Shown here: one piece after another, positions 1-64,000 of the stretch
Numbering within the stretch: the stretch's first letter is position 1
Layout: the number at the start of each line of letters is the position of its first letter
Origin: a virus
Strand: one strand, 5' to 3'
Length of the DNA stretch: 64,000 nucleotides
IMG/VR virus record: IMGVR_UViG_645058813_000002
Span: 6,606-70,605 of that record
Translations under genes and position numbers: made by a program
The notes under the pieces: generated by a model
Told to the model about the DNA's origin: nothing
The model's database searches: none
What the model saw: the letters and a program-made list of their open reading frames with translations, nothing else

Positions 1-130
1 CTGTGAAGAATGTTATTACTATAGTTTTGATAATAGCAAAAGACTTAACAGAAGAACTGAGTGTAAATACTTTGTTCTGGCAGAAGATTATATAAAGTAT
101 AGAATAAAAATTATAAAGTGAGGTAAAGAA

Positions 131-460
131 ATGTTAGAAAAAGCCACAGTAACAATGCCTTATAATGAGCTTAAAGAGTTAGTTGATAAAAATAAAGAAT
201 ATGAGGATAAATTAGGGAAAATTAAAAATATAGAAACAATGACAGCAGAACAGTTTGAAACAGATCCTTTTAAAAATGGATTAGATGAAATATTTGATTT
301 GTTGGAAAAGGCCAGTAAGCAAACTAGAATTAGTGAAAAACAATATTTTATATATAAAAGCATGGAAAAGTATTGCAATATTTTTGATATACCACTAAAG
401 GAATTATTAGAAGATATTCCAAAAGGAGTATGCAGCTTCAAATGGAGAATATATACCTAA
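131..460 (+). CDS. Phage hypothetical protein
   Basis: 109 aa ORF, AGGT RBS, prophage context. Confidence 0.7.
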   Translation: MLEKATVTMPYNELKELVDKNKEYEDKLGKIKNIETMTAEQFETDPFKNGLDEIFDLLEKASKQTRISEKQYFIYKSMEKYCNIFDIPLKELLEDIPKGVCSFKWRIYT

Positions 461-509
461 TTTTGATAGTAATAAATCTGAATATGAGAATTTAAAAAGA
501 AGTAAAGCA

Positions 510-725
510 ATGAAAATAGAACCCGTTTATACATTAATGATTAATGACGGTGAAGAATATATAAACTGTATGTCAGAAGTAAAAATAAAAATGAAAAACG
601 GTAATGAGCATAAAGGCTTATTTGTAAGTTGTGATGAAGATGGAATGTGGACAGAAGTAGGAAAAGATGAAAGCAATATTATTTTTATAGGGTTTGAGGA
701 AATGGAAATTATAGAGGAAATATAA
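510..725 (+). CDS. Small acidic phage hypothetical protein
   Basis: 71 aa ORF, co-oriented with neighbours. Confidence 0.65.
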   Translation: MKIEPVYTLMINDGEEYINCMSEVKIKMKNGNEHKGLFVSCDEDGMWTEVGKDESNIIFIGFEEMEIIEEI

Positions 726-753
726 TTCACAATATGTAGAAGGGGTGTAGAAA

Positions 754-963
754 ATGAAATCTAAAGTAGAGACAATATTAGATAATTACAGAATTAAATT
801 AGCAAGAAAAGAAAGATTAATAGAACCTTTTATAAAAAGAAAAAATGAGAGTTTCAGTTGTAACTGGTGTAGTGAAGTTGAGTATGTAAAATATAAACAA
901 CTTGAAGCTGAAATTAATTTGCTTAAGATTGTTATTTCAGATTTAGAGTATGTAATAGAATAA
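754..963 (+). CDS. Phage hypothetical protein
   Basis: 69 aa ORF, AGGGG RBS. Confidence 0.65.
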   Translation: MKSKVETILDNYRIKLARKERLIEPFIKRKNESFSCNWCSEVEYVKYKQLEAEINLLKIVISDLEYVIE

Positions 964-1110
964 CTTAAATAGGAGTTATCAGTTAGCTCCTATACTGTTT
1001 AAAGTATGTAGTAATTAATAAAATTGATCTTTGAAAATTGAATAGAGTAATATGGTGTTTTGAATATAAAGGCTAATTCTAACATAATATAAAATCATAT
1101 ACTTTTACAG

Positions 1111-1139
1111 TTGACAAAATTGGGAATAAATCATATTAT
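1111..1139 (+). promoter_or_regulatory. SigA-type promoter for the 1172-3022 cassette
   Basis: TTGACA (1111-1116), 17 bp spacer, TATTAT (1134-1139). Confidence 0.7.
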
Positions 1140-1171
1140 TATTGATATAATAAATTTTCGGAGATGATAGT

Positions 1172-1852
1172 ATGATTAATAAAAAAGAACACTTAGAAGA
1201 AAATATTAATGAAGTTGACAAAATATTAAGTAATCCAAGTATACACAGATATTTAAATATGGTATTTGAGCAAGGAGTAGTGCAGCATAAGAATAGAGGA
1301 AATATTGGTGAAAAATATGAAATACAAACATATCCATCATCTAGAGGGTTTTCAAAGATTGCAGAAATAGGAAATATAATTTGTAATAAAAAAGATTTAT
1401 GGCCAGATGGAGTTAGTGCAGATGTAATATTGGCACAAAGAATACCAGCAATAAAGGCAAAAAATATTATATTAACTTTGAAATCAACCAAAAATCCAGG
1501 TTTCTTATGGAAAAAACCTAAAGATTACATGAAGAAATATTCTAAATTAAATAAGGGGATAACACCCCAAATAGAAATAGTAAATGAAGATTTGCAGGAA
1601 AGTTTAAATGAATTAGAAGTAAACTTAGGGGCAAAATATTATGGAATACTTGCATATAAGTTAGGTAGCGACGATGTTTTAGAAAATATGCAAGTTATAT
1701 TTCTAAGTGATAATGCTGATAAAATAGTTCATACTGTAGATATTCCGATTATTTCAACAGCAGGAAAAATAACTACAAAGAACAAATCATTGAAAGATAA
1801 TATAGAAACAAATAAAGGTGAATCTCTTAGAAATAAAATAGAATTAAAATAA
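1172..1852 (+). CDS. Hypothetical protein, putative toxin partner of the downstream HTH-peptidase
   Basis: 226 aa ORF with GGAG RBS, in an operon with an XRE-ImmA/IrrE gene. Confidence 0.65.
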   Translation: MINKKEHLEENINEVDKILSNPSIHRYLNMVFEQGVVQHKNRGNIGEKYEIQTYPSSRGFSKIAEIGNIICNKKDLWPDGVSADVILAQRIPAIKAKNIILTLKSTKNPGFLWKKPKDYMKKYSKLNKGITPQIEIVNEDLQESLNELEVNLGAKYYGILAYKLGSDDVLENMQVIFLSDNADKIVHTVDIPIISTAGKITTKNKSLKDNIETNKGESLRNKIELK

Positions 1853-1891
1853 TATTTTGTGTTGTAAGTTGGATCGCACAGGAGGAACATT

Positions 1892-3022
1892 ATGAGTTTA
1901 GCAGAAAGAAAAGTGTATGGACAGCGAATTAAGCAAGGCAGAATTTTAAGAGGATTGTCCCAAGAGCAGCTAGGTAAAAAAGTTGGCGTTACAAGACAAG
2001 CGATATCTAATTGTGAAAAAGATAATATAAATTTAAGTACAACAAACTTATTAAAATTAAGTGAAACTTTAGACTTACCTTTGAGTTTCTTTTATAGAAT
2101 TCCAGAAGAAGATAATAGTGATAATATAATTTTCTTTAGAAGCAAAGATATTCCTAAGAAAACAAAGGAACAGTTAAGAGAAGAAATAAATATTTTCGAT
2201 AAAGAGATAGTTAAATATTTTGAGAAATTTGTTAAATTACCTAGTATTAACCTACCAGACTTAAGTGAGATATTAGAAGGTAAAAGTTATAATTATAGAA
2301 AAGAAACTATAATGGATATATGTAAGAGAATAAGAGAACATTGGGGAATTGGCAATAAACCGATAGATAATTTGGCATATTTATTACAAGTTAATGGATT
2401 TATAATAAGTAGGCAATATATAAATCAAGATAAAACAGATGCATTTTCGCAGAATATAGATGATAAAAAATATATATTTATTAGTGGAAATAAAGAATGT
2501 GCAGTTAGAAGTAGGTTTGATTTAGCACACGAATTAGGTCATTTGGTTTTGCATAATAATATAGATAAGGATGATTTTGAAGAAAAAATAATAGAAAAAG
2601 ATGCTGATTCGTTTGCATCCGAACTTTTATATCCAAGTGAAATTTTTTTAGAAGATATTCAGGATTATTCTTTAGGATTTGAGAGATTTATAGAATTAAA
2701 AGAAAAATGGAAAGTATCAATACAGCTATTGGTTAGAAAGTGCAAAGATTTAAAAGTAATATCTGATGAAAAATATATATACTTTCAAAAAAGGATTAGT
2801 TTTAATAGATGGAGAAAAAATGAACCATTAGATAATAGGATAGTATCAGAAAAGCCTAGATTATTTGAAGATGTTATAGAATTGTTGATTGAAAAAGAAA
2901 TTCTTACTAAAAAGGATCTTTTAGTAAATATAAATTTAGATAAAAAGGATATAATAAAGTATTGTAATCTAGATGAAAATTTTTTTGATGATACTTTTTG
3001 TGACATAATAAAAATTTATTAA
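1892..3022 (+). CDS. XRE-HTH + ImmA/IrrE (DUF955) Zn metallopeptidase
   Basis: N-terminal HTH (LSQEQLGKKVGVTRQAISNCE), FFRS linker, RFDLAHELGHLVLH, EKDADSFASELL. Confidence 0.92.
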   Translation: MSLAERKVYGQRIKQGRILRGLSQEQLGKKVGVTRQAISNCEKDNINLSTTNLLKLSETLDLPLSFFYRIPEEDNSDNIIFFRSKDIPKKTKEQLREEINIFDKEIVKYFEKFVKLPSINLPDLSEILEGKSYNYRKETIMDICKRIREHWGIGNKPIDNLAYLLQVNGFIISRQYINQDKTDAFSQNIDDKKYIFISGNKECAVRSRFDLAHELGHLVLHNNIDKDDFEEKIIEKDADSFASELLYPSEIFLEDIQDYSLGFERFIELKEKWKVSIQLLVRKCKDLKVISDEKYIYFQKRISFNRWRKNEPLDNRIVSEKPRLFEDVIELLIEKEILTKKDLLVNINLDKKDIIKYCNLDENFFDDTFCDIIKIY

Positions 3023-3027
3023 TATGA

Positions 3028-3070
3028 AAAAATACCGTATTATTCAGAATTGAGTAGGCGGTATTTTTTT
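3028..3070 (+). terminator. Intrinsic terminator
   Basis: AAAAATACCG...CGGTATTTTTTT hairpin followed by a T-run. Confidence 0.75.
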
Positions 3071-3107
3071 GTACGCAAAACTAAAATAGGGTAAAGGAGG
3101 AATCTTA

Positions 3108-3347
3108 ATGTGGAAGATAGTAATTAAGTGCAAAAATTGCAGAAGCATTGATAGTTGGAAAAGCGAAGGCTTGTGTAAAAAATGTGGATGTAAAGTTGCA
3201 TATCCTGCATTTTTTAGAGATGGGGCAACTCCTACAAGGTATGGAGAATTAATATCTGCTAAAAGAAAATATAAGTTTTTTGGTAAATGGATTGAAAGCG
3301 GATTTAAATTTCAACCTCAAAAATGCTGTTGTAACAATTGCAGTTAA
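3108..3347 (+). CDS. Small Zn-finger phage protein
   Basis: CKNC and CKKC motifs, GGAGG RBS. Confidence 0.7.
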   Translation: MWKIVIKCKNCRSIDSWKSEGLCKKCGCKVAYPAFFRDGATPTRYGELISAKRKYKFFGKWIESGFKFQPQKCCCNNCS

Positions 3348-3553
3348 TTTGCAACACTAAAAAATCAGGAATATTGCATCAAGTATTTTTGTATTTACTA
3401 ATAATTTTATCAAGTATAGCAAGTATAGCAAGTATAGCAAGCATTGGATTTAAAATTAAATCCATACTTGCTCAAGGAATAAAGTCCTTAAGAATCCTGC
3501 TGAATTATAAGAATAGCAAGCATTGGATTTGTGGCCACAATCCAATTTTTTAA
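3338..3553 (+). CDS. Possible small membrane protein
   Basis: 71 aa, TTG start, hydrophobic segment with SIA x3; weak RBS. Confidence 0.35.
   Translation: MQLICNTKKSGILHQVFLYLLIILSSIASIASIASIGFKIKSILAQGIKSLRILLNYKNSKHWICGHNPIF
3411..3437. repeat. 9-bp tandem repeat CAAGTATAG x3
   Basis: Read directly; in frame within 3338-3553. Confidence 0.9.
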
Positions 3554-3622
3554 ATAATTAGGAATATCCTAAAACCTTATAAAACTGAAATAGATGTTAA
3601 AGAATAAAGAGGAGGATAATAA

Positions 3623-3832
3623 ATGACTAAAACAGTAATATTGGAAGATATTGATGTTTCTATTGCAGATGAAGAAGAAGATAAAAGATATGTTGATAAG
3701 TTGAATAGAAATATTGATAAGGTAAAGTATTTGAGATTAATTAAAGGTTATACACAAGAAAGAGCAGCTAATATAGCTGGAATAAGTCCAAGACATCTGC
3801 AAAGAATAGAAAAAAATTTAAAAATGTCGTGA
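3623..3832 (+). CDS. Small HTH protein, probable late-transcription regulator
   Basis: C-terminal HTH (YTQERAANIAGISPRHLQRIEK), GGAGG RBS, followed by phased repeats. Confidence 0.7.
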   Translation: MTKTVILEDIDVSIADEEEDKRYVDKLNRNIDKVKYLRLIKGYTQERAANIAGISPRHLQRIEKNLKMS

Positions 3833-3864
3833 AAATGTCATAAAAATGTCGTGTTTGTGTCGTG
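3821..3864 (+). promoter_or_regulatory. Phased ATGTCGTG-like direct repeats, probable late-promoter regulator site
   Basis: Three AAAATGTC(G/A)T units and a fourth TGTGTCGTG at about 11-12 bp spacing. Confidence 0.55.
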
Positions 3865-3996
3865 GTACAAGCACGATATTTTTTTTATAATTAATATAAA
3901 TAAGTAATAAGATAAAAATTTGCAACAAATGTCTTATTTAAAATAAAAAAATGTCACACTTTTGGTATGGAATAACTATATCCATTTTTAGGAGGT

Positions 3997-4404
3997 ATGT
4001 ATATGTTAGATATAGAAAAAGTAAAAGAAAAGTATCTTGAAGGTTATAATTCTTCTCAAATAGCAAGAACATTAAAATGTAAGCCTAGTACAGTAAGACA
4101 ATGCATACATAGAAATCTAAAAGAATTTAGAAAATCCAATGAAGCTGAAAAAATAAGGAAAAAAGAAGTTGATAGAATAACAAGGCAAGAATCTAAAAAT
4201 TATATGAGTGATAAAGATTTTGTTAAAAGAAATAGATCCATATATAAAACTAATAAAAAGAACGGCAATATAGTTCTTAACAAAGATGTTACAGTAAGTT
4301 TTGATACACCTAGAAGATTAACAAATGAGTATGCAGCAGATAAAATCAATAAAAATATACTTAAAAGTGATTATAGAAAAGAAAATGATGTTGTTATAAT
4401 GTAA
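3997..4404 (+). CDS. Phage protein with N-terminal HTH
   Basis: YNSSQIARTLKCKPSTVRQCI; GGAGG RBS. Confidence 0.75.
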   Translation: MYMLDIEKVKEKYLEGYNSSQIARTLKCKPSTVRQCIHRNLKEFRKSNEAEKIRKKEVDRITRQESKNYMSDKDFVKRNRSIYKTNKKNGNIVLNKDVTVSFDTPRRLTNEYAADKINKNILKSDYRKENDVVIM

Positions 4405-4455
4405 ATTTTAAACCAGTAGTTTTACTGGTTATTTTTATGGGAAGAAGGTGAGTAG

Positions 4456-4677
4456 ATGGAAAGTATTTATATTATTTTAATATGTAAAAGATGTAAAAAA
4501 ACTACTATTCTTTTGAAAGAAGAAGTTGAAGATACTATAAAAAATAGAAAATACTTATCATGTGCTCATTGTGGTTGTAAGTCATTTAAGAAAGAATTTT
4601 CAACTAATAATGCTAAGGATTGTATGAAAAGTAATTATTACAAAAGAATGAATGGATATATAAGGCAGGTGAATTAA
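4456..4677 (+). CDS. Small Zn-ribbon protein
   Basis: CKRC and CAHC pairs. Confidence 0.75.
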   Translation: MESIYIILICKRCKKTTILLKEEVEDTIKNRKYLSCAHCGCKSFKKEFSTNNAKDCMKSNYYKRMNGYIRQVN

Positions 4678-5333
4678 TGGTGGATGAAGATAAGAAAAGG
4701 AACTGGGAAAAAGGAACTGCCTTACCTATACCAGATAATAAATATAAGAGATTTAAAGAAACATTAATAGAGCATAGTAAAAAGTATGCTGACAGAAATA
4801 TAACATTATTTTTATTAGCTAGGGCTACAGGATATAGATTAGGTGATCTTGTTGGACTTACAATTGGAGAAATTGATGATGCACTAAGTGAAGGATTTTT
4901 TCTAATCCAGGAGAGTAAGCAATTTAAACAATGGCAAAGTAGTTTAGCAGAACATCCTAACAGAAAGAAGCCTGATAAAAGAAAAGCTATTATAGGTTCT
5001 TCATTAAAAAAATATTTAGAAGAATATATTAAAAATAAAAAAAGAAAAGAATTTGCATTTCCATCTAATAAAGGTGAGGGAGATGAATATATAAGTCAAA
5101 AATCATATAGTGCTATATTAAAAGATGTTGGTGAAAAGATTGGATTAAAACATATAAGTGGACATAGTCCTAGAAAGACTTATGCAACTACAATTTATGA
5201 AAACTCTAATCATAACATAGAAAAAGTTAGAGTTGCTTTAAATCACCAATCTATAGAAGAAACCAAACGTTATTTAGGACTTAAAGATATTATGTTAGAA
5301 GATGCTGGTAAAATAGCTGATAAAGACTTATAA
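4677..5333 (+). CDS. Tyrosine recombinase, catalytic domain only
   Basis: ATGYRLGDL (Arg), HSPRKT (HxxR), LNHQSIEETKRY (His/Tyr). Confidence 0.9.
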   Translation: MVDEDKKRNWEKGTALPIPDNKYKRFKETLIEHSKKYADRNITLFLLARATGYRLGDLVGLTIGEIDDALSEGFFLIQESKQFKQWQSSLAEHPNRKKPDKRKAIIGSSLKKYLEEYIKNKKRKEFAFPSNKGEGDEYISQKSYSAILKDVGEKIGLKHISGHSPRKTYATTIYENSNHNIEKVRVALNHQSIEETKRYLGLKDIMLEDAGKIADKDL

Positions 5334-5591
5334 TGCGTAAAAAATAAAATGGTACTTATTTAGTATATAAATAAAAAATTCTTACTATTATATGTATCTT
5401 AAAAATAGTATCAGTAATTCACCATGTTATTACTTATTGTAAGAAAAATGGGAAAATACATTTAAAGCTAGTAAAATCAATGGTTTTAGCCTTAGTAGTA
5501 GATTTTAGTAATCTTTTAAAATAATTTTAGGTCTAAAAACAACTCAAGAACAACTCAACTCAATTAAATATATATGTGTGTATGAATATTT

Positions 5592-5696
5592 AGTATCAAA
5601 AGTGATGTTATTTAGAAAAGTATCAAAAGTTATTGACATTGAATTAAAAATCTTATATATTAGTAGTATCAAATAAAACGGTGGTTAAAATTGATA
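5592..5696. promoter_or_regulatory. Putative res site and promoter of the serine resolvase
   Basis: AGTATCAAAAGT at 5592 and 5619; AGTATCAAA at 5665 facing inverted TTGATA at 5691; overlaps TTGACA at 5633. Confidence 0.55.
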
Positions 5697-5718
5697 TAAA
5701 TATATGGGGTGAAAATAA

Positions 5719-6420
5719 ATGAGTAAAATATATGGATACTGTAGAATATCAACAATTAAACAAAATATTGAAAGACAACATAGAAATATATTAAATGCAT
5801 ATCCAAATGCAACAATAGTGGATGAAGTATTTACTGGTACTAAAATTTATGGGAGAAAAGAATTTAATAAACTTCTTGGTATAGTTAATGAAGGCGATAT
5901 AATTGTATTTGATAGTGTTAGTCGTATGAGCAGAAATGCAGACGAAGGATTTGTAGTTTATGAAGATTTGTTTAATAAAGGAATAGAATTAGTATTCTTA
6001 AAGGAACAACATATAAATACAAATACTTATAAAAAAGCTTTAACTAATAATATAAGTTTAACTGGAACTAATGTAGATTTTATATTAGAGGGAATAAATA
6101 AATATTTGTTAGCATTGGCCAAGGAGCAAATTAAATTAGCTTTTATACAATCAGAAAAAGAAGTTACAGATCTACATCAAAGAACAAAAGAAGGTATAGA
6201 GACTGCAAGATTGAATGGTAAACAGATTGGACAGAAAAAAGGCACTAAATTAATTACTAAAAAGAGTATTGTTGCCAAAGAGCAAATAAAAAAATACAGC
6301 ACTGATTTTAATGGTACTCTTAAAGATGTTGAAGTGATGAAGTTAATAGGTCTTGCAAGAAACACTTATTATAAATATAAAAAAGAAATAATTAATGAAA
6401 CAGAAAATCAGAGTATATAG
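5719..6420 (+). CDS. Small serine recombinase (resolvase/invertase family) with C-terminal HTH
   Basis: YGYCRIST catalytic Ser, VSRMSR, ERTKEG-like helix (QRTKEG), C-terminal LARNTYY. Confidence 0.93.
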   Translation: MSKIYGYCRISTIKQNIERQHRNILNAYPNATIVDEVFTGTKIYGRKEFNKLLGIVNEGDIIVFDSVSRMSRNADEGFVVYEDLFNKGIELVFLKEQHINTNTYKKALTNNISLTGTNVDFILEGINKYLLALAKEQIKLAFIQSEKEVTDLHQRTKEGIETARLNGKQIGQKKGTKLITKKSIVAKEQIKKYSTDFNGTLKDVEVMKLIGLARNTYYKYKKEIINETENQSI

Positions 6421-6429
6421 TAAATCAAA

Positions 6430-6459
6430 GACAGTATTCAAAAATGAATGCTGTTTTTT
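6430..6459 (+). terminator. Intrinsic terminator after the resolvase
   Basis: ACAGTATTCA-AAAA-TGAATGCTGT followed by a T-run. Confidence 0.7.
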
Positions 6460-6492
6460 ATTTGCTATATTTTTATGAAAGGAGATGGGGGT

Positions 6493-7086
6493 ATGGCAGG
6501 AGCACCACGAGGAAATCAAAATGCTAAAGGTAATAAGGATGGAGCACCACGAGGAAACCAAAATGCTAAAGGAAATAAAGGTGGAGCACCTAAAGGAAAT
6601 ATAAATGCATTTACTTATGGAAATTATACAAAGAGGATTCCAATGGCTGTAAAAAATATAATGGAAGAATTGGTTACAGAAGATCCATTAGATAAATTAT
6701 GGAGAAGTATTTGCATTCAGGAAGCAAGAATTATTAATATGCAAAATATAATGCATGTTAAAAATAAGAAAGATATAACTAAAGAACTTAAGAAAACTAA
6801 ATCAATGTATGACGAAGGTGGCAATGAAACTTATAAAGAAGAAGAATATGAAATTCAATTTGCCTGTGATAAAGAAGCTAATTTAATGATTACACAATCA
6901 AAAGCTTATGATACATTAGTCAAGTTGATTAAGCAGTATGATGAAATGCTCAATGCTAACAGAGATTTAGCAACAGAAGAACAAAGACTAAGAATTGATA
7001 AGCTTAAAGGTGAAGTAAATAAACTTAATGGAAATAAGAATGATGAACCAATAAAAGTAAAAATAGTAGATGATATAGATGATTAA
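6493..7086 (+). CDS. terS: Terminase small subunit
   Basis: GAPRGNQNA motifs, directly upstream of terL; ATG 6493 follows GGAGATGGGG and is preferred to 6448. Confidence 0.85.
   Translation: MAGAPRGNQNAKGNKDGAPRGNQNAKGNKGGAPKGNINAFTYGNYTKRIPMAVKNIMEELVTEDPLDKLWRSICIQEARIINMQNIMHVKNKKDITKELKKTKSMYDEGGNETYKEEEYEIQFACDKEANLMITQSKAYDTLVKLIKQYDEMLNANRDLATEEQRLRIDKLKGEVNKLNGNKNDEPIKVKIVDDIDD
6499..6609 (+). repeat. 42-bp coding repeat (GAPRGNQNAKGNKD/G) x2 plus a partial third copy
   Basis: Units start at 6499, 6541 and 6583. Confidence 0.9.
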
Positions 7087-8332
7087 GGTTAAATTAAAAT
7101 CTATAATTGCATCTAGCTTTTATGCAGCGCACAAAGATATAAAACAGGGACTACACACTCATCATTGGTTCAAAGGTGGGAGAGGTAGTACTAAGAGTTC
7201 TTTTATATCTATAGAAATAGTTTTAGGAATAATGAAAGATGCTCAAGAAGGTATTATGTCTAATGCATTAATACTAAGAAGAGTAAAAGATACATTGTCT
7301 GAATCAGTTAGAGATCAGATTAAGTGGGCTATTGATATATTAGGCGTTAGTGATGATTGGATTATACCAGAAGCTAAATTGACTATAACATACAAATCAA
7401 CAGGACAAGTAATAAGATTTAAAGGTGCTGATAATCCTAAGAAGGTTAAGTCTACTAAAGTACCAAAAGGCTATATTAAATATATTTGGTATGAGGAGGT
7501 AGACGAGTTTGAAGGGTATGACAAAATTAGGAATATCAATCAATCATTAATGAGAGGTGGTCCTAAATTCTTTGTATTTTATTCTTTTAACCCTCCTGAA
7601 AGTCAAAGAAATTGGGCTAACCTGGAGGTATTAGATAAAAGAGAAGATAAACTTATACACCATAGTACCTATTTAACAGTTCCTAGAGATTGGTTAGGAG
7701 AACCATTCATAACTGAAGCTGAGGACCTGAAGGAAAAAAATACTACTAAGTATGAACACGATTATCTAGGTAAGGTTACAGGTACAGGAGCAGAAATATT
7801 TGATAATGTAGTCATTAGAAAAATATCAGATGAAGAAGTAAGAAGCTTTGATAGATTATATCGAGGTGTTGACTTTGGATGGTTTCCAGATCCTTGGACT
7901 TACAACAATATGTACTATAAAGCAAATACCAAAGAACTGTATATATTTGATGAAGCTCATGAGAATAAGAAATCAAATAAGCAGACATATGACATCATGG
8001 TCAAAAAGCATGGAGTTAAGCCTAATCATAAAGTTACATGTGATTCAGCTGAAAACAAATCAATTGCAGATTATAAGACCTATGGATTATATGCAAGAGG
8101 AGCTATAAAAGGTCAAGGAAGTGTTGAATATAGTATGAAGTGGTTGCAATCATTGAATGCAATAATAATTGATAATGTTAGATGCCCTAAAACTGCTAAA
8201 GAGTTCTTAGAATATGAGCATGATAAGGACAAAGAAGGAAAAGTAATAGATGGTTATCCAGATAGAGATAATCATCATATTGATGCGGTAAGATATGCAA
8301 TGAATGATGTATGGAGAAGAAGAGGTCAATAA
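7079..8332 (+). CDS. terL: Terminase large subunit, PBSX family
   Basis: GGRGSTKS Walker A, WYEEVDE Walker B, C-terminal nuclease NHHIDAVRYA. Confidence 0.95.
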   Translation: MIKVKLKSIIASSFYAAHKDIKQGLHTHHWFKGGRGSTKSSFISIEIVLGIMKDAQEGIMSNALILRRVKDTLSESVRDQIKWAIDILGVSDDWIIPEAKLTITYKSTGQVIRFKGADNPKKVKSTKVPKGYIKYIWYEEVDEFEGYDKIRNINQSLMRGGPKFFVFYSFNPPESQRNWANLEVLDKREDKLIHHSTYLTVPRDWLGEPFITEAEDLKEKNTTKYEHDYLGKVTGTGAEIFDNVVIRKISDEEVRSFDRLYRGVDFGWFPDPWTYNNMYYKANTKELYIFDEAHENKKSNKQTYDIMVKKHGVKPNHKVTCDSAENKSIADYKTYGLYARGAIKGQGSVEYSMKWLQSLNAIIIDNVRCPKTAKEFLEYEHDKDKEGKVIDGYPDRDNHHIDAVRYAMNDVWRRRGQ

Positions 8333-8486
8333 TTTCGGGTAATTTTTATTTCCCGAAATTATTGTTTTTTAAGCATTTAAGCCATTTGTAAGGCCTTAAA
8401 TCTACTAAAATGCAATTCAAAAGTTTACTCACCCTAAACTTTTGAATAAAAATGACATTTTAGAATAAAAGCTAGGAGATGATGGT

Positions 8487-9905
8487 TTGTTTTCAAGATT
8501 AAAGGACTTGATAAGGGAGGTAATTAATAAATTGTTTAATAAGAATACAATACAAGATAAATTAAAAGTTGATATTGCATTAACGGATGAATTCGAAAGA
8601 GCTATTGACCTATGGGCCAAGATGTTTGAAGATGAATCACCATGGCTTAATGATGATACTAAAAGTATGGGTATTTCATCAAGCATAGCATCAGAAATGG
8701 CAAGACTTGTTACATTAGAGATGGAAACAGAAATTAATAATAATGATTTCTTAAATGCAGAGTATCAAATTGTTATTGATAGTTTAAGCAATTATGTTGA
8801 GTTTGCGTGTGCAAAAGGCGGCATAGCCTTTAAGCCTTATGTATCTAACGGTCATATAGAAGTTGATATGGTACAGGCTGATAGTTTCTTCCCTACGAAT
8901 TATAATTCACGCGGAGAAGTAACAGGGGCCATATTCATAGAGGTTAAGCAACAAGGTGAAACAAGATATACAAGACTTGAATATCATAATTTAACCACTG
9001 AAGGATATTATATTTCTAATACAGCATTTGAGAAAGAGAACTCAATGGAAGTTAAGGATCATACTGATCTAGGAAAACAAATTCCGCTTACTGATGTAGA
9101 TGAATGGGCAGAACTTGAAGAAGAAGTATTAATCAAGAATATTGATAAGCCTTTATTTAGTTATTTCAAGATGCCATTTGCGAACACAATAGATTCTTTA
9201 AGTCCTCTTGGAGTTTCAATCTATTCAAGAGTAATTAATTTAATTAAGGAAGCAGATAAACAGTACAGTAGAATACTTTGGGAATATGAAGGTTCAGAGT
9301 TAGCAATAAACGCATCAGTTGATTGTTTCAAGATGGATGAAGAAGGAAACGCAATACTTCCAAAAGGTAAAGAAAGACTTTATAGGGATATGAATTATGG
9401 TGTTGGGGAGTTTAATAAAGCAATAGAAGTATTTAGCCCAGCCATAAGAGATACAAGTCTTTTTAATGGATTAAATAATTTATTAAGAAGAATAGAGTTT
9501 AATACTGGGTTAGCCTATGGAACCTTAAGCGATGTGCAGGAAACAGATAAGACAGCAGAGGAGATTAAGAGCAGCAAACAAAGATCATATGCGAGTGTTA
9601 AGAAAATACAAAATCAGCTTAAAAACTCATTAGAACAATTAGCTTATGCGATGTCAGTTTGGGCTAGGATTTATGGATTAAGTAATAAATTAGTTAATCC
9701 TGATAAAGACATGGATTTCAACTTTGATGATTCTTTAGTAATGGATAAGGATAAAGAACTTGCGAGTATGCAGGCAGATGTAGCTAGTGGAATATTAAGA
9801 CCAGAAATATATATCATGAAAAAATATGGTGTATCTGAAGAAGAAGCACTTAAGATGATGCCACAGAATGATAACTCAAATGAGCCAGAGGATGATGAAG
9901 AATAA
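8487..9905 (+). CDS. Portal protein
   Basis: 472 aa after terL; SPLGVSIYSR and KTAEEI motifs. Confidence 0.9.
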   Translation: MFSRLKDLIREVINKLFNKNTIQDKLKVDIALTDEFERAIDLWAKMFEDESPWLNDDTKSMGISSSIASEMARLVTLEMETEINNNDFLNAEYQIVIDSLSNYVEFACAKGGIAFKPYVSNGHIEVDMVQADSFFPTNYNSRGEVTGAIFIEVKQQGETRYTRLEYHNLTTEGYYISNTAFEKENSMEVKDHTDLGKQIPLTDVDEWAELEEEVLIKNIDKPLFSYFKMPFANTIDSLSPLGVSIYSRVINLIKEADKQYSRILWEYEGSELAINASVDCFKMDEEGNAILPKGKERLYRDMNYGVGEFNKAIEVFSPAIRDTSLFNGLNNLLRRIEFNTGLAYGTLSDVQETDKTAEEIKSSKQRSYASVKKIQNQLKNSLEQLAYAMSVWARIYGLSNKLVNPDKDMDFNFDDSLVMDKDKELASMQADVASGILRPEIYIMKKYGVSEEEALKMMPQNDNSNEPEDDEE

Positions 9906-20200: not shown

Positions 20201-21444
20201 AACAACAAAAGATTATACAAAAAGAAGTTGATTACTACAAAGAAGCAGCTCAGGAAGAAATAGATGTATGCAAAGAAAATGCAAAGCAGCAATTAAATAT
20301 TGCAAAAGAAAAGCAATCTAAGTTAGAGCAATTGATAAAAGGTGTAACTACTGCATTAAAAGAACAACTTAATCAGCAAAAAGAAGCTACTATAAATGCT
20401 ATTGAAGCTGAAATGGATGCAGAGGAAAAAAGATATAATAAAAAGATTGCTAATATAGAGAAATCTACTAAACGAAAAGTTGAAGCGGTACAAAAAGAAA
20501 TTGCAGCTTTAGATGAAGAAAAAGAATCTGAAAGTAGATTAAAAGAAATACAAGAATCTAAAAACAATATTGCAGTTCTTGAAGCAAAGATGGCTAATAC
20601 AAAGTCAGAAGCTGATAAAAAAGCATATGCATTAAAAATTAAAAATGCTAAAGCGGAACTTTCTAATAAACAGAGTGATTGGGATAGAGAAGATGCCAAG
20701 AAGGAATTACAAGAAAGAATAGATGATCTTAATGTAAAAGCTGATACTAAAAAGCAACACTTAAAAGAAGATTATGAAGAAACTAAAAAGCATTATGAGA
20801 AGCAAAAGAAAGCAGCAGAAAATTATTATAAAACTCTTTTAGATACAGATAATTTAAATGCTCAAGCTAGATATGTACTATTAACTAATAGTAATGAACA
20901 GTTGGTACAATTATTAAACTCTTACGCTCCAAATTGGCAAAATGCAGGGCAATCTCTTGCAGATAGTCTTATTAATGGACTTAACAGTAAAAAGCAAGAT
21001 ATGGCTAATGCAGTACAAGAATTAACAAGTCTTAGAAGTAAGCAGGTAAGTGGATATGCAACAGGAACATCTTATAATAGATTAGCAGGTACGTATACAG
21101 TGGATGAAAAAGGCTTTGAATTATCTACTAATAATAATCCAGTCGCTTATGTTTCTAAAGGTGCAGGAATATTAAATCATATGCAATCTTTAAAAGCAAT
21201 TAAAGATGAAGTATCAAGTCAAGTTGCTAATCAAATGTCTATACTTAGAAATATAGTACAAGGTCAGCAACAACAAATGTATGCACTTGCAGGCGCTATG
21301 GCAGGAGTAGTTAATAATAGTAGTTCTATTCGTGAGGGAGACATAAACTTCAACGTAGATAAATACTACAACAATACTAAATCTGATATAAAAGAAACTG
21401 CAGAAGAATTAGGATTCTATGCTCAAAGAAAGAAAAGATGCTAA
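17299..21444 (+). CDS. Tail tape measure protein (TP901-type core) with long C-terminal coiled coil
   Basis: ASTKFSATESAEAMQYMAMAGW core, Trp-rich repeats, FDIHSPSRVM. Confidence 0.95.
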   Translation: MADGTVVIDTELDNSGIEKGWKEANTSAKAQAAKLAAEYKKQGMSASEAFKKAWSEIERDSKEKSNKTSDNWSSCSDKLKGIASEAAKIVATSIAGIGTTLGGIGAYAIKVGSDFEAGMSKVKAISGATASDMELLSAKAKEMGASTKFSATESAEAMQYMAMAGWKTEQMIDGIGGIMNLAAADGLDLATTSDIVTDALTAFGLQAKDSTHFADVLAQASSTANTNVSMLGESFKYVAPVCGSMGYTAEDTSIALGIMANSGIKASQAGMTLKNAIVNMASPTSNMQKIMDQYHLSLTNTDGSMKSLKEVMDMLRDKMGGLDQATQAAAASTLFGKESMAGMLAVINASDSDFDKLTDAINNADGAAQQMADTMNDNLQGKITLLKSALEGVGIALYDKFKEPLKDAIDTAADSMSSLVESISGGDLSGSIDKIADGFSKLIINVSDFAANALPTVLEGFAWLLDNSNTIATGIVGIGTAMLTLNVANMINGVVKAFQAARVAEEGLTVAQWLLNAAMDANPIGIVISIIAGLVAAIIYLWNTNEGFRNAIIGAWTAICDAASSIWGSICSFFTETIPAALNACIDFISSNWQNLLLLLVNQFAGAFALLYSNCDGFREFIDQFVQSVCDFFTETIPEALQSTGEWFSQLPNMIAYGLGAAVGAIAEWCVECYDYLSTNIPVWIDSIGTWFSNLPDAISTWLSQTISDIGTWGSNMLNTAINWVSNIISSIGNWFSQLPSSISNGLSSALNALINWGSNMLSSAVSACKEIVDGIVNAFIDLPSKMVEIGKNIVLGIKDGIKNAWDSMTGWIGGLCTSFVDGVKSQFDIHSPSRVMRDQVGKWIPLGIAEGLKATTGNLLDTATDICKQLSNTFTSELNANTAQRYIDTISNWGGSFAVLAEELQNAKDAVEISNAKSIDDNIWYRDAKYRLEDVKSKLEELSETISDTEDKSTKESLQTQQKALQKQQKIIQKEVDYYKEAAQEEIDVCKENAKQQLNIAKEKQSKLEQLIKGVTTALKEQLNQQKEATINAIEAEMDAEEKRYNKKIANIEKSTKRKVEAVQKEIAALDEEKESESRLKEIQESKNNIAVLEAKMANTKSEADKKAYALKIKNAKAELSNKQSDWDREDAKKELQERIDDLNVKADTKKQHLKEDYEETKKHYEKQKKAAENYYKTLLDTDNLNAQARYVLLTNSNEQLVQLLNSYAPNWQNAGQSLADSLINGLNSKKQDMANAVQELTSLRSKQVSGYATGTSYNRLAGTYTVDEKGFELSTNNNPVAYVSKGAGILNHMQSLKAIKDEVSSQVANQMSILRNIVQGQQQQMYALAGAMAGVVNNSSSIREGDINFNVDKYYNNTKSDIKETAEELGFYAQRKKRC

Positions 21445-21457
21445 GGAGGGATATTAG

Positions 21458-22141
21458 TTGAGACATACTCTTATATGGAATGGTAAAACAGCAGAGGATA
21501 TGGGATTAAAAATAATATCCCTTCCTCCAATTCAATTATCTACAGAAAGAATAGATGAAAAAGAAATTGAGGGTAGAGAAGGAACTCTTACTTTTATAAA
21601 TGGTTATACAAGTGATGAAAAAACAGTTGAATGTGATTATAAAGGAAACAAAACTTGGAAAATTGCGAACTGGTTACAAGGTAGTGGAAAAGTTATTTTT
21701 GGAAATATGGAAGATAGATACTATAAGGCACGAATTAGCAATGTAGTTCCAATAAACCAGGTATTAGAAAACTATTTATATAATTTTCAAATTAAGTTTA
21801 AATGCAAGCCTTTTGGGTACCTTTTAGAAGGAAATTATCCTATAGAAATTATTAAAAGTGGTACAACTATTTATAATGGTAAGGCTACTTATAAAAGCTT
21901 ACCACTAATTACTGTTTATGGAACTGGTACAGGAGTTTTAAAGGTCAATAATACAAGTTATGCTATAACAAATATAGGTACTTCAATAACGCTAGATTCT
22001 GAATTAGAGGAAGTACTAGGAGATAAAGGGCAATACTTCGAATCAGACAAATTTCCGATATTAGAAGTTGGAGAAAATAATATCTCTTGGTCTGGTGGAA
22101 TAACTAAAGTTGAAATAGTTCCTAGATGGAGGTGTAAATAA
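21458..22141 (+). CDS. Distal tail protein (Dit)
   Basis: After TMP; FKCKPFGY, EIVPRWRC. Confidence 0.85.
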   Translation: MRHTLIWNGKTAEDMGLKIISLPPIQLSTERIDEKEIEGREGTLTFINGYTSDEKTVECDYKGNKTWKIANWLQGSGKVIFGNMEDRYYKARISNVVPINQVLENYLYNFQIKFKCKPFGYLLEGNYPIEIIKSGTTIYNGKATYKSLPLITVYGTGTGVLKVNNTSYAITNIGTSITLDSELEEVLGDKGQYFESDKFPILEVGENNISWSGGITKVEIVPRWRCK

Positions 22142-23896
22142 TTGATAAAGTTATTTGGAGCAAATGAGACTAATTTTAAGCATTGCAAATGGGTACTCAG
22201 CGAGGTTTTAAGTGTATATATAACAGAAACTACAGAGGGTAACTTCGAATTAGATTTGGAGTATCCTCTTTTTGATTCTAAAAATTTATCTAGGTATTTA
22301 ATTAGAGGAAATATTATAAGTTGTGAATGCTATGATAATAGACCAGATCAGTTGTTTAAAATTAGAAAAGCTAATAAAAGTACAGAAAATAAAGTGATAA
22401 CTGTATATGCAGAAGCTATAGGAAGAGCTGATGCAGATAATAATTATATTCCTGGATTAGAAATACCTAAAGGAAAAACACGTAGAGAAGCTTTGCAAAT
22501 AGTATTAAATAATAGAGCTGATAAAAGAAGAAACTACACTATAGGAAGTTTAGACACTAGTACTAATACAAATGTAAATCTTGGCTTAGACGATAATGGA
22601 AATATTATTAACTATGTAGATATTGCTGATAAGTCTCTTTTAAAAGCAATATTAGAAGAGAGTACAGATAGTACTAATTCATCTATCTATACAGCTTATA
22701 AAGGTGAGGTTATCTGGAATAATTTTGAGATAAATATGGTAGATGAAAGAGGAAAAGATAATAGTTTTATTATTAAGAGTGGTAAGAACTTAGAATCTTT
22801 AGAAGAAGAAATATCTGATATGGATGATAATTTTGCTACAGCATTAGTAATGAAGTCTAGTGATGGTTTATTCTTACCAAATCAAGAAATTATATATAGC
22901 CCTAATGCTAATAAATATGATAGGTATTTCTATAAAACAATACCCTGTGATGATGTATCTCTTGAAGATCTTATAACAGAAAATAGTTCTGATAAAGATA
23001 TTGAAGAAGCTAAGAAAGTTGTATATGAACAACTTAGAGAAAGAGCTGCTAAACAATTTGCTAATGGAATAGATAAGCCACCTACTAATTATACAGTTAA
23101 TTTTATTCAACTTGCTGATACAGAGGAGTATAAGGATTATGCGAAACTAAAAAAGTGTGAATTAGGTAATAATGTTACAACTATTTATTCTAAAATAGGA
23201 GTACGATCAGAAGGTAGAATAATTAGAATTAAATATAATGTACTTACTAAAAAAATAGAAGAAGTTGAAATTGGGGATAGGCTTAAAAAGTCTATAGTAG
23301 ATAATATAAATAATACAGAAAACAAGGTTGATAATGTAGAGGATAAGGTAAATGACAATAAGAATGACTTAAAAAAGACTAAAGTTACTATGGAAAAATA
23401 TAATAATTCAATAGTGCTAAAAGTTGAAAATTTATCTAAAGACACTATGGCCAAGATTGAAGTTTTAGAAAAAGAGATAGTTGCAAAAGTAAGTGAAGAG
23501 GAAATGTGGTCTTTAATAAAACTTAATCCAGGCAAAATATTACTTGCAGTAAATGATGAAAAGAATAGAACAGATGTAATTATTGATACAGATGGGTTAA
23601 CTGTTGAAAATGGTAAATTTAAAATATTTGATGAAGATAGTAGACAGGTATTCGGAGTATCTAAAGCAGGTACAGTAAAAATAGCTAAAATATTAAAAGT
23701 TGAAACTAAAAGCGATTTAACTGCTGAGTTAGACGGTTTTGGATTAATATTTGAAAGTGGAAATAAGAGCGCAGGAATTGAATTCAATTATGAAAAAGGT
23801 GATTTAGATATAACAACAGATAGATATTTAAGAATAAATGGAGAAAAGCTAGAAGATGTAATAAGAGCTGTACTAAAAAATGAAGGATTAATATAA
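22142..23896 (+). CDS. Tal-like baseplate hub / tail endopeptidase-family protein
   Basis: ELDLEYP, RGKDNSFIIKSGKNL, coiled-coil C-terminal half. Confidence 0.8.
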   Translation: MIKLFGANETNFKHCKWVLSEVLSVYITETTEGNFELDLEYPLFDSKNLSRYLIRGNIISCECYDNRPDQLFKIRKANKSTENKVITVYAEAIGRADADNNYIPGLEIPKGKTRREALQIVLNNRADKRRNYTIGSLDTSTNTNVNLGLDDNGNIINYVDIADKSLLKAILEESTDSTNSSIYTAYKGEVIWNNFEINMVDERGKDNSFIIKSGKNLESLEEEISDMDDNFATALVMKSSDGLFLPNQEIIYSPNANKYDRYFYKTIPCDDVSLEDLITENSSDKDIEEAKKVVYEQLRERAAKQFANGIDKPPTNYTVNFIQLADTEEYKDYAKLKKCELGNNVTTIYSKIGVRSEGRIIRIKYNVLTKKIEEVEIGDRLKKSIVDNINNTENKVDNVEDKVNDNKNDLKKTKVTMEKYNNSIVLKVENLSKDTMAKIEVLEKEIVAKVSEEEMWSLIKLNPGKILLAVNDEKNRTDVIIDTDGLTVENGKFKIFDEDSRQVFGVSKAGTVKIAKILKVETKSDLTAELDGFGLIFESGNKSAGIEFNYEKGDLDITTDRYLRINGEKLEDVIRAVLKNEGLI

Positions 23897-23914
23897 AAAA
23901 GAAAGGATGATTAA

Positions 23915-26827
23915 ATGAATATACATGAATTACCAACACTTAAAGTTGATTTAAAAGATAATTATGTAGTTGAAGCAGTATGTAAGCAATTAGATGATTT
24001 AATATTATCCTTTGAAATCTACAATAGTTATATACCAATAGATTTAAGTAGTTTTGATATAGAACTAAGAGCATTAAAAAGTGATAAAGTTCCAGTAATC
24101 CAGGATACTGATATTGTAATAACTAATAATAAATTAAAAATAAAGTGTAATCCACAACTTACAACATCTAGTGGCATAGTTAAGGCAGAATTAGAATGTA
24201 TAGAAAAAATAACTAAGGAAAAGAAATTTAGCTTTGATATAGAAATAGAGGTTAAACCATCTGTATTAGAAGTTAATAGAAGCATAAGTACACCTACATG
24301 TACATTAATGGAGAGACTAGAAAAAGATTTAGATAAAGTTAGAGATCTAGAATTTAACTTTAATGAAGCTGATAAATTAAACAGAGAATTGAAGAATACT
24401 ACAATTCCTACTGGAAATACATTAAAAACTAATTTAGACAATTCTATTTCAACTGGAACAACTTTAAAAAATGATATAGATAATAGAATAGTTACAGGAA
24501 ATAAATTAAAAACAGATATAGATAATAGTTCTACTGTAGCTACAACTAAAAAGGAACAATTAGATGGTGCTAATGTACAAGCTAAAAAGAATATTGAAAC
24601 TTTAAATAGTTTTGGAGATGCAAGTCAATTAACTAAAGATGTAACTACATTAAAAACTAAAGTCTTAGAAAACACATTAACATCTATAGAAACAGATTCT
24701 ACCCTAACTAAATTAGATAATTGCGAAAATGGTTTTGTTCGTAATATGCAGATAAAGGGAAGAACGTTGCAGAATTTATGGAATAATGAAAATGTAGTTA
24801 ATTTAAAAAATGACACTATGTTAATTCAAACAATTTCTACTGATGATTTTAGAATAAACATGCTAAAAGATAATATTGAATATTCAATAGTTAATTTATC
24901 TAATAAAAAAACAAGAGCAGATATAACAACTAAAAATAGTAATACTTATGTAAAAACACTTTATATAGAACCACATTCAATACAAAAGTTCACAATTTCA
25001 AGTCAGTATATATCTTCTTTTTATGGATTAATTTCAGAAGGCTGGACTAATACTGATTCAGATAAAGATATATTTAAAAAAGCATGTATGATACTTGAAG
25101 GTGAACTAAAAGAAGTACCAAGCTACTTTGAAGGAATCAAGAGTGTAGGCGAAGCAGAAGGTAATAAAATTAGTATTTTAACAACTGGTAAGAATTTATG
25201 GGACGGAACTTATCAAAAAGCATATGTCGGAGCTGAAAATGGAAGGACTTATAGAAATGACGATGCTTGTAGAGCGACAATAGTAAAATGTAAACCAAAT
25301 ACTAATTATATTTTTTCTAAACAATCCGAATCAGATAGAAAGACAATGGCTTGTTTTGATAATTTTCCAGTAAATAATTCAGTTGCTACAAAATCAGTTT
25401 TGTCAGATAAAATAACAACTGATGCAAATAGTAAATATTTAGTTGTGTATGTATCTACTAATAGAGAAGAACCTTTAATACAAATAGAAGAAGGTACAGA
25501 AAGTACAGCTTATGAAGAATATAAAGAAGATAAAACAGAAATTCTATTGCCTTCTCCTCACATGGGGTTGCCTGACGGGGTTTCTGATATTGTTGATTTT
25601 GATAAGAATGAGAGAATAAAAAATGTTGATAAAATGATACTTGATGGTACTAGAGGATGGACTGTTACTGGTGTAGAAAAACCTAATACTATTGAATTTC
25701 AATATAATTTTCCTATAATAGCTAGAAGTAGTTACTTATTATCTGATAAGTTCATATTTCGTGATGCTGATTTTTTATGGAATAGTGATGTTGAAGGAAT
25801 AACTTGTAATCCTACTAGAAACATTCAAATAAAGATATTAAAATCTAAACTATCTACACCAGATGTCGCAGGATTTAAGAAGTGGTTACAAGCTAATCCA
25901 ACCACAGTTTATTACCAATTAGCAGAGCCTAAAACAGAGAAACTAAACATTAAAGATACCTTACAAAGCTTTGAAAATGGATATATACAACTAGATAATG
26001 CTATTACTCCAACTACACAATTGGAATATAGTACGAACATTCCAAGTGCGATTGGTGGATTAACTAAAGTAGTGGATCATAATGTAGATGAAATTACAAA
26101 TATAGAATCTACTATATCTGATATGGACGCCGAGATTGGAGAAGCTAGAAAAGGTAAAACTACTTTGGAAGAAAGATTAGAAGAAGATAGAATTAACATT
26201 TTAAATGAAGTAGAAAAAAATACTAATAATATAGCCAAAATAGATAATTTTCTCAAAAGACCTATTATATTTCATCCAGATGGCACAGATTTAAATACAG
26301 TAACACAAACTGGACTCCATAGAATTATGACAGCAGTGAATTCACCATTAGGCAGTGCCATGGATTTTATGGTGGATGTTTTTAATCCTTTTGAAGGAAA
26401 CAATTCCGTAATACAAATGTGTTATTGTCTGTGGGAAGGTGCTGATATCATTTATGAGAGAAAATTTGTAAACAATAAATGGTATATAAGAAAAATAATA
26501 CCTACAGATGATACAGGATGGATTGATTTACCTTTGACAAATGGCATCACTGTAGATGGAAATATAATACCGCAATACAGAAGAGTAAATAATCAAGTTT
26601 TTATTTGTGGAAGTATCTTAGGAGTTGACTCAAGTGCTAAGACAGTAGCAACTTTACCAGTAGGGTTTAGACCTTCAAGAGCTAATTATTATGTTGGGTT
26701 TACAACAGGAACTTATACAAATGCAATCCGTATAGATTCTAATGGTAATATAATTGTGCAAAGTAATTCGTCTGGCACCTATGATCCAACCCGTTTTGCT
26801 ACACTTGGAACAAATTTTATAATATAA
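23915..26827 (+). CDS. Upper baseplate / receptor-binding tail fibre protein
   Basis: BppU-like N-terminus, coiled-coil stalk, C-terminal DTGWIDLPL...LPVGFRP fibre domain. Confidence 0.8.
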   Translation: MNIHELPTLKVDLKDNYVVEAVCKQLDDLILSFEIYNSYIPIDLSSFDIELRALKSDKVPVIQDTDIVITNNKLKIKCNPQLTTSSGIVKAELECIEKITKEKKFSFDIEIEVKPSVLEVNRSISTPTCTLMERLEKDLDKVRDLEFNFNEADKLNRELKNTTIPTGNTLKTNLDNSISTGTTLKNDIDNRIVTGNKLKTDIDNSSTVATTKKEQLDGANVQAKKNIETLNSFGDASQLTKDVTTLKTKVLENTLTSIETDSTLTKLDNCENGFVRNMQIKGRTLQNLWNNENVVNLKNDTMLIQTISTDDFRINMLKDNIEYSIVNLSNKKTRADITTKNSNTYVKTLYIEPHSIQKFTISSQYISSFYGLISEGWTNTDSDKDIFKKACMILEGELKEVPSYFEGIKSVGEAEGNKISILTTGKNLWDGTYQKAYVGAENGRTYRNDDACRATIVKCKPNTNYIFSKQSESDRKTMACFDNFPVNNSVATKSVLSDKITTDANSKYLVVYVSTNREEPLIQIEEGTESTAYEEYKEDKTEILLPSPHMGLPDGVSDIVDFDKNERIKNVDKMILDGTRGWTVTGVEKPNTIEFQYNFPIIARSSYLLSDKFIFRDADFLWNSDVEGITCNPTRNIQIKILKSKLSTPDVAGFKKWLQANPTTVYYQLAEPKTEKLNIKDTLQSFENGYIQLDNAITPTTQLEYSTNIPSAIGGLTKVVDHNVDEITNIESTISDMDAEIGEARKGKTTLEERLEEDRINILNEVEKNTNNIAKIDNFLKRPIIFHPDGTDLNTVTQTGLHRIMTAVNSPLGSAMDFMVDVFNPFEGNNSVIQMCYCLWEGADIIYERKFVNNKWYIRKIIPTDDTGWIDLPLTNGITVDGNIIPQYRRVNNQVFICGSILGVDSSAKTVATLPVGFRPSRANYYVGFTTGTYTNAIRIDSNGNIIVQSNSSGTYDPTRFATLGTNFII

Positions 26828-26844
26828 ATTAAGGAAGTGAAAAA

Positions 26845-27189
26845 ATGTATTTGCATAAAACAATAATAGATAATCAGGGGGTTATAATAGAAAAATGTGT
26901 TTTGTTTATAGATAACAAGTCACATGAGTTTGAAATTACAGAAGATATGAAAATAGTAGATAGATATACTCTTGATAATGAACTTATTAAACCTAAATGG
27001 GATTTTGACAATAAAAAATGGATAGAAAGTGCTACCGAGGAAGAAATTCAAGAATGGGAAGAACTAAATAAACTAAATCCTAAAGAACCAAATGAAGTTG
27101 AACAATTACAAAAACAATTATTAGAAACACAAAATATGGTATTAGAGTTGCAATATAAATTAACAAATAAAGATTTAGACATTAAATAA
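26845..27189 (+). CDS. Tail-fibre-associated protein
   Basis: PKWDFDNKKWIESAT, C-terminal coiled coil, after RBP. Confidence 0.7.
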   Translation: MYLHKTIIDNQGVIIEKCVLFIDNKSHEFEITEDMKIVDRYTLDNELIKPKWDFDNKKWIESATEEEIQEWEELNKLNPKEPNEVEQLQKQLLETQNMVLELQYKLTNKDLDIK

Positions 27190-27218
27190 ATTAATATAAA
27201 TGAAAGGAAAGATGTAGA

Positions 27219-27464
27219 ATGTTATACAATGTAATTAAAAACTTAATTAATCACAATTATTATGAGAAAGAGGATATGACTAATAAATTAAATGTTTTTA
27301 TGTTAGTAAATCAAATAGCCCAAGACCAATACTTGGAATTGTTAGCTATGATTAATCCTGTTGAAAAGAAAGAGGAAGTTAAGGTTGATAAGGTTGAAGA
27401 AAAGCCAAAGGATAATATAGAAATAACAGAGGATAAGAAAGTAGAAGAAAACACAACAGTTTAG
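27219..27464 (+). CDS. XkdX-like small protein
   Basis: IAQDQYLELLAMI motif, position before lysis genes. Confidence 0.65.
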   Translation: MLYNVIKNLINHNYYEKEDMTNKLNVFMLVNQIAQDQYLELLAMINPVEKKEEVKVDKVEEKPKDNIEITEDKKVEENTTV

Positions 27465-27493
27465 TTCGCAATAGCAAAATAGGATGAAAATTT

Positions 27494-27538
27494 AAAGAGC
27501 AATGTACCAGGACCGAATAGGTCTTTTTTTATTGCTCT
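27494..27538 (+). terminator. Terminator at the end of the tail operon
   Basis: AAAGAGCAAT...ATTGCTCT stem enclosing a hairpin and an 8-T run. Confidence 0.65.
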
Positions 27539-27598
27539 AAAAAGGATTTAATGTTAATATATAGAATTTAATATTATAAAACTTAAGGAGGGATTTTT

Positions 27599-27670
27599 AT
27601 GACAGGTTCATCAAGAGGAATAGAATCAGGTGGAACATGGGGAATTGACTCAGGCAATAGTTGGGGCTAA
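27599..27670 (+). CDS. 23-aa Gly/Ser-rich peptide MTGSSRGIESGGTWGIDSGNSWG, not in ORF track
   Basis: Strong RBS AAGGAGGG before ATG; hairpins on both sides (27494-27538, 27682-27707). Confidence 0.6.
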   Translation: MTGSSRGIESGGTWGIDSGNSWG

Positions 27671-27737
27671 AATCAAAAATTAAAGATAGTTTTAAACTGT
27701 CTTTTTTATTACTTAAAATTAGAAAGAAGGTTTATAA

Positions 27738-28151
27738 ATGGAAAAAATTTTAAATGTATTACGTTATCTAGTTGCAATAATAGGAACAGGACTTACTTGG
27801 TTGTTTGGAACATGGGATATGGCATTAATTATTTTAATAATATTTATGGCTTTAGATTATGGGACAGGAGTTTTAAGAGGATATATAAATAAAGAGTTGT
27901 CAAGTAATGTTGGTTTAAAGGGTATAGCAAGAAAAGCAGTTATACTTATAGTTCTCATTGTAGCTGTATGTTTAGATAGACTTATAAATACTGGAGAGTG
28001 GATTTTTAGGACGACCGTTGCTTATTTTTATATAGCAAATGAGGGCTTAAGTTTAATAGAAAATTGTGCAACACTTGGTGCACCAGTTCCAGAAAAATTA
28101 TTAGATGCACTAGCACAACTTAAAGATGGAGAAAAAAAGCAATTTAGATAG
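27738..28151 (+). CDS. Holin (phage holin 4 family)
   Basis: LDYGTG...GLKGIARK...ANEGLSLIEN...GAPVP. Confidence 0.92.
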   Translation: MEKILNVLRYLVAIIGTGLTWLFGTWDMALIILIIFMALDYGTGVLRGYINKELSSNVGLKGIARKAVILIVLIVAVCLDRLINTGEWIFRTTVAYFYIANEGLSLIENCATLGAPVPEKLLDALAQLKDGEKKQFR

Positions 28152-28202
28152 TATTTTTAAGCTAACTAAATTATTCTTTTATATTAATAAGGAGGAGATT
28201 AT

Positions 28203-28988
28203 ATGTCTAATTGGAAATGGTGTGTTGAAGATACTAATGGAAAAGTTATAAAAGGTTGGTATGAAGACAACGGAACTTGGTACTATTTAAATGATGAAGG
28301 TGTAATGCAAACAGGGTGGTTAGAAGATAAAGATGGTCGTTGGTATTACTTAGATGAAAGTGGAGCTATGAAAACAGGTTGGTTAAAGGATAATGGTAAA
28401 TGGTATTATCTAAATCCTATAGGCAATGGTTACAAGGGAGAAATGTATGGTAACTGTACCGCTACTATAGAAGGAAAAGAATATAAATTTGATTCTACTG
28501 GTGCATGGATAGAAGATAGTTTAGTAAGTTCTAAAGGAATAGACTTTATAAAGTCGTGGGAGGGTTTTTATCCTAATAAGTATTATGATTGTGTTGGTGT
28601 TTTAACACAAGGTTACGGATTAACAGGAGATGAAATAAAAAATCTTCCAGAACAAATTTCTGAGTCTGAAGCAGCTGCATTATTAAAAAAAGTAGTTAAT
28701 AATAAATATGCTAAGGCTATAAAAGATGATTTAGATTCTAAAGGCATATGCCTAAAACAACATGAATTTGATGCATTAGTAAGTTTTGCATATAATTGTG
28801 GAACAGCAGGATTGTTAGGTTCTACACTATATAAAAATGTAATTGCAGGAATAAGAAATAAAGATACAATTACTTCTAACTTCCAAGCCTGGTCTAATGG
28901 GGGTGGTAAAAGAATAGAAGGACTTTACAGACGTAGAACTAAAGAAGCAGCTATGTTTTTAGATGGAGATTATACAGGTAATGTTTAA
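28203..28988 (+). CDS. Endolysin: cell-wall-binding repeats + GH24 lysozyme
   Basis: GW...WYYL repeats; IKSWEG...YYDCVGVLTQGYG; FDALVSFAYNCG; GLYRRRTKE. Confidence 0.92.
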   Translation: MSNWKWCVEDTNGKVIKGWYEDNGTWYYLNDEGVMQTGWLEDKDGRWYYLDESGAMKTGWLKDNGKWYYLNPIGNGYKGEMYGNCTATIEGKEYKFDSTGAWIEDSLVSSKGIDFIKSWEGFYPNKYYDCVGVLTQGYGLTGDEIKNLPEQISESEAAALLKKVVNNKYAKAIKDDLDSKGICLKQHEFDALVSFAYNCGTAGLLGSTLYKNVIAGIRNKDTITSNFQAWSNGGGKRIEGLYRRRTKEAAMFLDGDYTGNV

Positions 28989-29098
28989 AAAACAAAGAAT
29001 ATAACAATAAATTAATGCATATATTTATTATATATACATTTCAATTTCCATGCAGGTGAACCTTGCAATTTATCGTTAATTTATATCCTGAACAATTA

Positions 29099-29146
29099 AA
29101 AAGTAGTGGTATATATTAAGCTTTATATACTACTACTTCTTCTTTT
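29099..29146 (+). terminator. Terminator after the lysis module
   Basis: AAGTAGTGGTATATA...TATATACTACTACTT stem followed by T-rich tail. Confidence 0.6.
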
Positions 29147-29510
29147 GTTATGTAATTTAAGGGTAATATTAAGGAACAATTAATTGCGAGATGAATATAT
29201 TAATAGTATAGCTCAGTTGTTAAAGTTGTATAAGTCGGTGTTAATTTTTAGAACTAATTTTTTAGAAATAATAATATATATTATTATTAAGTTTAAAAAG
29301 ATATAAGAAATCACCTTTTTAGAATGGAGTATAAATTATTTCGATATACCACTATTATTTTTTGTTATGTGTCTATAGAAGTTTGTGACTTAAGATATTT
29401 TAGATAGTTGGCTTTATGCAATAAAATAGTATATAATAAATATGCGGAATTACACAAAATTAGAAAACATTTAAGGGTAGCAGATAGGAGAAATCTTCTT
29501 TGCTACCATT

Positions 29511-29713
29511 TTATTTTCTATTCTTTATAAAAAATCTAAAGACAAAAAAGGGGTTTAATCCCAATTCTTTAGCTATTTTTAAAATTAAATTTATAGTTGG
29601 ATTACATTTATCTGGATGATTTTCTAATTTACTTACATAACTTTTGCTTATCCCTATTTTTTTGCAAATTTCAATTCAGTTAGATTTTTTTCTACTCTTT
29701 TCTTCTTTAGCAT
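29511..29713 (-). pseudogene. Small XRE HTH, paralogue of 32299-32514, frameshifted at an A7 run
   Basis: MLKKKRVEKNLTELKFAKK, shift, IGISKSYVSKLENHPDKCNPTINLILKIAKELGLNPFF; run at 29657-29663 is one base short. Confidence 0.85.
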
Positions 29714-29735
29714 ATAATCACCCTTAAAATTTCAT

Positions 29736-29742
29736 TGTCGAA
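29736..29742 (+). promoter_or_regulatory. Spo0A box (TGTCGAA)
   Basis: Exact TGNCGAA consensus between the divergent XRE genes. Confidence 0.45.
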
Positions 29743-29933
29743 AGTTTACTGGTAGTGAACAATTTTTAAGTTATAATTGTTTTCAAGAAGTGCTCTTGTA
29801 GGAAAAATTTATTTTATTTAAATTTATTATGTGCAAAAATAAAGAATATATCAATAAAAATTCTCTTATAAAACACAAAATTAATATCACAATCCTAATT
29901 CTTGTAAAATTTAGAATTAGAGGTGATAGGTAG

Positions 29934-30212
29934 ATGTTAGGTGAGAGATTAAAAGAATTAAGAGATGAGAGGGAATTAAAGCAAGAAGATGTTGCAGCTA
30001 AATTAAATATAGGTCGAAGTACTTATGCAAATTATGAAACAGAAAGAGCCGAACCAGGAATAGCTGTTTTAAAAGATATTGCAAGTTTCTATAATGTAAG
30101 TATAGATTTCTTGTGTGGATACACAAATATAAGAGAGCCTTACATTAAGGATAAGAGGAAATCAGAATATATTAATGATTGTTTAAAGACTTATGAAAAA
30201 TTTTTAAAATAA
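29934..30212 (+). CDS. XRE-family transcriptional regulator
   Basis: LKQEDVAAKLNIGRSTYANYE HTH. Confidence 0.93.
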   Translation: MLGERLKELRDERELKQEDVAAKLNIGRSTYANYETERAEPGIAVLKDIASFYNVSIDFLCGYTNIREPYIKDKRKSEYINDCLKTYEKFLK

Positions 30213-30375
30213 TTTTTTTTTTTCGCACTTTATTTGTATTGTGAAGTTATATGATAATGGTATAATCCTTTAAACATAAGAATTATTAACTTTTTCATAA
30301 GGTTATTTATAATTTGAATACTTCGCACTTTAATAAAAATTATGTATTATATAGTAAAGGAGAGATGGTGAAAAA

Positions 30376-31092
30376 GTGAAAAAGTCAAATAATATATGGA
30401 AAAATATTTCGATTTTTTTGGCAATTCTTTTAGTTGTAATAATACTAGGAGTATGTAACTTAAAGACATTTTTTAGAAGTAAGTTTTTAGATGTATTTAG
30501 AGAAAATATATTTTATCTAATTAACTTAATAGATAAATTTAAAGGAATAATACTAATATTTGTATTAATATTTATTTATTTTATTTTAAAAAGCAAATTT
30601 GTAATTAGATTAGAAAAAATGAGCTGTGGTGGTCTCACACTTATTTGTAATAAACCAGATAAAATATTAAAACAGAGTATTAAAAATTTTTTAAATACAA
30701 AAAGGACTTTGTTTTTTATAAATCCACAAAAGGATAATTTTTATGATACTATAAATTCCTATTATTCTACATACAATTTTATAAAAAATGAAATGTCAAC
30801 TTATGATATAGATTCTGTTAAGAATGAATTGTATGATACTGCCAATGAAATGATACAAGCTTTAAATGAGTTCTTAACTAATAATCAGAGTGATTATAGA
30901 AGATGGTATGAATATTTAATTAATAATGATGAAAAAAGAATACATGTTATGAATATTGAGGATATTCAAAAGGAGTATAGAAAATATGAAGAAATATTAG
31001 CTGATTTTAGATTGGTTAATAAGAAATTTGTTAAGTTAGGGAAACAATTTGATATAAATATGGATAAATGGAATAAAAATGAAGGAATTTAA
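30376..31092 (+). CDS. Two-TM membrane protein with unrecognised cytoplasmic domain; putative TIR-signal effector
   Basis: Two N-terminal hydrophobic segments; operonic with the TIR gene. Confidence 0.7.
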   Translation: MKKSNNIWKNISIFLAILLVVIILGVCNLKTFFRSKFLDVFRENIFYLINLIDKFKGIILIFVLIFIYFILKSKFVIRLEKMSCGGLTLICNKPDKILKQSIKNFLNTKRTLFFINPQKDNFYDTINSYYSTYNFIKNEMSTYDIDSVKNELYDTANEMIQALNEFLTNNQSDYRRWYEYLINNDEKRIHVMNIEDIQKEYRKYEEILADFRLVNKKFVKLGKQFDINMDKWNKNEGI

Positions 31093-31144
31093 CAAAAAAA
31101 GTAGAATATAGTATTTTATATGATATAAGAGAGGAGGAACTAAA

Positions 31145-31624
31145 ATGGCACATAAAGTATTTGTAAGCTATCACCATGCTAATGATCAAAGCAGAGCTAA
31201 TCATTTAAGAGATACTTATGGTTCTGACAATACATTGATAGATAGATCACTTGCAGATTCATATGATAATAAAACAGATGATGAAATTCTAGCATTAATA
31301 AGAAAGAATCATCTTAAAGATTCTACTGTAACTATAGTTTTAATTGGTAGTGAAACATCTAAACGTAAGTGGGTTGATTGGGAAATTTATTCATCATTAA
31401 GACCTTATGGAGATAGAAGTAGGAATGGGCTTTTAGGTATTTATTTGCCTACAGCTGGAGACACACCAGCAAGATTGCAAGATAATATAGATAGTGGTTA
31501 TGCTGTAACTATGAAGTGGGAAAATATTTCTTGGCAATTATCATCAAAGATTGATGAAGCATTTAATAACAGATCTAGTGGTAAACAGGATAATACTCGT
31601 AAAAGAAGAGAACGTAATAGCTAA
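31145..31624 (+). CDS. thsB: TIR-domain protein, ThsB-like (DUF1863/MTH538)
   Basis: KVFVSYHH, STVTIVLIG, RKWVDWEI (catalytic Glu), NGLLGIYLP. Confidence 0.9.
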   Translation: MAHKVFVSYHHANDQSRANHLRDTYGSDNTLIDRSLADSYDNKTDDEILALIRKNHLKDSTVTIVLIGSETSKRKWVDWEIYSSLRPYGDRSRNGLLGIYLPTAGDTPARLQDNIDSGYAVTMKWENISWQLSSKIDEAFNNRSSGKQDNTRKRRERNS

Positions 31625-31631
31625 AATTAAT

Positions 31632-31671
31632 AAGGGCAATATGTATATTAAATTCTACATATTGCCCTTTT
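31632..31671 (+). terminator. Terminator after the TIR operon
   Basis: 14-bp stem AAGGGCAATATGTA / TACATATTGCCCTT. Confidence 0.8.
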
Positions 31672-31735
31672 ATATTATTGACAAAAATTACATATATTAT
31701 ACAATAACCTTATTAAGCTTTTAGGGGGAATAATA

Positions 31736-32263
31736 ATGATTAAAAAAATTATAAGTATTTTGTTATGTAGTCTGATAATACTTGGTGTAACTGGTTGTGG
31801 AAACAAAGCACAAACAAAAACAGAAGAAAGTACACAAGTAACAGCTAATAAATCAGATGAAAAAGAAATAAAACTAAATGAACCATTTGAAGTAAAAAGA
31901 CCAGATGGAGATTATAATTTTACAATTAAAAGTGTAACTAAAACTGATTGGTGGAAAAAAGCAAAAGATAATGAAGATAAAACAGTTATATTATTAAATT
32001 TAGAATGTGAAAATATAAGTTTTAAAAGTAAAAATCATAATGGAGTTTTATTATATGATGCTTTTAATTTAAAGGATAATAGCAATTACATATTATCTAG
32101 ATTTTCTATGAGTTATGGTGATGTGAATTCAGGATCTGATGAAATACCACCTAATGCAAAATCTAAAGTATCAATTCCTTATGTAATTGATAATGATTCT
32201 ACTAGTGTAAGTATTGAATTTATAAGAGGAGGAATATTGAAAGATATTCCGATTACAGAATAA
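31736..32263 (+). CDS. Prophage lipoprotein (DUF4352/DUF5067-like)
   Basis: Signal peptide with lipobox-like VTGC, Ig-like beta domain; TTGACA-N16-TACAAT at 31678-31705. Confidence 0.75.
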   Translation: MIKKIISILLCSLIILGVTGCGNKAQTKTEESTQVTANKSDEKEIKLNEPFEVKRPDGDYNFTIKSVTKTDWWKKAKDNEDKTVILLNLECENISFKSKNHNGVLLYDAFNLKDNSNYILSRFSMSYGDVNSGSDEIPPNAKSKVSIPYVIDNDSTSVSIEFIRGGILKDIPITE

Positions 32264-32298
32264 TAATATTTTTTACTGCATTTGCTAAAGACCAAGAA

Positions 32299-32514
32299 TT
32301 ATTTATCTTGGTCTTTTATGTTTTTAACAAAGAATAAAAACACTTTTACAGGATTTAGAGAAAGTTCTTTAGCTAGTTTTAATATTAGCTTAACACCAGG
32401 ATTACATTTTTCTGGGTGCGTTTCTAATTTGCTTACGTGACCTTCACTTCGACCTATTTTCTTAGCTAACTCTAGTTCTGTCATTTGTTTCTGGATGCGT
32501 TTTTTCTTTAGCAT
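32299..32514 (-). CDS. Small XRE HTH protein
   Basis: MTELELAKKIGRSEGHVSKLE; divergent from 32682. Confidence 0.88.
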   Translation of the reverse strand: MLKKKRIQKQMTELELAKKIGRSEGHVSKLETHPEKCNPGVKLILKLAKELSLNPVKVFLFFVKNIKDQDK

Positions 32515-32681
32515 AATATCACCTCATGGGTAATAAATTAAATTTATATATTTTATTATAATAGTATTAATATATATATCGTGTCCAAAATATAAGAATT
32601 TATATATAAAATCCTTTATTTTTGGGTATAAATTTTCTGCAAATCTAGTTTTGATAAAATCAAAATTAGAGGTGGATAAAT

Positions 32682-32966
32682 ATGTTAGGAGAAAGACTTG
32701 CAGAGCTAAGAAAAGATAAAGGACTTAAACAAGAAGATATAGGTAAGATTTTGAGAATTAGTAGAAGTACTTACGGGAATTATGAATCCGGATATGCAGA
32801 ACCTAGTGTATCTATATTAATAGACCTAGCTAAGTTTTATAATGTGAGTTTGGATTATATATGCTGCAATACAGACATTAGATACAATTTTTATAAAGAT
32901 AAAAGATTATGTGCTTATATTAACAAGTGCATAGAAGTATATAGAGAATTTCTAAAGAAGGACTAG
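32682..32966 (+). CDS. XRE-family regulator, paralogue of 29934-30212
   Basis: MLGERLAELRKDKGLKQED...SRSTYGNYE...EPSVS. Confidence 0.92.
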   Translation: MLGERLAELRKDKGLKQEDIGKILRISRSTYGNYESGYAEPSVSILIDLAKFYNVSLDYICCNTDIRYNFYKDKRLCAYINKCIEVYREFLKKD

Positions 32967-33005
32967 TTTAATCTAGTCTTTATTTTTTATCTAAAATAAG
33001 AAGTT

Positions 33006-33168
33006 TTCGACAATTTGGAAATAAAAAGTTAATTTAATTATTATAAGTAAATAATTTTAAAACTGTATATTACAAAAAAATAGCTTTTATAACTTTAAAA
33101 TTATATATAAGACAAGTTTAAACACATATACTTAAAAAGGTGTTCTTATAGGATTTCTCAATGTCGAA
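33006..33168. promoter_or_regulatory. Two Spo0A boxes
   Basis: TTCGACA at 33006-33012 (minus strand) and TGTCGAA at 33162-33168 upstream of 33257. Confidence 0.45.
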
Positions 33169-33256
33169 ACTTTCATGGCATGCAAGTTTTTTTATTGTAT
33201 AATTATTTTATGGATAAGGCGCTGAGTCCATTATTTAATGGAGGTATTAGTATTAT

Positions 33257-33466
33257 ATGATTAAAGAAGACATAATTTTAAACAATATTATTGAAGTTAT
33301 ATGTAAAGATGATGAAAATAAAAATTTCAAATCTATCAAAGACAAATCATATAGATTGGAAGTAATAAGATGGTTATTTATAGGTTTGGATAGAGAAAGA
33401 CAAGATTTAATATTAAGATTAATGAAAAATCAAATTATAGATCAGCTGAGTTTAGAACTAAATTAA
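33257..33466 (+). CDS. Hypothetical protein, last prophage ORF
   Basis: 69 aa, GGAGG upstream. Confidence 0.6.
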   Translation: MIKEDIILNNIIEVICKDDENKNFKSIKDKSYRLEVIRWLFIGLDRERQDLILRLMKNQIIDQLSLELN

Positions 33467-33467
33467 G

Positions 33468-33508
33468 AATCGTTGACAATACTAAAATATTGTCAACGAT
33501 TTGTCAAC
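33468..33508. repeat. Perfect 14-bp inverted repeat with 6-bp spacer plus TTGTCAAC direct repeat; candidate integrase arm sites or terminator
   Basis: AATCGTTGACAATA-CTAAAA-TATTGTCAACGATT, about 140 bp before attR. Confidence 0.6.
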
Positions 33509-33648
33509 ACTGACTAAGTTTTTATTAAAAACAATAAATGTAATGTAATGTTAATAAATTTTATACATTGCATGTAAAACCAGTAAAATCAACAGCTTAA
33601 AAGTTTATATAATGATAATAAATGTTAATAAATACTCCTATACTCTAT

Positions 33649-33720
33649 ATGGGTAACAACCCAATGGTAGGATGTACTGTTGCAGTAGCTGTTGCTGTTG
33701 AAGAAGGAATGAACAAATAG
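33649..33720 (+). other. attR: isolated 3' end of a GGGtGRT-family gene
   Basis: Translates to MGNNPMVGCTVAVAVAVEEGMNK*, the conserved GGGtGRT C-terminus; the expected upstream GLIG codons are replaced by phage DNA. Confidence 0.85.
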
Positions 33721-33729
33721 TCTTTAAGG

Positions 33730-34116
33730 TGTCACAGCAAAATAAAGTCGTGTCAAAACTGCTAAAGTCGTGTCACGAAAAATAAAGTTGTGTTAAGTAT
33801 GTATGAAAGACTATGCAAAGAAGAATGGAGCGATCCTCTTCAAATGCATAGTCTTTTTTTGCGTGTTTTGGGAAATAAAATAGGAAAGAAGCCAGAAATA
33901 ATGAGGGATGAAGCAAGATAAAACAGAGCGTAAATTTTAAGCAGCATTCGCATCGGCAGCAGCCATGAGCAGAAAACTGTAGTTAATTTAGGCTCTTTAT
34001 GACACGACTTTATTTAACCCCTAATTTTGGAAAAAAGGGGTGAGGGGTGTGGTAGTAAGGGTTCAGGGACTGCTGGAAGTGCTTTTTTCGTGACACGACT
34101 TTTTTTTACTAATACA
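33730..34116 (+). mobile_element. Miniature Tn7-like element, copy 1 (387 bp)
   Basis: Three AAAGT(C/T)GTGT(C/T)A sites at 20-bp spacing after TGT; two inverted sites at 34000 and 34091 before ACA. Confidence 0.85.
33806..33860 (+). terminator. Hairpin/terminator inside the mini-element (also in copy 2)
   Basis: AAAGACTATGCA...TGCATAGTCTTT followed by a T-run. Confidence 0.65.
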
Positions 34117-34146
34117 TAGTAGGAAAGGATTTTAAAGTAATATTGA

Positions 34147-34314
34147 AAAATAAGGAAAGATCCACGAAGATTTTATATGAAGCCTGAAGATACTTTAATA
34201 TCTTCAGATAATGTTAAATTTGTAGTTAGTAATCAGTGGGGAAAAGATAATATTGATGCATTTATAAAAGTTTCTACCGAACTTGGTTTTGAAATAACAA
34301 GAGTTGAAGTATAA
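34147..34314 (+). pseudogene. C-terminal gene remnant next to mini-element copy 1
   Basis: KDPRRFYMKPEDTLISSDNVKFVVSNQWGKDNIDAFIKVSTELGFEITRVEV*; no upstream start, in-frame TGA at 34144. Confidence 0.6.
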
Positions 34315-34336
34315 AAAAGTTTAGGAGGACTTAATA

Positions 34337-34576
34337 ATGAACTGCAGAGAAATAAAAATAGGAAAGATATATAGACATTTTAAAGGCAATGAGTATTTGG
34401 TACTTTATATGGCAAAACATTCAGAAACGCTTGAAGATATGGTGGTTTATCAGGCCCTATATGGAGAAAAAGGAATATGGGTTAGGCCTCTGAGCATGTT
34501 TTTCGATACAAAAGAAGTTGATGGTAAGATTGTAAACAGATTTGAAGAGATTGATAATGAAATAGAATTAGTTTAA
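34337..34576 (+). CDS. DUF1653 family protein
   Basis: YRHFKGNEY...HSETLEDMVVYQALYGEKGIWVRP. Confidence 0.92.
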   Translation: MNCREIKIGKIYRHFKGNEYLVLYMAKHSETLEDMVVYQALYGEKGIWVRPLSMFFDTKEVDGKIVNRFEEIDNEIELV

Positions 34577-34708
34577 GAAATTTACCGTAATGTTGAAATT
34601 ATTGATGTAGAAAATCATGTTACTGGAAGAAAAGTAAAAGGAACAAAGTTGTTACTAAAATTGCAATGGTAAGTTAATTGAAGTTAATATCAAAAAGGAG
34701 AGTTTTAT

Positions 34709-35785
34709 TTGAATTTTATTGGTATAGATGTTCATTTACATTCAGTAGTTGTTGCTGTCATAGATGAAAAGTTAAATATTATAGAAGTTAGTAATTTTTC
34801 TTTTGAAGAGGCAATAAATAAGATTCAAGCATATTTCCCTAGTATAATTTCTATAGATGCTCCATCAAGTTTGAATAAAGGTCTTATGAATGATGAAGAG
34901 TATAGAAAAAATATAGGGCGAAAGATAAAAGGTCACTATAATAAAAAGGTATCTGAATATGAACTTTCGAGAAGAGGAATAAATCCATTCCCAACACCAG
35001 ATTCAATAGAAAAAGTAAGAAGCAGAAATGATTTATCATGGATGGAGCAGGGATTTTGGCTATATAATAATTTATTTGAAAGAGGATATAGGCTCTTAAA
35101 TCAGAATAATTATGTGGATAGTATGGAGAAGGGGATAGTAGAAGTGTTTCCACATGCATCATTCTTAACTTTGGAGGGGCAACCATTACATAATAAAAAT
35201 ACTCCTGAAGGTTTAAATCAAAGGTGGCTATTGCTACAAAAATTAGGGCTGATTAACTTAGATTTTATTATGAAAGATATAAAAAACAAAGACAAAGATG
35301 ATTATTTAGATTCAATTGTTGCAGCATATACTGGATATGCAATTAGTAATGAAAAAGGTAGTTTTGTTGGGGATGCTAGTGAAGGGCAAATTGCTTTACC
35401 GATAAGAGATATTAAAGAATCATATAAAAGAAGTAAATATAAAGAAAAATCAATTGTTACAGAATATCGAAATGATGGTACTTATGAATATGAGTTTCTT
35501 CATAATGATAGTGTATTATGGCTAAAGTATTTTGCACCATTAAATAATACGCCTAATATAAAAGAAGTTCTAAATATTGAAGAAGATAGTTTTAGTGTAT
35601 ATGCGATTATAACTAATAATGAAGGAAAATCAGTTGAGGTAGAATTGATTAATATGAATGGTAGAACTCAAGGCTTAAAGGTTACGGATAAATATAAGAG
35701 CATTTTAAAACAATTTTGGGGAAGCCATGGTGATGGTATAAAATATAATATTAATTTAAAAATAAATAGACAAATTTATCAATAA
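34709..35785 (+). CDS. DUF429-like predicted nuclease (RNase H-like fold) with C-terminal extension
   Basis: FIGIDV, SIDAPS, VEVFPHA, DYLDSIVAAY. Confidence 0.8.
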   Translation: MNFIGIDVHLHSVVVAVIDEKLNIIEVSNFSFEEAINKIQAYFPSIISIDAPSSLNKGLMNDEEYRKNIGRKIKGHYNKKVSEYELSRRGINPFPTPDSIEKVRSRNDLSWMEQGFWLYNNLFERGYRLLNQNNYVDSMEKGIVEVFPHASFLTLEGQPLHNKNTPEGLNQRWLLLQKLGLINLDFIMKDIKNKDKDDYLDSIVAAYTGYAISNEKGSFVGDASEGQIALPIRDIKESYKRSKYKEKSIVTEYRNDGTYEYEFLHNDSVLWLKYFAPLNNTPNIKEVLNIEEDSFSVYAIITNNEGKSVEVELINMNGRTQGLKVTDKYKSILKQFWGSHGDGIKYNINLKINRQIYQ

Positions 35786-36102
35786 TATAAGTATAGAGAT
35801 CTAAGGGTCTCTATTTTTATTATATTTAAAGTAATATCAAATAGAATTGTGACTAGCATTTAAAATGAGGAAATGCCAGTATATTAGCGCTTTTAGGGTT
35901 GTGAGTACAAAGGCATTATAGGTGCAGGGGAATCACACATTTTTACGTATGGTTATTCATCTTATTCATATATAAAATGTATGTAAAAGTATGCAAAAAT
36001 GTATAATTATAAAAAAAGAACACAATAACATACAAATAACTTTACTTGGATAATTATGTATGATAACATATAATTACAAAATAGATACATTGGAGGATAT
36101 TT

Positions 36103-36678
36103 ATGGCTAAGGAAAAAAAGAGCGTTGCATTTAGCACTAGATTTACTGAAAGTATGGATAAAGCGTTAGAAGAGTTAAGCGATGTGAAAATGCTTACTAA
36201 ACACGATATTGTAAGGATAGCATTAGCAGAGTATTTATTAGATCATAAATGGCTTATTGATGAAAATGTGAAATATAAAAGAGACAAAAGTAAATTAAGA
36301 TATGATGATTTTGATTTAATAACAATAACTTCAACAAATACAGATAATAGTGGAAAGTGGGTAGAAGGAATAACTTTTGATGATAATGATACTCCTATTA
36401 ATTTTGTTAAATTAGTAAAAATAGAAGTAAATATTCCTTTATTAAAAGAAAAGGACAAAATCCCATTATTGATGGAACAATTAAAAAATTCTTCAGAGGA
36501 AGAAAAAAATCAAATAGAAAAGCAATTAATGGATTTAATATCCAGCCAATTTGTAGAGGAATATACATTAAAATATACAGAAGATGGATTAAAGATTAAA
36601 GAAGATCCAAAGTTTCAGCAATATGTTGAGAGGAGCGTTTCAGAAGTTATTGAAGAAATTCGTAATCCAAAAAAATAA
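36103..36678 (+). CDS. Ribbon-helix-helix-like DNA-binding protein
   Basis: N-terminal AFSTRFTESMDKALEELS...TKHDIVRIALAEYL. Confidence 0.6.
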   Translation: MAKEKKSVAFSTRFTESMDKALEELSDVKMLTKHDIVRIALAEYLLDHKWLIDENVKYKRDKSKLRYDDFDLITITSTNTDNSGKWVEGITFDDNDTPINFVKLVKIEVNIPLLKEKDKIPLLMEQLKNSSEEEKNQIEKQLMDLISSQFVEEYTLKYTEDGLKIKEDPKFQQYVERSVSEVIEEIRNPKK

Positions 36679-36710
36679 TTTATAGGTGAGAGTATGAGGG
36701 GGGATTAAAA

Positions 36711-38003
36711 GTGGAAACTTGTTTATATAACGGAAGACAGATATGTGCATATGATGTTACTAATTTAAATTATGCATTAAATTATGAATTGAAAAAAGAA
36801 TGGAAAATAGCAGGGAAGTATGGAGAATTAATATGTGAAAATTGTGGACAAGAAGTTCAACTAAGGGTAAATGACCCAAGACAAAGGACACCTCATTTTT
36901 CTCATAAAATAACTGATAATAAGTGTCCATTTACTAATAATGATTTTAGGGAATCAGAGGATCATAAGAAGGGAAAGATGCTTTTATATCATTATTTTAA
37001 GGATAAGTACTCAGATGTAAAACCAATGCTAAATCATAGATTTTCAAATAGAAGAAAAGAGGATTTATATATAGAATTCAACAATGGCGATAAACTAGCA
37101 GTAGAATATCAAAGAACAGAGTTGGATATATTAGAGTGGCAGGAAAGGCAAGATGAATACACCAAAGAAGGTATTAATGTTATTTGGCTAATTGCAGGGA
37201 AAGAAGCGGATTTAAAAGTTAAAGAGAAACAAGTGGAAGTAACATTTTTTCAGCAGATTATGCTTAATGAGTTGGACAAGGTGGCAGTATTTTTAGATGT
37301 TAATAGTTCAAAGTTAATTTTTGCGAAAAATATGAGGTACTCAGATCCATATGTTATTAATAACGATTTTGAAGATTTATATATAAAATCATATAACCTT
37401 AATGATGTTATAATTCACACTAATGGAAAAATAGATTGCGGTTTCAATGATGAATATAACAAGGCTATAAAGATATTTACTGATTATTATGCTAAAAAGT
37501 GCTTAAATGAAGAAAAGCATAGACAAAGATTAAAGGAAGAAGAAATTAAGAGTAGAGAGCAACTACATAAGATAGAGAATGATAAAATCAAAAGTCACCA
37601 AAGTTTTAGAGAAATTAAGTTAGATGTAGAGCAGCAAGAAGACACTAATAAATATTTTAATGGTAATATTTCATATAAAACCAAACTTAAAAATGCTATG
37701 AATGGTGATGAAAGTGCAATTAAAGCAACTGCTAGGCATTTTATAGAATGGGGATGTTCAGATGATTATAAGATAATAACTTTTATATGTAGATATAATT
37801 ATTTGAAAGGAAATAAAAAAGTTAAAGAAGTTTATGAAAAAATTATGACAGAAGCGGGTTTTGCAAGTGAAGATTTAGAATTAAAGGATTATAAAAAACA
37901 CTTAGAATGTCCATTTTGCAAAGGGAAACTTAATCAGAAATATGGTAAATATGGTTCATTTGTTTCTTGTAGTAATTATCCTGAATGTAAGTTTTCATTT
38001 TAA
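36711..38003 (+). CDS. CoiA-like PD-(D/E)XK nuclease with C-terminal topoisomerase-type Zn ribbon
   Basis: CENC...PHFSH...CP...ESEDH; DLYIEF...AVEYQ; CPFC...YGSFVSCSNYPEC. Confidence 0.8.
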   Translation: METCLYNGRQICAYDVTNLNYALNYELKKEWKIAGKYGELICENCGQEVQLRVNDPRQRTPHFSHKITDNKCPFTNNDFRESEDHKKGKMLLYHYFKDKYSDVKPMLNHRFSNRRKEDLYIEFNNGDKLAVEYQRTELDILEWQERQDEYTKEGINVIWLIAGKEADLKVKEKQVEVTFFQQIMLNELDKVAVFLDVNSSKLIFAKNMRYSDPYVINNDFEDLYIKSYNLNDVIIHTNGKIDCGFNDEYNKAIKIFTDYYAKKCLNEEKHRQRLKEEEIKSREQLHKIENDKIKSHQSFREIKLDVEQQEDTNKYFNGNISYKTKLKNAMNGDESAIKATARHFIEWGCSDDYKIITFICRYNYLKGNKKVKEVYEKIMTEAGFASEDLELKDYKKHLECPFCKGKLNQKYGKYGSFVSCSNYPECKFSF

Positions 38004-38045
38004 TGTTAAAAAATAAATATATTGAAATTTAGGAGGCAATGAATA

Positions 38046-38306
38046 ATGGAGAGAGTTATACAAGTAAATCAGAAACTATGTAAGGGATTAACATTAAATG
38101 AGGAATTTACATTGGATTTAAATGATGAACAAATAGATACATTAAGAGCCGTTGCAATACAATGTGATTGGGTTATGGGAGATGTATTTTCATATTTAGT
38201 TGAGCATGAAAATAGACAATTATTGATTCAATTATTTGAGGGTGATTTAGAGGATCTTAAAGAAAAACTAATTGAAGGAATTTATGACATAAACTTTGAC
38301 TTTTAA
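38046..38306 (+). CDS. Hypothetical protein
   Basis: 86 aa, AGGAGG RBS. Confidence 0.7.
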   Translation: MERVIQVNQKLCKGLTLNEEFTLDLNDEQIDTLRAVAIQCDWVMGDVFSYLVEHENRQLLIQLFEGDLEDLKEKLIEGIYDINFDF

Positions 38307-38400
38307 TTTATTGAATTTTTGGTAAGCATATAAAAAACAGGTAGTTCAAAATTGGACTACCTGTTGATGCATAAAACGAACATAATGATACTTATTTTGT

Positions 38401-39147
38401 TCAATCAGACAAATTGAAATTTGTAAAAGAATTCAAATTTTTAGCACGAGTTTCTAAACAAGTAATTGCATCTTTTATTGATTGAATAAAACCTTCTAAT
38501 TCTTCTTTTCCTTTAATATTTAATGGATTATTAGCGCTACCATCTTTCCATGGTGATTTATATTCTTCAAAAAATTCCAAACTATACTTTTTTTTATTTT
38601 TGTTTATCCAATCATATATATCAGGGAAATCATTTTCTGCTCTTTTATAATAAATATCGGGAAAATCATTATCCCTAGCATAATTACCTTTGCCATCATG
38701 TGTATAATTTTTAAAACTATATCCATTATAGCCTCTAGGAGCAGGCATGAAATTTGCCATAGAGTGATGCAAGTCAGCGAATTTATCAAACAATATTCTT
38801 AGTTCATCATACCCTTTAAATATATAGTCTAATTTATCAATGGCCATTTGAGGCGAAATATAAAATACATCTAGTATTCCTCTTGCAAACATAGAAAAAT
38901 AGTTCCAACAATTAAATATTGTGTCGCTACTCTCTTCAACACAGCCATAAATCTTTTTAAATAAGTTGGCTGTTATTGATTCACCCTCATACCGCTTTGA
39001 TCTTTCATTGTACATATCATACATATTGTCTGGATGATTAACATTTTCATTTGAACGATATTCCAATAAACCTATCAATCCATTTGAGGTTTTTTTATTT
39101 TTAGGAACCAATTCATTCCTAACACATTTCAAAAAAATCATTAGCAT
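38401..39147 (-). CDS. Hypothetical protein
   Basis: 248 aa minus-strand ORF, AGGAGGG upstream. Confidence 0.7.
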   Translation of the reverse strand: MLMIFLKCVRNELVPKNKKTSNGLIGLLEYRSNENVNHPDNMYDMYNERSKRYEGESITANLFKKIYGCVEESSDTIFNCWNYFSMFARGILDVFYISPQMAIDKLDYIFKGYDELRILFDKFADLHHSMANFMPAPRGYNGYSFKNYTHDGKGNYARDNDFPDIYYKRAENDFPDIYDWINKNKKKYSLEFFEEYKSPWKDGSANNPLNIKGKEELEGFIQSIKDAITCLETRAKNLNSFTNFNLSD

Positions 39148-39352
39148 CTTTTAATTCTAACAATTTATCCCTCCTGCAAATTTACAATTTATCTATAACT
39201 TTATAATTAATCGCTACGTCATATTATAGATAGTATATCATGATTTCTTATATCAACCTAATATATTAATAATATGTAGGAATTTGGATTATATACATGT
39301 ATAATTAGGATTGATTAAAATTTACAGAATTGAATGATATAGGAGAAAAGAG

Positions 39353-40819
39353 ATGAGTGGTGGAAGTGATGCAATAAGAGGATTCTATTTACAGACATGG
39401 ATTAGTATATTTGAAATGGTCAAAGATACTAAATGGACTAGCATTGAAATGGAACCAAAGCAAGATAAGATTGATATTTTGGTAAATTTTGAAAACAAAA
39501 GTATTAAGGTAATTCAGGTTAAATCATCCATAAATAACTTTCATAAGAGTAAAATAAAGGAGATACTGGAGTCTCTTATTGATGCAAATCCTAATGCAGT
39601 ATACTACGAGGTAGTATTAATAGGAGAAACTAATGTTGATTTAGAAAGTTTAATAAATGATATATGTTATGAAAAGGTAATAGATAAATCAATTAAGAAT
39701 ATAAATATTAAAGTTATACCATTAAATATTGAGAAAATTGAAGAAGATATAAAAAAGCAACTGCAGGAATATCTAGACTATTTAGGATATGATATGAAGG
39801 CAGAGGCTCTAAGTTTAATTAATAAATCTTTAGTTTCAGATTCATTAATAAGTGCTATAAAAAAAGATAAATATTATAAAGAGAATTTTGATGATAATTT
39901 AATATTACTTTCTGAATTAATGTATTCAGCCAACCAAGATAATAACATGCCGTTATCTATAAATATTAGTGAGAAAGGAATTAGACGTTACAAAAAAATA
40001 AAATTTATAAGAAAAATCTCCATTGCACTAGCGATTTTTTTTGGTATTAATCCATTTATAAAATTGTATATAGAAGGATTGACTTATTTGGATATAATCT
40101 GTAGCATTGGACTTGTTTGTATTTTAATAGGAGTGGTATTATTTTTTAGAAGAAGTGACTCTAAATTTAGGGAGATGGAAGATGATGAAATAGAAGAGTA
40201 TCTAAAAAATGAGGGATCTGCTGAGAATAGCATACTTAGAATAAATGTTTGGAATAAAACAGAGTATGAGAATAATAAGAAGCAAGTATATAGTAAAATT
40301 AATATTCAAAATAAAACAAAAGAAAAAATCGAACATATTGAAGGGAAAATCCAATTCAAACATGTAAACGAGGTGTTGTATGAATATCCTTTTGATAAAT
40401 CAGATATTGATGCATTTGAAAAAATCGTAATATTCAATGGAAGAGTTGTCCCTCAAAAAACTAAAAAATACTGGACCGATTTTAAGGTCAAAATAAAAGA
40501 ACTTAGAACTTGTGGAAGGAATTTGAATGATTTGGCAATTTACAGTGAGTCAACTTATAGGGTATATGGAACACTTTTAAATAGTTACTACTTACCTGTT
40601 ATTGATGAATTATTTCATTATGAATCAACAGAGGCTGTACATGAGATAAAAAAAATGTATTTTGGTATTCATTATTTAGTTAAATATATTAATTTAAAAA
40701 GGTTTTTCATTTTGATGCTTTGTGTGTTTATAGGATTAACTATAGTTATTTGCAGTTTTATAGGAATATATAACTTTTTATACTTACCAATAAAGTTAAT
40801 TTGTTTATTATTTAATTAA
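39353..40819 (+). CDS. Cap4/DUF4297-like endonuclease domain fused to a multi-TM membrane region
   Basis: SGGSDAIRGFYLQ...DKIDI...IQVKSS; two TM segments mid-protein and one C-terminal TM. Confidence 0.7.
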   Translation: MSGGSDAIRGFYLQTWISIFEMVKDTKWTSIEMEPKQDKIDILVNFENKSIKVIQVKSSINNFHKSKIKEILESLIDANPNAVYYEVVLIGETNVDLESLINDICYEKVIDKSIKNINIKVIPLNIEKIEEDIKKQLQEYLDYLGYDMKAEALSLINKSLVSDSLISAIKKDKYYKENFDDNLILLSELMYSANQDNNMPLSINISEKGIRRYKKIKFIRKISIALAIFFGINPFIKLYIEGLTYLDIICSIGLVCILIGVVLFFRRSDSKFREMEDDEIEEYLKNEGSAENSILRINVWNKTEYENNKKQVYSKINIQNKTKEKIEHIEGKIQFKHVNEVLYEYPFDKSDIDAFEKIVIFNGRVVPQKTKKYWTDFKVKIKELRTCGRNLNDLAIYSESTYRVYGTLLNSYYLPVIDELFHYESTEAVHEIKKMYFGIHYLVKYINLKRFFILMLCVFIGLTIVICSFIGIYNFLYLPIKLICLLFN

Positions 40820-40872
40820 TTTGATGACTATATAACAAATTGCTAAGTTGATAATTATAAGCAGAAAAATAT

Positions 40873-40904
40873 GAATGTATGATTTTATAGAAAATCGTAC
40901 ATTC
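40873..40904. promoter_or_regulatory. lox-like inverted repeat upstream of tyrosine recombinase
   Basis: GAATGTATGATT-TTATAGAA-AATCGTACATTC, one mismatch. Confidence 0.55.
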
Positions 40905-41036
40905 GCTAAATTGACTTTAAGTATTGATATATCTAAGGTTACAGGTGATATGGCTTGTGACCTTTTCTATTTATATCGTTTGAATGTAATGTTTTTGTGA
41001 TATAATAGAAAAATAATACATTGGAGCGGGAGGGGA

Positions 41037-41608
41037 ATGTGTATGGTTGTAGAGCCAATTAAAGATAAAAAATTGATTGAAAAGTTTTTAATACAACTTA
41101 GAGGAAAGAACTATAGAGATTGGATTTTAGCAAAATTCCAATTAAATACAGGATTGCGTATAAGTGATGTAGTTCGCATAAATACTTCAGATATTTTTAC
41201 TGATACGATGAGATTTAAAGATTACCTTGTTGTAAAGGAAAAAAAACAGGAAAAGAGAAAAAAATCAGATTAAATGAAGAACTCAGAAGGGCTATTAAAG
41301 ATTATGTTAGGGGATATGATATTAATGTAGGTGATTTCTTGTTTCAAAGTAGAAAAGGAGATAATAAATACATAAGTACAACTCAAGCATATAGAATATT
41401 AAAAGAGGCTGCTGATGCTGTTGGAATAGAGAATTTTGGAACACATAGTCTGAGAAAAAGTTGGGGGTATTGGACCTATAAGGTAAGTAGATACAACAGT
41501 GGATTAATTATGGATATGTTTAATCATACATCGGAAAAAATAACTCTAAGATATATCGGAATAACCCAAGAAGCAAAAGATGAATTATATTCCTTAGTTC
41601 AATTTTAA
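41037..41608 (+). pseudogene. Small tyrosine recombinase split by a 1-bp deletion in an A-run near 41239-41246
   Basis: NTGLRISD in the first ORF; GTHSLRKSWGY and FNHTSEKITLRYIG in the second; one added A gives KEKKTGKEKKIRLNE in frame. Confidence 0.88.
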
Positions 41609-42093
41609 CAAGAAAATAAGAAGAGTTAAATCTTTTATATACAATGAAAGAAATTTAACATAGATAATAATTAAGAGTAACATGCATAGGAGGAATACAA
41701 ATGTTACTCTTTACTGTATATTTAATAGGGTAAATATTTATGGAAAAAGTATTTACAAATCTATAAATTGCTTATTGTAAGGTTTATTTAAGTAGTTTTT
41801 TAAATTTTGATTAGTGTGTTAAAAGTAAATTTATTTAGTAGATAAATATATGTGATATTAAGAATTAAAAAAATATATGTAAAATAAGATATATTTATGT
41901 AATTATTGTATAATTAAAGATGAAATATTTAGAAAAAATTACTTTATCTTTTTTATGATTTAATAAAAATAGCATTTTGCAATTAGAATACTTACATATG
42001 CTTACTGGGTAACAGATAGTAGTTAATCTAAATATAAACATGTACAAATGAAACATTTTTCTTAAAGTTAAAAATAAGTTGCGAGGAGTTTTT

Positions 42094-45021
42094 ATGAATA
42101 GTGAATTGGATTATAAGAAAATAATTGATTTAATAGATTTTAAATTTTGTATTCCTTCATATCAAAGAGGATATAGATGGGATGATAACAATATTATAAA
42201 ATTTATAGAAGATATTTATGATGATAAGGCTTCTTTAATCAAAAAAATATTAGCAAACAATAGTTTGAATAAAAAATTAGAAAAAGTAAAAGAAGATTTT
42301 AAAAATGATATAGAATACTGCATTCAACCTTTAATTGTAAAGAAAGAAAATGAAACGTGGAATATCATAGATGGACAACAGCGATTAACAACTATTTTTA
42401 TTATGATAGCAGTTTTAAATTCATATGAAACAGATATATCTGGTGAATTTAAATTATCAATAAGTTATAAATCTAGAGCAATGAGTAAAGAATTTTTAGA
42501 ATTTTTATTAAAAATGACTAAAATTAATGATAGTACAAGTATATGGGAAAAATTTAAAGAAGCGAAGGGAGAAATTGAAAAAAATATTGATTTTGACTAT
42601 ATGGAGAATGCTTTTCATACAATTGATAAATGTTTTAAAAATTATTTGAAACAAAATAAAATTGAAGAGAATAAGGAATCATTTAGTTGTTTATTATTTA
42701 TTTTATTATATTTCTGTAAGTTTATTTGGTATCCGATAGATAGTGATGATAAAGATGAAAGAGAACAGTTTGCAAAAATTAATATGGGAAAAATTGAACT
42801 AACTGATGCAGAACTCATTAAAGCAGAATTTATGAATCCTAATAATTATTGTGACGAAAATATTAATCAGGTAAAAATTAGACAAACTATCATATCAGAA
42901 AGTTGGTATGCAATAGAAACGGAATTGCATAAACCAGATTTTTGGGCATTTATTCCACATGAGAATCAATATGAAGAAAATGATAAATATAAAACAAGAA
43001 TAGATATTTTATTTCATTTTGTACTTTTAGAAAACTGGATAGAAAAAAATAAAGACAAAGGTATTGATGAATACATTAATGAAAATGGAATGAAATTTAA
43101 TGAAGAACATTTTCTTTTCTATGAAATTAAAAAGTGGATAGATGAAGAAGAAAAAAATAAAAATTTAAATAAAAATGAAATAATTGAAGCCTGCTGGGAA
43201 AGAATTGTAGATATTTTTCAAAATTTGAAAGAATTATATGAAGATGATGGAAGAGAGTTAGAATGGAAAATAAATAATTCGAACAATAATAGTAGAAAAA
43301 AATATACAAATGAACAAGGATTATATAATTTGATAGGATTTCTTATATATTCATATAATTCTCAAAAGGATAATAAAAAATTTATTACTGGTAAAGAAAA
43401 TAACGTAGATAAATCTATAACAAAAGCATTAAAAATATATTATGAAATACATAATATATTAAAAGAAGAACGTTGTAATAGAATAAATATAATTAAACAA
43501 AAAATAAACAATCTTGTTTTTTCAATAAATGTAAATAGAGAAAAAGAAAGTATACAGTCAATTATAAAAAAAATGGAATATGAAGGTTTGTATGGTGATA
43601 AAATTGCAATTGTATTATTGCTATATAATATTATTTTAGTAAATAAATCTACTGGTATAGGAAATAGATACAATTTCCTTCAACATGCAAAAGAAAATTG
43701 GAGTAAGGAACATATTTTTCCTCAAGTAGCAAAAGAATTTATCAATGATAAAAATGAAAGGAAAGAAGTGTTAAAAGTATTAATAAAAGGAGTAAGAAAT
43801 AAAGTTATAGTTATAAAAAGCAGCCCTTTACTAAATTATATAAACTATAAATATGATAAAGTATATTCTCCTATTGATGGACTAAAAAATAAAGGAATTA
43901 TAGAATTAAATGAAAAAATAGTAGATGATTTTTTGAAAGAAAAAAATGAAGTTGATGTACAGAGTGGAAATATAGAAAATATGTATAGAATGGAATATGC
44001 TAAAAGTTTATATTTAATTAAAAAATCCCAAGAAATTTTAGAAATGTATGATATTTTGGAAGAAAATCAGGTATGCTTTGATGAAAATTTATTAAGAGAT
44101 AAAATGGGAAAATCAAATAATGATAATAAAATGAATTATATATTTAAATATAAAGATGTAATAATAGACTATGATAAAGATATATTAATTTCAAATCTTT
44201 TGGAATCAGAAATAAATAAAGCGGATCATAAAATATATATATATTTAATTAATAAGAAAATGAAAGACTTTTTTGAAATGTTAAGTGCAAAAATGGGTAT
44301 CATTAAAAATGAAAAATATGAAAGAATTAATATTAAAATTGAAGAGTACTATGAGTATATTTTAAATATAGAAATAGAAAATAGTGATCTATTCAAGCAA
44401 AATAAATCCGAAAAAGCAGGTCAAATAATTGAAGAAATTAAACAAATAATTAAAGAAGTTTATGATGATAAAATAAAAGAAATAACAATTTATGATATTG
44501 ATATAAAAAATAAAATATATAAATTAATTGTAGAATATAAGGATTTGGATGAAATTAAAAAAGTAATAGATAGCGATAAATTTCCAGAACTAAAGATTTC
44601 CAATACAATTGATGAAATTATAAAAAAGATGGACAATAATAATAGTAATTCAAAATTCTTGGATTTAGTAATAAAGATTAGTTCGGATACAATAAAGAAA
44701 AAAATAGATGATTTTTTTAAATATGAATATTTAGAACTTCTAAATGATAATTCTATGGGAAACATGACTTTGTTGGATGCGAAAACTAATGGTGATTCTA
44801 AAATTGGAAATAAACCCTATAATATAAAAAAAGAAAGAATATATAGTAAAATGAAAAAAGGGGTATTCATCCCACTTTCTACAATGCTTGTATTCACTGA
44901 TTTATATACAAAAAGTATGGGGATAAAAATTCATTGGTTACCAGAAAGCCGAGTGGAATATTTAAATGATATGGTAAATACAATTTGTGATTTTTTTGGG
45001 GAAAAGGTGAATAAGAGATGA
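42094..45021 (+). CDS. DUF262 + DUF1524(HNH) GmrSD-like protein
   Basis: IPSYQRGYRW, IIDGQQRLTT, KEHIFPQ...GNMTLL...N; ATG 42094 after GAGGAG. Confidence 0.85.
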   Translation: MNSELDYKKIIDLIDFKFCIPSYQRGYRWDDNNIIKFIEDIYDDKASLIKKILANNSLNKKLEKVKEDFKNDIEYCIQPLIVKKENETWNIIDGQQRLTTIFIMIAVLNSYETDISGEFKLSISYKSRAMSKEFLEFLLKMTKINDSTSIWEKFKEAKGEIEKNIDFDYMENAFHTIDKCFKNYLKQNKIEENKESFSCLLFILLYFCKFIWYPIDSDDKDEREQFAKINMGKIELTDAELIKAEFMNPNNYCDENINQVKIRQTIISESWYAIETELHKPDFWAFIPHENQYEENDKYKTRIDILFHFVLLENWIEKNKDKGIDEYINENGMKFNEEHFLFYEIKKWIDEEEKNKNLNKNEIIEACWERIVDIFQNLKELYEDDGRELEWKINNSNNNSRKKYTNEQGLYNLIGFLIYSYNSQKDNKKFITGKENNVDKSITKALKIYYEIHNILKEERCNRINIIKQKINNLVFSINVNREKESIQSIIKKMEYEGLYGDKIAIVLLLYNIILVNKSTGIGNRYNFLQHAKENWSKEHIFPQVAKEFINDKNERKEVLKVLIKGVRNKVIVIKSSPLLNYINYKYDKVYSPIDGLKNKGIIELNEKIVDDFLKEKNEVDVQSGNIENMYRMEYAKSLYLIKKSQEILEMYDILEENQVCFDENLLRDKMGKSNNDNKMNYIFKYKDVIIDYDKDILISNLLESEINKADHKIYIYLINKKMKDFFEMLSAKMGIIKNEKYERINIKIEEYYEYILNIEIENSDLFKQNKSEKAGQIIEEIKQIIKEVYDDKIKEITIYDIDIKNKIYKLIVEYKDLDEIKKVIDSDKFPELKISNTIDEIIKKMDNNNSNSKFLDLVIKISSDTIKKKIDDFFKYEYLELLNDNSMGNMTLLDAKTNGDSKIGNKPYNIKKERIYSKMKKGVFIPLSTMLVFTDLYTKSMGIKIHWLPESRVEYLNDMVNTICDFFGEKVNKR

Positions 45022-47777
45022 TAGGTGAATATATTTCTTTCAATGAGTTATTAAAAAATAAGGAGATTTGTATTCCTATTATTCAACGGGATTACATACA
45101 AGGATCAGATGCTAAAAATATAAATGATGTTCGTAAGAGACTAATAGATGATTTAATTGATACATTAAAAAGTGATAGCAGTATTTTAGATTTGGGTATT
45201 ATATATGGAATAAATAAGACAAAAAAGTTTTATCCAGTGGATGGACAGCAAAGATTAACAACATTATATCTATTTCAGTGGTTTTTAGCAATAAAAGCAA
45301 AGAAGATTGATGAATTTAAAGATTTGAATAACAAATTAATGTATATGACAAGAAAATCTGCAAGAGAATTTTTTTCGTTTATAGTTGATACTATTATAGA
45401 TAAAGAGCATAAGTATTATTCTGAAATTATAGATGTAATTAATGATAACAAGAAAAGAAATTTTATTGAATTAGTTAAGAGTAAAATCTGGTTCAAATCT
45501 CAATGGAACAATGACATCACAGTTAATTCTGTATTGAATATCATTAATGATTTTATAGAGTTGAAAATTAATAATAATGATGCAAAAAGATATTATAATA
45601 ATTTAGACAAGATTAAATTTTATTTCCTTACAGAATCTAGTGAAAATGCTGAAAAAGAATCAGCAATAAGGTATATACGTATGAATTCAAGAGGTAAGCA
45701 ACTCACCTATTTTGAAAATATTAAAGCAATATTAGAAATTATTGAAGATAAAATTCAAAGTAATAAAGAAGATCAATTTGTATATCAATATGATAGTAAA
45801 TTTATTGATGTTTTTTATAAAAAGTTAGATGGTAATTTACATTTATTAGAAAAAACTAAAAGTATTAATGAAGAATCTATTAATTTATTAATTAGTGTAT
45901 ATAATGTGTTAGCCTTTTTAAAGAAAAATACTAATGAAAAAAAACAATATGAAAAGTATGAAGATTATTATATTTATGTGCATAATGTTTCACAAAGTAG
46001 TGATAACATGTCTTATGAAGAAAAAAAATTTTGGTTAGAATATTTTAATATGCTGAAAGCAGTATTAAAATATTCATACGAAAAAGAAGATATGCTTAAA
46101 TATGTAGGTGAAATTTTTCATGATATTTATACTATTAATGAGGAATCTGCTTTAAATGTTATAGATAATAATAGAATTGTTGCATATTTAAGATATATAT
46201 ACTACCTTTATGTGTGTCCAGTAAAAAATCAAGGCAATAATATAGAGAAAATGCAAAAATTAAAATATGTTTTAGAAAATTTACAATATGATAAATGGAA
46301 ACAAAATAGATATAAGGAAATAGATTCATTTGTAAGAGAAATATCAATGAATCATGATGTATTTGTCTATTTGGGAGAAGAATATAAAACTATAAACAAA
46401 GCATTCGATAGTTTATGTGAAAATGCAGAAATGCTTAAATTAGATATACATTTTAAATCTATTGGAGTAAATGATATAAAGCAAAGGTTTAAAGAAGTAA
46501 GCATAAAAGCGAAAATAATCAATGATTATGGATTTGATTATGCTGAGTTTGAAAAGTTAGAAAAAAAATCTAAATGTGAAAAAATACAATATTTATTTTA
46601 TATATCTGATTTATGGGGGGAAACTATTACTAATGAAAAGGTTGAAAAGTTAAAAAAATACTTATATATAGGTAGTAGGTATTTTATGGAATGTACAAGA
46701 AATTATTATGTTAGAATTACAAATAAAGAATTTGAGTGGAGAAAGATATTTGCAATTGCAGCCAACTGGGATAATAAAAATCATGAATTATTATCCTATG
46801 ACGAAGTAAATGAAAATAGTAATAAGAATATCACAGACAATCATAATGTTTGGTATTGGAGGGATGAGTATTATTTTTGGGATGACAAAGAAGAAATAAA
46901 GAAAGTTAAACTAAATATTGTAAGACAAGCATATGACTTAATATTAGAAAATAAACTGACATTAGAAGAAGATCTTATATTGGAAAAAGATTTGAAAAAA
47001 TTTTATAAAGATATTTTAGGTAAGAAAGAATATAACATGTGTTGGCTAAAATATGCTGTTGATAGAAAATACGAAAAACTTTTGTGTAGTCAAATCAGAT
47101 ATGAAAATAATAAATTAGAAATATTATTTAGAAAGTTAGATGAAAATTATGGAATTTATAGAGATATATTTAGTGATTTCTTTGCGATAGTATTTTATTT
47201 GGATAATGAGAAAAATAATAATTCAGATATAAATATCAATATGTTAGATTCTAATGGATATATATGTTTGGACAATTTTACACTATACGAAAATATTTAC
47301 AAGGATTTTACATTGTGGAAAAAACGAAAATATATACATAAATTAAAAGGTCGTTATTATCAAGGAGATGCTAATCATAACATGCACTTATTTGCATATT
47401 ATGGAATAAAAACATTAACTGATGGTGGAAATGTTTTTTTATGTGATAATAATAAAAATAATATTTATAGATATGATTTTAACAACAATAAATATACTAT
47501 TTTCAGATGGAATATAGTTGGCATGAAGAAGGAATTTTCAGATTTTGTAATTGAGGCCCGAAAAGAACTTAAAGAAATTGAAAATGAATATAATAAAAAT
47601 AGTTATGAAAGAATACTAGATGTAAATTGGCGTTATGATGATAAATGGATTCATGTTGAAGATGAAAGGCGTAAAGATTGGAAATATATTAGTAGTAACT
47701 CTAGAGAAGAAAAAAATATAAATTGGGAACAAGTGGGAGAAGGGGAACTCCTTATAAATGGCGATATGAATGTATAG
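45018..47777 (+). CDS. DUF262-domain protein, partner gene
   Basis: IPIIQRDYIQG, PVDGQQRLTTLYL, MNSRGKQLT; 4-bp overlap with the upstream gene. Confidence 0.85.
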   Translation: MIGEYISFNELLKNKEICIPIIQRDYIQGSDAKNINDVRKRLIDDLIDTLKSDSSILDLGIIYGINKTKKFYPVDGQQRLTTLYLFQWFLAIKAKKIDEFKDLNNKLMYMTRKSAREFFSFIVDTIIDKEHKYYSEIIDVINDNKKRNFIELVKSKIWFKSQWNNDITVNSVLNIINDFIELKINNNDAKRYYNNLDKIKFYFLTESSENAEKESAIRYIRMNSRGKQLTYFENIKAILEIIEDKIQSNKEDQFVYQYDSKFIDVFYKKLDGNLHLLEKTKSINEESINLLISVYNVLAFLKKNTNEKKQYEKYEDYYIYVHNVSQSSDNMSYEEKKFWLEYFNMLKAVLKYSYEKEDMLKYVGEIFHDIYTINEESALNVIDNNRIVAYLRYIYYLYVCPVKNQGNNIEKMQKLKYVLENLQYDKWKQNRYKEIDSFVREISMNHDVFVYLGEEYKTINKAFDSLCENAEMLKLDIHFKSIGVNDIKQRFKEVSIKAKIINDYGFDYAEFEKLEKKSKCEKIQYLFYISDLWGETITNEKVEKLKKYLYIGSRYFMECTRNYYVRITNKEFEWRKIFAIAANWDNKNHELLSYDEVNENSNKNITDNHNVWYWRDEYYFWDDKEEIKKVKLNIVRQAYDLILENKLTLEEDLILEKDLKKFYKDILGKKEYNMCWLKYAVDRKYEKLLCSQIRYENNKLEILFRKLDENYGIYRDIFSDFFAIVFYLDNEKNNNSDININMLDSNGYICLDNFTLYENIYKDFTLWKKRKYIHKLKGRYYQGDANHNMHLFAYYGIKTLTDGGNVFLCDNNKNNIYRYDFNNNKYTIFRWNIVGMKKEFSDFVIEARKELKEIENEYNKNSYERILDVNWRYDDKWIHVEDERRKDWKYISSNSREEKNINWEQVGEGELLINGDMNV

Positions 47778-48106
47778 AAGGTTTTATATATAACATATTA
47801 ATATATTTGTAGTACATATTATTACAATTTTCAAACAGATAATTATCAAATTAGAATATAAAATTTATACAACTTTATTTAAAATAAGAGAAATGCTCTT
47901 AATACTTCATTCATCAATAGTTATAATGTTAGTAAAAATGAAAGAGGCAGTAGATGACAATGAAATAGGAATTCTGGTTAAAGAAAAGAATAGCCAAGAG
48001 AATAAGTATAATAGAAAATATTCTTCTTAATAGATTTAGTAAAGTAAACTATAAAATAAGTTGAATATGAAAGACTATGTAGAACAAATTAAGGAGTAGG
48101 TTAAAT

Positions 48107-48988
48107 ATGAATGACGTTTTTTTTAATGATATAGAACAAATTATAAAATCTAACTTATTAAAAGCAAATCAAAGTGTAAAAATTGCTGTTGCTTGGCTTA
48201 ATTTTTTTAATTATAAATATATTTTTGATATTTTACTTAAGAAAGGAGTAAGTGTAGACATTATTATTAATGATGATATAAACAATGCAAGATATAGAGA
48301 TGTAATTGATGTTTTAATTCAATCAGGAGCCCAAATTAAAAAATTTAAAATGCCATATGGAAGATATATGCATGAAAAATTTTGTATAATTGATAATTTG
48401 GTGGTATTTAGTGGTTCGTATAATTGGACAGATAATGCAAATAAAAACTTTGAGAACCTAAATTATCTAGACGATATTTTTATAGTAAACAAATATAAGG
48501 AAGAATTTAATTTATTGAGTCAATGGAGTATGCAAGTTGTTTGTAAGTTACAAAAACTACAAAAGTGTCATAGGTGCAAGGAAAATATTAAATATATAAT
48601 GGTTATTAATCAAGAAGGTTACTACCAGACAAGGGCTGATATATATTCTGTATGTGAATGTGATTTAAAACATATTATTGATGAACATTATGATATATCT
48701 ATGTATAATAATTTAAATAGCATTATTAATAAATATTCAGATATGTATGAACAATCTATTCAAATGGGGTATCAGGAAAATTTTGAGCAATTAAACGCAG
48801 AATGCGATTTTGAAGTAGAACAGTATTTAAATAATATTCGTAATACGCCAACTTCAGTTATAATTCATGCAATAGGAGTAAGCGGATATGAAATTACGTC
48901 AAAAAATGGAAATGGAGATAATATTATTAGAATTATTTGGAAAGAAAAATTCATTTCAGATCAAATACAACAAATTTATTATCTTTAA
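48107..48988 (+). CDS. PLD-family (HKD) nuclease domain protein
   Basis: VKIAVAW, MHEKFCIIDNLVVFSGSYNWT; C-terminal CHRC/CEC region. Confidence 0.85.
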   Translation: MNDVFFNDIEQIIKSNLLKANQSVKIAVAWLNFFNYKYIFDILLKKGVSVDIIINDDINNARYRDVIDVLIQSGAQIKKFKMPYGRYMHEKFCIIDNLVVFSGSYNWTDNANKNFENLNYLDDIFIVNKYKEEFNLLSQWSMQVVCKLQKLQKCHRCKENIKYIMVINQEGYYQTRADIYSVCECDLKHIIDEHYDISMYNNLNSIINKYSDMYEQSIQMGYQENFEQLNAECDFEVEQYLNNIRNTPTSVIIHAIGVSGYEITSKNGNGDNIIRIIWKEKFISDQIQQIYYL

Positions 48989-49090
48989 TATAGTAAACAC
49001 AAGAAACCTAAATTATGATAATATTACGCAAAAATGATAGAATAGAAAGAAGATTTTAAAATAATAATTAAATAAATTAGGAGAAAGAAT

Positions 49091-49957
49091 ATTATTAATG
49101 AAGAATTTTTAAGACAAACAATATCTTTTCTGGAAAAATCAGATATACAATTTTATTATCCTGAGTTTAGAAAAATTGAATTTCAAGGTGATACAAAACT
49201 TCTTAAAATTGAATTGGAAGAGTTTTTTGGCAGAGTAACTGTAGATGAAAATTTTATTATTAGCAATGTAATATTATTTACGCTTTTTGATGCTTTTATA
49301 GAAAGCAAAGATAGCGATTTGTGTAATCTTACATTTAAAACTAAATATGAAAAACTTAATAGTGACGAAGATATAAACATAATAATAAAAGAAATTTATA
49401 GAGTATTAAAACTTATAAGAAATACTGTTGTTCATAATTCAGTGAATATAAAAAAAAGTGATTGTGATTTTAATTTTTCTTATACGTTTAAATCAACAAA
49501 TTTCAATTTAGATTTATCAAAGCATATGCTTAATTTGCTTTATTCAATGATAATTATTGTTGTAAAAAATAATATTGTAGGAGGAACCAAAGATATTATA
49601 TGTAGAAATAATAATTTCTACATTGGAATATTAAGATCATATTATGATGAATTTAAAGACTATATAGATTCTTCAGGAAATTTAAATGATGATATATCAA
49701 TTAAACATCCAAAATTACTAGAAATTTCAAATGATATAAGGTTAAAAAAGTCTACTAGGTATTTAGTGGAAAATCCTAAGTTTAAGAAGTTTGGTAATAA
49801 GATTATTATTGAAAAGTATTTGCCAAAAGGAGAAGAATATTCATCCAGCAATTATAATATATCATTAAATGAAATAAATTATAGCATTCCTGATGAGGTT
49901 CTAAATGATAAGGGGGAAATAAAACTAGAAGATATAGATAATTGGAAGATAGAATAG
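49091..49957 (+). CDS. Hypothetical protein
   Basis: Frame of 49214 is open back to ATT 49091, which follows AGGAG; start uncertain. Confidence 0.65.
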   Translation: MINEEFLRQTISFLEKSDIQFYYPEFRKIEFQGDTKLLKIELEEFFGRVTVDENFIISNVILFTLFDAFIESKDSDLCNLTFKTKYEKLNSDEDINIIIKEIYRVLKLIRNTVVHNSVNIKKSDCDFNFSYTFKSTNFNLDLSKHMLNLLYSMIIIVVKNNIVGGTKDIICRNNNFYIGILRSYYDEFKDYIDSSGNLNDDISIKHPKLLEISNDIRLKKSTRYLVENPKFKKFGNKIIIEKYLPKGEEYSSSNYNISLNEINYSIPDEVLNDKGEIKLEDIDNWKIE

Positions 49958-49985
49958 TTAGATTAATATAACAGGGAGAGTTATT

Positions 49986-50729
49986 ATGAATATTGAGAAT
50001 GAAAACTTAAATAATTTGATAAAAGAAGTATATGATAAAGAAGAATTTATATATATTGATGAGGAAATAAATAAGGAACATGGATTAATGAATGAATCAC
50101 CTGCAAGATTAGCAGAAAATAAAATATTTATATTAAAGACACTAAGCAATGAAGAAAAAATGGAAGCAATAGCACATGAAGTTGGACATGTTTTATTGAT
50201 GAATAGGAAGTTAATAGGCGTTTCAATTTATCATTCATATCAACACAATTTTTTTGCAGCAATGTTAAATAATCTTATATCTCATAAAGAACTTATTGAG
50301 GTTTTAAAAAATGAATTCAATATTGGTAGTATTATGCATTTAAAATTACAAAAGGAGGCTTTATTAAATAAATCTATAGAAAATAGAATACATAATGCTT
50401 CTTCTGAAGAAGAGTTATATGGAATAGGTTTTCAACTATATGATATATGTAGAACTACAGGAGAAATTTATAATGCTGAAATAGAGAAGTTGATTAATAG
50501 TAATGAGTGTGTAAATAAGTCTTTTAAGGCATCGAAAATGTATTTAAATGATATAAACAGTAGTATGGATGAAGAGGAGCAAATTAAGAGAGTAATATAT
50601 ATGTTTAAAGAATTAAGTATGCTGGAGTTAATAACTTCATTTGATTGTGTTGATGTATATATGAAAGAAAATGTTATAGATTTAGTAAAACAAAAAGTAG
50701 GTGAATTATTTAGGGAAAACAAAATATAA
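49986..50729 (+). CDS. HExxH Zn-metallopeptidase-like protein
   Basis: EAIAHEVGHVLL. Confidence 0.7.
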   Translation: MNIENENLNNLIKEVYDKEEFIYIDEEINKEHGLMNESPARLAENKIFILKTLSNEEKMEAIAHEVGHVLLMNRKLIGVSIYHSYQHNFFAAMLNNLISHKELIEVLKNEFNIGSIMHLKLQKEALLNKSIENRIHNASSEEELYGIGFQLYDICRTTGEIYNAEIEKLINSNECVNKSFKASKMYLNDINSSMDEEEQIKRVIYMFKELSMLELITSFDCVDVYMKENVIDLVKQKVGELFRENKI

Positions 50730-51200
50730 AATAAAAATGTAGAATTACAACCAATAAAGTTTAGTTAAATTAATGATTTTATTAAAAAAAGGGAATTTAT
50801 GAAAATAAATATATAATTCATTATGGAGTATAGATACAATTCTAAAGTAGTGTATATTTTGCTTAAAAAGTATATTACTTTAGATTTTGTCGTCTCTTAC
50901 TATATTATAACTTATAGAGTAAAAAATAGAGTATTAATAAAAAAATCAGTGAATACTAAAAAGGACTGGTTTATTCAATATTGAAATATTTAGATGGCAT
51001 GAAAATGAGTGGTTTGAATATTGAACAACAGTTAGAGATAATATTTCTATAATAGATACAAGTAAACATGCTATATAAATTGCTCTATAAAAATTACGCA
51101 ATCTAACTAGGAAAGAAATTATTTTCTGATTTTTAATTTTACTAGAAGTTTCTGAAGTAGCGTTTTAGTTTTATTTTTCTCCAAGGCATTAATCTTTTTT

Positions 51201-51769
51201 CTAAATTCTAACTTTCTTTCTTCTTTTTTTTCCCTCACAATAATAACAGGAATAATCTTCAGAGGTTAAATCATTAACATTTGCAGGAAGTGGAATACTA
51301 AGTTTTGATGATATACATGCTCTTTGTTGACCATCAATAAAGTCGTAGTGGTTACATTTATAATGATAAATACAAATAGCAGTATTGAAACCATTTTTCT
51401 TAATAGAATCTGCTAAGTTCCTGCAATACAAGATACTATTTGATTTTGAATTAATGTATTCAATAAAGTCATCATAATTTTCTGCAAGCCATTTTGTTTC
51501 AGTAAACTCTTTTTTGAGAATATTATCTATATCATTTTCGTGATATCTAAGGAACATATACCAGTTAACAAGTAATAACATGATCCATTACCTAAGTTAA
51601 AAATAAATTCTTTATCCTTAACAGTAAAATTTTCTATATATTTTTCATTATATAAAAATGAAGGATTCATATATTGGTATTTTGCAAATGTACTATTAAT
51701 GATTGCATCATAATTTTCTGTTGTTATTTCTTTTCTAAATAGTCTATCTCCCAAATCACCCATATACAA
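51201..51769 (-). pseudogene. Frameshifted gene with ParB/Srx-like C-terminal motif
   Basis: Two overlapping ORFs (51527-51769, 51201-51581); SIKKNGF...YDFIDGQQRA. Confidence 0.5.
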
Positions 51770-52178
51770 GTGAATTAAAATAGTACCTATTTTTCATGAA
51801 GTAATTAAATTTGAAATAAGACTTTTTTATCTAAATTATGAGGGATAGATTCATTGTGATATGACCTTGCGATACGGTCCAATTTATTTAAGGTTGTCAT
51901 ATTGCTTTTCAATTCGTTAATCAGTTCAAGAGTCTCTTCTTTATTCATATCATCATACTCCAATACACTGTAAATGTATTGCCTAAATGTTGAAATATTA
52001 CTTTAAATCTTTATTACTAATTGAATTTTAAATGTTATGATGTGAACTTTATATGTTAATTGAAAGCATATGAAGTAAGTATTTTGTCTATTTTTATTAT
52101 ATTTTAGAAAGGATATTTAAGAAAAATATGGAATTAATTGAATTATGAAAAAGAATTGTCTCATAAGGAAGTGTAAAT

Positions 52179-53472
52179 ATGATGGATGAAATCATTACTG
52201 TTGAGCAGAGAGAAAAATTATATAATGAGATTTGGGAAGAACCAATAGCAATTGTCTCCAAGAGATATGGTATGTCTGATATGACATTAAAAAAACGTTG
52301 CAATAAGTTAAATATACCGCTTACACCAAGTGGATATTGGAAAAGAATAAAGTCTGGACAAAAAATTGAGAAATCACCTTTATCTAAAGTTTTTAGAAGA
52401 TATGTGGGATTTGTTCGTAAAAGCAAGATTAACTATATGTATAACAGTACAGAATTGTCAGATGAAGATTTATCAATATTGAAAGATCAAGAATTAAGTC
52501 TCTTAACTGAAGAATCTAGGGTTATTATACAAGAAAAATGCAATAAAGTAATAGTTAAAAATCAATTGAGGAATCCACACCAACTTATACTTGATCATCA
52601 AGATGAAATGTTATTAAGAAAAAAGAAAGAAAAAGAATTTAAAGAAAAAAAATTATCTTTTTAATAGATATTATGATGAAGAAATACTCAAAAGAAACTT
52701 TAGATCATCTCTTCCAATTAGTGTTTCTGAAAATAATATAAAAAGGGTATATCGTATATTAAATGCTTTATTTAAGACAGTAGAAGAACTAGATGGAAAG
52801 GTAGTAGTTGAGCCTTATATGGGAAAAGATGTTGCTCATATTAGAGTTGGCGCACATTCTTATAATATTGAAGTAAACGAAAAGTGCAAGAAAAATAATG
52901 GGAAGGCTTATAAAACTAAAAAATATACTGACCAAAATGGTATATTAGAAGTACATTTTTTTAGTAAAGGTAGTTATGGTCAAGAATTGGAGAGAAATCT
53001 AGAATACATAGACTCAGAACTTAATCCTTTTGAAAAACAATTAAATAAAATAATATATGATTTATTTGTAACATCAAATGAGTTAGATATTTTAGAAGAA
53101 ATAGCGGATAGACAAATTACTAAAAGATGGGAAGAAGAAGCAAGAAAAAAACACTTAGAAGAAATAAGAAAACTTGAGTTAGAAAGAATTTCAAAACTAG
53201 AAATCATAGTCTCCGACTGGGATAAAGCGCAGCGAATTAGAGAATTTGCTAATAGTTTAGAAAAAAACATAAGTAAAATGGCTGTTGATGTTGTTGAGAA
53301 AGAAAAACTATTGCTATGGATAAAATGGATTAGAAATAAAGCAGATTGGTTTGATCTATTAGTATCAGATGAGGATGAAATATTAGGTAAAAAATACGAT
53401 ATACATAACATTTTAAAAGACATGGATATATCGGAAAGTAATGATAAAAAATGTTTTAAAAATAGTAAATAG
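52179..53472 (+). pseudogene. HTH-containing hypothetical protein split by a 1-bp insertion in a T-run at 52658-52662
   Basis: REKLYNEIWEEP...KRYGMSD...GYW N-terminus; frame from 52663 is open into ATG 52819. Confidence 0.75.
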
Positions 53473-53487
53473 TAAATAGTAAATAGT
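53460..53487. repeat. Heptamer microsatellite AAATAGT x4
   Basis: Read directly. Confidence 0.85.
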
Positions 53488-53629
53488 AATAAGAGACTAA
53501 GTGGGGAAGACAGAGAAAATATTGTTAGACATATATAGTCTTTTTTATAGTATTTTTACAAATAAACCAAAATTTAAACGAAATATGGCAAACTGGAATT
53601 AATGTATTAAAAAAGGAGGCATTGAAGTA

Positions 53630-54574
53630 ATGATTAAGACTGAATTTGGAAATTTTGATGGAGATAGTTGGGAAGATTTATGTCAAGTTTGTTTTCAGTT
53701 AAAATATGAAGATGAAGGTTATCAAGAAATGGTTGCGTATTCGAATGGAGACTTGGGTATAGAAGGATTTACAAGAACAGGAAAAGTATTTCAATGCTAT
53801 TGTCCCAAAGCACCGTATGAAGCGGATGAATTATACGAAAAGCAACGAGAGAAAATTAATAAAGATTTAAATAAATTAATAAAATATAAGGATGAGTTAA
53901 GGAAATATTTAGGGAATGTAAAAATAAAAACTTGGTATTTTATTACACCATATTTTCATAAAAAAGATATTGTAAAATATTGTGTTAGTAAAGCAAAAGA
54001 TATGAAAGAGTTAAAATTAGAAATTCTAGATGAGGAATTTGATGTACTAATTAATAATGTAAATTTTATTGCTAGAGAATTACCTGATGCTTTAAATATG
54101 AAGAAGATTAAAATTAATGTAAATCTTGGTGAAGAAATAAATAATAAGGATATAGAGGAATTTAAAGAAGCAGATATTGGAGGAATTAATAATTTAGTTA
54201 GAAAAAGTACAAGTTTAATAAGTAAAGAAAAGGTTCGAAATAAGTATATTGAAAAACAATTGACAAATTATTTAAAAGGCAAGAAACAAATGGATTTATT
54301 AGATTAACATTTCAAGTTTATGTATGAAAAGATAATAAATATTTTATCATCATTTGAAAGTGAAGTTGAAGATATTTGCATTTATGAAAGTGAAGAGAAG
54401 GATGGAAGAGAAATTTTAAATGTAATTGAAAAAAAGTTTGATGAGAGACTTGTTTTAGAAATAGGAGAAAATATAGATAGATCATTAATTGATTCAATAA
54501 AAAGGTATGCAATCTCAGATTGGTTAATAAGATGTCCATTTGAAATTGAAGTAGAGGAGTGTAGTGGTGAATAG
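53630..54574 (+). pseudogene. lmuA: Lamassu effector LmuA (restriction-endonuclease-like + ABC-3C C-terminal domain), in-frame TAA at 54305-54307
   Basis: GDSWEDLC...GDLGIEGF...FQCYCP nuclease; 54320-54574 is in the same frame and ends LIRCPFE. Confidence 0.75.
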
Positions 54575-54989
54575 AAAGATTATTGTTAAATTGAAGTCTA
54601 AGCCAATATCTATATCTCCAGAATACAGGTTAGAGTATAAAATATGTATGCTTGTGATAATTTTACATTTTTCATGTAGAAATAGTAAAGGTTCTGTAAA
54701 TAAAATCAATTATATTATGAACTCATTATATACTCATAAATCAATGGTAGAAATGGAAATGTCTCGAAAAGCATCAAATATATACTCCGATTTTGATAAG
54801 ACATTGAATAAAGTTCTAAATATTGCTGTACTAAGTGATATTGTTGCTATAAATGATGGACAAATATTGCTACTAAATAAAGGAGAAGAATTAATTCAGT
54901 TAATAATAGATAATGAACTATTTCTAAATGAGTTGAATTTATTAAAGAATAAAAAGAAAGATTTTATAACAGAGGGTGCTTTAAAGTGA
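54564..54989 (+). CDS. lmuC: Lamassu LmuC (ABC-three-component middle component)
   Basis: 141 aa between nuclease and SMC gene; KPISISPEYRL. Confidence 0.7.
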   Translation: MVNRKIIVKLKSKPISISPEYRLEYKICMLVIILHFSCRNSKGSVNKINYIMNSLYTHKSMVEMEMSRKASNIYSDFDKTLNKVLNIAVLSDIVAINDGQILLLNKGEELIQLIIDNELFLNELNLLKNKKKDFITEGALK

Positions 54990-54998
54990 GGTTATTAA

Positions 54999-57005
54999 AT
55001 GTTAAAAGTAAATAAATTGGTGATAAAAATATATTATACAGATAACAAAGGTAATACAAAGTCTATTTCTCCAGTCTTAGAATTTAAAGATGGAGTGAAT
55101 TTTATTTGGGATAAGGGAAAAAATTCAGTTGGGAAAAGCACATGTATAAATTCAATATTTTATGCTTTAGGTATTGAAGAATTGTTAGGAGCCAAAGGTA
55201 GTAATACAATGAAACCTGTGCTTAATAGAAAAATAGAACTAGATAATATTGAATATATTGTACAAGAAACATACATTTTTCTTGAAATTAGTAATGGAAA
55301 AGAAAATGTTACTATAAGAAGGGCTGTAAAAGGATTAAAATATGATACTAAATTAATTAGGATATATAAATCCAAAATAATTCAAATGAATAAGGAAGCG
55401 AGTTATGAAGATTATTTTGTGCATGATTCTGGTGCAGCACAAAAAGATATAGGATTTCATAGTTTTTTAGAGAGATTTATAGGGATTAATTTACCGACAG
55501 TATCCTATAATAATGATAGAACTGGAAAATTATATTTACAGGCAATTGCTAATTTATTTTTTATAGAGCAAGTAAAAGGTTGGACTGGATTTAATGTACA
55601 AAAAGTTTATTATGGTATAAAAAATGTTGAAAAAATTTCTATTGAGTATATTTTAGGTTGTGATATCACAGATGTTGATGAAAAGAGAAATAATTATAAA
55701 ATTCAACTAAAAGAAGAAAAGGATAAGTGGAAATGGACTAATGAAAAAATAATAGAAAGATTATTAACACTTGGAGACGAAATAGAGGGAGTGCATGAGA
55801 AGTATAATAATTTTGATGGAGATGATATAGAAAATATAAGGGTCTCAGGAAAATCAATTAACCAAATTAAGAAAGAGTTTATTGATAGAATTGATGATAT
55901 AAATAGACTTAAAAGCAAAAGTATAAATGAAAATATTGATTATATATATAATGATTTGAGTGAGTATGAAATAGAATTGGATAATAATCAACGTAGTGTT
56001 GAAGAGTTACGAAATCAATATAGTATAAAAAAAGTATATCATGAAAATTTAGAAGAACAATTGAAAGAGATAGAATTAAAAATAAGAAGATATGAGGATA
56101 TAGTTAAACTAAGAAAATTGGGCTCTGATAAACAGTTTAGTTTTCTTAAATCAAGATGTCCAGTCTGTGATAATAAATTGCAAGAAAGTCTTTTGCCAAA
56201 AGAAATTAATGTGGATATTATGAGTAATGAGGAGAATTTACTTTTTATTAAGGATGAAAAGAAGATTATAGAGGTAGCAATTTCAGATTGTAAAAATTCT
56301 TTAAGTGAATTTGATATGACGATTAAACTAAAAGAAATAGAAATAAATGAATTAAGAAATAAAATAAGAATTGCTAGAAGAGATTTGGTAGAAGTTGATA
56401 ACTTGCCTTCTGAAGACATTATAGGAAAGAAATATTTGTATAAGGAAAAACTTAATAAAGTAGTAGATGTTGAAAATGACGTTGAGAAATACTGGAGTGA
56501 ATTAAAAGTTATATATGATAAAATTAATCAAATAGATAAAAATATCAAAGATTTACCAAGTTCTGGTTTAAGCGAAATAGATCAGAAAAAAATTTATAAA
56601 TTTAAGAATAATTTTAGAAGATTATTAAAAACTTTTGGATATAGCAGTACAAATGTTGAAAGTATTAATTTATCAGAAGAACGATATGCTCCAGTTTCAG
56701 ATGGATTTCATCTTATGTATGATTCTGCTGGAAGTGATTTTATTAGGGCAGTTTGGGCATATTTAATATCGTTATATATGACAGCAAAAGGGAAAGGAAA
56801 TCACCCAGGAATATTAATTTTTGATGAACCATTTCAACAACAAGTTTCTGAAAGTGCTAGAGTGGAGTTTATAAATGTATTAAGAAGTATGGGGGGACAA
56901 ACAATAATTGCAACTTCATTACAAAAAGATGAAATGGAAAAATTATTGAATGATGAAACTAATTTGATAACTATAAATAATACATTTATTGAATTATCAA
57001 ATTGA
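54999..57005 (+). CDS. lmuB: Lamassu SMC-like ATPase LmuB
   Basis: NSVGKST Walker A, coiled coils with CPVC hook, ILIFDEPFQQ Walker B. Confidence 0.85.
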   Translation: MLKVNKLVIKIYYTDNKGNTKSISPVLEFKDGVNFIWDKGKNSVGKSTCINSIFYALGIEELLGAKGSNTMKPVLNRKIELDNIEYIVQETYIFLEISNGKENVTIRRAVKGLKYDTKLIRIYKSKIIQMNKEASYEDYFVHDSGAAQKDIGFHSFLERFIGINLPTVSYNNDRTGKLYLQAIANLFFIEQVKGWTGFNVQKVYYGIKNVEKISIEYILGCDITDVDEKRNNYKIQLKEEKDKWKWTNEKIIERLLTLGDEIEGVHEKYNNFDGDDIENIRVSGKSINQIKKEFIDRIDDINRLKSKSINENIDYIYNDLSEYEIELDNNQRSVEELRNQYSIKKVYHENLEEQLKEIELKIRRYEDIVKLRKLGSDKQFSFLKSRCPVCDNKLQESLLPKEINVDIMSNEENLLFIKDEKKIIEVAISDCKNSLSEFDMTIKLKEIEINELRNKIRIARRDLVEVDNLPSEDIIGKKYLYKEKLNKVVDVENDVEKYWSELKVIYDKINQIDKNIKDLPSSGLSEIDQKKIYKFKNNFRRLLKTFGYSSTNVESINLSEERYAPVSDGFHLMYDSAGSDFIRAVWAYLISLYMTAKGKGNHPGILIFDEPFQQQVSESARVEFINVLRSMGGQTIIATSLQKDEMEKLLNDETNLITINNTFIELSN

Positions 57006-57157
57006 GTTATAAGTAAATGCAGGAAAGATAATGATTAAACTAAGATGAATAGAGAATTCAGTGATGTAGGCATTATAAGTTTATAGATAATTCAAGGAAA
57101 ATATTATTCAGTTTAATGAACTATGTATAATATAATTTTATAAGGAAGGTGTAAATA

Positions 57158-57449
57158 TTGGAAAGATTAGAAACAGAAATAATGAATAAATTAAATTTAG
57201 ACTCTGCTAAATATATTAAAAGTGATGATATAGCAAAATATTTCGTAGGTAGTAAGAATAGACAGCAAATAAAAATAAAACTAGTAAGTGGAAGAATTTT
57301 TATCAGAAATAAAGAAAATTGGGATTTAGTTAATGGGATGTTTATAGAGTAATGGTCAAAATGAAAAGTAAAGAAGAAATAATGAATGTGATAGCACATG
57401 ATATGGGTTATATTTTCTTGAAAAATAAGAAGTTACATGATAACTGTTG
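57158..57449 (+). pseudogene. Decayed remnant resembling the 49986 peptidase
   Basis: Fragment KSKEEIMNVIAHDMGYIFLKNKK vs SNEEKMEAIAHEVGHVLLMNRK. Confidence 0.4.
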
Positions 57450-57499
57450 ATTATTCAGATGAAATAATAGAAACATTATAATAAATAGGGAGAGAAGAG

Positions 57500-58657
57500 A
57501 TGATTGATTTTAAGCAATTGGAACAAGATATACTAACAAGAAATAATGCTGAAGTTTTTGAGAAATATTTACATATATTTAAGGAAGAAGTGAAAATTCC
57601 TACAACAGTAGTTTCTGTGAAAACAATAGGACTAAGGGGAAGAAAAAAATGTGATACTTTCAAGGTTTCTTTTGATGATTATGATACTGAGATTGAAGTA
57701 CCCTATTTTAAAAAAGCAATTGGAGTTCCACCAGAAGAATTAGCGCCTGGAAGTCGGTATAATAAAGATGGAATCTCTTATTTATATTTGACTTCCGATA
57801 TAGAAACAAGTATAGCAGAAATTCGATTGGAATTAAATGAAGTATGTAGTATAGCAGATTTTATGTGTAATCAGGATGGAATATATGTAGATGTTTTTCA
57901 GATGAAAGAGGATGTTTTATTACAAGACTTATATCAAATTTTAATGAACCCAAAAACTTGTAATGATAGAATTTATGAAATTACACAATGTTTATCGGAT
58001 ATATTTAAAGCAATGGGATTTGTTGGAATAGTATATCCAAGCACATTGACGCAAGGAAGAAACTTGGTGTGCTTTTATCCTGAAATGTTTAATTTTGTAT
58101 TGTATAGTGATAGAGTTTATAAAGGTGTATTAAGGGATTCAAGAATAATCCCAGTTTCTCAATTAGATCAATTTAAAAGATTCCCGAATTACAGGAAGGA
58201 GATGTATTCTTTTGGAGATACAGAAGAAAAGGAAGAAGCATTTGAATATATCCAAGATAAAATATATCATGAAGATGAGCAAAATTATAAATATAGGTGT
58301 AATGAAATCTTCAATATGCCACCTATTAATCAAGAAATATTATTAAATCAATTGATAAAGGAGTTTGAAAAAACACATTTAAGAAAAATTGCTTATCAAT
58401 TAAGAGGAACTTATTATATGAATCTTGGTGAATATAAAAAAGGTATATGGGATTATATTATTAGTTTGAATAGGTGTGAAAGTCAATGGGATACATTGAT
58501 AGAAAGTGTTAAAGAGGAAGTAATTAACAATGTAGCAATCAGTAATCAACATAAAGGGGAAGAATTGGATGAGAATATAAATGCAACTTGTAATGAGTAT
58601 TTTCGAGTATGTAAAGAAAGAAATAACCGAATAATAAGTTATTTGAATAATCATTAA
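57500..58657 (+). CDS. RES-domain protein with C-terminal TPR-like helices
   Basis: LRGR...GSRYNKDGISYLYL...SIAEIR...GIVYPST; AYQLRGTYYMNLGEYKKGIWDY. Confidence 0.8.
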   Translation: MIDFKQLEQDILTRNNAEVFEKYLHIFKEEVKIPTTVVSVKTIGLRGRKKCDTFKVSFDDYDTEIEVPYFKKAIGVPPEELAPGSRYNKDGISYLYLTSDIETSIAEIRLELNEVCSIADFMCNQDGIYVDVFQMKEDVLLQDLYQILMNPKTCNDRIYEITQCLSDIFKAMGFVGIVYPSTLTQGRNLVCFYPEMFNFVLYSDRVYKGVLRDSRIIPVSQLDQFKRFPNYRKEMYSFGDTEEKEEAFEYIQDKIYHEDEQNYKYRCNEIFNMPPINQEILLNQLIKEFEKTHLRKIAYQLRGTYYMNLGEYKKGIWDYIISLNRCESQWDTLIESVKEEVINNVAISNQHKGEELDENINATCNEYFRVCKERNNRIISYLNNH

Positions 58658-58809
58658 ATACAAATTGGATTATATTTTGAACAAAAAAAGAAGATTATGA
58701 TTAAATGTAAAAGAAGAAATTATTTTCCAGACTATATTTATGCCAGAAAAAGATAATTAAAAGGAGGATATAGGGGATATTAATAAAAAGAAATCTTCTA
58801 TGTAATTAG

Positions 58810-61761
58810 ATGTCAGAATTTTTATCACTTATTAGTAACAAAATTCGAATCGAGCAGAAAGAGGCTTTAGAAAAGTTAGATGAATATCTTTCAGATAATG
58901 AAGAAAAATCATTTGCATTAATAAAAATGCCAACTGGAACAGGAAAAACAGGTGTAATTGCATGTGTGTCACACGCATTTGATAATTATAAGAATATTTT
59001 AATTATTACACCTAATAACCAATTACCGAAACAAATTAAAAATGAAATTTCCTTAGATTTTTGGAATAAGATATGAATGTCGAATCTATGTTCGAAATGT
59101 AAATATAAAATAATTAAAGGTATTAGTTCAAATATAAAAATCACTGATGAAAGAAGTATATTTATTGTTACAATCCAAGCATTATTATCAATAAAAAAAC
59201 AAAGAGAACACCTATATAATAAGTTGAAAGACAACATTAATTTGATAATATTTGATGAAGGACATAGAGAACCATCGCTAAAATGGAGAAATATAATTGA
59301 AGAATTTGAAAAGAAAACTATTCTGTTTACTGCTACTCCATATCGGAATGATAAATTGGGGTTTAAAATAGCAAGTAGATATAGTTACTATTTATCATAC
59401 GGGAAGGCTTTAAAACAAAGATATATAAAAGATGTACAGTTTGAGGCAATTGATAATAGGATAATTAATGACGAAGAAGCATTTGCTAAATACATATGTA
59501 ATTTGCACAGTGATAATGAAAAAATAATAATACGAAGTGATAATTCGCAAGATATTGCTAGCATTGTAAATAATATAAATAACTTATGCATTAATGATGG
59601 TCTTAAAAGAGGTATTGCAGTTGGAATACATAGCAGTTTTAAGAATGAGGATTATTTTAAAAAAAATTATAGTGAAATATTAAAAAAAGAGTTTTCTATT
59701 TTTGTACATCAAAATAAAATGGTAGAGGGGATAAATATCCCTGAGATTAACAAATTATTTTTCCATCAAACCTTTAAAAATTCGAGATCAATAGTACAGC
59801 AAATTGGTCGAGCAATAAGGAAACTAGATAATAATGACAATCTAGCAACAATTTATTTACCTGAAGAAGAGAAGAAAATTTATGAGGAACAGTGGCAATT
59901 ATTCATTGAATATGATGAAAAGTCTGGTAGAGAAGATAATAAAACAGGATATTTCAATAATAGATTTATAAGGAAATTTGATTTACATAATAAAGATTTT
60001 TTTAAGCAAATATATGTGCCTAAATCAGCAGTTATATACCATATAGATAGTAAAGATATAAAGTTCAAGAAGATTGTGAATTTAATTCGAGACAAAATTA
60101 TTAACCAAATACATGTAGTTGATTATAATGAAAAAATTTTCGAGAAAAGGGACATGTGGTTAATGTGCTATAAAAAAGAGAAAAATGCAGATATTTTGTT
60201 AAATGAAATTTTCGTTGAAACTACACTGGAATGTGCTGTCTTAGTAAAAGAAGAAAATATGATTTTTTATTATGATAGTAGTGGATTTAGTCTGCCAGTT
60301 CATGAATTGGAAACGGCAGTAGATCTTGTTAATAGTAATGAAATTATAAAGTTGTTAAACGAGAATTGTGATTTTAATTCTGTAAAATTAAATAACATAA
60401 TTCTTTCAGAGTTTGGAATACGGGAAAATAACTTAGTTGGAAAGTCAATACAGAATGTTAATTCAAGTTTAACCGAAAGTCTTGTTACATGTACAAACGT
60501 ATCTGCAAATGTTGAAAGTAGAGTTAAAAGAGATATAAATGTCTACTCATCAAAAGTTAAGGACAATGAAAAATGTAGTTTTGAAGAATATATGCAATGG
60601 GTAAAGGCAATTTCTAAAGAAATATTAACTAATAATACTAACTCATATTTTAAGCGTTTTGCAAAGATAGTAAATAGTGCAGAAACAGGAGATGTATCAT
60701 CAATTTTATTAAACTTATCTGAATTAGATGACAACCTTTATAAAATAATTAGAAGCAATGGAGAATATGAAAAAATTAGTGATTTTAGCAGTTGTTTTAC
60801 CGAAGTATGCAATGATTCATTTAAATTTAATATAGGTTCAGATTCCATAGAAGGGGTCTTAAAAATATATACTTATCGAAAAATGAAAAAAATAAGAGTT
60901 GAACTTACTAATAACAATTATTATATAGATAATGACGGAAGTATGGTTTCACTTGTTAATTACTTGAATAATGAAAATAAATTCACGGTAATGTTTAAAA
61001 CTGGAATAGTATATATGGGCGGCAATTTACTTAACCCTAATACTATTTATAAAGAAATTGATTTAGAAGATACTAGCATAGGTAAAATAATGTATCCAAT
61101 TTCTGAATTAGAAAGTTGCGAAAATGAAAAGTCTGGAAAAAAAGTAAATGTAAATATAATTAACTGCTGGCCCAACGATTCGATATTTGGAGTATTAATA
61201 AATTTGATAAAATCCAAAGATAAGAGGCTTTATGATGGAGAGATAGATTATCTAGTTTGTGATGATTTAGATAAAGAAATTGCAGATTTTATAGCGATTG
61301 ATACAACGAAAAATAAAGTAATATTAATTCATTGTAAACATAGTGGTAAAGGTGTAAGTGCTTCAACTTATCAGGATGCATGTGGACAGGCTAAGAAAAA
61401 CTTGGCCTATGTTATAAGAAATACAATAGATTCTCTAGAAGATAAAGTTCAATTGCATATAAATAGGTGGAATAATAACCCATGGGTGGATAAGGATAAA
61501 AAAATAGAAGTGTCACGTATAATGACTGATAAAATAACTGGAGAAGATTTTTGGGAAAAATATAAAGAAATACTTACTAATATAAATAGCACAGTTGAAG
61601 TTTGGATATTTGGAAATTTAACATCATATGGCAAATTAAAAACGCAATTAAAAAACAGTAACCCAGAGGAACAAGTAAATCAATTAATGTGGTTGCTTAA
61701 TTCAACAAATGAAACAATTTCTCAAGTGGGAGCAAAGTTAAGAATATTTTGCATGCCTTGA
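58810..61761 (+). pseudogene. SF2 (DExH) helicase with C-terminal nuclease-like domain, in-frame TGA at 59074-59076
   Basis: MPTGTGKT before the stop; DEGH, TATP, QQIGRAIR after it; C-terminal DDLDKEIADFIAID...IHCKH. Confidence 0.85.
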
Positions 61762-61880
61762 TTTGCATACAATATTTATTATGAATTGGTGTGACTAATT
61801 ATTTGAAGTTCAAATAATGCGAAACTTAAGGCAGGGCATTATTAATTTAAAAATTATTTTAAATTACAGGGGGAGAATAC

Positions 61881-64000: not shown

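Follow-up and report, generated by a model that had tools for sequence, protein, structure and literature searches.

Downstream of the lysis genes of a provirus lies a two-gene operon for a small membrane protein and a TIR protein, and the question it raises is whether this pair is a new Thoeris-like defence system, as the initial annotation of the sequence had proposed, or a member of a type that has already been described. The window, i.e., the whole stretch of DNA analyzed here (64,000 nucleotides, positions 6,606 to 70,605 of IMG/VR record IMGVR_UViG_645058813_000002), lies inside a provirus record of 79.6 kb. A siphovirus-like late region with large ORFs, including a 1381-aa gene of tape-measure size at 17299-21444, precedes the operon and ends with a lysis cassette of holin and lysozyme (Table 1). 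The two genes, referred to here as thsG and thsB, occupy the post-lysis cargo (moron) region of this siphovirus-like Clostridium provirus. At two related loci (L001 and L002) the operon is likewise placed after holin and endolysin, and in another provirus (L030) thsG, thsB and a lipoprotein gene form a block identical to that of the window.

The arrangement of two ORFs with a strong terminator was recovered as first described. An intergenic gap of 52 nt separates thsG from thsB, each gene is preceded by a ribosome binding site (AAAGGAGAG for thsG and GAGAGGAGG for thsB), and the terminator is common to both. Folded as RNA, the terminator reaches a dG of -19 kcal/mol (z = -5.9), and none of 200 shuffled sequences folds equally well. 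A consensus scan points to a candidate promoter proximal to thsG (TTCGCA-17-TATTAT); when the region is compared with L030, the -10 element and everything downstream of it are kept, whereas the -35 element is not. Among the assembled RNA contigs, which are the RNA evidence considered here, one 494-nt RNA-library contig spans exactly 31140-31633, over thsB, and none covers thsG, so that the evidence for expression of the operon is confined to this one contig.

Table 1. Features of the thsG-thsB operon and its surroundings (coordinates are those of the window).
Feature	Position	Strand	Remarks
Lysis cassette (holin + lysozyme)	27738-28988	+	late region ends here
Holin	27738-28151	+	Pfam Phage_holin_4_1, 1.7e-40
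Lysozyme with choline-binding repeats	28203-28988	+	Pfam Phage_lysozyme, 1e-29
XRE-family HTH gene	29934-30212	+	Pfam HTH_3, 3.7e-16
24-nt direct repeat, two copies	30209-30232 and 30309-30332	+	79% identity; core TTCGCACTTTA
Candidate thsG-proximal promoter, TTCGCA-17-TATTAT	30322-30350	+	consensus scan
thsG ribosome binding site, AAAGGAGAG	30358-30366	+	5' of GTG start
thsG	30376-31092	+	238 aa, GTG start; probable type VI Thoeris effector
thsB ribosome binding site, GAGAGGAGG	~31130-31138	+	
thsB	31145-31624	+	159 aa, TIR protein; presumed infection sensor / signal synthase
Intrinsic terminator, operon end	31632-31673	+	14-bp stem (31632-31669) + UUUU / U-tract

The thsB product matches both Pfam ThsB_TIR (PF08937; 1.2e-21) and the PADLOC model ThsB/PDC-M50B (~1e-20), and the closest solved structures are ThsB1 (9b7d) and BcThsB of B. 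cereus (6lhy). Its WVDWE motif, singled out in the initial annotation for an intact Glu, comprises residues 76-80, and the Glu in question (E80) does align with the Glu of 'WVRYEI' in both of these structures. E80 is conserved and a candidate catalytic Glu; that the Glu at this place is catalytic is established for B. cereus ThsB. Across many Bacillota genera, proteins of this ThsB kind keep 75-88% identity and are paired with several effector families. A ThsG-like protein with one TM helix follows the ThsB of Bacillus and Brevibacillus, which is 76% identical to that of the window (hhalign probability 97-98%, E ~1e-11 to 1e-12).

Hydropathy places two TM segments in ThsG, at residues 11-29 and 58-76, and an AF2 model (mean pLDDT 81) adds a beta-hairpin (76-92) and, from 94 to 234, a helical domain, in agreement with the earlier description of an effector with two TM helices and a helical domain. 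As modeled, the C-terminal part would be a cytoplasmic, all-helical four-helix domain. No match to SIR2, SLOG, Macro, caspase, DUF2270 or SLATT was found in ThsG with Pfam, PADLOC, NCBIfam and PHROGs, with nothing for DUF2270 (PF10028) or SLATT even at E ≤10; that the first four of these are missing had been remarked on from the outset. The fold had also been regarded as one with no known match, and indeed solved structures offer nothing specific for the C-terminal domain: Foldseek of the model against the PDB returned nothing at E ≤1e-3, and the ThsG sequence profile gave no specific match in the same database. With VIA-align (48k PDB chains) we retrieved only generic four-helix bundles with Z ≤8.7, which is under the stated noise for helical bundles. 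Sub-threshold similarities to Tweety, DUF6712 and ZorB/MotB were set aside as noise (TM or coiled-coil artefacts), and a weak 'HEPN' fold match was rejected because the conserved Rx4-6H motif is absent.

Linkage of the effector homologues to TIR genes had been posed beforehand as a point on which the proposal of a Thoeris-like system could fall. In all 38 loci reached through the effector, 18 of which are IMG/VR viral contigs, a TIR gene lies immediately downstream on the same strand. The survey drew on seven distinct proteins from public assemblies and seven GTDB genomes in addition to the viral contigs, and it covered Clostridia, Peptostreptococcaceae, Oscillospiraceae, Lachnospiraceae, Acinetobacter, Atlantibacter and Phytobacter. 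The TIR protein is ThsB-like in 36 loci and of the TIR_2 kind in two (a TIR-HD fusion at L026 and a 201-aa TIR at L029). At several loci there is more than one thsB gene (two or three), which is also seen in classical Thoeris.

Thoeris types V-XI were defined in a preprint of December 2025 (Yirmiya et al., 2025; bioRxiv 10.64898/2025.12.03.692087), in which type VI consists of a TIR protein and ThsG, a 'DUF6650' effector that in some cases has N-terminal TM helices. Phage protection was reported there for the systems of ACN001 and S1 and for three metagenomic type VI systems, and Table S2 includes E. coli ACN001 among the type VI systems validated as defensive, its effector being labeled 'DUF6650 and TM' (IMG ids 2638504641 for the TIR and 2638504642 for the effector; Yirmiya et al., 2025). 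Using the window TIR as query, we found the ACN001 ThsB (WP_000549632.1) in NZ_CP007442.1, and it matches the sequence in Table S1. One of its neighbours is a portal pseudogene; the other, WP_000286099.1, is a 243-aa hypothetical protein directly upstream whose stop overlaps the TIR start and which, as the sole eligible flanking gene, we identify as the ACN001 effector. The window ThsG aligns with this protein over its full length (34% identity over 235 residues, BLASTP E 9e-46), and a profile of 17 ThsG family sequences matches it with an hhalign probability of 100% (E 7e-41). The two ThsB proteins are 38% identical (E 1e-24).

The two systems are alike in their gene order, thsG then thsB, in the make-up of ThsG (~240 aa, in which two TM helices at the N-terminus are followed by a hairpin and a helical domain) and in being carried by prophages, in a P2-like hotspot in E. 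coli and as post-lysis cargo in the window. They differ in host phylum, which is Pseudomonadota for ACN001 and Bacillota for the window system, and in the length of ThsB, as the ACN001 protein (205 aa) has a Cys-rich C-terminal extension that the window protein (159 aa) lacks. Given the homology of both proteins and the same gene order, the window operon belongs to the ThsG-ThsB family that was validated as type VI, and we consider it very probable that it represents an anti-phage Thoeris system of type VI encoded by a prophage. Judged by sequence, it is a known Thoeris type and no new kind of system. The initial annotation was well founded in seeing an operon of the Thoeris type in which a ThsB TIR is joined by a membrane effector free of SIR2, SLOG, Macro and caspase domains. 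Its candidate new system and undescribed binding domain were not borne out: ThsG is a clear homologue of the ACN001 effector, and type VI has been described in the preprint of December 2025. This assignment would extend type VI Thoeris to Clostridium prophages.

Comparison with other Thoeris types shows both likenesses and differences. The window effector lacks the SIR2 and SLOG domains of type I ThsA (none in Pfam, PADLOC or NCBIfam searches). Type II, in which ThsC combines two TM helices with a Macro domain and the signal is His-ADPR, resembles the window system in placing a 2-TM effector beside a ThsB TIR and in a membrane-targeting, abortive or growth-arrest logic; however, the same three collections gave no Macro domain in the window ThsG, whose modeled cytoplasmic domain is all-helical. 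The effectors of types V (ThsF, DUF2270, three TM helices) and VII (ThsH, SLATT) are small TM proteins too, predicted to oligomerise with positively charged pockets between protomers, but DUF2270 and SLATT are absent from the window ThsG, and the signals differ, being 3'cADPR and canonical cADPR for these two types.

The location directly after the lysis cassette and the small, 2-TM effector might also fit some other kind of prophage cargo that works without small-molecule signalling, such as a toxin-antitoxin pair, or a membrane protein with a holin-like or superinfection-exclusion function to which the TIR would be accessory. We regard such a role as highly improbable, because homologues of the pair are experimentally defensive, the prophage has its own holin already, and the thsG-TIR pair is also found outside prophages and away from lysis genes, beside resolvases and in TIR-rich defence islands.

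Sequence searches with ThsG return a small, mostly Clostridium family of 18 clusters, and a profile search reaches 324 representatives at 50% identity. The wider family was aligned from 23 sequences, taken from the representative search with the addition of two proteins read from fetched loci, and it comprises a 2-TM group (the window ThsG, Clostridia and Enterobacteria) and a 1-TM group (many Pseudomonadota together with Bacillus, Brevibacillus and Cohnella). Common to both groups are the motifs T-[KR]-[KR], D..xE.Y-x-S-[WY]-Y, Q-x-x-[YF]-x-x-Y and V-N, as well as L-N....L-T-x-x-Q-x-x-[YF]-[RK]-[RK]-[WF]. The conserved basic and aromatic residues in this alignment are K109/R110, R175/R176/W177/Y178 and Y201/Y204. 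An AF3 prediction shows ThsG as a hexameric tube with positive pockets (Yirmiya et al., 2025), and the basic pairs K109/R110 and R175/R176 are compatible with the positively charged pockets of this ring model. Pfam and PADLOC (2023) models miss the ThsG clade, and until newer models come into use, scans of genomes will go on reporting it as novel.

The same conserved residues, typical of a nucleotide pocket, speak against a reading in which the TIR itself is an NAD+-depleting toxin and the membrane protein is its sensor, anchor or regulator. Some bacterial TIRs are NADase effectors, and this possibility was raised for the unverified types (Yirmiya et al., 2025). For the window system we find it very unlikely, given a TIR that is small, stand-alone and nearest to solved signal-producing ThsBs; furthermore, the presence of several thsB genes per thsG fits 'many sensors, one effector', and homologous type VI systems answer exogenous 2'cADPR through ThsG.

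With regard to the family name, PF20355, the Pfam model of DUF6650, matched neither the window ThsG nor seven of its homologues by hmmscan at E ≤10, and searches of the provirus, the ACN001 chromosome and five ThsG-bearing genomes with this model gave no matches. Because PF20355 likewise misses the validated ACN001 ThsG, the lack of a match is no evidence against type VI membership. Five Clostridium homologues have a precomputed PF20355 match, and the one of these that is rated is 'weak'. We then compared ThsG with a set of six genuine DUF6650 proteins (A4). A broad ThsG alignment (A2) matched this set with an hhalign probability of 48% (E 1.9e-4, 91 columns), the aligned columns running from the hairpin through the L-x-x-K-R-x-L-F motif to the two helices after it, which make up the first half of the domain; for alignment A1 the probability was 9.5%. 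An AF2 model of one genuine DUF6650 protein superposed on the Atlas DUF6650 cluster with TM scores of 0.80 (model) and 0.83 (cluster representative), and this model and that of ThsG have six of their top-30 AFDB clusters in common. Remote homology between ThsG and DUF6650 over the first half of the domain is suggested by these comparisons. Downstream of one genuine DUF6650 protein lies a 308-aa protein whose C-terminal sequence looks TIR-like by eye.

The soluble DUF6650 ThsG proteins, known from Bacillus metagenomic scaffolds, resemble the window system in that a TIR gene adjoins a small helical effector, and in the first half of the domain they share with the window ThsG the hairpin and the motifs L-[EN]-x-K-R-x-L-F and M-I-x-x-x-N-x-x-L. 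Unlike the window system, they have no TM helices and are paired with TIRs of a TIR_2-like clade (cluster 2727116859). The conserved second half of the window ThsG (YRRWYEY / IQKxY) has no aligned counterpart in them.

Type VI ThsB makes 2'cADPR on infection, and added 2'cADPR arrests growth through ThsG (Yirmiya et al., 2025); a preprint of June 2026 describes ThsG as membrane-spanning. Defence, 2'cADPR signalling, growth arrest and the hexameric state would be carried over to the window system from this literature on its homologues. The ThsB TIR enzyme would remain inactive until another phage infects the lysogen, whereupon it would turn NAD+ into a signal of the cyclic ADP-ribose type, which would be 2'cADPR should the enzyme follow the characterised type VI systems. 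ThsG would be anchored in the membrane by its two N-terminal helices, with the helical domain in the cytoplasm, and in oligomeric form it would bind the signal, probably in pockets made up of the basic and aromatic residues listed above as conserved. Signal-bound ThsG could then perturb the membrane through its 2-TM part, leading to growth arrest and blocking the cycle of the infecting phage. The steps up to the binding of the signal, and the growth arrest, have been shown for homologues. The authors, reasoning from other Thoeris systems, interpret the arrest as what stops the phage, and the membrane step, with membrane damage as the presumed mode of killing, is something that both they and we infer. 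As cargo right after the lysis genes, the operon would allow a temperate phage to arm its lysogen against other phages.

Which molecule serves as the signal in this clade is less certain than the assignment to type VI. Production of 2'cADPR was found for three type VI systems, whereas in two of the five that were validated it was not detectable, for which the authors offer a different signal and production below the detection limit equally (Yirmiya et al., 2025). Among the type VI groups, 2'cADPR has been demonstrated only for the soluble DUF6650 ThsG group, and the feeding assays with 2'cADPR concerned two systems, both with TIRs of cluster 2727116859 (Yirmiya et al., 2025). The ThsBs of ACN001 and S1 form TIR cluster 2741407742, and the other three type VI TIRs are those of cluster 2727116859. 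The two systems in which 2'cADPR went undetected are, we infer, those of ACN001 and S1, which as a pair from E. coli stand closest to the window system; the paper leaves the two unnamed, and the assignment is ours.

It is therefore possible, and we put it forward tentatively, that the clade of ThsB_TIR proteins and 2-TM ThsG (the window system, those of Clostridia, ACN001 and S1) signals with an ADPR derivative that is not 2'cADPR, be it 3'cADPR, canonical cADPR or an undescribed molecule. Besides the two systems with no detectable 2'cADPR and their separate TIR cluster, several observations point this way. The window ThsB is a PF08937-type TIR, as is that of ACN001, and the 2-TM ThsG is only remotely related to DUF6650 proper. 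In Pectinatus, ThsBs 75-80% identical to that of the window have TIR-SLOG (type IX) effectors as partners and lie in the same islands as these, and the type IX TIR that was tested makes 3'cADPR, which argues against assuming 2'cADPR here. On the other hand, amounts of 2'cADPR below the detection limit would account for the two systems equally well, and the 2-TM ThsG pairs with TIR_2-type TIRs too (L026 and L029), so that a given effector clade is not strictly tied to one TIR clade. As to the signal of the clade, the choice between 2'cADPR and another ADPR-derived molecule is roughly evenly balanced.

A different signal would make the clade a functional sub-type of type VI, and would refine the type VI assignment without excluding it. 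That the 2-TM ThsG and PF08937-type ThsB clade is in full a distinct sub-type, with a signal other than 2'cADPR and an effector domain distant from DUF6650, seems to us somewhat doubtful. If true, one molecule would feed at least three effector families, namely the 2-TM ThsG, the 1-TM ThsG-like proteins of Bacilli and the TIR-SLOG ThsJ. The two validated systems without a detected signal probably belong to this clade, which makes it a good place to seek the missing molecule.

Upstream of the operon, the 11-mer TTCGCACTTTA had been pointed out as occurring twice. Its two exact copies are present, at 30222 and 30322 and thus 100 bp apart, and form the core of a longer direct repeat (Table 1), but a role in the conserved system is not supported. 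The statistics of the 11-mer are modest (13 of 100 shuffles reach at least three matches at ≤1 mismatch), and the repeats sit between the HTH gene and the left boundary of the conserved cassette at ~30328. Homology of L030 to the window starts only there, within the second copy, and the 11-mer is missing from each of the 56 loci that were fetched, which together place the repeat outside the conserved cassette. Absent from all related loci, TTCGCACTTTA was rejected as a conserved operator of the system; the repeat could instead be a flank-specific feature, possibly a module junction (recombination) or an operator of the HTH protein.

The HTH gene was not found upstream of thsG in L001, L002 or L030, which leaves a role for it in the conserved system unsupported; it is a neighbour of the operon and no conserved component. 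A paralogue of this gene, 55% identical, lies at 32682-32966, and the pair suggests that the prophage contains repeated 'HTH + cargo' modules.

Type VI Thoeris is phage cargo also in Enterobacteria. The validated system of E. coli ACN001 is located in a P2-like prophage, flanked on one side by replication endonuclease and DinI-like genes and on the other by a truncated portal gene. ThsG is also encoded on seven IMG/VR contigs (L032-L038), with 34-35% identity to the window ThsG, which is the level of the ACN001 protein.

The two proteins of the window pair differ in how strongly they are retained. ThsB identity is 75-88% across Clostridium, Paenibacillus, Bacillus, Brevibacillus, Cohnella, Pectinatus and Oscillospiraceae, whereas that of ThsG falls to 40-59% already inside Clostridia. 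The much better conservation of ThsB (31145-31624) compared to the effector ThsG (30376-31092) is surprising, given that ThsB is the presumed phage-sensing component.

ThsG is also found in composite Thoeris islands (see table). The island at related locus L008 encodes, in order, ThsB, a 2-TM ThsG, ThsB, a 672-aa TIR-SLOG protein resembling the type IX effector ThsJ, and a further ThsB; that of B. toyonensis (L014) brings together a TIR-SLOG protein, two TIRs and a ThsB/ThsG-like pair. Because ThsG and ThsJ co-occur with the same ThsB clade, these islands hint at a signal common to both. Other partners of 2-TM ThsG were detected at L026 and L029.

An odd arrangement was observed in two Brevibacillus loci (L016 and L017, each at 2566-2901), where a Tad2-like gene (PF11195) lies ~100 nt upstream of a ThsB and 1-TM ThsG-like pair, in the same orientation. 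The Tad2 family comprises anti-Thoeris sponges, and a sponge gene thus adjoins a Thoeris pair that it could silence. This might reflect self-regulation, or both might be carried by one phage.

In the window, a mini-ORF overlapping the GTG start of thsG sits in a tandem duplication of GTGAAAAAG and is kept, with one synonymous change, in L030, the second provirus with an identical operon. A 494-nt assembled contig from one RNA-seq library (run X1) matches window 31140-31633 exactly; it begins 5 nt ahead of the thsB start codon and ends at the base of the terminator. No contig among the assembled RNA-seq contigs covers thsG. The thsB-only contig could represent a separate thsB transcript or a mere assembly effect.

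The operon is surrounded by a duplicated module that looks like tandem "regulator + cargo" cassettes. The downstream copy of a 150-nt direct repeat overlaps an HTH gene on the minus strand (32299-32514), no intact ORF is present at the upstream copy, and two plus-strand HTH genes (29934-30212 and 32682-32966) are paralogues with 55% identity. The lipoprotein gene downstream of the operon, which has its own near-consensus promoter and accompanies the operon in L030, may encode a surface or exclusion factor. More candidate defense or nuclease genes are encoded further downstream (window 34709-47777).

Features of the window and of related loci (L-numbers, own coordinates)
Feature	Position	Details
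ACN001 type VI Thoeris	L022:4361-5709	NZ_CP007442.1 865360-866708
Composite island	L008:1121-6519	also L009-L011; all genes in one orientation
Composite island	L014:1-4160
2-TM ThsG partner	L026:4445-5734	429-aa TIR_2-HD (YfbR-like) fusion
2-TM ThsG partner	L029:4470-6365	TIR_2 protein, then PNP_UDP_1 phosphorylase-family gene
150-nt direct repeat	29514-29663 and 32314-32463	70% identity, 2800 nt apart
Mini-ORF	30366-30380	4 codons (ATG GTG AAA AAG TGA)
Lipoprotein promoter	31678-31705	TTGACA-16-TACAAT
Lipoprotein gene	31736-32263	DUF5067/DUF4352, phrog_806
DUF429 protein	34709-35785	weak PDC-S44 match
CoiA-like nuclease	36711-38003	Zn-ribbon
"Effector endonuclease"	39353-40819	PADLOC match, 4.6e-23
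GmrSD_N/SspE-like protein	42079-45021	980 aa
919-aa ORF	45018-47777	overlaps GmrSD_N/SspE-like gene

Follow-up and report, generated by a model that had tools for sequence, protein, structure and literature searches.

The question raised by this locus is why the 3′ end of a single GGGtGRT-family gene should lie wedged between a prophage and a Tn7-like transposon. The stretch of DNA analysed here, called the window throughout, is 64,000 nucleotides long and represents positions 6606-70605 of a 79.6-kb record that IMG/VR lists as a 'provirus'. As a point of annotation, that record covers not only one prophage but also a transposon island, host DNA and a portion of a second prophage. A preliminary description, made from the sequence alone, had proposed that both elements use the gene end as their target. 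Our analysis suggests that the GGGtGRT 3′ end is likely an attachment site for two unrelated kinds of mobile element, and that the window holds one of each.

The native gene end was read directly from the sequence at 33649-33720 on the plus strand, where 23 codons and a stop run ATG GGT AAC AAC CCA ATG ... AAC AAA TAG and translate as MGNNPMVGCTVAVAVAVEEGMNK. A chance open reading frame is ruled out by 100% identity over 77 nt to the end of the intact gene in genome G003, a species representative in the genus containing Clostridium puniceum, where the gene encodes 338 aa and matches PF14057 with an E value of 7.5e-198. This gene was found in 109 of 128 Clostridium genomes, and the tail includes a segment, GGTAACAACCCAATGGT, whose nucleotides are 88-100% conserved across 34 genomes. 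Similarity to the gene breaks off sharply at 33649, leftward of which lies phage DNA. The claim that a 23-codon remnant is joined to phage DNA carrying arm-like repeats thus held, with its coordinates slightly corrected to 33649-33720.

The phage DNA, at 1-33648 (plus strand), is the right-hand part of a tyrosine-integrase prophage, as judged from its open reading frame layout and from its ending where GGGtGRT homology starts. Its integrase, ImmA-like and repressor genes occupy record positions 146-2424, before the window starts, and int itself spans 146-1360. The attR-side arm (33472-33510) contains three arm-type repeats of TTGTCAAC at 33472 (minus), 33490 (plus) and 33501 (plus), spanning 33472-33508, two of which form a hairpin-like inverted pair; an Rfam search of 33400-34350 returned only sub-threshold matches to miRNA models on this arm hairpin, which we consider spurious. 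Two further copies of the repeat occur at record positions 80 and 91, 55-66 nt from the stop at the 3′ end of int, and the same repeat was found in the attL and attR arms of genomes G089, G033, G062 and G116. A tyrosine integrase beside one att site, together with arm-type repeats in both arms, is what lambda-type integration calls for, and both are present. Because homology to the gene stops at 33649, arm-type repeats lie to its left and the same repeats lie near the integrase, we assign 33649-33720 to the native gene tail left over at attR by prophage integration.

The left boundary of this prophage cannot be read from the 79.6-kb record, whose first base already lies in the left arm, 145 bp short of int, and which does not include attL. 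The preliminary description would have been refuted by the lack of a duplicated gene end there; that boundary is outside the record, and a relative in genome G089 shows both the duplication and an intact gene. Its integrase, beside a GGGtGRT attL, is 81% identical to that of the window prophage, and the order runs from an intact gene with a phage-supplied tail through the attL arm, int, 36 kb of sequence and the attR arm to a native 23-codon fragment. The attL and attR of G089 share a perfect 29-nt core starting at ATGGGTAACAA, the same point at which the fragment at attR begins, and the tail encoded by the phage copy is unchanged. These data show that the GGGtGRT 3′ end serves as attB for prophages related to the one in the window, and by analogy the G089 layout may serve as a model for the window prophage's missing boundary. 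In this view, a temperate phage with a tyrosine integrase would have recombined inside ATGGGTAACAACCCAATGG..., carrying its own last 23 codons and stranding the native tail at attR (33649-33720); as the phage would supply its own last 23 codons, the gene would stay intact at attL. A full gene followed tens of kilobases downstream by a short C-terminal PF14057 fragment recurs in many Clostridium genomes. Another class of fragment begins earlier, at GCTCACGTTGAAATG, and was detected in G037, in G003 and as a degenerate copy just past the window's right end, which points to at least one further integrase specificity.

The transposon begins immediately beyond the gene. The stop codon TAG (33718-33720) is followed by the spacer TCTTTAAGG (33721-33729), and TGTCACAGC starts at 33730, exactly 9 bp after the stop as had been claimed. 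The last five bases before this point, TAAGG (33725-33729), recur at 63074-63078, as read from the sequence. Because TAAGG precedes the first of two terminal blocks (c1) and follows the second (c2), the inserted unit is 33730-63073, with a 5-bp target-site duplication as its outer flanks. Its termini are of the form 5′-TGT ... ACA-3′, with TGTCACAGC at 33730 and ...ATACA ending at 63073, and the likeness between c1 and c2 ends exactly there. Native DNA resumes at 63079-63165 (plus strand) with the gene's own terminator hairpin, and it matches the 81 nt after the G003 gene at 93.8% identity. The empty site in G003 reads TAG TCTTTTGA CTAATTG and then the terminator; the gene tail and downstream sequence that are contiguous there, the latter directly after the stop codon, are 29.35 kb apart in the window's record. 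Homologous terminators are present in G023 and G100. Separately, we observed that copies of the GGGtGRT terminator occur downstream at the window's locus. The anatomy of the insertion, its duplication and its empty site are shown by these comparisons.

Both ends of the element carry a complete block. Block c1 (33730-34116, plus strand) is a 387-bp mini-Tn7-like unit that starts with TGTCACAGC and ends ...ATACA; it contains three sites of the AAAGTCGTGTCA type at 33744, 33764 and 33784, at a spacing of 20 bp, then a terminator hairpin and two inverted sites (34000 and 34091). Block c2 (62597-63073, plus strand) is 477 bp long, likewise ends ...ATACA, and has sites at 62611, 62631 and 62651 on the plus strand and inverted sites about 90 bp apart at 62867, 62957 and 63048. 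The blocks are direct repeats, 97.5-99% identical save for a 90-bp deletion in c1. Across the window, the AAAGTCGTGTCA-type motif occurs 13 times in two clusters, against an expectation of 2.7, and none of 100 shuffled sequences reached 13. The arrays are asymmetric, with three contiguous right-end sites against left-end inverted sites some 90 bp apart; we regard them as putative TnsB sites, for which there are no binding data. The clustered-site, or right, end faces the gene 9 nt past its stop. Directly behind the three right-end sites is a hairpin with a U-run resembling an intrinsic terminator (33805-33861, plus strand; ΔG −24.4 kcal/mol, z about −6.2 to −6.6), which has equivalents in four other end families and which may, we infer, stand in for the displaced GGGtGRT terminator. 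The inner flanks of the blocks, TAGTA (34117-34121) and TACTA (62592-62596), are inverted complements of each other, and no inverted repeats longer than 5 bp were seen by eye at the cargo ends. A tandem-insertion model, in which a full element (right end, cargo, left end) adjoins a mini-element (right end, left end), was rejected because c2 is not preceded by a left end, nor c1 followed by a right end.

Between the blocks, Pfam and PADLOC scans revealed 28.5 kb of cargo without a transposase (34117-62596, plus strand). It encodes DUF1653 and DUF429 proteins, a CoiA-like nuclease, a Cap4-like endonuclease, two GmrSD/SspE-like genes, a PLD nuclease, Lamassu LmuB, a RES-domain protein and a split helicase-nuclease. 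A small tyrosine recombinase is broken into two open reading frames, 41037-41273 and 41339-41608 (41037-41608 overall, plus strand; PF00589 fragments), and is 40-49% identical to an intact 196-aa recombinase upstream of tnsA in G002 and G037. No tnsA, tnsB, tnsC or tniQ gene was detected in the window, and neither TnsB nor TniQ matches were found in the 79.6-kb record as a whole. The window copy is therefore non-autonomous, and we infer from its lack of transposition genes that another element, one whose AAAGTCGTGTCA sites match, moved it in trans. The preliminary description is accordingly amended on two points, as the element is non-autonomous and has an unusual two-block build in which block c1 is repeated at 62597-63073. 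No AAAGTCGTGTCA-type ends were found together with transposase genes in 130 Clostridium species genomes, IMG/VR or PLSDB, the two-site end motif had no match in IMG/VR, and block c2 had none among PLSDB plasmids. Two contigs of G002 were considered as cognates and rejected: a second Tn7-like element, on C95, has two TniQ genes and lacks every one of the window's site motifs; in C58, no end-site array was found upstream of tnsA. With no cognate pair found, the link between the window's end family and TnsABCD rests on shared architecture and on the site core, AATAAAGT.

Whether this arrangement is peculiar to the window was addressed by its recurrence in other genomes. A pattern scan with the window block led to about 130 Clostridium genomes, and revealed a solitary block in Clostridium sp. 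C2-6-12 (G002) with ATTAC on both sides and a C. puniceum copy interrupted by an IS91-like element. The cargo beside c2 showed no homology to the gene beside the C. puniceum copy, and a Daejeonella match (L002) proved to be an unrelated simple repeat. Most block-like matches lay just downstream of GGGtGRT (G007, G009, G023, G038, G048 and G069). We then sampled 30 GGGtGRT loci, picked by profile score, with further cases targeted: nine carried a Tn7-like end, five a phage attL, and 16 were native-looking or unresolved. The Tn7-like ends were TGT-ended, had three sites and lay 7-13 nt past the stop. None of the five sampled attL sites was occupied by a transposon, and one case in G048 was ambiguous, which neither establishes nor rules out the suggestion that the phage-supplied tail at attL forms a second target.

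We compared 14 insertions, namely that of the window and those of 13 other Clostridium genomes, which fall into at least five end families sharing a AATAAAGT-like site core at one position. In 13 of the 14, 76-79 nt separate the TGT terminus from the conserved GGTAACAACCCAATGG motif, counted from the first base of GGT AAC AAC CCA ATG GT (the GNNPMVG codons) to TGT, and across the 14 insertions the spacers of 7-13 nt after the stop offset tails of 21 versus 22 codons. The 5-bp flanks all differ among the 14, with duplications such as TAAGG in the window, ATTAC in G002, ATTTT in G037 and TATTT in G007. The right end faces the gene in every one (14/14), bearing out the claim that the clustered-site end is oriented as in Tn7 at glmS. 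In G002, TTGTT ATTAC comes after the GGGtGRT stop and leads into another TGT-ended block (X); the contig with the solitary block begins in the X left end and reads ...ACA ATTAC TGTCACAGC... ACA ATTAC before native sequence. ATTAC thus occurs three times, in a tandem array produced by repeated hits at a single point. The position does admit exceptions: in G023 a right-end remnant sits 175 bp past the stop, beyond the terminator. Recurrence and fixed distance are shown by this survey, and the constant 76-79 nt, single orientation, differing 5-bp flanks and at least five end families suggest that these are in all likelihood independent, orientation-specific, fixed-distance events and not one old inherited insertion. 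A distance held constant regardless of where the stop falls is the behaviour of a TnsD-type selector, as for Tn7 at glmS. An absence of other Tn7-like insertions at this position would have refuted the preliminary description, and given nine of the 30 sampled loci and the targeted cases this did not come true; its proposal of a new TnsD/TniQ target and integration hotspot is supported by the recurrence, with TnsD binding remaining an inference.

The site is also linked to transposition genes. A search for TGT-ended elements with tnsABCD downstream of GGGtGRT, which had been put forward as a check, yielded three autonomous elements with the order tnsA-tnsB-tnsC-tnsD (G037, G002 and G087), all of the same two-block build. 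The complete genome of G037 repeats the window's layout with an autonomous element: a full gene is followed by a 48.7-kb insertion, a 3′ fragment, ATTTT and the first X block; about 47 kb with a small tyrosine recombinase and tnsA/B/C/D then lead to the second X block, ATTTT and the native terminator, and the two blocks are identical at 650 of 650 positions. The G002 arrangement, assembled from contig ends, reads GGGtGRT, ATTAC, block, 59 kb with tnsABCD, block, ATTAC, a window-type mini-element, ATTAC and native sequence. The 59-kb contig ends ...ATCTA/TGT, where the X block begins, and a start with the X left end and TAGAT was predicted and then found. The build in G087 was likewise deduced from contig ends. 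TniQ matches near GGGtGRT were detected in G018 and G027, and in G018 the protein, encoded by the element at the site, belongs to the TnsD family (PF15978, 9e-55). Among themselves, the TnsDs at this site share 42-90% identity, against 27-29% with a glmS-adjacent TniQ of the same genus. Against plasmids, the best match to the G037 TnsD reached only 36%, with no close relative, and in 399 Clostridia genomes the sole full-length homologue was in a Clostridium genome, with the remaining matches covering only the N-terminal ~310 residues. The linkage to tnsABCD is thus shown. Binding of TnsD to the gene tail is inferred and no binding data support it, but in the proposed mechanism a TnsD-type selector would bind the conserved coding sequence and place the element at a set distance beyond it, in the manner of Tn7 at glmS, leaving the transposon between the native tail and the gene's own terminator with its right end toward the gene.

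The two-block build itself requires explanation. Block-cargo-block structures with a duplication only outside were detected in the window, G009 (with BREX cargo), G002, G037 and G087. The inner flanks are conserved as ACA/TAG.. and ..TA/TGT (the stroke marking the block boundary), and in four elements they are exact 5-bp inverted complements (TAGTA/TACTA in the window, TAGTT/AACTA in G009, and TAGAT/ATCTA in G002 and G037), a rule that holds only partially in G027 (TAGAT/TACTA) and G087 (TAGAT/AAATA). The Tn7 TnsA catalytic residues are reportedly E63, D114 and K132 (Hickman et al. 2000; May & Craig 1996). Aligned to Tn7 TnsA (PDB 1f1z), the TnsA proteins of this clade keep E63 and replace D114 with Thr, Q130 with Ser and K132 with Arg or Lys; the D114 change is present in all four clade proteins aligned, with high posterior probability, and a distant TnsA in G002 retains Asp at that position. 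The clade TnsA thus lacks the catalytic Asp, and its catalytic incompetence is inferred from sequence alignment only, as another acidic residue might substitute. Mutants of the TnsA active site yield cointegrates in which the mini-transposon is duplicated around the donor backbone (PMC8188705, PMC9881144), and Benler et al. proposed replicative transposition for Tn7-like elements that lack tnsA and have resolvases (PMC8649781). Because the clade TnsA has Thr at D114 and a tyrosine recombinase adjoins tnsA, we infer that the two-block build may be a natural cointegrate: a circular donor made of one block plus cargo would insert by replication to give a cointegrate, and solitary blocks would be the remnant after recombination between two copies. 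This replicative route is an inference, and G009 fits a simple recent cointegrate poorly since identity between its blocks is just 87% and CCAAC and ATTAT, the outer flanks, are not a duplication.

A bolder reading extends this to the whole clade, which would have abandoned cut-and-paste and would move as a one-block circle. The mobile circle would consist of a non-coding mini-Tn7 block and a 'backbone' bearing tnsA-D, the recombinase and defence cargo; with TnsA nuclease-dead (Asp114 to Thr), TnsD would guide replicative insertion behind GGGtGRT, and the integrated form, block-backbone-block, would be a stable natural cointegrate. The recombinase or RecA would later free the circle and leave a solitary block as its footprint. 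The inner flanks ACA/TAGNN ... NNCTA/TGT, jointly a 10-bp palindrome, would then belong to a donor junction that is never replaced, and the window element a transposase-less hitch-hiker of the circle's life cycle. Taken whole, we lean slightly against this reading.

Three rival explanations were weighed against a shared, actively targeted attachment site. The two-block build could be an ordinary composite, in which two mini-elements independently came to flank a defence island and the outer ends later moved by cut-and-paste, as in Tn10, with no replicative step and no circular donor. The resulting structure would be formally identical, with direct copies and a duplication only outside, and this rival is favoured by the 90-bp indel and few substitutions between c1 and c2, by the 87% identity of the G009 copies and by the retention of TnsA in autonomous relatives. 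However, at least three end families, and autonomous elements too, show this build, which independent double insertions would not be expected to give time and again; the inner flanks are conserved and form inverted complements in four elements, not two unrelated direct duplications; and the G037 copies are identical at all 650 positions while TnsA lacks the catalytic Asp. We therefore consider a composite origin unlikely.

The two remaining rivals, which we judge less probable still, deny that transposition is targeted to the gene end. A single ancient insertion spread by vertical inheritance and homologous recombination, with no active targeting of GGGtGRT, would agree with the confinement of all cases to one genus and with the many copies that are decayed or cut by IS elements. 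It is very hard to reconcile with a 5-bp flank and spacer that differ at every insertion, with at least five diverged end families at the same position, with the G002 tandem array, whose same duplication present three times needs repeated hits, or with the empty site in a close relative with an identical gene tail, and intact tnsABCD elements with 100%-identical blocks point to recent activity. Alternatively, the small tyrosine recombinase might integrate the island site-specifically, the TGT/ACA blocks being its recombination sites. In its favour, G002 and G037 both have the conserved ~196-aa enzyme upstream of tnsA, the window has a broken version, and phages demonstrably use this gene end as a tyrosine-integrase attB. 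Yet the 5-bp duplications vary by site, which is the mark of staggered-cut transposition and not of conservative recombination at a shared core; the TGT...ACA termini have asymmetric site arrays as in Tn7 and relatives encode TnsA/B/C/D; and the window recombinase is broken although the element has an intact duplication, leaving this rival very improbable as well.

The reading that we prefer, a gene end shared as an attachment site by phages and Tn7-like elements, bears on where such transposons, and the tools derived from them, land safely. GGGtGRT adds a site in Gram-positive anaerobes whose target is protein-coding and conserved at the nucleotide level across a genus, and a corresponding clade of TnsD selectors accompanies it, ready for direct testing. 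A tyrosine integrase and TnsD, which belong to unrelated integration systems, have about 80 bp of gene end in common, and stacked cassettes also accumulate there, making this a major defence-island hot spot in Clostridium. The preliminary description was not aware of GGGtGRT as a Tn7-like attachment site, and we found no description of it as a Tn7 target in the literature searched, including the supplements of Benler 2021 and Faure 2023; we thus present the attachment site as new and the two-block element as a new structural variant inside the Tn7 family, the mechanism of its build being inferred. If the two-block elements are natural cointegrates with a dead TnsA, they would be the natural counterpart of the laboratory TnsA-mutant result and a new way of life for Tn7-like elements, in which cargo and the element's own genes are carried outside the transposon ends.

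The closest known system is Tn7 at attTn7 behind glmS. The elements described here share with it the TGT...ACA termini, the 5-bp duplication, close right-end and spread left-end sites, and a right end turned toward the 3′ end of a conserved gene that it leaves unbroken at a fixed distance downstream, and relatives of the window element encode TnsA, TnsB, TnsC and a TnsD-family protein. Unlike Tn7, they target GGGtGRT (PF14057) and not glmS, have a full right-left block at each end of the element, have Thr at the Asp114 position of the clade TnsA and build a terminator into the right end, and the window copy has no tns genes. In their duplicated mini-transposon around a donor backbone, with a target duplication at the outer ends only, they resemble the TnsA-deficient cointegrates of Tn7 TnsA mutants, VchCAST TnsA D90A, type V-K CAST and Tn5053 (PMC8188705, PMC9881144), of which Tn5053, like the tnsA-less Tn7-like groups, couples a replicative route with a resolvase (PMC8649781). 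In contrast to the laboratory cointegrates, the Clostridium structure is natural, occupies a chromosomal att site and keeps a tnsA gene; its transposition genes are on the 'backbone' outside the mini-transposon and its recombinase is of the small tyrosine type, for which there is no biochemistry.

By analogy, a one-repeat circle with cargo that integrates to give repeat-cargo-repeat would be similar to the translocatable units of IS26, and the solitary block of Clostridium sp. C2-6-12 may be likened to solo LTRs, where recombination between repeats leaves a single repeat and its duplication. The Clostridium repeat differs from both in being a non-coding mini-Tn7 with Tn7-type ends, which has no transposase of its own and is not a retroelement. 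As a single conserved gene convergently used by Tn7-like and tyrosine-recombinase elements, GGGtGRT resembles comM, a target common to Tn6022-type Tn7-like elements and islands with a tyrosine recombinase (PMC9881144). Whereas comM is inactivated by insertion, the GGGtGRT frame is preserved by both types of element: the phage gives a replacement tail, and the transposon inserts past the stop and gives a putative terminator.

A second prophage-like region lies outside the window, at positions 75153-79625 of the whole record, and makes the IMG/VR 'provirus' entry a mosaic in which one prophage is combined with the transposon island, host DNA and a portion of another prophage. This region opens with ImmA-like and repressor genes that are paralogues of those of the first prophage, and no integrase was seen to the left of it. 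The stretch just beyond the window's right end, downstream of the transposon, holds a second GGGtGRT tail, in degenerate form, and copies of the terminator hairpin of that gene (record positions 70680-70870, 72418-72473 and 73560-73631). The tail, whose first bases are GCTCACGTTGAAATG, carries an indel and a stop, while the hairpin recurs downstream of the transposon in three further copies, one at the close of each small gene cassette. The first cassette (window positions 63285-64000) is also present in G003, a relative with an empty site, where it is followed by a second GGGtGRT tail and a decayed phage arm.

Within the transposon, a Lamassu LmuB-type SMC ATPase (window positions 54999-57005; PADLOC, 8.8e-92), neighboured upstream by small ORFs at 53630-54989, belongs to the defence cargo. 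An SF2 helicase appears to have been divided, its ResIII N-terminus (58810-59076) being separate from the larger C-terminal part (59077-61761; PADLOC PDC-S71, 3e-49); the two ORFs abut. A small tyrosine recombinase is broken into two ORFs (41037-41273 and 41339-41608); it is an orthologue, at 40-49% identity, of the intact recombinase adjoining tnsA in the autonomous elements of two Clostridium genomes, G002 and G037.

Tn7-like elements of the same family are interrupted in two genomes by genes for IS91-like transposases with a zinc-binding CxxC N-terminus: one in C. puniceum (locus L005, G001:C14, about 1900-3044) and one on the reverse strand in the site occupant G018 (locus L023, contig C7, about 450-1900). 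One of these insertions cuts into a block at its left end, and the other stands in place of tnsA/tnsB. A 130-bp remnant of the window-type right end was found in another sampled Clostridium genome, G023 (locus L016, contig C4, 1671-1803), 175 bp past the GGGtGRT stop and further out than the native terminator; a similar additional right-end match lies about 480 bp beyond the second block in the site occupant G009. Such positions may mark a secondary or older insertion point.

The cargo of the two-block element in G009 starts with a gene trio (locus L021, contig C1, 1659-4501) that might correspond to BREX brxA, brxB and brxC, which it resembles in gene lengths and order, a tentative reading from translations alone, without a profile search. 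Directly 3' of glmS in another Clostridium genome (locus L060, G096:C313, 7171-10829), we detected a TniQ-family gene of 489 aa whose product shares 27-29% identity with the TnsDs of the GGGtGRT site, and which is probably part of a classical glmS-associated element.
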